DNA of 64,000 nt from Hormiphora californensis (taxonomy: Eukaryota > Animalia > Ctenophora): the NCBI GenBank assembly GCA_020137815.1, contig CM035351.1, positions 2,108,001 through 2,172,000 on the forward strand. The letters are read 5' to 3'. Position numbers and translations under genes: made by a program. Below the pieces are notes generated by a model. It saw nothing but the letters and a program-made list of their open reading frames with translations. It made no database searches and had not been told where the DNA came from. How positions within the stretch are numbered: position 1 is the first letter of the stretch; each line of letters opens with the position of its first letter. This document shows, one piece after another, positions 1 through 64,000 of this stretch.

Positions 1-2822
1 GGGTAACCCGGACACAGGTCTTGTTCACCATCTCAACTGTCACCTAGGTGTAGAGTTAAATCATGTTAGAACATGATCTAACATTTCACGATGATTCCTA
101 TACATATTTGCTTTCGGCTGATTAACTAACTGCTAAGTGCATTATTAGCAGCGGGAAAATGTAGTCTCACTAGACCTTTACAACTTACAAATGCTGTACT
201 TTAGCTTTAGTATACTTACCAATGGCATGCTAGTCTGTAGAGTGTATCTGTTTATTAGCTCAGTAACATCAATATCCACACCCTCACTATCTGCACCTTC
301 TTGGAGTGCCTAGACAACATACCCGGGTTAGTATAGTCACATGGCCTCCTTGATAGAGCTGAGACTCTGTTATTATAGGTCATATAGGACCACAGATCCG
401 TGATATAATGTAGTAAAATCTGGGCCCATTATATTTGGCGGCGCTGACCCGATTAGAGCGCACAAAAGCACGTAGACAAATCAAAACACGACACTTATAA
501 TGGGCATTATTACCTGAGTGAAGTCTTGTAAGGTGGCTGTACCAAAGGCAAATCGTTTCAGGTATATTTGTGTTCCCCTACGGAATGCGGCAGGTCCGAT
601 GGTAAAGTATACCATTCGGTAGATTAGGGGCCCCCGCTCGTAGGTGATCGAGTCAAATAGCTGCATAATCTGGAGGGTGGAAAGAGTCAAATAATAGTTT
701 GAAAGCGGCACGAGATGTAAATATTGGTCATTTATTATAAATATAAGGCAGCGGATTACGAGCAATCCCAGCTCTGTGGATTTCTGATTTGAAATGCGTT
801 CTACCAAAGTCACTCACATCACCCTGTTTTTTAGGGTTCCAATATGCGGGTCGGGACATGCTGCCTCCGTCTAACCGTACTGCTCTCTGAAAGATTACAC
901 TGACATTCAGAATCTCAGCAGTGATTGATGGAGGGTGTTAAATCAAAGCTAATGAAATAAATTCTTAGGTAAAATTGTCCGCTCATCAGTGTTTGATCTA
1001 ACGATTGCCCAAAACACCAAATTTCCAATACTGCAGAAATCCCTACCTCATGTGCTTCCAATATCATGTACTCGTCTATGAAGTTGTAGTCATTCCTTGT
1101 ATCATTGTTAGATAGCAGCATGAACCATGACACTGTCGATTCCTTCACATTGATGTCCGACCACCAGTTCTAGAAAAGTGTATGCAAGTAATGGCCAGCT
1201 GTATTATCCGACCATTGATATTGTTGGACATAAGACCGTGGGTTAGCTTACTTAGACCAGATAGATTAAAGGGTTATGGTAGTTAAAAAAAGGTCTATAT
1301 TTAAGAGTAGGTCTAAATTCAGGGTTTATACTCACAGCAGTTACAAGGTCTCCAAACCAAAGGTGTGCTACCTCGTGTGCTAGGATTGCCCGGGAAACAA
1401 GTCTCTCATAGGCAGTGTGTTTTGCAGGGTCGTAGTTTACTATCCACTTTTTACCTGCAATGGAGAAGATTTTCAATCAATCATGACCATACGAAGGTGG
1501 CATCAATGGAGGGGGAGGGGAGAGGGCGTTAGATTATAGCATTTGAGAATAATCATGGGAGTTCAAGTGTAATCATACCTGTTATTAGACCCCAATTTTC
1601 CATGGCGTTTACAAAGATATCATCAAGTGGCATGAGATATAGTTTTTCCAGGGGATAATCGATTCTGGAGAGGGGGTATAGTTGCTGTTAGTTGGACAAA
1701 CTGGAAGGTAACCTCACTGAGGTTGAATTTTAGAAAAAGGAAGATGAGGTTGAATTTTAGAAAAGGGAGCATGGGTTTGGCGGTTAATGGGGGGGGGGGG
1801 GATAGAGTACTACTGACCCTGTGTAATTTTCGAACCAATCCACCAGCTCCGTCATGAGATCTAGTTGAACTTTACTTGCCCCCAGTTCAGAAGGACTTCC
1901 ATACACACGAGTTCGAACTCCCCTCCTCGTCTTACTCTCGATATACCTGGGAGAAAGGGAAACACACGTGCAAAACATGTGACGCAAAACACGAAAACAC
2001 GCCAGCTTTTGGGGCCGTGGAATTGTCACAATAGAAGGAATTTGACAACATAGTAAACATCCTCAATAGATAGTTTTACGTTGTAGTTGATGGAAGTGTG
2101 TCATTATGACATCATCAACCATCTCATACCATACCTGTAATTGTGTCATTATGACGTCATAGTGGTCTCATTATCATACCTGTAGTTGGTTAGGACCAGA
2201 GCTGTGACGTAGGTGCTCATAACGGGTGTGATCCTAAAGGTAGTTGTAACCCAACCGGGTGCCACGACAGTCCTACTAGCCACCGCACCGCAACTCACTG
2301 CCTCGTATATTGATTCGTGGGTCACGATTATCTCAAATCTACAAAACAAGATGGATTATCTTAAATCTAGGGAGGTGTCAGGAAGGATTCAATGGGTGGG
2401 CTGTATATAGAGTCTAGAAGGTGCTGCAAGTAGCTATGATTTCGGGATTTGAAGGTAATTTCGGGATTTGAAGGTAACGGGTATAGACGTGGTTATAATT
2501 GGGAGATGCATGAGTGAATCTATGGGTGATATAGTATAAGAGGATGGACAGGTGAGAAAGGTGTCCGACACCGTGTCTAGTTGTGTGGCTCACACCGCTA
2601 GCTGTGCGGCGAGGGTTCGGTAGATCAAATATCGAGGTCACTGACTTTAGCATTACATCATCATATCGATATCTAGCCGGTTTAAAAAAACTACATTTTT
2701 GACTCTCCGTTCTTTTTCTCTAAAAATTTGCCGGCAAGCGGGCAAGGTTGCTAAATTTTCGCTACAGTGTTTGTGCTTGGCGACTGTTCACGAGAATTAC
2801 AGCTCTGAAAATCTGTGAGAAA

Positions 2823-2853
<31 letters not shown>

Positions 2854-5386
2854 AGAGTAAGATAGCATTATACGAGCACAACATTGTTAGCGAATTCTTT
2901 GATCTGTGTCCTGTGCGTTATACATACCTTGCCTTGAACCGTGGTTCATCAAAACACGGCCATGCTGAACGAGCAAAGTAAGGTGAGAATTGGGTTCCTG
3001 CCATTCTGTTGTTCCAACCTCCATCGTCTTTCCACTCAAAACTAGAAGTGGGTTGTTATGTTCTAACCCTCCCGAAACACAGTCTAGCCAGGCAAGAAGA
3101 AATACCCTCTAACTCAAAAAACAAAAGAGAGAGCACACGCAACACTTCTACACACAAGCGCGTGAAAACCTGCCAGTGCTACTATATACCATTGCAGATT
3201 TCGGGGTTTTTGATACTTTAAAAAAGCATGTTCCAGATGAAGTAGAGAGCTGAAATTTTGTACTCTGAGGGCCCTCATATAGGAGAAGAGGCATGCAAAT
3301 TTTCAGAACGATCGGATGTAAAGTAAAAATTTGCCAGAGGGGTCCCAAAATGCAAAAATGTAAGGAGGGGGAGGGGAGGGGAGGGGAGGGGGAGGAGGAC
3401 GCTTTTTTATCTTTGAGTGTTCTCCTAAACCATAAATAGTAGAGACTTGCCGTTTGGAACAGTGGTTCCTTACATCATTGCGCTCGGTAATAGCTTTGTG
3501 AGAACTTCGAAATCACCATAGTTCATTAATTATTCATTAATTAGTCATTAAATATTCATTTAAACCATGGTCGCGATATGACACGACTCGAAGGTCATAG
3601 AATCTTGACACCGGTCTTATTCGACGCGGAATCATCGATTTATGGGGGGTCTTACTCGGGACAAAAATCTCTATCTCGCACCGTTAAGCCGTTATTTGCA
3701 TATTTATGCACCTATTCACGATTTTATGCATATTTTCAATATTTTCACTTCGGCTGGTCCTAGAACGTTTTCATGGACATATTTCGACGCAAAATAGTCG
3801 ATTTATGGGGGGTCGTCCCCCGGACAAAAAGTCGTATCTTGCACCGTTAAGCCGTTATTTGCATATTTATGCACCGATTCATGATTTAATGCATATTCTG
3901 AATATTTCCAGTTCGGCTGATCCTAGAACGTTTTCATGGACATATTTTGACGCAAAATAGTCGATTTATGGGGGGTCTTACTCGGGACAAAAATCTCTAT
4001 CTCGCACCGTTAAGCCGTTATTTGCATATTTATGCACCGATTCATGATTTAATGCATATTCTTAATATTTCCACTTCGGCTGGTCCTAGAACGTTTTCAT
4101 GGACATATTCCGGCGCAGAATAGTCAATTCTATGGGGGGATTTATGGGGGGTCGTCCCCTAGACAAAAAGTCGTATCTCTCACCGTTTAGTCGTTATTCG
4201 CATATTTATGAACTATTCAAGTTCGAAAATATGCAGAACTCAGAAAAAATAGCTTTTTCTATTTAACACCAAAAAGAACAGAAATTAAGTCCAAAAACCA
4301 ATTAAATAAATTAGTTTGGATGCCCGGGCCCATGTGGTGTCACGGGGGTAACACCTTTAGGCTACTGTCATAAATGATGGATATCGAAAGACTCTCGGAG
4401 AGAGATAAAGGCAAAAGAAATTAGGATAGAAAGAGTGAGATATAATCAAGAAAGATGGAGAGATAAATAAGAGGAGAGAAAAAAAAAGAGAGATATAGTG
4501 AAAGAAACAGTGAGAGAAATAGTGTGAGAGAGAGAGAGAGAGAGAGTGAGAGAGAGATAGATAGAGATAGAAAGATTGAAGGATAACAATTAACAATTAA
4601 CGAGATATGCCGTTAATTATGGCAGTAGCCTAAAGGTGTTACCCCCGTGACACCACATGGGCCCGGGCATCCAAACTAATTTATTTAATTGGTTTTTGGA
4701 CTTAATAGAACTACATGTTTTTTGAGGGCAATTCCTACCTGTAAAATCCACGCATATCAGTCCTAAATTGTCGTTTAAACTCAATTGACAATAAGTAGAG
4801 ACCCGGATCCAAGTTATATTTAATGTAGATCCTTATTAGTTCCTCATTCTTGTCCTCGAGCACATCAAGAATAGGGAATTCATGGTAACGAGAATTAACT
4901 CGCACACTCGTTATATCTAAACCAAGTGCGTGAATCGCTATTTCATCCGTCGCTTCCGTCACTGTAATATTGTGTTTAGGTTTGACACAATGTCTCGCAT
5001 TGGCCAGAGAGCCCACTTTGTGCGAGGGAGGGACTAGCGGGGGGAGGGAGCTCGGGGGAGGCAGAGGTAGAAGAGTACCAAAGAAAAGTAAAGAATTTAC
5101 TTCTAGATAAATCGATTATAATTGAAGATGAGGGTTGGCGAGGTGTTCTCATTTTTACCGTTTATGACAATTTCAGTTTTCCCCTCATATTTCCAGTTCA
5201 CCATATCTGTTTTTAACCGTATCCTATACTGAATTGGCTGAAAAGGGGGATATGGATCTTAATTAATTATGGGCCCAAATAATTGTTCTCTTATAATCTC
5301 TATTATAGAACATGGAGGCTCGCGATATCAAGTTAGACTTCCCCATATAGACCATGTAGCCTAACAAAACTTCCATCGCTTCTCCT

Positions 5387-5465
<79 letters not shown>

Positions 5466-5872
5466 GATTTGTATGGGTATGTTTCCCATGTAGTTATCGT
5501 CTTGATCGGGCTGAGAATATGGAGAGTGGTATGAATGGCTACCTACTAAAGAAATTAGAAAAGCAACCGAAAACTTTCAACGAAACGGTCTTTCCAGGAA
5601 GAATACGTAAATTTCAAAGAACGGCGAAAAAACGAAAAATTGCTGCCAAATCACTTTGAACTAATTCTTTCCTTCCTGGAAAAACTTCTCCTGAATTATT
5701 TGTTTCCAACTTGTCTCAAAAGAAAGAAGGTGGTTTCCATTTAAATTACCACCATGGTTGAGACATCAGTTGCAGGATCTGTCCCCAGTTCCTCCACGAT
5801 ATTATCAATTATCTCGGATATGTTGCTTGCAGTAGCGCTACATAACAACAGTGGTAGAATTGTCCATAACAT
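1..5872 (-). CDS. M1-family zinc aminopeptidase (aminopeptidase N-like), multi-exon, 3' part runs off the window start
   Basis: Minus-strand exons encode a signal peptide MLWTILPLLLCSATA (ATG 5872), an N-domain exon ending MRGFYR (~4737-4980), ARSAWPCFDEPRFKA (~2930-2975), TPVMSTY, NAMENWGLIT (~1580-1625), HEVAHLWFGDLVT (~1335-1380), WWSDINVKES and LFDSITYERG. Exon boundaries are approximate. Confidence 0.9.
3637..4215. repeat. 163-bp tandem repeat (~3.5 copies) inside an intronic repetitive element
   Basis: GATTTATGGGG recurs at 3637, 3800 and 3963; copies 1/3 and 2/4 resemble each other most (dimeric higher order). Confidence 0.85.
4284..4706. repeat. Foldback: ~100-bp inverted arms around an AG-rich spacer
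   Basis: ATTAAGTCCAAAAACC...GGCTACTG (4284-~4385) is the reverse complement of ~4604-4706. Confidence 0.85.
5388..5460. repeat. (CT)n microsatellite
   Basis: Read directly from the sequence. Confidence 0.95.
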
Positions 5873-8221
5873 CACAGATGTGATCTGATCTATCTCGAGC
5901 TGATATCCGATAGCCCTCTAGGCTGAGTCTGTAGTGCAGTGATCACGTGATTCCTGTGCTTGTAGTTGTAACTCCCAAAGTATAGCTGCTCCGCTGTACA
6001 ACACTGTGTATCGTGTGTGTGTAGACGCTACAAATAAATACAAAAGTAAATATACCAGGAGTAAACTGCCTCTGTACAAAATAAACCCTGATCCGGAGGC
6101 AGCAAATGGTACTAGGCACTAAAATACACAGTCGACAAGTCAGTGTAGTTCTGTAGTCGATAAGTCAGTGTTGTTCTAACTTCTTCTACGCCTGATATAT
6201 AATCAGCTGATAGGTGCTGACGCTGATATTCAAATATCAAGATGGGTATTTTCTCTCTTGTAGGGGTGACCAACTGCTGCACATATATCAGGGTTTTTTA
6301 GTTTGCAAAACAAGCCATACAAATACAAGCTGGCAATGCCAAAAACAGTGCTTTATTTGCCAAAGTTGACAGTAAAATACAGGACACACACGTAGCAGCT
6401 GGAGTTAAAGTGGTTAACGGGCGTTTACAATGTAAAATATAGTTAGAGTTAGACCGCGATGACAGGAATCAATTCCAAGATATTTATATTGTGATGATAT
6501 ATCGAGTGCAAAGTGCAATTTGTAGGGAAAACATATACTGGATTTAGTATCGGAGAGCTTCCAGAATTATTGCTGGGGAAAATCTGGATGAGTTTTAATC
6601 GAATAACTCGGGTAATCAAACCCGGATAATTTACCTAACAATTATATGCGGGTCATATAGAAGATTAAACTACTCATACCCATTACCCATGTCCCATATG
6701 CGAAGAGAAGGTCTACTAGAAAGTCAAGAGTTCAATATATTTATCCCCTAATAATAATATAGGGCGATCAGAGATATATGGCAGATGATATTACAATTAT
6801 GCTCATGTTACAAAATGCAAATGTTACACCATAGGGTATGGCTAATATATAGTACATAACGTTCTGCACGCAGTGCAAGCGCGCCATATACGCTCTGCAC
6901 TGCAGAGCGTATATGGAGGTGAAATGCACGACAGCGGAGCTGGAGTGCATTTCACATCTATATTGCACGAGTGAAACGAGTGCGATATAGGGGCGCTTGC
7001 ACATGCCGTGCAGGACGTTATTGAGTATATATTCCGCGAGAAAACACACGACAAGCAAAACAATAATAATTTTGGGTGATTACACACAGAGAGATGTGAC
7101 AAAACAAGGTACAAACTAAGCAAAACTAGACAAAAATACACTTCTACACCGGTTACACACAAGGGAGAGAAGGTCTGATAGTTTGAAACAGTGAAAAGAA
7201 AAGAGAGATAAAGAGAGAGATGCGAGAGAGGGAGATTGGAATTCTTGGAAATAGCAAACAACAAAACGTGTAAGGGGATAATTAGTGAGAGAAAGAGGGA
7301 GAGTGAGTGTAAAATGGCAGACTGTGTGTCGTGTAGTACCTTGTCAGTCATATTCTGTGTGTTTGTGTGTGAATAAGGTGTAAAAACACATTTCTCACTT
7401 AAATCCCGCTACCTCTATATATGCACGCTCCCGCGGAAGCACAGTGCATATTTCAGCGTGCAAATGGTCGCGCACAGCGGGAGTGATATGTGCACTCGCG
7501 GTATATATATACTATAATCAAAGCTTCTAAACTGTTAGGTCGTGAATCTAGAGCGACTGTAGAGTGAAGAAGGAAGGAAAGGAAGGAAGGAAAGTGAAGA
7601 AGGAAGGAAAGTGAAGAAGTGATCATTTTAGAGATGCGATAAGGTGGTAAAGTCCACTAACGTTGCTGCAAGGGAGGGTACCACCAATTGATAAGAGCCA
7701 AGAATGAATATGTAGGGTCAGATAACAGGACATTAAATATGCACAAATTCCCGCATTTTCTGCACCTAAATCAAAATGTAGACAGTTGGGTGATCGGATA
7801 ACTGTTTATTAGCCTCATGTTTGATATTCAGAGTTTTTGTTATTCTCTCTGTGGCTGGACAAATGAATCAGACGGGTATAATGACGCTACCAGTTTCGAG
7901 GATCTACCTCTTCATCGGGCTACAAAAATAAATAGTGTTAATTATAAATATATAGTAAAAACTAAAATCACACACGTCAATCAACATAAAATTATAAATC
8001 AGCACTTTAATAATAAACTAAACACTGTACAGAGGAGCAAGTCTCATATGAACAGTACAGAGTGAACTGAAGTTACCGTTACAATACAGCAGGTGAGATG
8101 AAGTGATAAACAAATAGGGCGTGCATGAGGTGATACACAAGGACTATCACAAATTAATACAAACTATTACGCACACAAACACACGAACCCACTGGACAAC
8201 AACAACAACAGCAACTAAATA

Positions 8222-9925
8222 TTAAATTAAATATCTCGTAAGTTCGGAACATTCCTCTTTATTGTTCATACCAGGTCTCAGTTTCTGTATATACATGGCC
8301 TCTAAAATTTTCCTCTTTAAAATGTTTCTCTCGGTGGTTAATATCTTAAAACTGAGTTTAGGGGGTGTGTTTTTATGACGTGATGTGTAATGAATGGCTA
8401 GAGGGGTATCAATGTAGCTCGGCGCATTAGGATTGTTAGCATTGCGGGAATGTTCTGACAATCTGTCGTGTACCGACCTACAAGACTCTCCCACATAGAT
8501 TTCACCACACAATAAACATGTTATCTGGTACACTGGTGACATGGTGTTACACGAGCCCTTCTCGAGTCTTTCACAAATATTACAATTTTTCGCAAGACAC
8601 TCTAGATTGTCGTGAGGACGTGAGCTACATAGCATGTCTCTCAAGCGGGTGCCTGGGGTGAAGACTAAATCGATTGGCAGAGCTCTGGCGGTGATAAACT
8701 TACGTATTTCACCACTCACAGTTTCAGAAACATACGGTAATTTCAACATCACATTGTTATTACCCTTTGTCAACCTACCCCGGGTTCTCTGTTCTCCAAA
8801 TTGTCTGGGGTGTTCATACCCATTAGCTAAAAGAAGTCTGTCAGTAATGGCTAAGGACTGTTCCAATAATTCCGGGTTAGATGATGAGATCTCTGCAGTT
8901 CTGTAGAAGTTGCGTACTGTCTGCACTTTCGTTTCCAGAGGATGGTGAGACCGGAAGTGCAGGGTGATGTCCTTTCTCGTACCTTTTCGATAGAACTTAG
9001 ATTCCAGCTTATCATCAGTAATTCGAATCTCAGTGCCAAGGAATGGTGTAAATTCTCCGTCCTCAGGAAAATCCACCTCCCATTTTAACAATTCTCTCGG
9101 ATCTTGTCGGGCAATGTTATTGAAAAGAGAGATGGCGGTTTCCCTGTTATCTGCGAGCGTCCAGGCATCATCAATGTACCGGCCGTACAATGATAAAGAG
9201 ATGAATTTCACGTCGGTATAGATGGTTGCCCTCTCAAATTTGTAAACTCGAATAACTGCAGCAATAGGACTTGGTCGACAGCCCATAAACAAACCAACCA
9301 ACTGTTTGTATACTCTACCACAGTAAGTGAAGTAGGAGTTAGTTAGCACCAATTCCAGGATCTGGTGCACGTCACAGAGATGCAACTCACGGAGATTCAG
9401 GAGCTCTCTATTCTCAGCAGCAAAGTCAATGACATCCTTCACACAATCCTCGATCACAAGATTGGTGTATAGAGCTGAAATGTCTGCTGAGCAGAAGTGC
9501 TTACCCTTCAGCTGTTCTGGTGGGAGTTCAGCTAACTGTTTGAGGTGCGTGTGTATGTTGCTCAGATGACTGGGGATCAGATTCAGGAGGGGACTCAGGA
9601 TCTGGGTTACCAGAGCAGCCAATTTCTCCGAGGGGGATCCGACACATGACACAATTGGCCGCACCTTCCCTTGCTCTAAGATGTCTGTTGGAGAGCATAG
9701 GGAGTCAGCATTGAACTTATGGGTCTTTACGAGAACATACATACATGGCAGACGAGTGTTGGTCGTCTTTAGTGCCTTGTACATTTGATCCCCAAAACCT
9801 CTCGACACACAGATATCTCCCCACAGGTGATTGCATTCGTTTTCAAGGTGGGAAACATACCAAGAGATCTGATTTTGGTATGTAGTCTGGGTTGGTCGAC
9901 GTACATCCACCCACTCTCCCTTCAA
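8222..9925 (-). pseudogene. 5'-truncated inverted copy of the Penelope ORF
   Basis: Protein is identical to the C-terminal ~566 aa of 10805-13585; no native start codon. Confidence 0.9.
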
Positions 9926-10698
9926 TTATCACCGCCAGAGCTCTGCCAATCGATTTAGTCTTCACCCCAGGCACCCGCTTGAGAGACATGCTATGTAGCT
10001 CACGTCCTCACGACAATCTAGAGTGTCTTGCGAAAAATTGTAATATTTGTGAAAGACTCGAGAAGGGCTCGTGTAACACCATGTCACCAGTGTACCAGAT
10101 AACATGTTTATTGTGTGGTGAAATCTATGTGGGAGAGTCTTGTAGGTCGGTACACGACAGATTGTCAGAACATTCCCGCAATGCTAACAATCCTAATGCG
10201 CCGAGCTACATTGATACCCCTCTAGCCATTCATTACACATCACGTCATAAAAACACACCCCCTAAACTCAGTTTTAAGATATTAACCACCGAGAGAAACA
10301 TTTTAAAGAGGAAAATTTTAGAGGCCATGTATATACAGAAACTGAGACCTGGTATGAACAATAAAGAGGAATGTTCCGAACTTACGAGATATTTAATTTA
10401 ATATTTAGTTGCTGTTGTTGTTGTTGTCCAGTGGGTTCGTGTGTTTGTGTGCGTAATAGTTTGTATTAATTTGTGATAGTCCTTGTGTATCACCTCATGC
10501 ACGCCCTATTTGTTTATCACTTCATCTCACCTGCTGTATTGTAACGGTAACTTCAGTTCACTCTGTACTGTTCATATGAGACTTGCTCCTCTGTACAGTG
10601 TTTAGTTTATTATTAAAGTGCTGATTTATAATTTTATGTTGATTGACGTGTGTGATTTTAGTTTTTACTATATATTTATAATTAACACTATTTATTTT

Positions 10699-10746
10699 TG
10701 TAGCCCGATGAAGAGGTAGATCCTCGAAACTGGTAGCGTCATTATA
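10699..10746 (+). ncRNA. Putative variant minimal hammerhead ribozyme in the Penelope pLTR (also 13883-13930 + and 7877-7924 -)
   Basis: CCGATGA-a-GAGG(tagat)CCTC-GAAAC-tggtagc-GTC; core has C in place of U4 and stem I is weak. PLE pLTRs commonly carry minimal hammerheads. Confidence 0.5.
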
Positions 10747-10804
10747 CCCGTCTGATTCATTTGTCCAGCCACAGAGAGAATAACAAAAACTCTGAATATC
10801 AAAC

Positions 10805-13585
10805 ATGAGGCTAATAAACAGTTATCCGATCACCCAACTGTCTACTATCGTCCTTTCTCCACAACAGTTCGGATTGGCTCGAGCACTTTTAGCACATGGA
10901 GAGCGACTAAAATCGTTTGAACAGCGCCTAAACTTCTTGAAGCGATGTAAGTCCTCCCAGATCTTCCCGGCATTTATCCAGAACAATATTCACTTCTCCT
11001 CGGCGTTGCTGTTCCCATCCGGAACCCCCCATTGTGTTACTCGCATGCTAGGTGCGATTAAGCTGCAGGCCCTCCGTATCGCTATCGCCAATCACTTCAA
11101 TCTAATCAGTCAGGAGAAGCATCGAATCATTGAATCCAGACAGAGACTGTCCAGTTATTGTTCCAGTTCAGTATATTATTTTGTCCAGTCTGTCTTTGAG
11201 GAAAATAATGGGAGGATGAAGAGTGAGATTAAGAGGAAACTTAAGGGGAAATTTGAGTTGCAGCGTACCCGACAACGCCCGGTCCCGCCCGAACCTACAA
11301 CTCCTACACCACAACATCTTGTTTCCCCTCCGTCCATGAAACCTGAAAGTGTCCCAGAGGAGCGTGTGACAAACCTTTTGACCGTTTTGTCGCCCCAAGA
11401 AAAAGCGGTTCTTGAGTTAGGTCCCAACTTTGCATTGACCCCTACTGTGGGAGACAGATTCATATCAGAGGTCAACGCAGAACTCGCGGCTTGTGCCTAC
11501 CGACTCAGGTGGCAACAGTCTTCCCTCGAACGGGACACAGTGCCCACACGGCTGCAGGTATGGAGACAGGACAAGATACCTACCAACAGGAGGTTCATCA
11601 ACCCACCCCCACCAGCTAGTACTGAGATGGAGGAGAACCTTCGACAGCTGCAGAAGAAAATCCACGTGCAACTGGAACACACCAAGATCCAGTTCAATCT
11701 CTCACACCAGGAAGCAGCTGGTCTGAAATCTCTCAAATCCCGTCTCCATGACATACATATCTCGGTTAGTGATAAGGGTGGTGAGTTCGTGGTAACAGAT
11801 CGCAACCTGCAACAACAATTGACACAGACTCATTTAGATACTAACTCAGGTGTGTATCAAATCATACACCCCACTAGAAAATTGAAGGGAGAGTGGGTGG
11901 ATGTACGTCGACCAACCCAGACTACATACCAAAATCAGATCTCTTGGTATGTTTCCCACCTTGAAAACGAATGCAATCACCTGTGGGGAGATATCTGTGT
12001 GTCGAGAGGCTTTGGGGATCAAATGTACAAGGCACTAAAGACGACCAACACTCGTCTGCCATGTATGTATGTTCTCGTAAAGACCCATAAGTTCAATGCT
12101 GACTCCCTATGCTCTCCAACAGACATCTTAGAGCAAGGGAAGGTGCGGCCAATTGTGTCATGTGTCGGATCCCCCTCGGAGAAATTGGCTGCTCTGGTAA
12201 CCCAGATCCTGAGTCCCCTCCTGAATCTGATCCCCAGTCATCTGAGCAACATACACACGCACCTCAAACAGTTAGCTGAACTCCCACCAGAACAGCTGAA
12301 GGGTAAGCACTTCTGCTCAGCAGACATTTCAGCTCTATACACCAATCTTGTGATCGAGGATTGTGTGAAGGATGTCATTGACTTTGCTGCTGAGAATAGA
12401 GAGCTCCTGAATCTCCGTGAGTTGCATCTCTGTGACGTGCACCAGATCCTGGAATTGGTGCTAACTAACTCCTACTTCACTTACTGTGGTAGAGTATACA
12501 AACAGTTGGTTGGTTTGTTTATGGGCTGTCGACCAAGTCCTATTGCTGCAGTTATTCGAGTTTACAAATTTGAGAGGGCAACCATCTATACCGACGTGAA
12601 ATTCATCTCTTTATCATTGTACGGCCGGTACATTGATGATGCCTGGACGCTCGCAGATAACAGGGAAACCGCCATCTCTCTTTTCAATAACATTGCCCGA
12701 CAAGATCCGAGAGAATTGTTAAAATGGGAGGTGGATTTTCCTGAGGACGGAGAATTTACACCATTCCTTGGCACTGAGATTCGAATTACTGATGATAAGC
12801 TGGAATCTAAGTTCTATCGAAAAGGTACGAGAAAGGACATCACCCTGCACTTCCGGTCTCACCATCCTCTGGAAACGAAAGTGCAGACAGTACGCAACTT
12901 CTACAGAACTGCAGAGATCTCATCATCTAACCCGGAATTATTGGAACAGTCCTTAGCCATTACTGACAGACTTCTTTTAGCTAATGGGTATGAACACCCC
13001 AGACAATTTGGAGAACAGAGAACCCGGGGTAGGTTGACAAAGGGTAATAACAATGTGATGTTGAAATTACCGTATGTTTCTGAAACTGTGAGTGGTGAAA
13101 TACGTAAGTTTATCACCGCCAGAGCTCTGCCAATCGATTTAGTCTTCACCCCAGGCACCCGCTTGAGAGACATGCTATGTAGCTCACGTCCTCACGACAA
13201 TCTAGAGTGTCTTGCGAAAAATTGTAATATTTGTGAAAGACTCGAGAAGGGCTCGTGTAACACCATGTCACCAGTGTACCAGATAACATGTTTATTGTGT
13301 GGTGAAATCTATGTGGGAGAGTCTTGTAGGTCGGTACACGACAGATTGTCAGAACATTCCCGCAATGCTAACAATCCTAATGCGCCGAGCTACATTGATA
13401 CCCCTCTAGCCATTCATTACACATCACGTCATAAAAACACACCCCCTAAACTCAGTTTTAAGATATTAACCACCGAGAGAAACATTTTAAAGAGGAAAAT
13501 TTTAGAGGCCATGTATATACAGAAACTGAGACCTGGTATGAACAATAAAGAGGAATGTTCCGAACTTACGAGATATTTAATTTAA
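10805..13585 (+). CDS. Penelope reverse transcriptase + GIY-YIG endonuclease, intact 926 aa
   Basis: LELGPNF, SDKGG, KTHK, RPIVS, ADISALYTN, QLVGLFMG, RYIDD, PFLG, FYRK, SHHP; C-terminal VYQITCLLCGEIYVGES..R..EH and E..I..LRPGMN. Confidence 0.96.
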   Translation: MRLINSYPITQLSTIVLSPQQFGLARALLAHGERLKSFEQRLNFLKRCKSSQIFPAFIQNNIHFSSALLFPSGTPHCVTRMLGAIKLQALRIAIANHFNLISQEKHRIIESRQRLSSYCSSSVYYFVQSVFEENNGRMKSEIKRKLKGKFELQRTRQRPVPPEPTTPTPQHLVSPPSMKPESVPEERVTNLLTVLSPQEKAVLELGPNFALTPTVGDRFISEVNAELAACAYRLRWQQSSLERDTVPTRLQVWRQDKIPTNRRFINPPPPASTEMEENLRQLQKKIHVQLEHTKIQFNLSHQEAAGLKSLKSRLHDIHISVSDKGGEFVVTDRNLQQQLTQTHLDTNSGVYQIIHPTRKLKGEWVDVRRPTQTTYQNQISWYVSHLENECNHLWGDICVSRGFGDQMYKALKTTNTRLPCMYVLVKTHKFNADSLCSPTDILEQGKVRPIVSCVGSPSEKLAALVTQILSPLLNLIPSHLSNIHTHLKQLAELPPEQLKGKHFCSADISALYTNLVIEDCVKDVIDFAAENRELLNLRELHLCDVHQILELVLTNSYFTYCGRVYKQLVGLFMGCRPSPIAAVIRVYKFERATIYTDVKFISLSLYGRYIDDAWTLADNRETAISLFNNIARQDPRELLKWEVDFPEDGEFTPFLGTEIRITDDKLESKFYRKGTRKDITLHFRSHHPLETKVQTVRNFYRTAEISSSNPELLEQSLAITDRLLLANGYEHPRQFGEQRTRGRLTKGNNNVMLKLPYVSETVSGEIRKFITARALPIDLVFTPGTRLRDMLCSSRPHDNLECLAKNCNICERLEKGSCNTMSPVYQITCLLCGEIYVGESCRSVHDRLSEHSRNANNPNAPSYIDTPLAIHYTSRHKNTPPKLSFKILTTERNILKRKILEAMYIQKLRPGMNNKEECSELTRYLI

Positions 13586-14142
13586 TATTTAGTTGCTGTT
13601 GTTGTTGTTGTCCAGTGGGTTCGTGTGTTTGTGTGCGTAATAGTTTGTATTAATTTGTGATAGTCCTTGTGTATCACCTCATGCACGCCCTATTTGTTTA
13701 TCACTTCATCTCACCTGCTGTATTGTAACGGTAACTTCAGTTCACTCTGTACTGTTCATATGAGACTTGCTCCTCTGTACAGTGTTTAGTTTATTATTAA
13801 AGTGCTGATTTATAATTTTATGTTGATTGACGTGTGTGATTTTAGTTTTTACTATATATTTATAATTAACACTATTTATTTTTGTAGCCCGATGAAGAGG
13901 TAGATCCTCGAAACTGGTAGCGTCATTATACCCGTCTGATTCATTTGTCCAGCCACAGAGAGAATAACAAAAACTCTGAATATAAATCAAAATGAATGCA
14001 GTACAAATCTGCTATCGACATTCGACGATGGACAAGCTGTGCCCTGCACCCTAAATCAATAATGTATTTGTATCTACTGCTGCAACTAAAATAACCGGAT
14101 AGGAGCAATACCCGGTAGCAATATACCGTAGAAATGAGCTGT

Positions 14143-14430
<288 letters not shown>

Positions 14431-14776
14431 GGGGGGAGAGTGAGGGGTGCAAGACAAGAATTACGCACAAGATAAAAACGTTAATTAACTTTCTAAGAGA
14501 ACCAGCAAAGGTACAACACGTACATTTACACGCAAACTACTCTGGAAAGTACGGGTAGAGTAGAGAGAGAGATAGAAAGGGGGAAGCAAGATTACAAGTG
14601 CAATTTTAGACGAATTCTTCAACTAAAACGTCGCTTCGAGTTTCAGCCATGTATTTGACCCGAGATTATGTTCCACCAGCTTCAACATGAAGTGATGGTG
14701 CCTTTCTACCTAGGACCATGCAGCGTTTCTCAACGGGTTTTGAATTTAGATATTGGCTTTGTTATATGGTTTTTAT

Positions 14777-14824
14777 GGCTAAAAATGTGTACCCTTGGCG
14801 GCCCAGGGTACACATTTTTAGCCA
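14777..14824. repeat. Short perfect hairpin (~19-20-bp stem)
   Basis: GGCTAAAAATGTGTACCCT ... AGGGTACACATTTTTAGCC. Confidence 0.8.
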
Positions 14825-16032
14825 GGCTTGGCCCCTATAATAGTCACTAGTGCAGCACTGATACTCTTGCTCAAAGCCCATGGGATTTTACAAATGAATT
14901 GTATCCTAGGTACACATGAACTTTATCCTAGGTACTTAGTTGTAAAGACGCAGGTGACAAGGAAGGGTGTTATTGAAAGTAAAATACAAGAGTCAGTAGT
15001 ATGTAGTAGCTATTAATAGCCTAGAAGATAAACAGAGAACCAGAACCCAGTGCACGTGTTTCAACTCACATTACCCGATTGGCTCCAATGCAACCTATTC
15101 TCGCTCCGCGAAGAATAGGCTCCCGGCCCGTGGACAGCAAGAACTCACGTGCGCGCGATGTAAAGCACGTTTTTCAGCAAATCCCGCGCGACAGACTGTT
15201 TTGGGAGACCTTTTTAGCTGACCTAGCACTACTCAAACGTCAATTACCGCCTCATTTCGCATCGTGATGAATCGGCGGGTATTTTCCCATGCTCACAGGG
15301 CCATGACGATTCTCCCAGTACCCGCAGATTGTCCCAGGACCGAGTAGGAGCTTGCAGCCAGGTCTTTAAAGAATTGCCCATGTTTAGAGTCAATTTTGAC
15401 CCACTATTCCTCAAATGCTGATACTCGCGGGTATTTTCCGTAAAACTAGAGACAATTACCTGCCAGGAGCAACAAACGAGATGCAAATCGGTTCAGTAGT
15501 TCCTTGCAGCCAGGTCTTTGAAAAAGTTTGCTCTAAAATCAATAACGGGCCGGAGGCCTAGATGTGAGATCGATCTCGGTCGCTGCGCGACCTCGATCTC
15601 ACTCAGGCATCAATGTGGCCAAATTACCCGACAGGATGTAGCATCATGTTATAGGTCCTTTATTTTCCTGGAGGAATGTTTCACTGATAACAGTGCAGGG
15701 TATTAAATTATAGGCTCCAATATGGCTGCATAATAAGTATATTAGGTTTCTATAATAATCAGCTGCACTGTCTACTCACTTTGTCCGTCAATGGAGAGAT
15801 AAAATTAATTCGACTAAATTATCAACTGGTCGTTGTTCTCGGGGGTTCTATGAGGGTTTACATGTAACTGATCATGATTCCACATGGAGACAACTCATAT
15901 CACGTCCTCTAAATTCACCCTTTTTATTTTGCTCCTTCCTCTCCTCTGATCCATTTCTCCATTTCTCTTTGGCATTATGTGATATATAACAAGGATTCAC
16001 GTTCAAGCTTACTCCTTACATATTCAGTATTG

Positions 16033-16046
16033 GTTGCCATAGCAAC
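16033..16046 (+). promoter_or_regulatory. RFX X-box upstream of the LRR ciliary gene
   Basis: GTTGCCATAGCAAC matches the X-box consensus and lies ~165 bp upstream of the predicted ATG at 16211. Confidence 0.75.
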
Positions 16047-16210
16047 AGTTTACAGGGTAACATCACTCTCTCACTCTCTCTCTCTCTCCCTCATCTTTTC
16101 TCTCTCCCTCCGTATCATTTGAAATACGATATTAGATTTCATTCTCTGTTTGCCTCTTTGCTCCAACTATCCAACAGCTGCACAACTGCTACCCACCCAC
16201 ACACACTACC

Positions 16211-19200
16211 ATGTCCAATAAAACCGGTTCCATTGTGGGAGACAGCCCTGTTCCCGGTGCCCAATCTGTGAGTTGTTGGGAGATGGGGATCGAGATTAAT
16301 GTTGTTGTAGTTCAGTAATTGATGCAGAAAGAGGGAGAGAGAGTTGATGTGGTTAATAAACACTGTTCGTAATAACTATGAGATGAGCAACACATGTGTT
16401 TATGTTATTGGATTTTGGCATACATATACTGTTGTTGTTATTCTGACCATGACATGATCTATCGCATGTCCTTATGATGACTTGTATTGTACCGTGTGGG
16501 GCAATAAAAATGCCCCCCCAAGTCTACCATAGTTCCAGATATCGTGGAGCGCTAAAATTTGGTACAGTAACTCTATGAGACAAATAAATAACTTTGCCAA
16601 AATTTCAGACCTCTAGCTCAAAATTCATTTTTTTGATCGGAATGAACATTGTCATTCATTTCAGGAAAAAATATTTTCCGGTCCAAAATTTAGCTAATTA
16701 TGTTTGGCTATCCATTTGCATTCCAATGGGACCAAGATCAGCTAAATTGGACAAACACAAGAGACACAGTGTCATGTTGCTTTAAGTTAGTCAGGTCATG
16801 TGATCTTCACCGAATCGTTGAGTTTCCGGGATTGCTAATCGGGCCAATGGGCAAAGGAATCTCGTATCATGGCCGCTAATTGGGTATGTGTACCAATACA
16901 GGGTGATGTGATTCGAGGAAAGAGGACATTTATCAAAGAGCTACAGATCTCATGACTAATCAGCATCGTCATCCCTCATTAGCAGATGTGATACGTGATT
17001 CTCTACCACTTAGACCAATTCGTAATACTGAACACGATCAACGATTCAGTGAAGATCACATGACCTGACTAACTTTAAGAAACATGACACTGTGTCTCTT
17101 GTGGTTGTCCAATTTAGCTGATCTTGGTCACATTGGAAAGCTAATCGATAGCCAAACATAATTGGTTAAATTTTGAACCGGAAAATATTTTTCCCTGGAA
17201 TGAATGACAATGTTCATTCCGATCAAAAAAATGAATTTTGAGCTAGAGGTCTGAAATTTTGGTCAAGTTATTTATTTGTCTCATAGAGTTACTGTACCAA
17301 ATTTTAGCGCTCCACGATATCTGGAACTATGGCAGACTTGGGGGGGCATTTTTATTGCCCCACACGGTATCTTGAGCTTTATTATTGTCCCTCTGGATCT
17401 CCGCAAGAGTTTAATTCTAATAAGTACCCCATTTCAGAGTTTTCTTACGGAGATCAGTGACTCAGCGAGTACAGTAACGGACGTGGTAGACAGGTTACGG
17501 GGCCTCGGAACCTTGTATGAAGACGAGGGAGAAAGCCAGTTCACATCGCCCCTCCCACCCCGGGTAGGTACTACCATATATGGTGTGGTGCTACCATATA
17601 TGGCACAGAGCACTACCATACGATTAGCTGGTGGAGTTGTTGTCCAACTGTATTTTTCTCTCATCTTTTAATACTCCTCCTCACTTCCAGTTCCCCCTCT
17701 CTGGGACCATGCTTGAGCTTCTCAAGTAGCTCATGCAGTTTGTGTGTCCATTAGTAATTAGCAAATGTGTTTGAGTGCCCTGAAACTCCCAACTAAGATG
17801 ACATACCCCTGAAATACACGTTCCCACCCTTTCTTAGCATTTAATTTTGATGCAGGTATCATTTCTAACTTCTTATCTCGTTTCACATGTGCACTCCCTG
17901 TTTCAGCCTCCCTCAGAAACTGGATCAGAGTTCGATACAGATTTAGAAGACGAGCCAGAGACAAAGACCGAATATGACTCCTCAGGAATCGATCTCTATC
18001 TTAAGGTTATTTTTAAACATAACATAGGAATATAAATTTAGGAAAGTAATTTAAGTTTAGAAACTTCAAAAGTTTTGACAGGACGAACCGCACACGAAGA
18101 AAGCATCGACGTTCATATTTAATTTCCGTTCCCGTTTATTCTTTAGTTCCCTATTATATAATACGATCTTTCCTATGTATTATGTACTGATGATTGGTGC
18201 CTCCTCGTGGGGCATCATGAAACATGTGTATAGACCTTAAAAACTTCTGTTGTTTTTAATTTGTATTATGCAAAATGCTAAAACATAAATTCCAGTCTGG
18301 CGGCTGTCAAACCGGGAATGCGTAGCACAGCACATATGCTCCTCCGTCTAACTACATAATTACAATTAAATTAAATTACAATTAAATTTTAGATCTGCGA
18401 AGGAATGACGATGAGGCCGGTTTCCCAGTTTATGCGACAGACCAAGAATCCCTACCTGTCCCTCAAGTACCAGTCACTAGGATGCAAGAATACAGTGGCT
18501 ATCACACGGGCCCTTGCAGTAAGTAAATGGGGTAACAACCTGGCCCAGGAGTTAAGTCACTTGACACTGTGATTTAGAATAAAAAGAAATTATGAATAAT
18601 TCAACCCAGGAGTATCTTACACGAGAGGGGAAATGACGGCATTTGGAGCTGTGTAGCTTCTATTCCCTAACCCCAGTAACATCCCTAAGTAACCTCCCTC
18701 GCCCCAGTAACCTCCCTAACCTCCCCTCTTCTTCTCCAGTAACCTCCCTAACCTCCCCTCTTCTTCTCCAGTAACCTCCCTAACCTCCCCTCTTCTTCTC
18801 CAGTAACCTCCCTAACCTCCCCTCTTCTTCCCCAGTAACCTCCCTAACCTCCCCTCTTCTTCTCCAGTAACCTCCCTAACCTCCCCTCTTCTTCTCCAGT
18901 AACCTCCCTAACCTCCCCTCTTCTTCTCCAGTAACCTCCCTAACCTCCCCTCTTCTTCTCCAGTAACCTCCCTAACCTCCCCTCTTCTTCTCCAGTAACC
19001 TCCCTAACCTCCCCTCTTCTTCTCCAGTAACCTCCCTAACCTCCCCTCTTCTTCTCCAGTAACCTCCCTAACCTCCCCTCTTCTTCTCCAGTAACCTCCC
19101 TAACCTCCCCTCTTCTTCTCCAGTAACCTCCCTAACCTCCCCTCTTCTTCTCCAGTAACCTCCCTAACCTCCCCTCTTCTTCTCCAGTAACCTCCCTAAC

Positions 19201-22200
19201 CTCCCCTCTTCTTCTCCAGTAACCTCCCTAACCTCCCCTCTTCTTCTCCAGTAACCTCCCTAACCTCCCCTCTTCTTCTCCAGTAACCTCCCTAACCTCC
19301 CCTCTTCTTCTCCAGTAACCTCCCTAACCTCCCCTCTTCTTCTCCAGTAACCTCCCTAACCTCCCCTCTTCTTCTCCAGTAACCTCCCTAACCTCCCCTC
19401 TTCTTCTCCAGTAACCTCCCTAACCTCCCCTCTTCTTCTCCAGTAACCTCCCTAACCTCCCCTCTTCTTCTCCAGTAACCTCCCTAACCTCCCCTCTTCT
19501 TCTCCAGTAACCTCCCTAACCTCCCCTCTTCTTCCCCAGTAACCTCCCTAACCTCCCCTCTTCTTCCCCAGTAACCTCCCTAACCTCCCCTCTTCTTCCC
19601 CAGTAACCTCCCTAACCTCCCCTCTTCTTCTCCAGTAACCTCCCTAACCTCCCCTCTTATTCTCCAGTAACCTCCCTAACCTCCCCTCTTCTTCTCCAGT
19701 AACCTCCCCTCTTCTTCTCCAGTAACCTCCCTAACCTCCCCTCTTCTTCCCCAGTAACCTCCCTAACCTCCCCTCTTCTTCCCCAGTAACCTCCCTAACC
19801 TCCCCTCTTCTTCTCCAGTAACCTCCCTAACCTCCCCTCTTCTCCTCCAGTAACCTCCCTAACCCCCCTCTTCTCCCCCAGAGTAACACGCACGTGGAGA
19901 GGTTGGATCTCTCAGATGCTGATATCGGGTGTGACGGAATGATTAGTGTGGCCAATATGCTGACAGAGAACTACTTTATTACCGATCTCAGTGAGTTGAA
20001 ACAACAACAGTTCAAACTGGGACAACGCTAAAACAATTTATTCACTCAAAAGTGGTTGAACAGAGCAACAAGCATTCATGCTATAATGGCACCCTGCTAT
20101 CTCTCTCTCCTAGTTAAAGTAACGATCTCACCTCACCACCACATGCACCTTCATTGAATTAATTATTAATTAGCATGACATGTGAAACTGCACTACATAC
20201 CGCCTTAATTAAACAGCTACTGAGTACGTGAAGCAGTTCTTAGAGACACATTCATGCCGGAAACAATTCCATATTTCTCCAGAATTACGGCAGGGGCCGT
20301 TTTCGAACCGACAGATATTTAGTAGCCCTTTCCCACTCTCTGTTCCCTCTCTGCTACCCTATCCCCCTAACACACTACTCCCCTGCTCAAATCCCCCTAA
20401 CACTACTCCCCTAATCTCAGATCTAAAGGACAACAAGATTGGAGATAGTGGTGTTACTTCGCTGTGTAGAGTCCTCTCAGATCACTCCTATGTGAAGAGG
20501 CTGAACCTCTCTGGGAACGGTCTGGGGAACGGTGCTGCTAACCTAGTCTCGGAGATGCTACAACAAAATTACACTCTTAGTTCCCTGAACCTGTGTAACA
20601 ACCACATCTCGTGAGTCTTAGTTCCCTGAACCTGTGTAACAAGCACATCTCGTGAGTCTTAGTTCCCTGAACCTGTGTAACAACCACATCTCGTGAGTCT
20701 TAGTTCCCTGAACCTGTGTAACAACCACATCTCGTGAGTCTTAGTTCCCTGAACCTGTGTAACAACCACATCTCGTGAGTCTTAGTTCCCTGAACCTGTG
20801 TAACAACCACATCTCGTGAGTCTTAGTTCCCTGAACCTGTGTAACAACCACATCTCGTGAGTCTTAGTTCCCTGAACCTGTGTAACAACCACATCTCGTG
20901 AGTCTTAGTTCCCTGAACCTGTGTAACAACCACATCTCGTGAGTCTTAGTTCCCTGAACCTGTGTAACAACCACTGAACCTGTGTAACAACCACATCTCG
21001 TGAGTCTTAGTTCCCTGAACCTGTGTAACAACCACATCTCGTGAGTCTTAGTTCCCTGAACCTGTGTAACAACCACATCTCGTGAGTCTTAGTTCCCTGA
21101 ACCTGTGTAACAACCACATCTCGTGAGTCTTAGTTCCCTGAACCTGTGTAACAACCACATCTCGTGAGTCTTAGTTCCCTGAACCTGTGTAACAACCACA
21201 TCTCGTGAGTCTTAGTTCCCTGAACCTGTGTAACAACCACATCTCGTGAGTCTTAGTTCCCTGAACCTGTGTAACAACCACATCTCGTGAGTCTTAGTTC
21301 CCTGAACCTGTGTAACAACCACATCTCGTGAGTCTTAGTTCCCTGAACCTGTGTAACAACCACATCTCGTGAGTTATGTAGGGTGAGCGGAGCCACTGAC
21401 TTTAAAATGCTACTGCTAGGCGCCTCAAGGGTACCTAATAGGTACTACCTATAGACCTTCCCTCGACCCTCGAGTGTGCTCTGTGATTTTCCGGTCCAAT
21501 AAACCTAGCTCAAACTGTGAGACCAACCTATTTTATCACCCTAACAGCTGCTCTCATTCAGGTGTGTAGGAGCTAAAGCGCTGGCAAGTGCCCTGGTTGG
21601 GAATGATACCCTCTCAGATGTTGACCTCAGCAGTAACCGGATATCAAGAAAGGGTAGTGAGAGTTTGGGTAAAATGGTAGCCGTAAATAGTGGACTACTT
21701 TCTCTTAACTTGAGGAGTAACGGCCTCGATACAGCAGTGAGTTGTTGGATATTTATTGACATGGACCCGTGTTACGCAAGTAACATGCACAGTTTTCAAC
21801 AATTTTGCTGAATGGGATACTTGTTACAGATCGTTATCTCATCATTAGTATAATAGGACTCAAAGTTAACTCACTTAAACCTTGTCATACAAACTGACTG
21901 TAAAATGGTAGCCGGCCCGGTTACTGGTTAGGAGAGTGCGGTGTGAGACAAGCTCAACCTGTTTTATCCTGACTATATCTCCATCTCAGGGGGCGAATAG
22001 TTTTATAAAGGCAATCAAGCAAAATGGCACCTTGTTAAATCTAGATATAACGTGAGTTATCAAAATTTTAGATATATTTTGAATATGTACCGACCATCTC
22101 TAATCATCTTCCTCGCATTTCAACTGCAACATGTTCCCCTCCCATGATCCCCTCCCTTTTTCTCAGAAACACGAGGTTTCCTGGAAAACTCTCGAAGGAG

Positions 22201-24173
22201 CTAGCCAAATCACTCACGGTCAATGAGACCTTAAAGATCCTCAGACTGGGACGGAACCCCTTCAGAGAGGAGGAGCTAGAAGTGTTAGTGGCAAGTTTAG
22301 CGGCCTGTCAGAGCTCAGGCCTCCATATCATAGGGCTTGAGGTTAGTGTTGCTGATGTGGTAAATTATATTCTACTTTTATAGTTGGTTAACTGTGTAAA
22401 CTTGTTGAGTAATGTCAATGAGTGTAAACCCCGGGGTGAACAGTGTTTACTAAACACTCAAAAACTGTAAGAGTTTATCACTTTACCTCGATTAAAACTG
22501 TAAGCCCATATTCCAGGATTTGTCTGTTAGTAAGAGACTCTACGAGCGGTTACAAGAGTTCGAGAGAGACAGTGGGGTGGTCATCCATTACGGACATTCG
22601 GGGGGCTACCAGAGGGGCAATCCTATGTCAGGGTAAGTGTTTACCCTCAACAGGGCGAGTGTGACTGCAGTAGTTTTCATTGTAAATTTCAGCAATACTC
22701 AACAGTCAACAGTTTTTACTATAAATGAATACTGTTCATGTTCAGTAGGTATTGAAGGTTTACAATTACAGATTTGTATAATATCTCCCTCCCCTCAGGC
22801 AGGCCCTGTTCCTCGAGGAGTTCATTATCACGAACCTATCAAAACTAGTTCCACTCTTTGTAGCGAGGAGCGGGGATACTGTTACCGTGTCTCAGTTCAA
22901 GGAGGTTTTATTGGAAGCTGAAATACCCCTCAGTGAGGTAACTGCATCATGTACAACTAATGGGGAGGGGAAAGGTGGATGGGGTTAATAAAGGAATATG
23001 GGGGTTGTGAGTGAGGGGTGATTGGGCACTAAAATATTTGATCCGGATGTATGTTGACTGTACAGGGTGTTCATTTTGGATCTTTACAAGCGTTGGGCTT
23101 CACCCAGAAAAAAGTTGACAAGATTAGGTCATTAAACTTCATACTTGGACTATTCTATACCCTCATTCAAGGTTCCTGGGGGTTTTGGAGCTTTAGGACC
23201 CTGGGAAGTGTGTTTTTGGCATCAAAACTACCAGAAGGAATTTTTTTGGTGGTGCTGAGACTTTGCTAAAATGTTTTTTGGGTATTTTCTATGTCAATCC
23301 TAAAGTTTCATAGAGATTGGATGTGTTTTTCAGACTCAAAATTTCGTAAAAAGTGGCTGGAAAGACTCAATTTTAGCCGTTTTTGAGCTGTTTTCGAGCC
23401 TTTTCAGCCACGTTTATCGAAATTTTGAGTCCGAAACACACATCCAATCTCTATGAAACTTTAGGACATAGAAAATACCCAAAAAACATTTTAGCAAAGT
23501 CTCAGCACCAGCAAAAAAATTCCTTCTGGTAGTTTTGATGCCAAAAACACACTTCCCGGGGTGCTAGAGCTCCAAAACCCCAAGGAACCTTGAATGAGGG
23601 TATAGAATGGTCCAAGTATGAAGTTTCATGACCTGATCTTGTCAACTTCTCTCTGGGTGAAGGCCAACGCTTGTAAAGATCCAAAATGAACACCCAGTAT
23701 TATTATCTAAGGTGTTTCATAATTGCTGCCGGTCGTAAGAAGACGAATTGTTGCAACACAGCATTCTCAATAAATTCTCTGGAAGTTGATAATTCCCTAG
23801 AACTTCTAGTAGTAGTGTTCAAACTAGAAAACCATTAAGATGTCACCATGAGACACCGCACCGTCACCACGTGATAATGTTGCTATGAAATCGTTACCAC
23901 ATAACCCCCACTTTACTAAACAACTACCATATATCAGGTCGACGTTCAGAAGCTGCTGGACAGATTCAACTTTCCAGAGGGGATCGTGCCCGTTAGGTAT
24001 GTCTTTTCAATTCAATTTTATTTGTCCTACTGTTGAAGAAATAATCTATCTATTTTTTTAAATTGATCATTAACTCGATTCCTTCTTAAAAAACTCAGGC
24101 TCCACATCTTTTTCCTTTCAGGAAGTTATTGAAAGGAAAGATAGCTGTTAACTTAATGGAATACAAGAAGTGA
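16211..24173 (+). CDS. LRRC74-like leucine-rich repeat (RI-type) ciliary protein, ~13 exons
   Basis: Phase-consistent exons 16211-16267, 17438-17563, 17907-18005 (EFDTDLE...GIDLYLK), 18393-18518, 19882-19990 (LTENYFITDL), 20421-20610, 21562-21737, 21990-22051, 22167-22341, ~22517-22632, ~22799-22937, ~23938-23996, 24122-24173; LxLxxNxIGxxG repeats. Confidence 0.8.
16492..17367. mobile_element. Non-autonomous Tc1/mariner-type element (MITE) with ~330-bp TIRs
   Basis: TA|CCGTGTGGGGCAATAAAAATG ... CATTTTTATTGCCCCACACGG|TA. Confidence 0.88.
18181..18265 (+). ncRNA. Minimal hammerhead-like motif, probable relic of a second PLE family
   Basis: CTGATGA (18187) - stem TGCCTC/GGGGCA - GAAAC-ATGT-GTA with palindromic ACATGT; the downstream tail recurs inverted at ~31733-31779. 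Confidence 0.55.
18700..19881 (+). repeat. 32-bp minisatellite (~36 copies) made of a 3' splice-site cassette
   Basis: Unit TAACCTCCCTAACCTCCCCTCTTCTTCTCCAG; the array ends at the true acceptor CAG|AGTAAC (19881). Confidence 0.92.
20576..21374 (+). repeat. 41-bp minisatellite (~19 copies) made of an exon end plus 5' splice donor
   Basis: Unit CTTAGTTCCCTGAACCTGTGTAACAACCACATCTC|GTGAGT; the first copy is the real exon end. Confidence 0.92.
23063..23697. mobile_element. Palindromic Tc1/mariner-type MITE
   Basis: TA|CAGGGTGTTCATTTTGGATC ... GATCCAAAATGAACACCCAG|TA; the arms cover nearly the whole element. Confidence 0.88.
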
Positions 24174-24719
24174 TGCTGCTAATAATGTTTAAATATAGCG
24201 ACTATTATAAAATGCAACTTCACCATGAAATTGAACTTGGGAATGGGATTGAGACGATTAATAGGACGAGAATATGTTGAACAAACGGTTTATTTATATT
24301 GTGTACAGAGAGTTTATTGTTTATTTGCTTTGAATGTTTAAAAAACGGTCGTTTTACATTTTATGGATATGGGTTTTTTAGGTGTCCATGTCCTTTGCGT
24401 CGTCGCTCGGAAATGATCTTCCATGCGCCTGCGGAAATATAATTTCTGTGATGCTCTAATACGCCGCGCTAATATTTTAAGCGCGCGCGTTTAAAACTGA
24501 AAATAAAAGTTGGGTTTTTCTTTTTAACATTTTAAGTTTTTTTTGGATTTTGGAACTTCTTTTGGGTTGGCTCATTTTCATACACTTATGGGTGCCACAA
24601 CCTATTACCTATACGGGTCGAATTACAAACGCAAGATGGAACTAGAAAGATGGCGGGAATATCAAATGTTTGTGATGATGATGTGTTATATCATCTTGCA
24701 ATAATAATCGGAAATCCTT

Positions 24720-24877
24720 GGTATAGAACTAACCGCTTTTGAAACGAGAGTTAGTGAGACGAAGTCCGCACCAAGTGATGCAAGTAGTCAAGACCTAACA
24801 GAACTCGTGTTGTTCTTTAAAATATGGACAATGAAAAGCGGACAATAAATGTATATTTGTATTTGTATTTGTATTTC
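24720..24877 (+). mobile_element. 3' end of an L2-like LINE or SINE
   Basis: CCGCTTTT...AAAAGCGG stem, AATAAA and a (TATTTG)n tail; same architecture as 63845-63976. Confidence 0.55.
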
Positions 24878-25118
24878 AAAGTATAACATCTGCAAATTCA
24901 GCAGCCGGGTCACCCAGCACCCCCCCCCCCTCTGTCTCACAGTGGTGCTCCGTCATATTGGCCGCCCACACAGCGCCGCCCAAAGCGTTGTCCAGTGTCC
25001 ACGACGTCTAAGAAGCACGTGGACAACTCTTTGGGCGAAGCTTTATGTGGGCGGCCAATATGACTGAGTACCACTGCCATCTGGTAATGGGCAATGGTAC
25101 ACCATTACAATAGGTATC

Positions 25119-27265
25119 ATGACAACGGAAGCACAGCTGGATAAACTCCAAGAACGGGTCACTCAGATCAAGGAATGGCTCCCTCAGGTGAAACACATTC
25201 ATGGGATGATAACATTAAAGTCACATTAACAACCATTCACAAAGTGAAAGTATTAACTATTAACAAGTTAATCATTCACAAGACATGGTATAAAATTTTA
25301 TTGATTATTTTGACACCAGTCCTATCCGGCAGATGATAAATAACGATGTATTGTTTGCCTACAAAACATTCCCCTCTATGAAAACAGGTGGGAAAATATC
25401 TAGTTCAGATTAGATTTTATTTACAGTCAGACTGTCAGAGCTTTTTTATTATTTTTTTGATTTATCGAGTTCCTATATTTCTTCAGAGGTAACTACTCTC
25501 CGCGAAGAAAACAAGAGGTTGAGGGGAGAGCTGTCAAGGTGGCAAAACAAATGCAAAGTGGCAGAGAATTACCTATCTTCCGAAAAACAGGGACACAGAG
25601 AGACACAGGTAACACACGTGTAGTCGAATGTTGCTATGTTCTAACCCTCCCTTTCGGGGCGCCCGAAACACAGTCTAGCCAGGCAAGTCGAATGCTGGTA
25701 TTTTCAGTGTTGTTCAAACAGTGTGACCACTGTTATCTTACAACTTATAAAAAGCTAGATATTAGATTTAATATATATCTGAGTTAACTTATTTGGGAGC
25801 ATTGTTCAATCGATTTTATTTATGGGCATCTTTTTTTCAAACCCAGAGGAGGGTAGAGAAGTTCGAACAAGGCAAGCGCAAGGGCATCTAAATATTTTGT
25901 TCGTATAATATAATAATATATGTATTGCCAAGTTAGACTGTTATTCGTACGAGTTTGTACAAAACAAATAATATAAGGGAGCGTGTTACACAATCCCAAA
26001 AATTTGTAGTTTAGGTGACATCTTGCTCTCCTCCAATCATTCGTTAGAAGAGAACAAACTTTTGTTCCACGGCTTGGTACAGACTCCAGTCACAGTCTTG
26101 ACTCTTGGGTCTTACAGTCTTGTCCATAAGCCTTCATAGAACTTCACTCTTCAGCGATGTTTGACAAACATTGTTTGTAATTGTCGTTTTTCAAAAGTTT
26201 TTCAAAACTAAAGGAGCATTAGAATGTATTAATGAGTAGTTAATTTAGGGTGTGCTATTTTTCCCAACTCATAAATCAAATCCAATTTTCACATAGTTTA
26301 CCCCTAGAATGAGTTCCTACGATCATTCTACAACATTTGGTGAAAAAATTTTAGTCCTAACCTGGCCCAATTACGTGGGCCGATGTATGCCCATATATGG
26401 GCATATTCATATCAAAAAATTTTTTTGGGGCTTTATTTCGAAAAAACCACACATATGAATCGCCTCATGAGACTCAGTACAACCATTATTTCCAGTCTGC
26501 ACCTTCAGAACTCCATTTTATAATGAAAAATTTATTTTTTTTCATCTTTTTTTCTTGCACATTTTCCTACTTTGTAGAATTAGTGGAGACGAATTTTAAC
26601 TTTTTGAGATTTTATTTGTCGGAATGCAAATTCCGGTTGTAACCGACTAATTTTGACCTGCTGAACACGATCCCGTTCAAGAAAAAGCTCTCAAAATTGA
26701 AGAAAATGACCAAAATGAACATTTTTAGTCAAAAATGAACATTTTTGGTCAAAAATGAACATTTTCAGGTCAAAAATGAACTTTGGCTAACTTTCATGAT
26801 ACACATCCATTCTGATCGGTATCAAACCGCTGAACACGACCCTGTCTATAAAAAGTTGATATCAAGAACATGCCAAACACTAGTGTAAAACACACATATT
26901 TTCCTTTTTTCGGTAAAAAAGTAAACTTTTTTAATCGCCTGGCCCACGTAATTGACATACACTACCCCAATTCCGTTTTCAGGATTTAGTAAACAATTGT
27001 CCATAGTTTCATATCTACCCTTAACCTATTGGCCAAGTCGACAAAATTTTCACTTAGCACACCATAGTAGTTATAGAGAAAACTATGGTCTAGGGAATAG
27101 GAATGGAATCTGTTTGTTACTTCAGGGGTGGCTTTGGAACCCGCCCAACGTAAGTTCCATTTCTTTATTCATTTATAATAGTAGTCACAGGGATTCACGT
27201 TCAAGCTTGCATATATAATATATTCATCATGGGTTACCATAGCAACAGTTAACTTCACAGGACAA

Positions 27266-27334
<69 letters not shown>

Positions 27335-28840
27335 TCTCGCTCTCTCTATCTTTTTCTCCCCACTCTCGATAATTCATCAATTTTTCTTCCTGCACAGGAT
27401 CTCGATCAGTTTGCTTATGACTCAAATGATACTACTTACTTGATACTTGGAACGGTCTCCTCAATCATTCGAGTGGCCGGCTTCCGGTATCCTCACTCTT
27501 AGCGTCGTAAGCTGTCGCCATTCGTTACGGTTCATTGCAGTCGTAGTAATTGTACGGATAGACTGGGATTTTCCTGTAGCGTCTCGATAGTCATTTAACA
27601 CACAGGAGGACCAAGTTTTTCGTGGTCTTCCTCTGGATCGTTTTCCATGACTAGGCACCCAATGATAAAGTCTGTTGGGAACCCTATCCTCAGGCATTCT
27701 AATCATGTGCCCAAACCATCGGAGTCTTCCATTGCCAATGAACGCAGATAATGGTTCTATCCCAGCTCTCTCCAATACCTCCCTGTTAGACACCCGCTTA
27801 TACCATTGTATTCTCAGGATTCTCCGCAGGCACCGTTGGTGGAATGCCTCCACGCGGCGATCTTGCACCTGGGTTGTTGTCCAGGCCTCACAACCATAGA
27901 GAAGCACCGTCAGAACAGCAGCTCTGTATATCCTGATCTTGGTACAGGTCCTGATGTTACGGTTGTACCAGATCCGACAAAGCATACTGAATGCACTGTA
28001 GGCTTTCCCTATCCTGATACCCAGCTCCTTGTCGATGGTACCATCAGAGGACAAAGCCGATCCGAGATAGGTAAAACTGGAAACCTGCTCAACCGGATTA
28101 CCCTCCACAGAAATGCTGACCGTATCCGCCTCGGAAAATGGGCGCTGGCTAAGACCCTTTGAAAAAGCTACAACTTTGGTCTTCTTCGCGTTAATCTTCA
28201 AGCCAGCATACCCTGCGTATTTTACCAGCAAATCTGTAGACTCCTGGAGACCTTCCTCAGTATCATCCATAACAGCCATGTCATCAGCATAGTCGAGGTC
28301 CATGATCCATTCCCCACCCTCATCACTCTCAGCGCCGTGAAGAGTGAGACCCCTGGAGACAGTCTTGTTGGACTCAGCAAGCTGAGCCGCCCAGTTAATC
28401 ACGATGTTAAAGACTGGAGGACCCTGGATGTCGCCTTGACCAGTACCACTGAGAACACTGAACCAGCTGGAGAGCTCCCCACCATGTCTCACTGCACTCA
28501 TAGTACCGTCAAAGAATGCTCGAATTATCCGGACATACTTCTCTGGAAGACCGTAATGGCGAAATGCGGCCCAGACGAAATCCCTGTTTATACAATCGAA
28601 AGCGGATTTGAAATCAATAAAGTTTATATACAACGGTAAATTATAATCGATACACTGGTGGATGATGGTACGGAGGGAATAAATCTGATCCACACAAGAC
28701 CGGTTACGTCTGAATCCACACTGATTCTCTCGAAGTGCCAATTCAAGACCATTCAAATGATAGGGGGAGTAGTTTTCCTTCATAGGAGTTTTTTTCGTGT
28801 CTTCTCCGTCTTAGGAGTTGTAGTTTGTGTAAATGTGTAA

Positions 28841-28880
<40 letters not shown>

Positions 28881-31687
28881 CACTGCGCTGGCAAGCGCAA
28901 AGGTTGCCATTTCCCCTCCCCCAAACAGCAAAGCGCCGCCAGAAACGCAGTTATACGTTTTATGGGTGTTTTGACTGAAAACCCAGATTTCAGAAAGCTA
29001 TAGCATGGCTCCCATTCATCCGTTTGACTTGAAATTTGGAATGTATACCCGGCTCGGGGTCATTAACTTAAGTTCAAAATTTCAAGTCTCTATCTCATCT
29101 GGAACTGAAGTTACAGACTGGTCCCATTTGCCCTAGATTCAGTGTAACACATATGCGCGCGCGCGTAGGAGAGACGCTTTTTATAAACCATATTCACGCC
29201 AAACAAAAAGAGATAGAAACTTCTCGTTTTCACAGCTGGTAGATCTACTGGATGTGTGTGCATTAGTCGAGGTGGCGTCCCTTTTCATTGCCAGCAACGT
29301 CCTACAGAACGTCTTAAAGTCGTCATTTTTCAGACTCTGACCAAAATTCTTTGAGCTCAATTTACAGCCTGAAGACGGATTCTAATCGAAAAACGAAGAC
29401 TATATCATGGAAAGAGAATTGTCTGAACTTTCAGAAACTATATTGCAAATTTTCAAAACTCGACATATAAGGGTCTTAAAACACGTCTAAAGTGATATGA
29501 CTGTTTAAAAATAGATATGACGATATGGGTTTTTTTGCCATAGCGGACTCAAATCTTATCCAATCGATCTCAAACTTGGTCAGTATCTTCATCTAGGTAA
29601 TTCCGATGATATGACGTCAAAATTTTGACGTCGTGACGTCATTTTATGACGTCAAAAATGAAAAAATTCAACTTAGCGATTCCATCCTCTCCGTACTTGT
29701 TCTACAGGGTGTCCCACTGTCTTTGCGTGACCTGTGATTTTGGGTGATGAGTGGGTTCCATTCAAACTCTCATAACTCATCGAAAATAGGTCAAAACGAC
29801 TCAACCAAAAACAGTGTTGTAGAGAATTGTCAGGCAAACATTTGGGTACAAGATTGATGTTCCAAGTCTTACCAATCGTCAGATATATCGTCTTAAAGTC
29901 AAAAATACGTGTTCATGAAATCCGACCGGGGTTCACGTTTTGAAAAATTCACAAATGCAAAGTTGCTCGGATCACATTGCATCCCTCATAAGAGTTGTAG
30001 GAAATTATCTGGCGGTCATTTTGGTACCCGGGTTTTTGTCCTAGCTCAATGTTTAGAGTGTCTTATGACTGTCAGAACTGGAATTTTCACAAAAGTGGTC
30101 TCAGGTATCGCATTGCATTTTGCCCTGTTATGAAGCTCATATCTGCTTTAATAACATCGTAGTGTATGATAGGGTTGAGATAGACCACTTGCGTATCCTA
30201 CACATTAACAGGGGCCTTGCCAAATCGTCATAACAACCCTGTCAAGTGTCTAGATGAAATTGAGACGATATGTGCTGATTATCATGGGATTACACATGAC
30301 ACCGAGCCACCTAATTAGGGGTTGTGAGCCGATACCAACTAAGACTCAGCAGAGAAAAATATTTATGTTCATACAGTCATAACGCAACTCAAACTGGAAA
30401 AAATCATGGTATCAAAATGAACCTTAGACGATTCCAATGAAGCTCTTATAAATTTCAAACCATTTTACCCATTTGTTGAGGGGGGGTAATCATGGTGACA
30501 AATGGTGACAAATGGTGACATATGGTGACAAATGGTGATGGTGACATGACCAAAATTTGGAGATGAGTCACCATTTGTCACCATTCTCTCTGGAGCTTCC
30601 TACAGGCATAATATGATGTTATGGGACATAATATGATGTTATGGGACACTGGGGGACACTTCTACCAAGTTTCAAGTCGATTGGATGTAATTAAGGGGTC
30701 ACAGGTGGTTAATTGTGCTTTTATGTGTTGTGCGATGGAGATACACCCTCAACGTGACTTTCGGGAAGTTTTAGCGGTTCAAAACACTACTAGCCGATCC
30801 GGAATGGCCATGTTAACAACTTATGAACAAATATATCGGTCTAAAGAAATTAAAAATTTTTATCAAATTTCTTTAAAAATTTTAAAGAAATTCTGCCGAA
30901 ATCCGCATATTTCGTCGAAAAATGGAGACAAATGGAGACAAATGGTAACAAATGGAGATAAATGGTGACAAATGGTGACAAATGGTGATGGTGACATACC
31001 CTAAATAGTCAGATGAGTCACCATTTGTCACCAATTGTCACCATTTGTCACCATGATAACCCCCCCCCCCCCTTTGTTGATGACACGTGATCCCCTCAAA
31101 AATGTTGGTTGAATTACGTCTTTAGACAGTCATAAGACACTCTAAACATTGAGCTAGGACAAAAACCCGGGTACCAAAATGACCGCCAGACAATTTCCTA
31201 CAACTCTTATGAGGGATGCAATGTGATCCGAGCAACTTTGCATTTGTGAATTTTTCAAAACGTGAATCCCGGTCGGATTTCATGAACACGTATTTTTGAC
31301 TTTAAGACGATATATCTGACGATTGGTAAAATTTGGAACATCAATCTTGTACCCAAATGTTTGCCTGACAATTCTCTACAACACTAGTTTTGGTTGAGCC
31401 GTTTTGACCTATTTTTCGATGAGTTATGAGCATTTGAATGGAACCCACTCATCACCCAAATCACAGGTCACGCAAAGACAGTGGGACACCCTGTACTACA
31501 TCTAAATGGATGAAAAATCCCAAAAATGATGCAAATTATACCAAAACTAATTGAAATTAGTAGGCCGGAAAGGTTGCCCTATGATTTGAGCTACCTTTGG
31601 CACCAGTACATTTCCTTTTGAAGATAGACGAAGCATCTGTTATACCCTGTATAACCTTTCCGGCCTACTAATTTCAATTAGTTTTGG

Positions 31688-31734
<47 letters not shown>

Positions 31735-31773
31735 AATTAAAAACAACAGCAGTTTTTAAGGTCTATACACATG

Positions 31774-31817
<44 letters not shown>

Positions 31818-34800
31818 TAATATGATATCTTATACATATAAATATACACATGCATACATTATACAATATTGTAATTTCATAATATAATGTATTATTTATG
31901 ACTTATTCATCAGTAGTGTTACAGCTAATGTATGTTCCACAAAACATCGGAATCAGATTTCTCAATCTTCCTGGACTAAATGACCTCACTCTGCTTGCTG
32001 CAGAAGGTAGAGTCGTCCTGGCAAACTCCTACGTTCTAGCGGCCAACAGTCCTGTTATCAAAGAAAAGTTAACAAGAAATGGCCGCGGGAAGGAGAGATA
32101 TACTGGCGAGTCATCAGGGGAAACATCCCAGAAGGAGGATGATAAAGGTCTGGAAGCCGATTTAAATGGTGTGCCGACTGAGGGAAACAGCATTGCTGAG
32201 CAGACTGTAGGAACAATGGAGATTGACCTGTCTGAGTTTTCTGAAGACACAGTGTGGAAGTTTGTTTTGTGCTGTTATGCTGGAATTCGTTTGTACAAGG
32301 GGGAAGATACAACTGAAGTTGATAAACTGGCTGACTTCCTTGAGGTCAAATGGTACAAAAAGGGGTGGATAGAGAGACTCAGCGAGTTTTTTAGCATAGA
32401 ATGGAATTTACAAACAAGTATGGTTCCCCAAAATTTCGGCGATGAAAACCTTGAAGTTGCTTGTCTCCTAGACATTAAATTTGAGACTCTGGGTGGAAGA
32501 ATGGTCGAAGCCAGTTCTTTTGTTATGGCCTGCAACAGTCCTATCATCCTAGAATTAGTGGGCAAGAAGAAAATGAACGAAGTTGATTTACAGGAATTCT
32601 CAGATGGTGCAGTAAACTGTTTTGTTTATGCGTGCTACACTGGTTCGGTTACACAATTCCTCACTGAGGAATACTTTCGAGAGATCAACAAGTTGAGTAT
32701 AGCCCTGAAAGTTAAATGGATCCGGTCAGAATGCCTTACGTTCTACTGCAAGCTTTGTGCAAACTTGACAAACTCTCTCGAAAATGCGCTATTCCTTTTT
32801 GAAGAAGCGGCATTTCTGATGAGAGAGGCAGGGAATCAAGGTAGGAAGTTTCAAAGGGCCCTTGATATTGGCCTAGATTGGAATCCTGATTTGCGATTGA
32901 AGATTGTTGAGAGTTTTATGGCCCGGAATCTTGCGAACGAATTTACCGCTAAAGCGGATCTTTGCATTCAACTGGCATATTCATCAGCAGCTATTGAAGT
33001 TATCTACAAACGTTTTGTTGATCTCCTTTCGGAAAAAACTCAGCCGTTCACTCTAAACGAATGTGAATCCAGATTCATAAACCACGATGCTCTAAACTAC
33101 TGCGAAATGTTTTATCCAGAGTTATACTATGAATTTATGAAAAAGTTGTATTCAGGATGGAGCATCGATGATCTAAGGATGGGATTTGGTATGCCAGGTA
33201 GAGGTCTGTCTGTTAATTATTTCAGATCAGAATCAGCCGACGAAATTGAAATCCGAGAGAAGATGGAGTGGGGAAAATCTCTAATCGTTCAGTTTCCAAT
33301 TGACTTTCAGTTTCATGTGTGGGAATTTGATATGATAAATAAGCTACAAGAGAGTCTGACTCGTCATCAGCTTTTGGAAGCCATGCATGAGGTTGACTCA
33401 ATTCTAGGATCAAACGAAGGTTTATTTCAACACATGCATGAATGGTTTACACTTGAATTCTTTGTAAGACTATTTTTATCCATTGCTGACGGCGTCAGGC
33501 CGCCTGACGCTGTGGATGAAAGACGAAGGATACCTCGTCCCGCTAATGAACCTCTTGCATTAAGAAATTGGAAAATTCTGGCGAATACACTTTTTGTAAT
33601 AACTTTTATGGTGTTGTTCTTTGAATATTTTATTTCATATCTTTGTGGCATAAATATTATAGATATTAAGATAAGATCATCACGTCCGTTTTACTATGCA
33701 TTGAAACTTTCTTTTCTTATTATATTTGTATTATATCCATTTCTCATCGCTTTCATCGATGTATACTGGACCAGTGAAAGGGTCTGGAGTAATCAAATTT
33801 TGAAAGGAATTGTTTGGCTGTTGAAAATGTATAATACAGCAAGAACAAAGAACAAGCCTAGCCGAGTTATTGTATCTGATGAGATAGAGGGAGATATCCG
33901 GCAATATTTTAATATCTGTTTGGATCTTCAGGGTGTTTGTAAGAAATCCCCAACCTCTTCTACCAATCGGTGCAGTATTGCAGTTAAAGTTTCTACTTGC
34001 TTTGCAGACGATTCGTTGAATGTTAAAATCCAGTTGTGTGATGATAGGAAATTTCTTAACGAGAAACAGAGAGAGACGTGTTTACATCAGGATCAGTCTA
34101 TTATAAAATCAATGTTTGTTCGGGTTGGTGGTCGGTCGATTACGGCCCGATTTCAGGGTCGTCGCTATAACGATATATACAATTACAGTGACAGTAACCC
34201 GGCCACCATAGAATATCCGGGAAGTGGGTCTGCGAAACTGATCCAACAGGGCCCACTGGAGCTATTCTGGCTTCCAATGATACCCAAATAAAAATGTGGC
34301 GGTTATATAATGTTATGTACTAAATGCTATAGTGTAGTTCCCTGTTTCATCATGAGTTCATTTTTGCATGCCACTGCAGCCGCAGTTTTTAGCATGATAC
34401 CTATGTTCTATAAGATATTTTCCTTCATAAGAGAGGATTTGTATTGAAGTTACTATACCTAAAAAACTAAGTCACCCACCATTATAAGTAAGATAATATA
34501 GAAATATATATGATATATCTGAGTTAGTAGAGGTTGGTGTTAGGTGTGGAGGTTGGTGTTAGGTGTGGAGGTTGCTGTTAGGTGTGGAGGTTGCTGTTAG
34601 GTGCGGTGGTCGGTGCTAAGTGTGGTGGTTGGTGTTAGGTGTGGTGCTCTGTGTTATATAGTCTTGACTCTAGGGTCTGTCTAATACTTACGGTCTTGTC
34701 CATAAACAGCAATTTCAGCGATGTTGTAAATTGTCGCAAGTTTTTCGAATCTGAATAAGTGTTAGAATGTTAGAAATGGTACAGGAAATATTTGGTCTAG

Positions 34801-37800
34801 GGAATGATCAATGATAAAGAGTAAAATACGTGTGTTACTTACTTTATATCTGTTATGTAAGTGCTCCCAATACTGTCTTCATTGCAAAACAAGGTGTAAG
34901 TTTGGGCTGCCACTGAGTTATAGGGTAACCTAGAGAAAGAAGCAGGCTAGGTATAGGTGTGTAATATTACTAAATAACACCAAAAAGTTGTCCGGCCGCC
35001 CAGGTACATTCTGGAAAATTATGCGAATCACATCATCCTTGTTTACCTTAGCTTGTCGAGTGTTCCACAAAGGCCAGTAGTTCCTGTACTATACCCAAGA
35101 ACAATCTGTAACAAAATACGAGATTATGAGATAAGTTACCATTTGAGCTTGCGGTTGAAATAAATCATTAAATCATCATAAAATAATCAGCTGTACAACA
35201 GTTTACACTGTGTCTATAATACCTTTGTATTATTAATCCTCTCTGAAACTGACGCATGTACTTCTTCAATCCTATTAACAATAACCACTTTCCGTACTAT
35301 TTTAGTTGGTCTTGCTAGGGTGACCGCCAGCCAGTGAGTAGTCGTTGTTCCTGATCGACCTGACATCCAGAAAGTATCCCAATGCCCGTCCAGGACTAGG
35401 TTTGGGTTACAACACTGTGACTTGTTGTGGGAGTTGGAGTTGTATTGGGAGTTGACTTGAAGAGAAGCTATACCGAGTGGCTCCCAAGCAGCTCCTCTCC
35501 GGGTCGCCAGGAGAAGGAGTAGGAATATCATAATTCTGACTAAAATTTAGGATAGAAATGTCAAAAAGTAGAAAGTTGACATCGTTCTAGAACTTAAGTA
35601 AAAAAAGCAAGTGTAGTAACTGGACATACGACAGAGGGACTAGTAGTAGAGGCAGGGATGTCACGACTAATGTCACGACTAATGTCACGAATAATGTCAT
35701 TCACTGTGGCGTGGCGTGGCTAGACAACTTGGGGTGTTTAGCTGCTGAGAGAGGGAAAGAGAGGATGAGCTATGAAATAACACTGCAACTGCTGCAGTAA
35801 ACCAGTAGGGAAAATGCCAGGTCCTACCATTTGGAGATGGTGGAGGCTGGTGGGGTAGTATATCTTGGATTCCAAGATACAGGTCCTACCAGTTTATTAA
35901 CATTGTGCTCCTCATTCATGTACAAGAGATTTGGATTCTATAAACAATCTCGACTCTCGAGTATGATTCACCGGACCAGTTTTTATTGTTGAAGTATAGA
36001 GGGTCACGCATGTAGGGGAAGGGGGGGGGGCAGGGTACGCCAAGGTCCCAGGACTTTTCAGGAAATGGCCCCGGTACTTTTCATGATTTGACAAAATCAA
36101 CGACTTTTTGGCCTAAAAACCGAAAAATTTTCTGGGGTCCCAATAAAAACCATGCCAGGAGACGAAATACCGGACACTGCACATGCCAGTTAAGTAGTAT
36201 AGTGATAAATAAGCTAGATAATAGATATATCTGAGTTAGAGAAGGTTAGTTAGGTGTGAGGAGTGGTGGTTGCCGGTTGGTGTTAGGTGTGGAGGTTGGT
36301 GTTAGGTGTGGTGGTTGGTGTTATATAGTCTTGACTCTAGGGTCTGTCTAATACTTACGGTCTTGTCCATAAACACCAACTTCAGCGATGTTTGTAATCG
36401 TCGTTAGTTTTTCGAATCTGAATGTTAGAATGTTAGTACAGGTACAGGAAATATGTGGTCTAGGGAATGGTAAAGGGTAAAATATGATTGTTACTTACTT
36501 TATAACTGTTATGTAAGTACTCCCAATGCTGTCTTCATTGCAAAACAAGGTGTAAGTTTGGGCTGCCACTGAGTTGTAGGGTAACCTAGAGGAAGTAGGT
36601 GTAATATTGCGAAATAACACAAAAGTTGTCCGGTAGCCCAGGTACATGCTGGAAAATTATGTATTGTATACCTAACGTATACCGTTCCACAAAGGCCAGT
36701 AGCTCCAGTACTATACCCAAGAACAATCTGTAACAAAAGAAGAGATAATGAAATTAAATACATACATCTGGGATAGCATTTAAAATTTGAGATAAATCAT
36801 CATAAAATAATAAGCTTTAACAGTTTACATTGTGTCTATAATAATACCTTTGTATTATTAATCCTCTCTGAAACTGACGCATGTACTTCTTCAATCCTAT
36901 TAACAATAACCACTTTCCGTACTATTTTAGTTGGTCTTGCTAGGGTGACCGCCAGCCAGTGAGTGGTCGTTGTTCCTGATCGACCTGACATCCAGAAAGT
37001 TTCCCAATGCCCGTCCAGGACAAAGTTTGGGTTGCAGCACTGTGACTTGTTGTGGGAGTTGGAGTTGTATTGGGAGTTGACTTGAAGAGAAGCTATACCG
37101 AGTGGCTCCCAAGCAGCTCCTCTCCAGATCGCCAGGAGAAGAAGTAGGAATATCATAATTCTAAAATTTAGGATAGAAATGTCAAAAAAGTAGAAATTGG
37201 TTGAAAAGTAGAAAGTTAATTGCGTTCCAAAAGTAAAGTAAAAAAGCAAGAGAAGTGTTGGACAAGCTGGGTGTTGGTGGCTTGCTTTAGGTTGGTGACG
37301 CGGCCACCCCTGCACTAGGATCTCATCACCAATGCTTTAGGTGCTCCTATAGAATTGAAACACTTAGTTTTACAAGCTGTGAATTGGGTTTAAAGAGGGT
37401 GGACATTTTGCAAGCCCGCTTTATGATGCAAATCTGAACTCAAAAGTTCCGAGCTGTAAAGAGTGCTAAACTTTTGGAAACAATAGCTGCTTCTAAGATT
37501 CTAAGAACAAGAAAGGGTTTTAATGAGGAGTGTAAAATGTGCAGACAGCTATCAATCACCAGAGACTGCAGAAATACTAACACGTGATAAACTTGTCAGT
37601 CACTGACTGTACATCACGCACGAGATTACAGTCAGGCCCCGATCCCTGCCTTATCTGTTATCACGCACAGAGATTACCACACGGTGTGTTTTACAGTTTT
37701 TCCACTCTTCAAAAACCTTTGTTTTATGGTTTCCGAAAGTGAGAGACTCGTAAAGAGAGAGAAGAGTTGGTGCGAGACAGCACTTGCCTTGCCTTCGGCC

Positions 37801-39464
37801 GGGAGGACGGTCACTCATCTGACCCAACAGACGTTTGCTAAGATAGTAGTAGAGGTAGGATGAAGGGATGTAGAAAAAGTAAGACTAATGACAATGATAT
37901 CATTGTGAAATGTGAAAGGCGTGGCTAGATAACGTGGTGTCTTTAGCTCTCTTTAGCTTAGAGGGAAAGAGAGGATGAGCTACAAGAACACTTCTGAAGT
38001 AAACCAGTAAAGAAAATGCCAGTTAACATTGTGCTTGCTCCTCATTCTTGTACAAGAGATTTGGATTCTATAAACAATCTCGTTCCACCGGACCAGTTTT
38101 TATTGTTGAAGTACCTACCTATAGAGAATACGAATAAGAACAATGCCGTCGAAAACACAGAGTACTGACAGAAACACCCGGTGAAGCTCGAAAAGATCCA
38201 AAATGAAAACCGTGGTACCTACTTTAACTTGATTTCCAAGTTCCGGTGTGCCGTGTGCTGCGGAAAGGCCAAAAGGCGATAAAATTACCGATAGCCATTG
38301 ACGTAGCGCGCGACGACAAATTACAACGCCAAGTGGAACGCTACGGCGATTTACTGTGCCAGAAAAACCCACGCTCTATCTCTGCGCTGGAAAGCGCAAC
38401 TGTGACAAATTCCTTGTCATGCAGATACAAATCATTTGACAACCCCATTTTCAGAGAGACAATGTGGTGATAAGAGAACAACTAAAATATGAGGTAGAAT
38501 ACTGTGTGAAACTTGGTTCAACCTGTGCCTCTCTACTGTGGTCTCTTACCAAATACGAGATACCCGAATCAACCCTTCACTCAGTAAGTTTCGCCAGCTT
38601 TTAAAGCTTTCTAATGCCCATAGCAACAATACGTTCCCGCAGGTGTGCTTGCAGGATTTCTTCCAAGTGGTACAGGACACCCTGAATAACTTCCAACGGG
38701 CAGGACCATCGTCCCGTCGACAGGAGCTCTTGCAACTGGTGGAAGCCCTCGCCGGCACACTGACAAGTACATAATCTCGAGTGGTGCTATTTCATTCACA
38801 TTTACCTTGACATGTTCCTTGTCTGTCAGCTCTCACACCGGGCCGAAGGCCCGGTGTGAGCTTACGCGAGCCGATAGACAGACTGCGTAGCATGGCAACA
38901 TTTACCCACTTAGTCTTACAATTATACCAGCAAAGGAATAGAAATGTACACGATTTTCTCTCCCCCAGACATCGCGGGGGACGAGACAGGACGCCACGCT
39001 CTCTCCAAAGTATCTATGATCCCGACCGTCCTATCTGCTGTCTATTCGGTGGACAACAGCCCATCCTTATTGAGGATCCTCCTGTCTCTACTTCATAATA
39101 TGTCTCTACACTCTACAGTCATGGTACTAGGAATATTTAGAGGGGGGGGGGGTCACAAGTTAGGTGATCTAGTATTTCCTAATTCATATGTTGTCCCAAA
39201 ACTACTATTTAGTGGTATATCTCTACTTTTCTAATCCAATCTTCTCAGGAGACCCTGACCTCAGATATAGACCTGCTAAAGCTCGAATCGGCGGTAATGA
39301 GGTGTGGCGATGCTCAGACTCTAATCGTTACCCTTCGTCTCCTGTCTTCCATACAACGGTCCCCATCACTCAACTTTGTGAGCATGTGCCAGGGCCATAA
39401 CTCGGCAAGGGTTAGGGACAGTGTTACCAAGTTTGGACATGATCTCAACAATAGGGAACAATAG
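25119..39464 (+). CDS. HSF2BP: HSF2BP/MEILB2 homolog (coiled coil + armadillo), with a ~12.8-kb intron
   Basis: Exons 25119-25187 (QLDKLQERVTQIKEWLPQ), ~25333-25387, ~25488-25608, 38455-38583 (EYCVKLGSTCASLLWSLT), ~38643-38766 (LVEALAGTLT), ~38969-39123 (NIAGDETGR...LLSLLHNMS), ~39249-39464 (TLRLLSS). Motifs match my recollection of HSF2BP; splice phases are consistent. Confidence 0.75.
26090..26235 (-). pseudogene. Degenerate last-exon relic of the F-type-lectin-like genes at 34.7-37.2 kb
   Basis: AGTCTTGACTCT..GGTCT..GTCTTGTCCATAA..TTCAGCGATGTT..TTAGAATG is shared with 34660-34770. Confidence 0.55.
26248..27064. mobile_element. Probable non-autonomous DNA transposon (PIF/Harbinger-like MITE)
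   Basis: Short terminal inverted GGTGTGCTA...TAGCACACC, internal ~20-bp repeats (AAAATGAACATTTTT); it interrupts the lectin relic. Confidence 0.45.
27233..27246 (+). promoter_or_regulatory. Second X-box within a diverged copy of the 16.0-kb promoter segment
   Basis: GTTACCATAGCAAC, preceded by GGATTCACGTTCAAGCTT as at ~15993. Confidence 0.6.
27432..28752 (-). mobile_element. 5'-truncated RTE-clade LINE (RT C-terminal part, frame open)
   Basis: QCGFR..RSCVDQI, FIDFKSAFD, QGD, YADD, LLYGCEAW, RLRWFGH, RSRGRPRKTW; short 3' UTR with CAAGTA-type tail; 10-bp TSD TCAAATGATA at 27422-27431 and 28753-28762. Confidence 0.93.
29705..31493. mobile_element. Tc1/mariner-type non-autonomous element with ~365-bp TIRs
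   Basis: TA|CAGGGTGTCCCACTGTCTTTGCG ... CGCAAAGACAGTGGGACACCCTG|TA. Confidence 0.9.
30480..31072. mobile_element. Nested MITE with G-run/C-run termini and 8-bp TSD
   Basis: TSD TTTGTTGA at 30472-30479 and 31073-31080; subterminal (ATGGTGACAA)n repeats. Confidence 0.85.
31535..31693. repeat. Foldback with perfect 41-bp arms
   Basis: 31535-31575 is the reverse complement of 31653-31693; followed by (TA)n. Confidence 0.88.
31928..34291 (+). CDS. Intronless tandem BTB/POZ-domain protein with two predicted transmembrane segments
   Basis: Two related repeats (VPQN.G...GR.V.A.S.V.A.NSP.I...DL.EFS..V..FV..CY.G); hydrophobic stretches near residues 570-625; acceptor TTACAG just before ATG 31928 (ORF track starts at 31898). 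Confidence 0.8.
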   Translation: MYVPQNIGIRFLNLPGLNDLTLLAAEGRVVLANSYVLAANSPVIKEKLTRNGRGKERYTGESSGETSQKEDDKGLEADLNGVPTEGNSIAEQTVGTMEIDLSEFSEDTVWKFVLCCYAGIRLYKGEDTTEVDKLADFLEVKWYKKGWIERLSEFFSIEWNLQTSMVPQNFGDENLEVACLLDIKFETLGGRMVEASSFVMACNSPIILELVGKKKMNEVDLQEFSDGAVNCFVYACYTGSVTQFLTEEYFREINKLSIALKVKWIRSECLTFYCKLCANLTNSLENALFLFEEAAFLMREAGNQGRKFQRALDIGLDWNPDLRLKIVESFMARNLANEFTAKADLCIQLAYSSAAIEVIYKRFVDLLSEKTQPFTLNECESRFINHDALNYCEMFYPELYYEFMKKLYSGWSIDDLRMGFGMPGRGLSVNYFRSESADEIEIREKMEWGKSLIVQFPIDFQFHVWEFDMINKLQESLTRHQLLEAMHEVDSILGSNEGLFQHMHEWFTLEFFVRLFLSIADGVRPPDAVDERRRIPRPANEPLALRNWKILANTLFVITFMVLFFEYFISYLCGINIIDIKIRSSRPFYYALKLSFLIIFVLYPFLIAFIDVYWTSERVWSNQILKGIVWLLKMYNTARTKNKPSRVIVSDEIEGDIRQYFNICLDLQGVCKKSPTSSTNRCSIAVKVSTCFADDSLNVKIQLCDDRKFLNEKQRETCLHQDQSIIKSMFVRVGGRSITARFQGRRYNDIYNYSDSNPATIEYPGSGSAKLIQQGPLELFWLPMIPK
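34681..35531 (-). CDS. Secreted F5/8-type C / F-type-lectin-fold protein, copy 1 (4 exons)
   Basis: Signal peptide, LDGHWDTFWMS, HWLAVTL, KVVIVNR...ERI, LCG, QTYTLFC and terminal NIAEIAVYG. Confidence 0.72.
36348..37156 (-). CDS. Secreted F5/8-type C / F-type-lectin-fold protein, copy 2 (tandem duplicate)
   Basis: Exon 1 is near-identical to copy 1; same exon structure, ending ITNIAEVGVYGQDRKY*; upstream sequence also duplicated (35640-36000 vs 37840-38110). Confidence 0.72.
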
Positions 39465-39636
39465 TGTTAAGTTGTAGTGGTATTTGTTTTTAAATGTTTG
39501 TACAATTTCATGTTTGTAAAATTTCGGTTTCCTAAATTCACTCCACCGACTTTTGCTAATATCCACCCAATTATATTTTACTCCTTCTCCCCAATTAGTT
39601 TAATGGCCCACCCCGCTACAAACAATACTTTATAAC

Positions 39637-42600
39637 ATGGTCCTACTCGTCCTATTTCTCGGACTACTCCTAACTGCCACCCTATCGGATGAGGGTAGTC
39701 CCAGTCATAGGCACTTTTATGTGGATCCTGAAATGAACGATGTGGGGGTCTTGGCTGGAGATAAAGTCAGTATGGGACATGTTTAGACCTCTTTAGTTTT
39801 TCTCAGAATTTGTTGAGTAACGACTCGGAATATATTTATTTTCAGTTTTTACTGCTAAACACTCCCCAAACACTCTTTATGCCTAGGTGGTTGGATTGAT
39901 ATCTGATAAGATAGTTGGGTCCTCGAAAGTCCTCCAGGGTGGCCCCAGCTCGCGTGTTATCCTAGAGGACCCGCCCCCTGAGGGGGAGGAGGAGCAGCAG
40001 GGTGATTGGGATAGAGAAGAGGAGGAGCAGGGTGATTGGGATAGAGAGAATGAGGGTGGTTACCAAGACAACCATAAGGTTCCAGAGGATGGTTACCAGG
40101 ACAACGTTCCAGCTGACAGTGAGATGGATGATGACCGTGCTGATGATGAAGAGTGGAGCGAGAATGAAAAGGAGTGGGAGAACGATCAAGAGCAATGGGA
40201 GGAAAATGAGGAGGAGAAAATGGAAGATAAAACTCCTTATAAGGAGGAGAAAAACGAAGATAAAACTCCTTATAAGGAGGAGAAAAACGAAGATAAAACT
40301 CCTTATAAGGAGGATAAAAACGAAGATAAAACTAATGGTGAAGACCAAAACGAAGAAAAAGTTCCGGCGAGGGAACCAAAGAAAGATACAACTCCCGGAG
40401 AACAGAAAGAACAAGTTCCCCGGCCTCGTCAGGAGGGAAGGAGCGGGGAAACAACTGTAGCTCCCCGAAAACGACCAGATCACGATCAGGTCTTTGCAAC
40501 ACTCACAGCATCCACGGACAAAACGCTCACCCTAGAATTCACATCAAGTGTCACCCTCACAGCCAAGTATGATTATAATGAACGGGGGGGCGTCACCTTT
40601 TTTTTTGCCCATTGCCCATAATCCCAGCGAATTTTGGTTTTGCCCATATGGGCAAAATGGGCAAAAATGGGCAAAAGTGGGCAAAAATGGGCAAAATTAA
40701 ATTTTCAGTGTTATATGTCCTTTTTTCAACTCTATACCTTGATGTCATCTCTTAAAAACTCGGTCAGAATGGTCTTTGGTGTCTAATTAGTAGTCAAATT
40801 GTTTTTAGTGGTCAAATCCTAAATTTAGGTTTTTTTAGGTTTTTTGGCTTTAATGGGTTTTAGAAACGTCCTAGAACAAAATAAATACAAGCATCTTCCT
40901 CAGCGTGAAATTCTGCTTCGATTATAGTGGCTATAAACCTATCTATGATGTAAGGTGCAGGAGTTATTTTTTTGCCCATATTTGCCCATTTTGCCCAAAG
41001 TCCCACGATTTTTGAAAATTCACTTTTGCCCATATGGGCAAATATGGGCAAATATGGGCAAATATGGGCAAAATAAAAGGTGACGCCCCCCCCCCCCCCC
41101 CTAATGAACTCACTGAGTCACTTAGTTACGAAATAACCCCTTCACGCAAGCGGGCAAGGGAGGGGTTATTTTGTAACCAATTGAGTCACTGACCTCTTTA
41201 CAACCTCAGAGTAACATGTAAACCTCAGAAAAGTACATTTTCACCCTTTGACCCCCGACCCCCTCTGGCAGGGAACTAAAAATATAACATCAATTCTTCT
41301 CAGAGCGTTCCAACTGTGTGTGGTGAAGATCAGAGGACCTCTAGCGTGGGCACCACCCTCAGTTTCTTTCGACAATCGAGAGGTAAACTTTTCAAACCCG
41401 GCGGGAATAATAAAATTCAAGTACAGTCGGACCCCGATTTAACGGCCCCCGATTTAACGGCACCCCGATTTAACGGCAGGATAATCTTCCCCCGATATAG
41501 GAAATTAACAGTATTTGACCCCGATTTAGCGGACACCCCGATTTAACGGACAAAACCCTTTCCCCCGAGGGTGCCGTTAAATCGGGGTCCGACTGTACAA
41601 TCATTGATTTCTAAACAATTAACAAGTAATAATTGATTTCTAAACAAATAATGCCTCCCTGTACAGTTTCGGCAGTACAGTCAAGCGGTTATCCAGCATA
41701 CGGATGTTCCGATTGTTATGGGTGAATTTGGGAGATCTCATCCACCTGGCAAGGTATTTTGATGAATCATTGCTTTCAAACCAAACACACTAGACTAAAT
41801 CAGTCAGCTTGAGAATAATACTAGTTATTACTATGTGAGCCATACTATAATCGGCATACTATATGTTTAGGGAAGGACAATAAACGGGGTCTAGAGACGC
41901 CAGACAGCTTATAGCTATGGGGAAGGATGATATTATAGAGAGTTGAGAGGGCTATATGTGTTGTAAAGACAGCTAGCTATCTCTTGGTGCATGTAAATAA
42001 TAGAATGAATAGAATTAATATAGACTAATCTTTCAAAGCTTTGCTTAGCTTAGGAGACTGAGCTATGCTTGGTAGACAAACAAACAAACAAACAAATATA
42101 AATCTGAGCTCTGAAGGCTGCACCGGTCCAGTTTACCACCAACCCATTTCCATTAGGTGGTTCTTGGTAATGGAATGTGGTATGGTCGCATGAAGAATGG
42201 TCCCCTGCTACCTGACTCCTACTACCACGTTTTCTTCCGTCTAGTTGTTGCTCGCGATGAAGAGGTAATTGGAACAGTCATCAATATTTCAATTTCCATT
42301 GATTGGTTGAATGATTGACCAATGTTTTGTTAATATATGAACAACTCAAATTCCTATAAAATACCCTCCTACTCAGCTTACTAACAGCTCCTACCCACTC
42401 ACTAATGTTTTGTTTCTAACCCTCCCACTGCACTCAGGGTGACAAGTACCGGAGTCTCCCATACATGGGGTCCACCCAAACCGGTAACGCTGCTGTCTTC
42501 AGGACGGAGCCAGCATCTCCCCTATCCTTCTTACCCTCTGGCGGAGTTCTCCTTTGGTTGCTTGTGATAGCGGTCCTAATAATGATCCTGATTATCCTCT

Positions 42601-45303
42601 ACACATTCTGCCTTCAACTCTGTACACCTACCAGGTGAGATTCAGTGAATCGTAGAGAGAGAATGGGAGACAGTGCTATCTTCTGTTTTGTACAGTTGTT
42701 GCTTGGTGAGGGGAAGCAGTCTGAACAATTCAACGTTGACTAAATTATATATTCATTATTCGTGATTACCATTTACCTGCTCTAATGATTTATTTATTTT
42801 CAGCAACAAAAAGAAGAAGAAAAAGACTCTGAAGGAGTTGGGTAGCTCATCTAGCTCAACATTACAAGAGACGATCAGAAGACTATCTTCCTCTTTCCAT
42901 CAACACATAAAGTCCCGTGTTAACCCCACTAGAGGCAAGGTGGTTGGTTTCTCGGAGGAGGGGACTAGTGAGGAGAGGGAGGATATAGAAACTGCGGCCC
43001 CTGTGGACCCCTCATCCCCTCCTACTACAGTGATTTCTAGCGATGAGGAAGAAGGTTCTACTTGCTCAACTACAAAACCATGGGATTCTGTATCTCTAAC
43101 CACCTCAACCACTCTACCCTCGCCTCCCTGGGATGAGGGAACTAGTGATGACGTTATAAGTTATACCTCCACAGAGTCCGAGATTATACCCAAGTCCCAG
43201 TTGCAGACATCCTCACAAAGTGAAACTAAGATTGTCTCTGAACCAGTCATTATCACTGCCAAAAGTGGCAGTCCTGCGGTCGAGTTTGAGGAGCCTAAAA
43301 TGGCATCAGCCCCACGACAATCTGTTTATGAGAAGTTCAAGTTTGTGGGCGAGCTCAAGAATCTTCTATCTGGGAAACCGGGCATGGGAAAGAATAAGAA
43401 AGGAGACAAGAAGATCACATCAGAAGGTCAGGTTCAAACTCGTACTGTGCAGTGTGGGACTGTGGAATCCTCTCACAAGGAGGTGCAATCAGAAACAGTG
43501 GCCTCTGTTAGCAAGTTGGTCCAGGCAGATCAAAGTCCCAAAACGAAGAGCATAATGGTTCAATCAGAACAGATTGTAGCTGATGTCCTCACCTCCCCGA
43601 GGGTCCAGTTCCAGTTGGATCAGCTGGCCATGGAATCTGACACTACACTTCCCAGCTCAACGTCAAGAGCTTCTAAACCAACCTGGGATACCTCGAATTC
43701 TTCTTTAGAAATCTCTGCAAAGCCCTTTGGGACGCAAACATCAGGAGCTTCTAAATCTACCTGGGATAGCTCCAAGTCTACTTTAGAAATCTCTGCAGAA
43801 ACCCAAAAATCAAGTTCTAAATCTACCTGGGATAGCTCAAAGTCTACTTTAGAAATCTCTGCAGAACCCTTTGGGACCCAAACATCTAGTTCGAACTGTA
43901 CTATTGATTTTCCCTCCACTGCCACACAAACCGACCAACCTGATATCCGGACCCCAGACCACAATCACCAGACAAACAGTACACAAGAGAGAACCCCAGA
44001 TCACGTGACTCCTAAAACGTCAACTTTGGCACCTGCTCAAGTCACCCCACTGGCTGATATCTCCATGGAGAAAGGTGTCCAATACTCACCTGTCATGACA
44101 CCCATGGCCGACACCACAGCTGCAACCAGACATAACAACATGGTTGTGAGACCAAGACGGTCAGATGAGTATGCGTCTCTTGTCCAGAACAACGCCCCCT
44201 ACACACCCACTAGGATCCGGCCCCGGGGTTCTGAGCTGGGTAAATTGGGATACCTCGCGGAGCTCAATAGTCTCATGAGAATAACAGAGAAGAGGAAGAA
44301 TGATGAGAGGAGGGCTATGGAACAACTCATAGCTGGCAAATCTCCAGGAAGGAGAACAGAGAACAGTCCAATTAGCAGCCCGATCAGACATTCATCTTCT
44401 CCTGCTACCCCAGATTCAACCCAGACACAATCAAATGTTCTGGAATCCTGTAACTATCTCCATGAGAACATGCCCCAAATAAAGGCACTCCTTGAGCCAC
44501 ACAACCAGGAGAGGGAAGGGCGGACCAACGAAGGAGGGAGCCCACATGGGTCTGCTGTCAGTGCAATACCTGGATCTAATGAGCCCGAGCAAGAGACGTT
44601 ATATGCAGAAACGGCTACCCAAATGAGCAACACGAATTTGTGGAGCCCTCCCGGTTTAATTGAGGTAGCCACACAGATGAGTGACCACGGAGGGTTTACT
44701 GTGGACACCGGTATCCAATACTCGGGTAGTTTGGATAGGCTGTGGATGGATGATGAAGAGAAAACGAAGAGTCCATATTTGGACATGGGGGCCCTTCGGA
44801 GGCACCTGGAGAAAGAAGCCATGTCAGGTTCAGGGGGTCGCGATGGTAACAAGGGTGATAAACCCCGGGGCAAGAGTTTTTCGAGGATTCGAAATGCTCT
44901 CTCTGGGGTTTTCAGGGATGTACACAAGACAAAGTCGGGAGACGGTAGTGCAGATGGGAGTTTGATCAGCGAAGTGTCGTTCGAGGAATCGGTCTGTTTT
45001 GAGTGTCACGAACCTGCTCTTCGTGTTAATTCTCCCAACATACCCACCTCAGAGGACCTCAAAGCGAGGATAGAGACAGCCATACAGCGCCTGGCCGAGG
45101 GACAAGCCGGGGCTACAGACGACTACCCAACTCTGGCCACCATGCCATTTATAGTACGGACCCTTAGTCAGCCTGTTTCCGAGGCGGGAAGTGTTATTGA
45201 GACCAATAGGAGGAAGAGTGTAGGAGATATGGTGAGACAGTCTAGTGTTATGATATGCCCCTGTTGTAGTGCTACTAGTGCTGCCTCACTCACAGAGAAA
45301 TGA
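39637..45303 (+). CDS. Type I membrane protein: signal peptide, acidic region, RPTP-like juxtamembrane domain, TM, ~830-aa disordered tail
   Basis: Phase-consistent exons 39637-39765, 39887-40566, ~41304-41382, ~41668-41753, ~42158-42264 (VVLGNGMWYGRMKNGPLLPDSYYHVFFR), ~42439-42634 (TM VLLWLLVIAVLIMILIILYTFCL), 42804-45303 (starts with NKKKKKK stop-transfer). Confidence 0.75.
40584..41101. mobile_element. MITE with G-run/C-run termini and 8-bp TSD (intronic)
   Basis: TSD TAATGAAC at 40576-40583 and 41102-41109; TIR GGGGGGGCGTCACCTTTT; subterminal ATGGGCAAA repeats. Confidence 0.88.
41424..41595. mobile_element. Small pogo/Tc1-type MITE
   Basis: TA|CAGTCGGACCCCGATTTAACGGC ... GCCGTTAAATCGGGGTCCGACTG|TA with internal CCCCGATTTAACGG repeats. 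Confidence 0.88.
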
Positions 45304-45420
45304 GTACAGGACGCTGCAGCCCTTTATATTACAGTGAGACAGTGTGATTTGTGATACCGCGTGTTACTGTCAGTGTGTCACACAGTTTATTCTTGGAAAC
45401 ACCTTGTGTTCAGTTTGTTC

Positions 45421-45802
45421 GGGGGCAGATTTGGCCCCAGTGGCACAAGCTTTCAATTCTACCGGAAATGTCAAAAAACCGATGACCGATTTCTGCAGTC
45501 TGCCGGTTTCTGCCGGAAAAATCGAAAATATTGCCAATATATACCTGATATTCTGTCGGTTTTTGATTGCGCATTCTTAGCGCTAAAAACTCCTTTTAAA
45601 AGGTGTCGCCGCTTACATAAAGATGTTAGAGGCTATCCAGAATGATTAATTTGAAAAATTTTGGGGGAAAGTGATTTGGTTCTCTGCCGGTTTTACAATT
45701 CTGCCGGTCAAAACCGGATTGGAAGATTTGGACTTCTGTGCCACTGGGGATTTGGCATCGAAAATTGGAAAATTGACTGGAAATTCTTTCAAATCTGCCC
45801 CC
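45421..45802. mobile_element. Older MITE with GGGGGCAGATTT termini
   Basis: GGGGGCAGATTTG ... CAAATCTGCCCCC plus inverted CCCCAGTGGCACA; TSD degenerate. Confidence 0.6.
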
Positions 45803-46204
45803 AACTTGTTGAAACACGCTATATATAGCTGTTGGGAAACTGGTATTATTGGGGGAAGAATACAGAAAGCACAAATAAGATTTCTCTCGGTTCTATCTCT
45901 CACTTGTCGTACATATTAAGGGGACATGTTTAAATATATCGACAGTTTATCTTGTACGGATATTGCTTAAATAATATACGGTTTGATAAAAATTGGTAAC
46001 TTTGATATATCATCAATGAAATTAAATTAAAACCCACTCAGAAACTCAGACAACAACATTATACACCCTCATCACCATTATTATAGCTATCGACTCTAAT
46101 GAACCCTACACATTTATATCATCGGACACTCAAAAGAAACAAATAGACACACGTTACACAGGTTCTGGATTCTAGTGGTATAGATCTAGGTCATATTTAG
46201 GGAG

Positions 46205-47712
46205 CTAAAGTGTGCTCATAGTCCATAACACATAGTCTGAAGTATCGACGGTGACAAAATCTGATCCGTCGAAGGAGTTATTGGAGCTAATTTGGGAGCC
46301 AAATATCAACTTGTGTTTATCTGGGGAGGGGTGAATATTAGTGTGAGTAGTAGAGGGAGGTAATTATGTGCAGAAATCTTTGCAGACTGCATAAAATATC
46401 CAAATAAAACATATCCCCCGGGGAGTTGAGACTTACTAAGATTGTATGCCAATCCAGTTGTAGAAATGGATCGACAGGGTTCTCCTAAGGGCACCAGACC
46501 GCAGAATGATCCCTCTAGGCCAGTGTTGACGTATATCTTGTGTCGGCCGGGAGGTAGGACAAAAGTTAGCGTGTCTGGGGCAATCAGGAACAGAGGTGTT
46601 TCACTGGATTTTGTGTGCTTGTACAGGGTGTTCAAGATAGATAAACTCTGGTCCAACCTTCCCCCGTGGGAACCTAGAGAGGAGAAAATTAATCACTGAA
46701 GAAAAACACTAAATTTGTATTTTTAATTTTGTGGAAAGTTCATTTTACCTAGCACGTAGACGACATCAAATTGTTTGTTGGTAACTTTCTCATGCTTAGT
46801 AATTAGTTTCAAGCATTTCTCAAAATCAGTCGTGTTCTGATCACTGAACTTCGCAATTTTGGATCCCTGAAAATTGAGAAACATGTATTGGTAAATCAGC
46901 AAATTCAAGACTATCAAACACAACACAGCAAGGGCAGGGAATGGGGGATTGGTCAAAATTGATACCTGTTTTTCATAGAAAAGAAGGACATCTTTGTAGA
47001 CGCTATCCAAGTCGCCAGCAACATATTCAGGAATAAGGGGTCCTTGGGTTGATGAAACTTGGTACAACCTATTCGCACCACCATCCGCACAAATGTGGAA
47101 TCGAGCTGAATAGGAAATAGGTTATATTTGTCGGTGTGACTTGTTTTAGCATGGTACATCAAAGATTTGTTTAATCTAGAGTTTCCACATCGATTTTGGT
47201 CAATCAAGGCCCCTGACAGAGGTCAAAGCACAACATTGTTGTCAACAACTTTTGGACAACAATGCTGTGCGTTGAACAGGGCGGGTCGGGAGTTTCAAAC
47301 GCGGCACGAGTATGCGCATTCTTGCGCGCTGAACAAACCAGGGCGGGTCGTGGCGCCCTACGTCTAAGCGCGATCGTCCAGCACCAGGCGGTAAGACGGT
47401 CTCTCTCAGAAGCACTCCATGTGTTATAGGTACCTGTCTTCCAGAGAGTCCTCAATTTGTCATCAAGTTCAGATAGTGACGAGTTCAATATTATTAGGGC
47501 AACGTTCAGTTCTGAAACAAATTGTCAGTTAGAAACGGGAATAGCGGGAGGGGTATGTGGGGTAGTTGGTGTGAGTGAGAATGGGCGAATCGCCAATCTT
47601 AAATTCGTGTGCAATCGCCATGACAAGCCCATTAGTAAACCATTGACAAAACGGGGAGTTCCAAACTTGGGATAAACACACGAAAATGGTTTATACGCAT
47701 GATCTGTGGCGA
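46205..47712 (-). CDS. TPK1: Thiamine pyrophosphokinase 1; the start-codon exon lies further upstream and was not located
   Basis: Exons encode HAYKPF, VALIILN...LW, ICADGGANRLY, AGDLDS, DQNTTDFEKC, GGRLDQ, CGLVPLG, TTGLAYNL, ISSNN, VLWTM. Confidence 0.9.
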
Positions 47713-47837
47713 CTGTAAATGTTACACATGAAAATCAGCCAGTTTTAAGATAAACAGATAGAATTGGACTTCTATAATAATGACACTGAACAAATTTTCA
47801 AAACTTTCGCACTGCAAACTTTAAACCCTTGGATTGT

Positions 47838-48191
47838 TTATATCAGAGCCTCGTGAGGCCATCCTAATTTCTTGGCTAAGTCTTGTCGTGGGGCTGACTC
47901 GCTGAAGGCACTACCGAAGGGGTTTAAGTTTTTCTCTGTGCCGATTCTCCAGCCCACAAGGTGACCACTTGTTTTCGGGACTTTTTGTTGACACAACGGC
48001 ATACCATCCTCGATAGGGGGGAGTGAACAACTCCCCTTGTTTTCCTTCTGCTCCTTTCCCTCTTTTCCTTCAAAGATATCCTGATATTCACTGGTTAGAA
48101 ATCCCCACTTCTTTTCCCACATCTTCGCTGCAGTGTGCTCTCGGCTCATGTGAATCTTCCAAATATCATCTTTAGCGACGAAGTTTGCCAT
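47838..48191 (-). CDS. Intronless CIMIP1/C20orf85-like ciliary microtubule inner protein, 117 aa
   Basis: NFVAKDDIWK....E..A...W.KKWGFL, PKTSGHLVGWR and C-terminal L.KKLGWP; true ATG likely 48191. Confidence 0.78.
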   Translation of the reverse strand: MANFVAKDDIWKIHMSREHTAAKMWEKKWGFLTSEYQDIFEGKEGKEQKENKGSCSLPPIEDGMPLCQQKVPKTSGHLVGWRIGTEKNLNPFGSAFSESAPRQDLAKKLGWPHEALI

Positions 48192-49328
48192 TTCAAAACT
48201 AAAATCTTCAACAAAAGTTAATTTTAATATTCCCACAGTGAGCAATAACGTCACTGCTCCTTCATAAAAACTCTTTGTTAATGAAAAATGCCTTCTACTT
48301 CATTTCACGGCTCAAGAAGAAAGTGAGAGTGCTCGACGCAAAAGGGATAACAACTTGAGTCCATGAATCCTGTCAAAAGCAATATTTTGACAGCATGATA
48401 CTGATATTCCTACACGGCCTCAAAAGCAATTTACTACTCGTGTAGTGATTGAATAAACTGATAGAATACGTTTTCTATATATGAGAGTGCAACAAACGAA
48501 AATCAGTAATTGCAGTTAATGATTGCTGGTTACAACCGAAGAGAGCATGCGAAAACATGCACGCATCACGTGGCACTCTCACGTGCTTTCAAATTCAAGA
48601 CACACTTGAATGGCAAGAACACGATAATACATTAAGAAGAGAAAGAAAAAGGAGTCCAAGTTTCAATAAATGTACAGGCCTCTTAGAGTAAGTACAAGTT
48701 AGTTGCAGCAAGTTTTTCTACATTGTGAGATAAAAGAAAGACCGTAAAAACAAATCGCGACAATTTGACAACCATTACATAATATTTGCAATAAAGGCGG
48801 TGGGCCGAAAGAAATCTTTGCAATAAATCTATAATAATGTCATTTTATGACAAGCGTGCACCTTGTCAACATTTGCCCCTCCCTAATCCCTATCCCTGCT
48901 GCAATGATGCATGTCAGAGAGACAGACTGTCACTCCATCCCTTCTTTTACATTCTCTCATTCATCTTTCTTCCTTTTTCTCTCCAGCCTTGATATCCCTC
49001 ATGATTCCCAGTCTACTTCTTTAGTCCAAGTAAACGATAGATGAAACAAATTTAGCTTCTTTTGCCAACAGTACATTGTTACAGCCAGTTATCGATCTTC
49101 TAGAAATGACCTCGTGTAATCAGACAAACAATACAATACAGATAGAAAAAAGACGGATACAAAAAAGACAGAAAAAGTAAAGATTCACAGAAAAACAGAC
49201 GGACTTGCAGTTTTATTTTGTTTCGGGGTGCAGTGAGAGGGGGTCGAGCAAGGCAACAAAAGACATACGTATCACACTAAAGTGATATTATTTTTGTTCA
49301 AAAGTTTCCTTGGAACTTCTCCGTGCTA

Positions 49329-50063
49329 CAAGTGCTAACATTGGTAACGAAGTTACCCCTCCCTTGCCGGCGCGCAAAGCGCACCAAACGAAGGCCGCGA
49401 TGCGGCCTGAGTTAGGGGTAACAAACCCGCTTTGATTCACTTCAAAAATTAATAGCTCCTCAACCACTCAATGAAAATGCACCAAATTTTGGTATTCCCC
49501 ACCAAATTGTCTGAAAATTATAATTCTGTACTCATATTTGAAAAATTATCCCCGGAACCTTGGTATAGAAATCAGTTTTAGGTGTTAATGATGAAAAAAA
49601 TTTTTGAAAAAGTAGGTCAGGTATGCTTAACATCATATCAAAGATCGTGGCAAAGTTTGAAGTTTCTATCTTCAAAGGTCTGGCCATCAAAATTAAAAAG
49701 GTCTTGAAGTTGAACCATTTGTACAAAACATGTTGTAACTCAGCTTCTACTTTGCCAAATTAAACCTGGTTTGAAACACTGAACTGCTAATCTATCCCTC
49801 CGAATACGGACGAAGTTTGAAACCGCCAGCTCTATTGGCCGCTCTGCAATACTTGTTTGTGTCAAAGAAATCAGGAAAATAACGAGATTTGGTCTCGGTG
49901 TGGCCCTGTGCGCGGCTCAAACCCCTTAGGCTAGAACTATGTAGTGTAGACTACAACTTTTCAGTGCTCAGTATGACGGTTTGGGCGCGTTAAGAAAATA
50001 TGGTAAGCGCTTCCGATACCTCTAAACAGAGTGTGAGGTGTCTTCGATACCAAGTGCTAACAT
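49329..50063. mobile_element. Probable non-autonomous repetitive element
   Basis: CAAGTGCTAACAT repeated at both ends; internal sequence resembles other MITE-like inserts in the window. Confidence 0.35.
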
Positions 50064-50245
50064 CTGTCACCCTTGAAAGCATATCATGTATGCGTTAAAC
50101 TTCATAGACCCCGATAATCATGGTTTGAATTTTGAAACACCGGAACAATTGAACAAGTTTAGCTCACATTTTTGATGGCTATCTCTGTCTCCCGCTTGAT
50201 AGTACATAATGACAAAAACCCATACAACAGCACCTTCAAAATGTG

Positions 50246-50550
<305 letters not shown>

Positions 50551-51949
50551 TAAAGGTATCGTATCTTGTTGACAATGATGTACATTCACTCCCACTCACT
50601 GCAGTGATTCGGAGAACCACACTGCACACAGCCAGCTCACTCACAAATCACAATAGCCGCATGTAGCGATCCATATAGCATAGGAACCAGGCTCAGTGGA
50701 GAGCCACACTGCAGCACACTGCCGCATGTAGCGATCCAAATAGGAACCAGGCTCAGTGCTTCAGTGTTCAACTTCCCGGATATCATTCTCTCTGTACTGG
50801 ATTGCTGGAACCCCTTTACTACTGCTGTAGTATGGAGTAGTTAAAGAGCGGCAAAGAAGAATAAGAAGATCACGTGCTCACTCTACTTCCCCCTCTACAC
50901 TCATACACCACCAGTCGAGCTGCTGCTACTGCAGGGGGGGTCACTACAGCGTGTACAATTGCACCACCTCTCCAATTAAGAGAGATTGTAGTGGCCAAAA
51001 GGTAATGAGGCGCATGGGTAGTAGCAGAAATACTTTCGAAGTCGCCGTTATTTCATCCTACTACCATTCCAATTATTGTAATGCTTTAGTACTGTACTTT
51101 ACCACTCAAGACTCGGTAAGAGTTTTAAAAGGCTTTGATAAAATGAATTTATTCGAAATATATTCAACATAACCACCATTATATGGAAAGCATTTAGCGT
51201 CGAAATACAGGTTTTATATCGGTATAATAGTTACCCCCCCCCCCTTTACCCTTGCGCAACCTGCCGTCACAGCTCTACACGGAAAGTGGAGCAGCTTTAC
51301 AACGCGAGGTGGGGATAAAACTAGGGGTGTGGCTATATTCAGAATAAAGCTGACAAACTGGAAAATTAGTTTGTGTAATGTAATGGGACATGTAAAATTA
51401 GTGAAATGTACCATGTATAACACGGGGAGAAACCCAGGGGGCTGACCCTTTTCTAGTGTATTGGACCTAAGTGTCCAAACCTAATTAATAAACGTACCAA
51501 TTTGAGGGTTTTTGATGCAGGCAAGAGGAGACCATATCGTTACCTCTCCCATGATTATGTAGAATCAAACCAGTCTACATTCTATAGGGGGTATTGGTAA
51601 TCAGTCAAATTACAATCATTAGGATTTTCTACATATATAATACATTGGACACAGTGGGGGAGGGACATTTATGTTTTTCCAGGCTTTATCAATGTCGACA
51701 TGCAGTTTTGATGAACTAGATTTGGGCGTCGGCTGTATTTGGAATTGAGCCAAAATAAGAAGAACTGCTACTGAACTATAGTTGCTGGTAATCGATCACA
51801 CATTACATCAAACTGAGTCGCCTGTCTGAGCTATACATAAAGTATGAACAATTCAAATATCAACGCCCTCAACGGTTAAAATGTTGATGAGACGAAAGGG
51901 GCGTGCTTAGATCTCATAATAACTTTATAGACTCATTAAGCTTATACTA

Positions 51950-51992
<43 letters not shown>

Positions 51993-53153
51993 TTATGTTC
52001 ATTTGAAGTTGCACAATCCCCTGGTATACCTAGCTACCACCCAATTCACTGTGTCAATGTGATGAAGAGTGTCAGCTAAAATAACTTTCTAAGAACTGTT
52101 GACTATCACACAGAGCAACAATTCTTGGTAAGACAGTAAGATAGATGAATTCTTCTTCTTAAATTGTGTACCCAATGGTGAGCACTGAGCTGCCTTCAGC
52201 TACATGGTTAAGAATTCAGACAGCACCTGATGATTAAATTGGTCGGTCACCACTTAGTCCTCAAATTACCATTCGCCTTGGTGACGCAGTCACCCTTACA
52301 ACTCGTGCGTGAAGCGCGATAAAACAACTCGTTGTAAGAGAGGCACCACCAACCATTCGCCAGCATCGTGTCGCCACTCGCCATACCCCATGGAGAGCAG
52401 AAGGGCTGGGGACGAAGTACATAGTAAAAACTTGGCATGAGCTGCAACGCAGATACACTCATACACAGTGAGGGTCGCGGGATGTGCATCATTTCATGCA
52501 GCTCAAGATTGAGCATATGTCATATTGGTAAATATATCTGGGCGATGTCTGGACGACGTCAGCAGCAAGTCGCTATTCACTACCCCAACACCGATTGGCT
52601 TAGTTGATTGATGTCCAGGCCCCTTTACTTTGGTACGGGATAAGGCAGCGCTTTTCAATTGACTTGGCCTACGCTGCAGTCCCTCTTAACCCTATCAAGG
52701 AGCTGGGAAGGTCGGGGGATTGGCATATTCTGTATTCAGTATTCTACAGACAAATACTCACTAGAATGCACTAATAATTCAACACTTAACAAAGAGTTTA
52801 AGTTAACTTGTAAACTGTTTAACGTTTCCACGCTGCTGCAAACGCTGCTGGCCCTATTTGGAACACACTTCCGCAGTCTGCGTCACGTAGTGGGATACGG
52901 CAGCGCTTTTCAACCGAGTCGGGAATCCCGGCCTGGCCAGGCAGGCGCCAATACGATCTGGGTGTTTGGGAAGCCTGTTTACAGGTGCACGCTGGCCGCT
53001 GCCAAAAAAGTACCCTGCACTAAAACGGCTCCAACCGCCAAACCACTCAACCGTTTTGGCTAATTCAACGTTTATCTGATAGGAAATGTCAAGTACTAAC
53101 CCCAACCCAAACCCAGCCCTAACCTTAACCCTACTTTAACCCTAAACTTCAAC

Positions 53154-53194
53154 TTTCAAACTTTTCAACACTACTTTAAACAAATTAATTTGAG
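53154..53194 (+). other. Spliced-leader exon copy 1 at the CR1 5' end
   Basis: TTTCAAACTTTTCAACACTACTTTAAACAAATTAATTTGAG; identical to 58114-58154; matches the ctenophore SL as I recall it. Confidence 0.88.
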
Positions 53195-53230
53195 GTGCGG
53201 CATCCTCCACCTCAAATGATTTCAGAAGAT

Positions 53231-54529
53231 ATGTCCTCTACAAATACAACTGAGGAACAACTGCGGATAATCTCGGAGCTGGTAGCTGAAGCGGATACCC
53301 CTGTCAAGGAGGTGCTCCAAGCCTATGATCCTGAGTTAACCTATGAGGAGATGCTACCGAAGATCGAAACACTCCCTGTAAGTGACCTAGAGGCTACTGC
53401 AGCTTTCCTCGGACAAGAGGTGACATGTGTGACTGGAGCGAAAAAATACCACTCAGAGAGAACACTGTCAGACTGGATTATCATGAGGACTGAGGCTCTC
53501 TTTCCCCAAACATGTAGAGAGTGTAGTGAATCCTATACGGTGAAAAGGACTGATACACCCCCTGTTCGGTGTAACTATTGCGATGCTGGACTTCACAACT
53601 GTGCGGCTATCCTTGCTGAAGCTGGGAACACAACCAACACAAGGAGCCGAATATGGATGTGCAACGACTGTGTCTCAAAACATACTATTGAGAGGTTCAA
53701 CAGTCACCTACCTGAGGGAGGTCCTCCAAACCCTACTCTTAATTCAACTCGACGCAGTTCAAATAGAGAGGTATTGGACAGAAGGACCAGTCAGCCTGCT
53801 GGCGGACGGAACGATCTTGCTGGCAGAAGGAATAATGGCCCACCTACCGGTGGAGATACAGGGTCGGACACGGAGGTTTGTAAATTCTACCTGCAGAGGA
53901 GATGCCGACACGGCAAAAACGGAACCGCCAGGGTTGGAAACAGAACCTGCCCAAAAGCCCACCCCACCCTGTGTAAAAAGTTCTGTAACTATGGAACCAT
54001 GAGGAGATTTGGATGTAATACTGAAAATTGCAACCTATTTCATCCTCCCCTCTGTAAGAACTCAGAGTTACGTCACCAGTGCTTTAAACAAAACTGCATG
54101 AAGCAACATCTAAAAGATACTCAGCGGAGCCCGCCTTTTAGAGTTGATGAAGCACCCCGGAACACTGGTTTAAATGCTCGGAATGATCGTGACAGAAACC
54201 AATCCTCTCGGAGCAGGGGTGCAAACCAAGCACCTCCAAATGAACCAGGAATCTGGTCGTCTGAGCCAACTAGGGATAGGATACCAAGCAGATCCCAATG
54301 GCCTCAGGATCAGAACAGGGGCACGAGGCCTGACCCAGACCCGGCTTTTTTAGACGCCATCATCGACCGTCTCAGGGACTCTATAGCCGGGATAGTGAGG
54401 ATGGAAATGAGGAATCGCCCGGAGCGGGAGCCCGACCAACAGCACTACAGCTCCCAGCCGACCCAACTCCCGCCAGGAATGGGCAACACATACAGTCCTC
54501 ATCATCAGAGGGACAGACGGTCTTACTAA
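53231..54529 (+). CDS. CR1 ORF1 with PHD-like finger and CCCH zinc fingers
   Basis: CREC...CNYC...HNC...WMCNDC; CKFYLQRRCRHG...CPKAHP, CKKF...C...CNLFHP, C..S...CF...C..QH. An in-frame ATG also exists at 53216. Confidence 0.85.
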   Translation: MSSTNTTEEQLRIISELVAEADTPVKEVLQAYDPELTYEEMLPKIETLPVSDLEATAAFLGQEVTCVTGAKKYHSERTLSDWIIMRTEALFPQTCRECSESYTVKRTDTPPVRCNYCDAGLHNCAAILAEAGNTTNTRSRIWMCNDCVSKHTIERFNSHLPEGGPPNPTLNSTRRSSNREVLDRRTSQPAGGRNDLAGRRNNGPPTGGDTGSDTEVCKFYLQRRCRHGKNGTARVGNRTCPKAHPTLCKKFCNYGTMRRFGCNTENCNLFHPPLCKNSELRHQCFKQNCMKQHLKDTQRSPPFRVDEAPRNTGLNARNDRDRNQSSRSRGANQAPPNEPGIWSSEPTRDRIPSRSQWPQDQNRGTRPDPDPAFLDAIIDRLRDSIAGIVRMEMRNRPEREPDQQHYSSQPTQLPPGMGNTYSPHHQRDRRSY

Positions 54530-57500
54530 ATACAGCAGGACCCTCAGTTCCCAGTAATCTCTCAAAACTGTTGCTTCTAAACGCCCGTAGCCTGAACCCG
54601 TCTGCGGGCAGTGAGGCAAGGTTCAAACTGGAGAACTTGAAGGACACCATTATGAACTCAAATATTCCTGTCATGGCTGCAGCCATCACGGAAACTTGGT
54701 GGCGGGCAGAATACTCGGACGCACAGGTTAATATTCCTGGTTTTTCTGTCATCCGCAGCGATCGGGAAGGTAGGGTTGGGGGTGGCTGTGCCCTCTATCT
54801 CCACTCATCGGTGACCCCTTCCGATCAGATCACATTTTCAGATGAAAGCAACAGTGTTGTGGCGGTATACATTCCAAACATGAACTGTATTATCTCGTCA
54901 GTTTACAGGGCTCCCACAGTGCCTGTGAACCTAGTTCTTGGGATTTTGGAGGAATTTATCTCACGTCACTCGTGTGAAGATTGTCCTCCAGATGTGTTTA
55001 CGCTTGGTGACTTTAACATGCCTCAGGTAAACTGGACATCAGTATCAGCGGATCAGGGAAATGCTCTGGTTGACTTTGCTGAGAGAAATTTCCTTACCCA
55101 GTTGGTTACAGAGCCTACTAGAGGACGGAACATTTTAGACATTGTACTTACAAACAGGGTGGATTATGTTTTTGACACCGATGTATCAGCCACCCAGATG
55201 TCGGACCACTCCATGGTGTCTTGTGTCCTCGGAATCGGGATCCACCAGTCCAAAACAGAACGTGCAGCAGCTGGAAAAGGATTCAAGGCCCTTGACTACC
55301 ACAACGCAGATTTTACTGCTGCAGGAGAGGAGCTGAGCAGTATTGATTGGGACACACTCCTATCCTCTTGTACTTCAGACGATGATGGCCACTCAATTGT
55401 GCAGTGTATCAGAGAGAAGATACTAGAGGTATTTGAAAAACACAGCAAGAGAAAGAGGTTTGGTACCCAGAGAAAGAGAGATCCCTACCTGAGAAGACTG
55501 AAAAGGAGGCAGAAAAAGCTGAACTCTCGGATGAAACTGGCCAAGCAGAGATGCTCACACCAGTCCCTCATCGATAAACTCGAACGCAAGATAGACAAGA
55601 CAGCCGATAAGATTAAGGCGTACTTGTTAGGCCTGCTGGAAGTAAAGGAGAGGAAAGCCATTGACACTATCAAATCAAATTCACGGTTTTTCTGGTCCTT
55701 TGTCAACAAGCACCGAAAAATCAAATCGAGTGTGGCTCCACTCCTGAGACCTGATGGTACAGTGACTGATGACCCTCTGGAAAAGTCAAATATTCTCCAG
55801 TCGCAATATGTAGGAGTATTCAGTGATCCGTCCATGTGCTCGGTTGAGGAGGCTATCAAGGACATTCCTTCTACGACCTGCACGCTAGATGAACTTGACT
55901 TCACCCCTGGTTGTATTGAAGCTGCACTGGCTGAATTGGACCCCTACGCTGGAGCACCTTCAGATGACATACCTGCGGTTATACTATCAAAGTGCCGGAA
56001 ACAGCTAGCATACCCACTTTGGTTGCTCTGGAACCGTTCATTCACTGAGGGTGTTGTACCAGGTTGTCTCAAACGGCAACAGGTGACCCCAATTTTCAAA
56101 AAGGGTTCAAAGATGGAGGCTAAAAACTATCGCCCTGTTGCCCTCACATCCCATATGATAAAAACTTTTGAAAGGGTTGTGAGGAACAAAGTTGTGGATC
56201 ACCTGGAGGGAAATGGAATCTTCAATGATGGTCAGCACGGCTTTCGGAGAAATAGGAGTTGTCTGACCCATCTTTTGAACCACTATGACAACATCATGCG
56301 TGAACTGAATAACGGTCTGGAAGTGGACGTTGTTTATTTGGATATGGAGAAGGCGTTCGATAAAGTCGATATCAAGGTTTTATTGGGCAAGCTTGAGAAG
56401 TATGGTATACGTGGAAGACTTCTCCGCTGGATAAGTGACTTTCTTTCAGCTAGAATACAGACAGTAGTGGTGGATGGAGTTCAGTCTCGGCCGGAACTCG
56501 TCATTAGTGGAGTCCCCCAGGGCACTGTTCTTGGCCCGCTTCTGTTCTTGGTTTATATGATAGACATTGAATCACTTCTTGCTGGAACAGTCCTAACTTT
56601 TGCAGATGACTCCAAGCTGTGAAAAGCGATCAGGTCACTCAACGACAGAGATAACCTGCAGCTGAGTCTTAATGAATTTGGACGTTGGGCTTCAGACAAC
56701 AATATGTCACTCCATCAGGATAAGTTTGAGGTGATAAATTATACACTTCGCTCCACCCAACTCCTGAGGGAGCTTCCTTTCTCCACTGACAATTATCTTT
56801 ACAATGGTCCCGGAGGCGAGGCAATATCACCAAGTTTCACTGTGAGAGATCTAGGGGTCCTTGTATCTGCAGACTGCACTTGGTCAGAACACATAGGCAG
56901 CATTACTGCCAAGGCTAGACGCATGAGTGGCTGGGCACTTAGTGTATTTCGGGATAGATCCGATGATACTATGCTAACGTTACTGAAGTCCATCATTAGG
57001 CCTCAGGTGGAGTACTGTTGTCCATTATGGAGCCCGGTGAAAAAGTCTGATATCGCCCTGGTTGAAGAGGCTCAAAGACACTTCACACGTAGGATTGAGA
57101 GCTGTTCCGGCATGGGGTACTGGGATCGGCTCCAACATCTTGGTATCTTGTCCCTCCAGCGGCGTCGTGAGCGATACATGATTATCCATGTCTGGAAGGT
57201 TCTTCATGAGGTAGTTCCAAACGGCACGGGTCTCCTGTTTACTGAGCACACCCGTCTTGGTACCAGAGCATTGGTCCCCCGCTACAATTACCTCGCTCAA
57301 AAATCCATATCTGGCCCTTATGACTCATCATTCGGTGTTAGAGGAGCACAGTTGTGGAATTCCCTACCCCGTGCAGTGAGAGAGGCAACATCACTGCTCG
57401 AGTTGAAACAGTCCCTTGGGTCCTACTTAACCACCATCCCCGACCAGCCACCTGTCCGCGGTTACCGGGTGGAGCACAGTAACTCCTTGATTGATTGGAG

Positions 57501-57540
57501 AAATGACCCCAGTGTGTTTAAAGAGATGGGCGAATCATAG
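54346..57540 (+). pseudogene. CR1 ORF2 (APE endonuclease + RT) with one in-frame TGA at 56620-56622
   Basis: LNARSL, ITETW, GDFN, LDIVLTN, SDH, NYRPVALTS, QHGF, KAFD, GVPQG, FADD; ORFs 54571 and 56704 are in the same frame; LQRRRER CR1 C-terminus. Confidence 0.88.
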
Positions 57541-58113
57541 AAATGTGTTTTGCTTTTCATTGTCATTTGGCTGATACATATAACCTGCTGACTTTCCATG
57601 TCATCTGAGTGTTGGCTCCTTTTGAGCTAAAGCTTTGTGTACAATACTAAATTTATTTACGAATGTTTACGAATGTTTACGAATGTCTAACCCTAAAAAC
57701 CGCGAGTGCTGTCACTCCAAACAGTAAACACCCAGATTTTAACTTTGGCCAGGCAGAAAAAAACTGAAAATGCGTTTTCGCCGAATTTTGTGCTGCAAAC
57801 TTGACTGAATTAAGCGCCATAGCACGGCCGCGGCTAAAAAATTTCCAAAAACTCTGCAAAAGGGGAGCCGCGCACAATGCGATGTAGCTCAGCTCGGTTC
57901 ACCAAAACTTGAGACCTGGTTTCGAAAATGAAAAAATGAAACTTTCCTTTCGCGGTTCGCACTTCGCCGTTGAAAAGCGCTGCTTAATCACCCGATTGCG
58001 GAGTGGGACCTCATGACAAGCTACCAAAATACTTGGCTAAAACTCAAAACTAATTTGTCTTTAAATTTTGAACTTCCCTTGAAGAAGGTCGACCCTCCCC
58101 CGCCGCGCATTCA

Positions 58114-58154
58114 TTTCAAACTTTTCAACACTACTTTAAACAAATTAATTTGAG
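58114..58154 (+). other. Spliced-leader exon copy 2 at the L2 5' end
   Basis: Identical 41-mer to 53154-53194 (44 nt including the following GTG). Confidence 0.88.
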
Positions 58155-58188
58155 GTGGTACCTCGTGCCCCTCAATCCCCCTGTAGAA

Positions 58189-59379
58189 ATGTCCGGAGCA
58201 CGTGATGGAGCACTAACAAGAGGTGCAGCAAAGAGGGGTGGTACACGTACCTGCCTGGGGTGCAAAGCAGAAGAACAGGACGCAGATAACACAGATGTGA
58301 GTACTGGAAGGGGTTGGTGTTGGTTGTGCGAGGGATGCTATGGTCGTGTTCAGGGCGGTTGTTGTTTACCTGAGGTTAGTAGTCCAGTTGAGGGTGGGGC
58401 GCCTACTGAGGCGGATGCTGTAGGGGTGGTTCTAAATGACGGGACCTGTGAGAAAATAGCATCGATGGTTGTTGCGGCTTGTGGGTTGAAAGTTGACTGT
58501 CTGGTCAGCAAGATAGCTGACAAACTGGTCGAATATAGTGTGGAAGGGAGTGGTTTAGAGGATAGAGTTGGGGTTGAGCGGGGTTCTTTTGCAGATGTAG
58601 CAAAAAAGCAAACGACTGGTAAGATTGTGGTGAAGAATGGAGGAGAGGGTTTTGTTGATCGTGCCTCGGAAGCCCTAAGTAAGACCCCTTTAACGTACCT
58701 TAGACAGGAGAAGGATGGGAGTGTTATCATAGCTCTTCCAGATGAAGAGACTCTGTCCTCTGCAGAAAAACGATTGACTGAAATTATCCCAGAGAATGCA
58801 CAAGTTACCAAATCGGTCCGTCACCCGAAAATAACCATCAGAGACTTTCCTTTGCCATCGGCGGTTTCTGCACGGAATGCTTCTGTACGGGATGCTTCTG
58901 TACGGGATGAGCTGAATGCGAAGATCACAGAGGCCGTTAAGATAAAGAACCCTGATCTGAGAGATTTGATTGAAAGGGGTGACAAGTTCGATGTGGTATA
59001 CGTAGGTAAGAGCGGAAATAGGGAAACTGCACCAGTGGGGGTGAGAGTGTCATGCGACATTAGGGACTTGCTGACACGTAAGGGACGTGTATTTATTGGA
59101 AACAGTTCCTGCAGGGTTGAAGACCGTCATTATATCCCACAGTGTTATAAATGTCAAAGGTATGGTCATAAGTCTAATGAATGTGAACAGACAAGTTATA
59201 CTTGCAAGTTCTGTGCCGGATCCCATGATACCAGACGCTGTCCGGACATGTCGAGGGTTTGTTGTGCTAACTGTTTGAAATCGAGGGATACACAACTACG
59301 AGGAAGAGCATATTACCATAATGCGGGATCTTTGGATTGTCCAGTATACCTCCTCAAACTCAGGAACTCAAAAAACTAA
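58189..59379 (+). CDS. L2 ORF1, gag-like with three CCHC-type knuckles
   Basis: QCYKCQRYGHKSNEC, CKFCAGSHDTRRC, CANC...HNAGSLDC; N-terminal Cys motif; ends SKN*. Confidence 0.88.
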   Translation: MSGARDGALTRGAAKRGGTRTCLGCKAEEQDADNTDVSTGRGWCWLCEGCYGRVQGGCCLPEVSSPVEGGAPTEADAVGVVLNDGTCEKIASMVVAACGLKVDCLVSKIADKLVEYSVEGSGLEDRVGVERGSFADVAKKQTTGKIVVKNGGEGFVDRASEALSKTPLTYLRQEKDGSVIIALPDEETLSSAEKRLTEIIPENAQVTKSVRHPKITIRDFPLPSAVSARNASVRDASVRDELNAKITEAVKIKNPDLRDLIERGDKFDVVYVGKSGNRETAPVGVRVSCDIRDLLTRKGRVFIGNSSCRVEDRHYIPQCYKCQRYGHKSNECEQTSYTCKFCAGSHDTRRCPDMSRVCCANCLKSRDTQLRGRAYYHNAGSLDCPVYLLKLRNSKN

Positions 59380-62285
59380 GAAACGATAAAGGACAACTAC
59401 TGAAAAACAGGACTTTGAAGGTTGGTCTGGCAAACTGCTTCTCGCTAAGGAATAAGGTGTACTCCATTATCGAGTTAATGGTTCAACATAATCTTTCCTG
59501 CTTAGCACTAACAGAGACCTGGCTCAATCAAGATGAATCGGCATTGGCTGTAGAGTTTAAAGAGTTTGGCTTTACATTGGTTAATACTGCGAGACGTAAT
59601 GGGAAAAAAGGGGGAGGAGTTGGTTTCATTTTCCGGGATGACATCAAGTTTACTACTTATAACATCAAATCTACTTCATTTGAATGTACCGAGGCATTTG
59701 TAAAGGGAAGGGTAGGACTTCGCTTTTCAGTTGTCTACAGAACGGGGAATGAACATGCCCAATTCCTTACTGAGTTTAGTGACTATCTATCCTCATTCGT
59801 ATCGAAAGGTGGTGTTCCTGTGATCCTTGGAGACTTTAACGTTAGGTTCCAAGATGAGGCGGATAGTTTTACAAGGAGATTTAAGGACATCATTGATTCA
59901 GAGGGTTGGTTACAACATGTGGTTGGCCCGACTCACACCAGGGGTGGAACACTAGACCTGGTACTGACAAGAAAAGACGAAGACATTGGTTTAAGTGATG
60001 TTGAGGTATATCGTTCTCCGGCTTTACCAGATCATTCCCTTGTGAGCTTCTGCCTGGAAGTTTCTGGTATAAGTTCCACATCAGACTATAGGACGGCCAC
60101 TAGTCGAATGATGAAAGACTTCGATATAGAAGATCTAAGAAGTGACGTACTTGGATCGGATCTGTGTGGGGAGCTACCTGATGATTTAGATGACTGTGTA
60201 GCGCTATTCAATACTGAAACTCGATCATTCATGGACAAGAGAGCACCATATGTAACCAGAAGAGTGAAAACTAGAAATGAACAATGGTATAACCAGAACT
60301 ATGATAAATGTCAGTCAGCCAAGAGGATGCGAAGGAGAAAGGAAAGAAAGTACTGGGGTAAATTGGGGAAATCAACAGATCCAATGGAGTTGTTGAATTT
60401 GTACCAGGATTATGCTGAACAAGACAAAGAGACTGAGCGGGTGTTACGGAGTGTGAGAGAAGGATTTTTTGCAGCGAAGCTAGAAGGACAGCGGCATGAT
60501 CCACGGGGAACATGGCAAACCACCAACTATCTCTTGGGTAGACAGAAACCAGCGGTTGTACCTACTAACATAGCACATACGGATCTAGCTGATTCTTTTA
60601 TGGCTGCTTTCAAAGGGAAGGTCGAAAAGATCTACAGTGCGATGGATAAGGAACGACAAGACTTGCCCCACTTTCAAGACCCCACTACACATTCCAACAC
60701 ACCGCCTGATTTCGAGTTTACAAGCATCTCTGATGAGACACTCCGAGCAACTTTATTTGACATGGGGACAAAGCATTGTGAGTTGGATCCTCTTCCCACA
60801 TCATATGTGCGGAGTCTCTTTGCTGAATTATTGCCTATCCTTTCTAAAATCGTCAACTCTAGCTTAACCACGGGGGTCTTTCCTTCCGAACTCAAGACTG
60901 CTCTGATTCGACCCCTCATCAAGAAAGCTGGTCTAGATCCGGATGATCTTGGTAACTATAGACCCGTCAGTAACTTGCCTTTTCTTGGTAAACTTATCGA
61001 GAGATGTGCAGCAGATCAGTTTGTGAAGCACCTTGAAGACCATGCGTTACTGCCCAAAAACCAGTCTGCCTACCGTGCGAACAAGAGCTGTGAGACGGCG
61101 ACTCTCCGCATTCTGGATGATCTACTAATGCTAACAGACGATAAATCGAAGGTTGCACTTTTACTCTTAGATATGAGTGCTGCATTCGATACTGTTAACC
61201 ATTCTGTCTTGCTGCAACGACTTAAGAAGTTGTATGGGGTGAAAGGTACATCTTTAGCATGGTTTGAGAGCTATCTCACGGGCAGAACTGCGTCAGTATC
61301 GGTTGGGCAGGTTAAGTCGACTCTTACAGCAATTGGTATCGGGGTGCCTCAGGGTTCTATTTTGGGCCCTATTCTTTTTATATGCTACACTGCAGAGCTG
61401 GAATCGATTGCCTTAAGGAATGGTGTACATATTCACTTTTATGCTGATGATACCCAGATATACGCCGCTTTTTCGACTGAGAACTTTGCGGAGACCGAAC
61501 GGAGACTTCGAAAGTGTGCCACGGACATTCAGTCTTGGCTAACGGCGAGCTTCCTGCGTCTCAATCCATCTAAGACTGAGATCCTGATATTATCGCCTAA
61601 AGACTCCAATACTCAAAGCTCTTTCCAGCTGGTTGAGGGCGCTGAACCTTTACCTGTTGCTACTTCTGTGAGGAATCTGGGAGTGTATTTTGATGATAGG
61701 CTATCTTTTGATGAACATGTGACCAGAATCGTCAACTCCTGTAATGCTACATTGGTGAATCTATGGAGGGTAGGAGGTAAACTTTCAAGGAAACTAAAGA
61801 CTACCCTTGTGGCGAGCCTTATACACTCTAAGTTGGACTACTGTAACTCCCTGTTGACTGGTATTACGAAGAAGAATTTAGACAGACTGCAAAAGATCCA
61901 GAATGCTGCTGCAAGGTTCATTTATGGCCAGAGAAAATGGAGGGGTACTACCAACTTGAGAAAGGCACTGCACTTTCTCCCAGTAGCTGAGAGAATTGAG
62001 TTCAAAGTATGTGTACTGGTGTATAAATGTGTCAACGGTGTTGCACCTGGCTACTTATCTGACCGAATTCAAAAAAGAAAGAGGAAATCTATGAGTCTCA
62101 GAAAAGATGACGACAACCTTCTCTTGGAGACACCAAGGGCTAGGTATAAACTAAACGAAAGTGCCTTCAGTGTATGCGGCCCAAAGTTTTGGAACCAATT
62201 GCCAAGAAGACTTAGATCTGCTGAATCCTTAAACAGTTTTAAAAGAGATCTGAAGACGCATCTGTTTGGAAAGGCATTTGGGTAG
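59370..62285 (+). CDS. L2 ORF2 APE endonuclease + reverse transcriptase, intact
   Basis: NCFSL, LTETW, GDFN, TLDLV, DH, NYRPVSNL, QSAYR, AAFD, GVPQGS, YADD, SKLDYCNSLL, QNAAAR, WNQLP. Confidence 0.95.
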   Translation, partial: KKLRNDKGQLLKNRTLKVGLANCFSLRNKVYSIIELMVQHNLSCLALTETWLNQDESALAVEFKEFGFTLVNTARRNGKKGGGVGFIFRDDIKFTTYNIKSTSFECTEAFVKGRVGLRFSVVYRTGNEHAQFLTEFSDYLSSFVSKGGVPVILGDFNVRFQDEADSFTRRFKDIIDSEGWLQHVVGPTHTRGGTLDLVLTRKDEDIGLSDVEVYRSPALPDHSLVSFCLEVSGISSTSDYRTATSRMMKDFDIEDLRSDVLGSDLCGELPDDLDDCVALFNTETRSFMDKRAPYVTRRVKTRNEQWYNQNYDKCQSAKRMRRRKERKYWGKLGKSTDPMELLNLYQDYAEQDKETERVLRSVREGFFAAKLEGQRHDPRGTWQTTNYLLGRQKPAVVPTNIAHTDLADSFMAAFKGKVEKIYSAMDKERQDLPHFQDPTTHSNTPPDFEFTSISDETLRATLFDMGTKHCELDPLPTSYVRSLFAELLPILSKIVNSSLTTGVFPSELKTALIRPLIKKAGLDPDDLGNYRPVSNLPFLGKLIERCAADQFVKHLEDHALLPKNQSAYRANKSCETATLRILDDLLMLTDDKSKVALLLLDMSAAFDTVNHSVLLQRLKKLYGVKGTSLAWFESYLTGRTASVSVGQVKSTLTAIGIGVPQGSILGPILFICYTAELESIALRNGVHIHFYADDTQIYAAFSTENFAETERRLRKCATDIQSWLTASFLRLNPSKTEILILSPKDSNTQSSFQLVEGAEPLPVATSVRNLGVYFDDRLSFDEHVTRIVNSCNATLVNLWRVGGKLSRKLKTTLVASLIHSKLDYCNSLLTGITKKNLDRLQKIQNAAARFIYGQRKWRGTTNLRKALHFLPVAERIEFKVCVLVYKCVNGVAPGYLSDRIQKRKRKSMSLRKDDDNLLLETPRARYKLNESAFSVCGPKFWNQLPRRLRSAESLNSFKRDLKTHLFGKAFG

Positions 62286-62385
62286 TTTTGGCGTTAGAAG
62301 TCTTCTGTGTGGGTTGTGGTTTGTTTTATGTCCTGGCGTTTGTGTTAGGCTTTGATTGCATCGGGGGTTTGTAGTGTGGTCTTCC

Positions 62386-62625
62386 GGTGGAGTCTGTGAA
62401 GTGGTGGTGGGGTCTGTGAAGTGGTGGTGGTGTCTGTGAAGTGGTGGTGAGGTCTGTGAAGTGGTGGTGGAGTCTGTGAAGTGGTGGTGAAGTTTGTGAA
62501 GTGGTGGTGGAGTCTGTGAAGTGGCGGTGGAGTCTGTGAAGTGGTGGTGGAGTCTGTAAAGTGGTGGTGAAGTATGTGAAGTGGTGGTGTAGCATGTGAT
62601 GTGGTGGTAGGGTCTTTGAAGTGGT
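62386..62625. repeat. 20-bp minisatellite (~12 copies)
   Basis: Unit GTGGTGGTGGAGTCTGTGAA. Confidence 0.9.
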
Positions 62626-64000
62626 GCCTCTTTTGGCTTTGAAGTGAGGCTGTGGGAAAGGCTGTGTTGTGGTGAAGTCTCGGATGGGAGGTCTTTCCTT
62701 TTACGTCCTACATTCCTCTACAGTGCTACATTCCTTTCATTACTACATTCCTATTTTGACTACATCCCCTATAACTACATCATCATCTGAAGTCCTTTCC
62801 TCCAACATATGAGTAAAGTAGGGGTCTGATATCATGTCAAGAGTGTCGAGTTTTTTGAGTATATTTTCTGGTTGTATTGTGACAGTGTGTTTTGAGTTTC
62901 TTTCCTTTCTGGCTAGAGTAGAGTCATAGGTTCTTTGAGCGAGCGAGTGAACCAGCCTGAACAATGTTCAGTGAACATCACGGAGGGTATTACGTTCTCG
63001 AAGACTTCAAGACGATAAACATACATGGACTTTATACGAGTGTGTTTGGAGAATAGACTCTAGAGTTTCTAAGTTGGGCAGCTCTTAACTTTATATCTTC
63101 TCTATCCTAGTTACTTTAAAATTACTTTAAATTAGAACCTAAATACTTACGTCTAGTACAGTTATCTATCTTACAGCTTACTATATTTAGCTTAACGTTT
63201 TTTCGTACATTAAATTTTAAACCCAACCGCATTAATTAACTTATTATGACTGGCTATTGCACTGGTCTCCTGCCTTTTTTATTTTTTACCGCTCTAATTA
63301 ATTAATTTATTAACAGCTTTGTATTTAACCTATCTGACTGACCTCTGGTCTCTTGCTTTTTATTTTTCTACCTCGTTATTCATTAATTTATTACCAGCTT
63401 CTTTAGAATTTTCCATAGGCCATTTATTAGATCATAACCTTATATAGCAATTATATGGTTAGTGTGTATTACCTTATCGGTTATCCTGTTACAGTTACTT
63501 TATCCATTAACTAATTACTTAGCTATTCGCCTCCTTTTTAGATCACTAGCCTTTTACTTGAATTAATTATTAACTATACTACTTACTTAGTATTTACACT
63601 ATGTACTTATTAATCAACAGTTAATTATTTAACTAGTTAATTATCTAACGAGTTAATTATCAATTATCTAACTAGTTAATTTCTCAATTATCTAACTACA
63701 TACTTAATCACTCAATTAATTAATTACGCTATTTCCTAATTATATATTTTATAACCCTTATTTTCTACATACATTTATATATATTATATCGAATGACTGC
63801 CGACGGTTTTTTTAGGCCTTTAGGATCTTATAATCCTATAAGAGCCGCTTTAGAAGGCTTGTTAGTGGTGGGTGCGTTGCTTCAATCGACTGATTGAAAC
63901 GGCGTCCTCCTAGCACTAACAATGCATAGGCCCAAAAGCGGGATATAAATTATAATTGTATTTGTATTTGTATTTGCATGAAACTTGAAACTTGAAATAT

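Follow-up and report, generated by a model that had tools for sequence, protein, structure and literature searches.

LINEs easily lose their 5' end, and the usual remedies are an internal promoter or a self-cleaving ribozyme. Among retrotransposons, CRE targets spliced-leader (SL) genes. NeSL and SLACS, non-LTR elements with a restriction-like endonuclease, lie in SL gene arrays (PMC4640811). In flatworms, the genomic SL exon has been found joined to LINE and LTR elements, at 6 (PMC5832876, Boroni 2018) and 597 (PMC12582326) SL-bearing transposon loci, and the authors suggest that trans-spliced transcripts may have been integrated. For the SL-relic retrogenes of dinoflagellates, re-splicing at the relic AG and a promoter role have both been proposed (PMC5585692, PMC12014239). 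Host RNA is also fused in sense at the LINE 5' end in U6/L1 and mRNA/L1 chimeras, for some of which trans-splicing has been proposed (bioRxiv 10.1101/2025.02.02.635956). Leader copies numbering in the hundreds, and 'shared first exons', are reported from ctenophore genomes, and 718 leader copies have been counted in Hormiphora californensis. Our literature search found no report of SL-headed LINEs in ctenophores, but the idea is less novel than the initial annotation of this DNA asserted: the two flatworm papers anticipate the integration of trans-spliced transcripts.

In a 64,000-nt stretch of H. californensis DNA (the window), two LINEs, which we take from C-terminal motifs to be of the CR1 and L2 clades, each begin with a copy of the SL exon. 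The CR1-type element lies in a host repeat that has many related copies in the DNA runs:

52899..52913, + strand: 15-nt inverted repeat at the left of the host repeat that received CR1; second direct copy at 52644-52658
53096..53145, + strand: host-repeat TAACCC tract, degenerate, on the left side of CR1; joint 53145->57687
53146..53153, + strand: at most 8 additional nt where the CR1 insertion begins; approximate boundary
53154..53194, + strand: SL exon copy heading CR1; lacks the leader's first 2-3 nt
53182..53222, + strand: predicted 15-bp hairpin of the SL 3' end plus GTG (53182-53197) with CR1's own 53208-53222
53216..54529, + strand: CR1-type ORF1, 437 aa; cysteine clusters resembling PHD and CCCH by eye, without a Pfam match
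54529..57540, + strand: CR1-type ORF2 frame (APE and RT), interrupted by an in-frame stop at 56620-56622
57656..57686, + strand: CR1 3' tail, 3.1 copies of a 10-nt unit
57687..57984, + strand: remainder of the host repeat to the right of CR1, closed by the inverted repeat 57970-57984 (14/15 match)

The L2-type element is laid out as follows:

58114..58154, + strand: SL exon copy heading L2; the insertion likely starts at 58111 (X5 record 19 departs from the window at 58110)
58155..58188, + strand: 34-nt L2 5' UTR; its first 21 nt match CR1's at 14/21; weaker predicted hairpin with the SL end
58189..59379, + strand: L2-type ORF1, 396 aa; CCHC-like knuckles by eye, no Pfam hit
59379..62285, + strand: L2-type ORF2 (APE and RT), 968 open codons, intact
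62286..63997, + strand: probable long L2 3' region, with a 20-nt tandem array at 62386-62626

As first annotated, the two heads share an identical block, which is exactly 44 nt long (53154-53197 and 58114-58157), extends no further on either side and has a chance expectation of about 6e-21; with up to 14 mismatches tolerated, a search of both window strands gave no third copy. The elements were said to have no other nucleotide sequence in common, but slightly more is shared, since the matching positions in the 21 nt after the SL include CCTCAA in the same register. The distance to each ORF1 ATG, given earlier as 35-37 nt, is corrected to 21 nt for the first ATG of CR1 (36 nt to the second in-frame ATG) and 34 nt for L2, counted from the SL end. 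Beyond their heads the elements are clearly distant, both in sequence (ORF2 identity only 25-28%) and in a quick tree drawn without named reference elements, in which the CR1 row is a long unreliable branch and the window L2 clusters with Mnemiopsis elements and separately from the four L2 families described below (SH-aLRT 92). Both have two ORFs, with an N-terminal APE endonuclease and an RT in ORF2 (PF03372/PF14529 and PF00078). The in-frame stop in the CR1 ORF2 is absent from other CR1 copies, P0132 reading through it; the window CR1 copy is thus broken and cannot serve as an autonomous source. The CR1 element ends in a short tandem 3' tail, and L2 has two candidate tails (63956-63976 and 63979-63997). 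Rfam gave 0 matches in the window at the gathering threshold, and no translated leader peptide was found within the first 120 residues of 131 retrieved proteins.

The predicted CR1 hairpin spans the AG of the SL, the GT and also the first ATG, and at most 1/200 shuffles were equally strong. In the hairpin test the window CR1 was significant at both lengths and the window L2 at 30 nt only; one of three mRNAs was clearly significant and a second borderline. A hairpin as a general feature of the SL junction was rejected, with significance in 0/5 other LINEs.

The 41-mer heading both elements is the ctenophore SL, as had been supposed. It equals the published H. californensis SL minus its first three letters (41/41) and matches, again 41/41, the SL gene of a 778-bp SL/5S array (L008), where two SL exon copies lie 778 bp apart, each followed by GTAAG and alternating with 5S rRNA; an exon before a GT donor, as in an SL RNA gene, is thereby confirmed at L008. 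The integrated 41 nt are G-poor, with a single AG at the very end, the leader's second AG, in its 5' tip, being usually absent from copies. The full published 5' tip is kept in no copy, and the base preceding the 41-mer is G in 4/9 copies, a retention within chance (p 0.05-0.17).

For both CR1 and L2, the SL is part of the inserted DNA. Insertion boundaries map 3-8 nt upstream of the 41-mer, that of L2 at a coarser scale, so the block, earlier read as the true 5' end of CR1, is inside the insertion, which probably starts up to 8 nt before it. The 15-bp inverted repeats invoked in that reading are present, although they match at 14/15. Two samples contain, at a depth like that of the flanks, a contig that joins 53145 to 57687 without SL or CR1, and a contig in X5 diverges from the window at 58110, just before L2. 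A 10-nt match (53137-53146 and 57688-57697) may represent a target duplication but lies inside the repeat tract. Insertion at specific sites, in SL RNA genes or in stray copies of the SL, in the manner of NeSL, CRE and SLACS, would fit the GT that follows the exon in both window elements as in the SL gene. Its chances nevertheless appear negligible: GT is absent from 6/7 elements of the scan described below, the endonuclease is of the APE type, and the site without CR1 is also without SL, if the 53145->57687 contig is a true allele. Moreover, the match of the window elements to L008 ends after 43 nt, with neither the conserved region upstream of the SL gene nor intron or 5S sequence flanking them. 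Because L008 upstream and intron sequence flank neither element, they are not insertions into SL genes, and the distinction from SL-gene targeting drawn in the initial annotation is upheld. That annotation had also named three observations that would speak against its proposal (a 41-mer that is not the SL, shared sequence upstream of it, flanking SL intron), and none of them was seen.

Multi-copy families of two clades carry the SL at their head. In X3 the flanks have a contig depth of 38-49, whereas the depth is 376 for the CR1 5' contig and 267 for the body of L2; these depths do not translate into copy numbers. This CR1 5' contig has its start within the SL and continues without a break over 427 nt; all X3 records (6/6) and X11 records (3/3) reach into the SL or begin within it, and one X5 copy, truncated within the SL, has another flanking sequence. 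Judging from contig start positions, related 5' ends appear to branch only downstream of the SL. No other 5' head at the CR1 start was found on contigs of four DNA runs, which drop rare forms, in a survey of pieces among the matches listed (8/26 X5 and 8/22 X7 records). No upstream leader relic was found in five copies with 38 nt or more of flank. X17, presumably an RNA run, leaves the LINE bodies almost uncovered and carries no information on expression.

The pattern extends to further families. A metagenome scan by exact match, which could return only perfect leaders, gave 11 loci: five further SL-headed LINE families, two ORF1-like elements, three likely mRNAs (L001, L004 and L009, host-type ORFs headed by the leader) and the SL/5S array. 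The atlas matches of L010 (0.90, 25% of members having PHD) and L006 (at most 0.86) are leads only, and neither is therefore counted as a proven LINE. Exact scans with the leader's last 22 nt gave 0 matches in viral contigs and 0 in prokaryote genomes, and protein scans of viral contigs found no relative. After the leader, the 5' UTR measures 21-34 nt in the window elements and up to 188 nt in the scan relatives. The junction falls at the exon's final AG in 9/9 elements (2 in the window and 7 of the 11 scan loci), each passing straight into element sequence and none into SL intron beyond GT. Chimeras could arise at insertion if the RT began on LINE RNA and then jumped to another template, either SL RNA or an mRNA capped by the leader, and sense-orientation small-RNA/LINE chimeras are known. 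Template switching, however, would yield varied junctions and SL intron or mRNA sequence; the nine exon-boundary junctions, each with a full-length LINE part, largely refute this explanation and leave it very improbable.

It is instead very likely (a probability of roughly 0.9) that the SL-headed copies derive from trans-spliced RNA, an intermediate that we infer from the DNA copies. Element RNA would be trans-spliced and then reverse-transcribed almost to the cap. For what follows integration we put forward, as the initial annotation did and with about even odds, a cycle of leader renewal: the integrated copy would be transcribed by read-through from outside, and the spliceosome would re-use the AG ending its leader copy, adding a new capped leader. 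Splicing at the remaining AG would discard the flank plus the old leader, so that every round would restore the 5' end without a promoter and without leaving tandem relics. Leader identity tracks the host SL gene while adjacent element sequence diverges by 21-53%; in the four L2 families, for instance, ORF2 is 56-67% and the next 70 nt 47-79% identical, and the leader 41/41, a value subject to the bias of the exact-match search. Against re-splicing, the acceptor would be GAG, whereas 4/4 host-gene acceptors are by eye CAG or TAG. GAG is a rare, disfavoured acceptor in spliceosomal introns. In CR1, moreover, this AG falls within the predicted 15-bp hairpin. Both elements have, 31-32 nt downstream, a YAG that is pyrimidine-rich and looks stronger, yet no copy spliced there was found among the contig records examined at 5' ends.

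Perhaps, instead, master copies with an ordinary promoter and an outron produce the families, and SL-headed copies are processed products that rarely transpose again. By ordinary biology alone, such masters would account for a perfect current leader and for a junction that is exact and, in related L2 families, homologous, with no need for a GAG acceptor, and in Hydra about 30% of transposon reads carry SL (PMC12220107). On the other hand, the contigs of four runs, from which rare forms drop out, show no non-SL 5' head, the X3 contig being unbroken throughout. Splicing would also remove the outron that each new master needs and thereby leave a family unable to replace its sources, whereas young intact families occur in many lineages. 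We regard this explanation as unlikely.

Equally doubtful is an inherited head, a leader gained once by trans-splicing that now acts as internal promoter or start element, with transcription from about its first base and no re-splicing; here the hairpin, it is proposed, would shield the junction from splicing. The 15-bp complementarity of CR1's own sequence to the SL end would then mark an element adapted to carrying the leader, a promoter role has been proposed for the dinoflagellate relics, and both the absence of tandem relics and the universal loss of the full 5' tip would fit. But the leader stays identical to the host gene beside such divergent sequence, the SL gene's own conserved upstream region is absent from the elements, and the hairpin is not significant in the five other LINEs.

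We tentatively suggest, at slightly less than even odds, that ctenophore LINEs of several clades converged on the promoter-less cycle of renewal and that most dispersed leader copies would then be retroelement heads rather than SL genes. If true, host trans-splicing would be a third solution to the 5'-end problem, one that frees LINEs from promoter sequence and ties their activity to host transcription and SL supply. This could explain the abundant leader copies and 'shared first exons' of ctenophore genomes, and leader matches should not be read as SL gene counts. The leader would also be an exact tag for full-length copies, and its role once integrated, as acceptor or promoter, becomes directly testable.

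Compared with known systems, the window elements resemble CR1 and L2 clade LINEs in having two ORFs, APE and RT, and, for CR1, a short tandem 3' tail (L2 has two candidates), but their 5' end is the host leader plus a short UTR rather than an element-specific promoter UTR. NeSL, CRE and SLACS also adjoin an SL exon; the ctenophore elements, in contrast, are of the APE type, dispersed, and bring the leader along. U6/L1 chimeras are sporadic and join a whole small RNA to a usually 5'-truncated LINE at varied junctions, whereas here the exon only, followed by a complete ORF1, is the fixed head of whole families. Hydra transposon RNAs, in the available part of the report (PMC12220107), receive the SL at the RNA level, while here the leader is in genomic copies. 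The flatworm loci, which had been discarded and whose leaders are partial, were mentioned in passing and are possibly an assembly artefact; the ctenophore leaders are near-complete, stand regularly at the 5' end of multi-copy families from two clades and come with boundary evidence. Dinoflagellate retrogenes are likewise DNA copies of trans-spliced RNA that start with the leader, joined at the exon boundary as in our 9/9 copies. Those retrogenes, however, are host genes copied in trans that accumulate tandem relics, whereas the ctenophore elements encode their own RT and carry no relic in five informative copies.

Two LINEs in the window are each headed by a copy of the same 41-mer (53154-53194 and 58114-58154), whose initial annotation as the ctenophore spliced leader (SL) is borne out by the published Hormiphora californensis leader (PMC8527503) and by an SL gene array. 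The 41-mer is the published 44-nt leader without its first three letters, which makes a pleurobrachiid ctenophore the likely host. The same paper counts 718 copies of the leader genome-wide and finds it on 56% of Iso-Seq reads (PMC8527503). A scan of metagenome contigs for exact leader matches, by which imperfect leaders could not be returned, gave 11 loci. One of these, L008, is the array, in which two SL copies, spaced at 778 bp and with GTAAG directly after each, alternate with 5S rRNA; no Rfam model matched this ctenophore-type SL RNA.

L008:263-381, 695-735, 1041-1159, 1473-1513: SL RNA gene plus 5S rRNA tandem unit, 778 bp

The match between L008 and the window ends after 43 nt, that is, the exon plus GT, and insertion of the LINEs into SL genes is extremely improbable. 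In a run of the same species label, presumed to be RNA, 501 of 508 records fit both leader copies and then continue into diverse sequences.

The claim that an identical 44-nt block precedes each LINE (53154-53197 and 58114-58157) also stands: identity stops at the block edges on both sides, about 6e-21 such matches are expected by chance, and no third copy was found in the window with up to 14 mismatches allowed. Downstream of each block lies an element with two ORFs that encodes both an APE endonuclease domain and an RT domain, and the two ORF2 proteins are 25-28% identical. The labels CR1 and L2 used here are suggested by C-terminal motifs. A stop in the CR1 (56620-56622) is absent from every compared contig, and an unbroken 961-aa relative of its ORF2, 93% identical, occurs in the protein collection; both L2 ORFs are open. 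Mnemiopsis leidyi proteins are among the named relatives of both elements.

A Penelope-like element (7778-13989), with a 926-aa ORF at 10805-13585, a weak GIY-YIG match and a partial copy in inverted orientation (arms of 2113 nt that are 100% complementary), carries no leader copy, and thus not all retroelements of the window are leader-headed. A 5'-truncated RT element on the minus strand (27461-28810; Pfam RVT_1 and DUF6451), presumably RTE-like by its motifs, likewise has no leader. The window also holds a single-frame 797-aa ORF with a BTB domain (31898-34291, plus strand) and near-perfect tandem arrays at 18544-19800 and 20421-21500, with periods of 32 nt and 41 nt.

The leader was proposed to be part of the CR1 insertion, and a contig joining 53145 to 57687 without leader or CR1 agrees, at flank-like depth (51 in X3, 272 in X5; both are among the compared DNA runs). 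This contig, known from its aligned parts on either side of the joint, may represent the allele without the insertion or else a closely related paralogue of the host repeat. The host repeat is very abundant and non-autonomous (52637-53145 and 57687-57984), bearing inverted repeats of 15 nt and a TAACCC tract that resembles telomeric sequence. Another X5 contig tracks the L2 flank up to 58110 and then departs. X3 depth, which is not copy number, is 376 on a contig from within the leader through 53612, 267 on the L2 body and 38-49 on the flanks; X3 may be the sample from which the window came.

On a finer scale, all six X3 and all three X11 records extend into the leader or begin inside it, representing about four and two related 5' ends, respectively; pieces were seen for only 8 of 26 X5 and 8 of 22 X7 records. 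From contig start positions, we infer that the X3 and X11 ends branch at 53197-53216, past the leader. The loose ends include one X5 copy cut within the leader with a different flank and one adapter. An unseen outron-bearing master as source seems unlikely; the loose-end table contains no outron-like head, and contigs prove presence rather than absence. In one X3 contig (depth 85), two pieces that border the leader and lie on opposite strands are linked (joint 53153/58114); this may be a fold-back or a head-to-head pair of leader copies. In addition, an X7/X11 loose end at 53215 marks a second-organism family whose start differs from that of CR1 in no more than 4 letters over 38 nt, and which continues with a 10-nt word also present in the L2 UTR; this suggests a short 5' module common to, or exchanged between, clades.

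The leader-head pattern is general and wider than the window. Four scan loci (L002, L003, L005 and L011, the last ending within RT) carry leader, ORF1 and an L2-type APE-RT ORF2; L007 carries leader, CR1-type ORF1 and endonuclease; L006 and L010, with an ORF1-like frame but no RT, are candidate elements. L006 (55-1258) has a single frame with a frameshifted C-terminal part, a short 3' region and a 7-nt tandem tail, and may be a non-autonomous ORF1-only element, while L010 (minus strand, entire contig), whose PHD-like ORF runs into a tandem repeat, is probably a third LINE ORF1 type. Non-leader flanks of 7-352 nt (1 nt in L010) suggest that these element-type contigs are DNA. Three further loci, with host-type ORFs 1-3 nt past the leader and its 5' tip retained, are likely mRNA contigs.

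In all nine element-type copies (two window elements, seven scan loci) the leader stops at its AG, where element sequence starts, and the letters upstream differ among all nine. Because of this exact exon boundary, the lack of SL intron and the complete ORF1s, we conclude, at a probability of roughly 0.9, that the copies arose by reverse transcription of trans-spliced RNA; template switching is very unlikely.

Whether copies are then re-expressed by re-splicing each round, in which the leader copy's own terminal AG would serve as trans-splice acceptor, we regard as evenly balanced. One point for renewal is that four L2 families keep the leader at 41/41 (an exact-match search, returning perfect leaders only), with identities of 47-79% over the following 70 nt and of 56-67% in ORF2; that the leader is instead an inherited promoter is doubtful. 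In a quick 27-row tree, the window L2 and Mnemiopsis elements form a cluster separate from those four families (SH-aLRT 92, below the 95 mark). The Mnemiopsis leader is implied to share mainly the 3' motif (PMC8527503), which makes more than one update of the heads probable. Within the integrated 41 nt there are two G and a single AG, the latter terminal, and no upstream leader relic occurs in the five copies having at least 38 nt of flank. A multi-exon host gene (41650-45303, plus strand), ending about 8 kb upstream of the LINEs on the same strand, is a possible source of read-through.

Against re-splicing, the acceptor would be GAG (all four host acceptors inspected by eye have YAG), and CR1 can fold a predicted 15-bp hairpin spanning the AG, GT and first ATG (no more than 1 of 200 shuffles as strong), which is weaker in L2, not significant in five other LINEs and also predicted in one of three mRNAs. 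Both elements read GT...YAG across their first 31-32 nt, and the fine-scale comparison yielded no copy without this stretch. In the gene model P0124, a CR1 ORF1 relative of 83% identity, entered at the YAG 31 nt past the leader position, is fused to a cyclic-nucleotide-binding domain; this is either a model artefact or an exonised element.

Leader-headed LINEs are a real feature extending past the window. Full-text searches, with subscription journals and Repbase outside their reach, gave no description of such families in ctenophores and no test of a leader-renewal cycle. The ingredients are already published, but CR1- and L2-type elements of ctenophores in which whole families are headed by the leader appear to be undescribed. 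Six SL copies merged with transposons were considered possibly trans-spliced and retro-transcribed, or misassembled (PMC5832876), loci in which partial leaders lie close to LTR and LINE elements, 597 in all, were discarded with the same origin suggested (PMC12582326), and about 30% of Hydra transposon reads carry the SL (PMC12220107). SL-targeting elements are described as carrying a restriction-like endonuclease (PMC4640811). Dinoflagellate retrogenes are described as bearing leader relics, with re-splicing at an AG of the relic and a possible promoter role (PMC5585692, PMC12014239). The self-renewing cycle is still a testable hypothesis.

Follow-up and report, generated by a model that had tools for sequence, protein, structure and literature searches.

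Two genomic LINEs from the ctenophore Hormiphora californensis begin with the same spliced-leader (SL) exon, which raises the question of how such a head is regained in each cycle, and what is done by the short spacer with a second AG that separates it from the first ORF. LINEs must rebuild their 5' end in every cycle, a problem that known elements solve with internal promoters or ribozymes. The window analysed here (the whole 64,000-nt stretch of contig CM035351.1, positions 2,108,001 to 2,172,000) contains exactly two copies of the 41-nt SL in a search allowing up to three mismatches, one at the head of each element. The sequence equals the final 41 nt of the H. californensis leader as given in the accessible part of PMC8527503. 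The parts of the two elements, in window positions, are as follows.

53137-53146, + strand: left TSD of the CR1-type LINE, 10 nt, identical to 57688-57697
53154-53194, + strand: SL exon at the CR1-type head, identical to the copy at 58114-58154
53182-53222, + strand: predicted CR1 hairpin of 15 bp with an inner stem of 2 bp, covering the end of the SL, the GTG and the CCTCAA arm
53193-53194, + strand: AG1, the terminal AG of the SL in CR1, putative acceptor
53195-53225, + strand: AG-free CR1 spacer, 31 nt, 3' end TTTCAG (AG2)
53216-53218, + strand: upstream ATG of CR1, in frame with ORF1 and adding MISED, within the 3' arm of the hairpin
53231-54529, + strand: ORF1 of CR1, 432 aa from the second ATG, N-terminus resembling that of L082 (see below)
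54334-57540, + strand: ORF2 of CR1 (APE endonuclease and RT), with a single in-frame stop at 56620-56622
57656-57697, + strand: tandem tail of CR1 with a 10-nt unit in 3.1 copies, and its right TSD
58114-58154, + strand: SL exon at the L2-type head, 41 nt
58150-58175, + strand: predicted L2 hairpin, 11 bp over the SL end, rivalled by an SL-RNA-like stem
58155-58186, + strand: AG-free L2 spacer, 32 nt, 3' end CTGTAG (AG2), putative acceptor
58189-59379, + strand: ORF1 of L2, 396 aa, with a CCHC knuckle (zf-CCHC, E 0.002, below the cut-off)
59322-62285, + strand: ORF2 of L2 (APE and RT), an open frame

Both elements are APE-type LINEs, in which an ORF2 with APE and RT follows an ORF1. Pfam Exo_endo_phos and RVT_1 were found in both ORF2s, whose best solved relatives are LINE-1 ORF2p, and a Pfam search with the CR1 ORF1 matched no family. 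The labels CR1 and L2 are presumptive and come from the original prediction and from C-terminal motifs. The TSD of CR1 lies upstream of the SL, and the SL is therefore part of the insertion; for the L2 copy, no TSD of at least 7 nt was found within the window. Seven extra letters (53147-53153) separate the CR1 TSD from the SL and repeat a piece of it, perhaps as a result of template jumping during formation of the 5' junction. The host repeat that surrounds the element contains degenerate CCCTAA units (53090-53146, 57688-57720), and empty-site contigs run from 53145 into sequence resembling its downstream flank. Elsewhere in the window, a third non-LTR RT frame (27461-28810, - strand) has no SL copy nearby and is probably 5'-truncated, and two oppositely oriented frames with RT and GIY-YIG, which we take to be Penelope-like, occupy 8222-13585 with a direct repeat of at least 300 nt at 9926 and 13110. 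Near-perfect tandem arrays lie at 18704-19881, where a 32-nt unit occurs in 37 copies, and at 20575-21374, where a 41-nt unit forms two runs of about 10 copies, and a single 802-aa frame with a BTB domain (31883-34291) is partially duplicated downstream (about 34513-37140).

In both heads the SL exon is cut exactly at its exon boundary and the SL RNA intron is absent. A candidate for the ctenophore SL RNA gene was recognised by its sequence in two metagenome loci, L088 (282-400) and L089, which belong to an array repeated in tandem every 778 bp and have two predicted stem-loops and a U-rich Sm-like site about 55 nt past the donor; the candidate has no Rfam family. As in the window LINEs, its SL exon is followed by GT; unlike the LINE spacers, its intron starts with GTAAG (GTAAGCTGAG in L088, which may come from a related species), its donor is stemmed with the exon and the unit is repeated in tandem. 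The idea that the spacers are a captured SL RNA intron, left by an SL RNA chimera, was rejected, as they diverge from the native intron after the GT. Since nothing of the SL RNA but its exon is found in each head, which breaks off at the donor and gives way to a spacer unlike the SL RNA intron, the template is best read as a trans-spliced RNA, and with an SL exon at the 5' end and no SL RNA intron both LINEs fit a retrocopy of such an RNA.

To place the two spacers among others, metagenome contigs were scanned for the exact last 22 nt of the SL, which yielded at least 121 loci; no match to the SL was found in viral or prokaryote contigs. Six loci were counted as further SL-headed elements (L028, L039, L043, L065, L072 and L082, making eight with the window pair), of which L072 is presumed to be a LINE from its motifs, and searches of Pfam, NCBIfam, PDB and profiles supported neither L072 nor L015 as a LINE ORF1. 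Four loci were set aside, namely L086 and L015 (unclear), L067 (a fold-back) and L019 (a chimeric 5' end), and the remaining 109, or 103 after removal of near-duplicates, were assumed to be host mRNAs and used as background. L015 (1-1041), from an mRNA-rich data set, carries CAG after its SL, encodes a relative of the L072 ORF (38% over 68 aa) and is possibly an element RNA keeping a 3-nt spacer; in L086 (165-486), the SL copy is genomic and precedes a GT, a long run rich in T and two YAGs. Four of the counted elements (L028, L039, L043 and L065) are genomic relatives of the window L2, 25-31% alike to it in both ORFs and 43-59% alike among themselves in ORF1, and L082 resembles the N-terminus of the CR1 ORF1 (33% over 63 aa). 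The four metagenome L2s form one clade, and the independent support from outside the window thus amounts to two or three lineages, in addition to the window's two. The SL is identical at 40-41 of 41 nt in all six, a figure inflated by the demand for 22 exact letters and unconstrained only over the 5' 19 nt, while their ORF1s are 25-59% alike where compared.

The architecture that the original prediction had proposed as shared, with GT, a hairpin back onto the SL end and an AG before the ATG, held across this set for the second AG, which recurs in all six further elements, but not for the GT (one of six) or for a strong hairpin (two of six). The first AG after the SL lies at +32 in L028 and L039 and at +34 in L065 (a GAG), L043 has one at +22 and then one at +33, and TTTYAG occurs at +6 in L072 and L082. 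Across all eight elements, the first AG thus falls at +31 to +34 in five, the sixth has its +33 AG after that at +22 and the other two have the TTTYAG at +6, whereas of the 103 hosts listed only 3 have their first AG between +29 and +34, 11 have any YAG there and none starts with TTYYAG. A pyrimidine-rich YAG no more than 7 nt from the ORF1 ATG was found in six of the eight elements and in 14 of 100 hosts among those listed; in L028, L039, L043 and L065 it lies 1-6 nt before the ATG, 144-182 nt downstream. The L2s, about 50-90% alike over their first 34 nt, retain AG-free spacers that end at +32 to +34. A GT directly follows the SL in one further element and in 8 of the 103 hosts listed; only one of the four related L2s that retain the AG has this donor, which is thus not conserved with the acceptor, and the +32/+33 AG is present without GT in L028, L043 and L039. 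Pairing back on the SL end exceeds 0.8 in L028 and L043 and in 7 of the 103 hosts listed (Mann-Whitney p 0.09 for elements against hosts without the window pair), although with the full SL the value for L043 falls to 0.15-0.68, and TCAA occurs inside +4 to +24 in two of the six and in 6 of the 103 hosts listed. Judged from these sequences, the putative second acceptor is a feature common to SL-headed elements, to which the GTG and the long hairpin are family-level additions.

The pairings, GT..AG lengths (31 and 32 nt) and distances to the ATGs (53231 and 58189) given in the original prediction all proved correct when checked against the sequence. In CR1, TTTGAGGTG (53189-53197) and CACCTCAAA (53208-53216) are exact reverse complements of each other, as are TTGAGG (58150-58155) and CCTCAA (58170-58175) in L2. 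The hairpins are present beyond chance (z -2.9 to -3.9 against shuffles, with 0-2 of 200 shuffles equally stable), yet the stems originally described were too short, the folded ones having 15+2 bp in CR1 and 11 bp in L2. The CR1 hairpin has a pairing probability of 0.99 at all six folded lengths, and its 10-bp Watson-Crick helix is matched by none of the 103 host SL mRNAs listed and by 0.025% of spacer shuffles; the 6-bp helix of L2 is matched by 4 of the 103 listed and by 8% of shuffles. The L2 hairpin reaches 0.8 in short folds and is displaced in longer ones by a stem internal to the SL, which is the fold of the native SL RNA and wins (0.73-0.81) when at least 60 nt of downstream sequence is included. 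This stem is the true competitor in L2, and the alternative GAGGT/ACCTC pairing suggested for it was absent from the eight structures listed per fold. In the native SL RNA, the SL|GT is folded into a stem with its own exon (0.89-0.98), and in CR1 the hairpin replaces that stem (0.99). The two spacers share GTG and CCTCAA (+16 to +21) in exact register, but the 12 nt between the arms agree at a chance level (5 of 12 identical, p 0.28). Common descent of the two spacers was considered and found unsupported, with the middle 12 nt at chance and a global identity of 19/35, as in unrelated pairs. That the hairpin hides a cryptic SL|GT donor can hold only for the window families; L028 and L043 have a hairpin without GT, and L065 is the reverse, with a GT and no hairpin and with the SL-RNA-like fold preferred (0.6), so that in these predicted folds it is a counter-example to the covering of GT by a hairpin.

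Use of the second AG was assessed by comparing the CR1 head with the contigs of four runs, whose kinds were guessed as DNA-like (X2, X6 and X7) and RNA-like (X20). One contig in X6 joins the SL to AG2 of CR1 and omits exactly the 31 nt with GT..AG ends; it has a depth of 28.5, a short side of 25 letters and a 2-letter overlap at the joint. The joint was absent from X2 and X7 and thus occurs in one of three DNA runs, and the form with the joint is clearly in the minority, at 28.5 against 854.9 for the unspliced contig of the same run, contig depth not being equal to copy number. In X20, contigs cover only the SL. Existing as DNA, the X6 joint is most simply a copy of a spliced RNA, and its GT..AG ends and precise product are equally expected from cis- or trans-splicing. 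Further deep contigs (X2, X6 and X7; organisms A and B) match the SL and spacer to 53215 with 2-4 changes and then diverge, one from X6 having, past this point, a T-rich CAG 2 letters before an ATG; a third SL-headed repeat keeps a T-rich CAG without the upstream ATG. To judge from their sequences, other SL-headed repeats in two organisms, presumably LINEs, thus retain the hairpin arm down to its final base together with an acceptor-like end. The ATG at 53216 in CR1, which the original prediction had overlooked, precedes the second AG and is retained in the organism-B contig according to its listed changes, so that ORF1p, for whose translation the original prediction had suggested the shorter RNA, could also be made from unspliced CR1 RNA. 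Complementarity to the SL end hence occurs in other SL-headed elements and a joint at the second AG exists, where the original prediction had named the lack of both as telling against it.

The reading we prefer, on which we are evenly balanced as a whole, is that these heads hold two trans-splice acceptors, the SL's own AG giving the full-length head and the second AG a rarer, short RNA. A copy would be transcribed from an upstream host promoter, and trans-splicing at the terminal AG of the SL would exchange the old SL for a fresh one, giving an SL-spacer-ORF1-ORF2 RNA as the main transposition template. Joining at the second AG would give SL-ORF1, occasionally copied into DNA, as the CR1 contig, seen as DNA, suggests. 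In the window families, the GT after the SL would let the RNA adopt a donor-like fold of the SL RNA; the CCTCAA arm is predicted to pair with the SL end instead, covering the GT and a possible branch point, so that most RNA would stay full length, and families without GT would require no such cover. That the second AG is a real acceptor seems probable; for CR1 its use has direct support from the X6 contig, and its recurrence in all six further elements points the same way. The spacer is read as a trans acceptor because an AG-free stretch ending in YAG, the form expected of an acceptor that has its own branch point, persists without GT, and the AG kept without GT in L028, L043 and L039 argues for trans- over cis-splicing, as far as sequence comparison can tell. 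Because the spacer survives many cycles, the template should be unspliced at the second AG and its SL either renewed or inherited; renewal by trans-splicing at the SL's own last AG is favoured, to a modest degree, because the SL equals the host SL across very distant families. GAG, as found at the SL end, is a rare acceptor, and a hairpin over this GAG should impede renewal there. Whether the predicted hairpin damps use of the second site in the window families is, to us, a question with equal weight on either side. More tentatively still, unrelated comb-jelly LINE clades may have converged on a promoterless, self-renewing head with an element-encoded, hairpin-tuned acceptor cassette that fixes how much template is made relative to short RNA.

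If the SL were instead inherited, it could act as an internal promoter and start site, with SL and spacer forming an outron and the second AG as the sole acceptor, so that the spliced RNA would be translated and the unspliced primary transcript would be the template. In nematodes, an SL exon serves as a promoter element, which counts for this account. So does the trypanosome LINE L1Tc, which has an internal 5' promoter according to what is accessible of PMC1874656. The account also explains why the second acceptor is kept in eight of eight elements and why a hairpin may lie over the SL end. It nevertheless requires that families with ORF1s 25-59% alike keep 41/41 nt the same as in the host SL. 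LINE proteins favour their own encoding RNA, and under this account the spliced form ought therefore to dominate new copies, yet this is the minor contig. On balance we think an inherited promoter unlikely.

The precise GT..AG ends of the joint and the nearly equal spacer lengths would also suit a cis intron of 31-32 nt in the window families, with a branch point in CCTCAA and splicing damped by the hairpin, and a weak GT is able to out-compete the SL for an acceptor, as stated in the accessible part of PMC4558846. The joint does not discriminate here, the product being the same as that of trans-splicing, and the retention of the +32/+33 AG in the three elements that lack GT, together with a donor-to-branch distance of about 20 nt, makes a cis intron the least probable of the accounts we weighed; the open-access titles searched gave no figure for the shortest ctenophore intron. 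Hardly more credible is the view that the second AG is a relic or a chance occurrence, the hairpin aids reverse transcription or stabilises the RNA and the joint is a jump of the reverse transcriptase at the foot of that hairpin. In CR1, the SL end and the second AG are alike in six of seven letters, the foot of the hairpin is at 53222, the joint has its 2-letter overlap and the AG lies inside the frame opened at 53216, and a strong YAG near the ATG was present in those 14 of 100 listed hosts, all of which this view accommodates. A skipped hairpin would more simply have left a deletion of the whole stem (53182-53222), however, and a relic would hardly explain the persistence of AG-free spacers in L2s so divergent over their first 34 nt or the T-rich CAG retained by the third repeat without an upstream ATG.

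SL-bearing retroelements as such are already known. In flatworms, LINE and LTR loci with an SL have been reported (597 in PMC12582326 and six in PMC5832876), and in the accessible parts of both papers the leader exon fused to the elements is read by the authors as the mark of copied trans-spliced RNAs; the leaders described there are partial and the loci were discarded, and those parts describe no retained spacer, second acceptor, hairpin or copy of a spliced form. In Hydra, about 30% of transposon long reads bear an SL, host trans-splicing being used as proposed here, although in what is accessible of PMC12220107 the SL is on the RNA and nothing is said of an SL encoded at the 5' end of an element. 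Open-access titles and the starts of abstracts yielded no SL-headed ctenophore LINE and no retained second acceptor, though loci of this kind may appear in the supplements to PMC12582326 and PMC8527503. For H. californensis itself, the same leader has 718 genomic copies, which the accessible part of PMC8527503 takes as leader loci or mapping artefacts and does not link to LINE heads. Our results suggest that some of these copies are LINE heads and not SL RNA genes, which bears on annotation. If the preferred reading of two trans-splice acceptors is true, renewal of the head through host trans-splicing would add a third way of rebuilding the LINE 5' end, carried by a cassette of 75 nt for which each model predicts a distinct cap, junction and mutant. 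NeSL, SLACS, CRE and CZAR are LINEs that adjoin an SL exon; their insertion targets are SL RNA genes and their endonuclease is restriction-like. An element targeting SL genes in this way was rejected for the present case, in which the TSD lies upstream of the SL and so encloses it, the flanks differ between elements and from L088, and the endonuclease is of the APE type.
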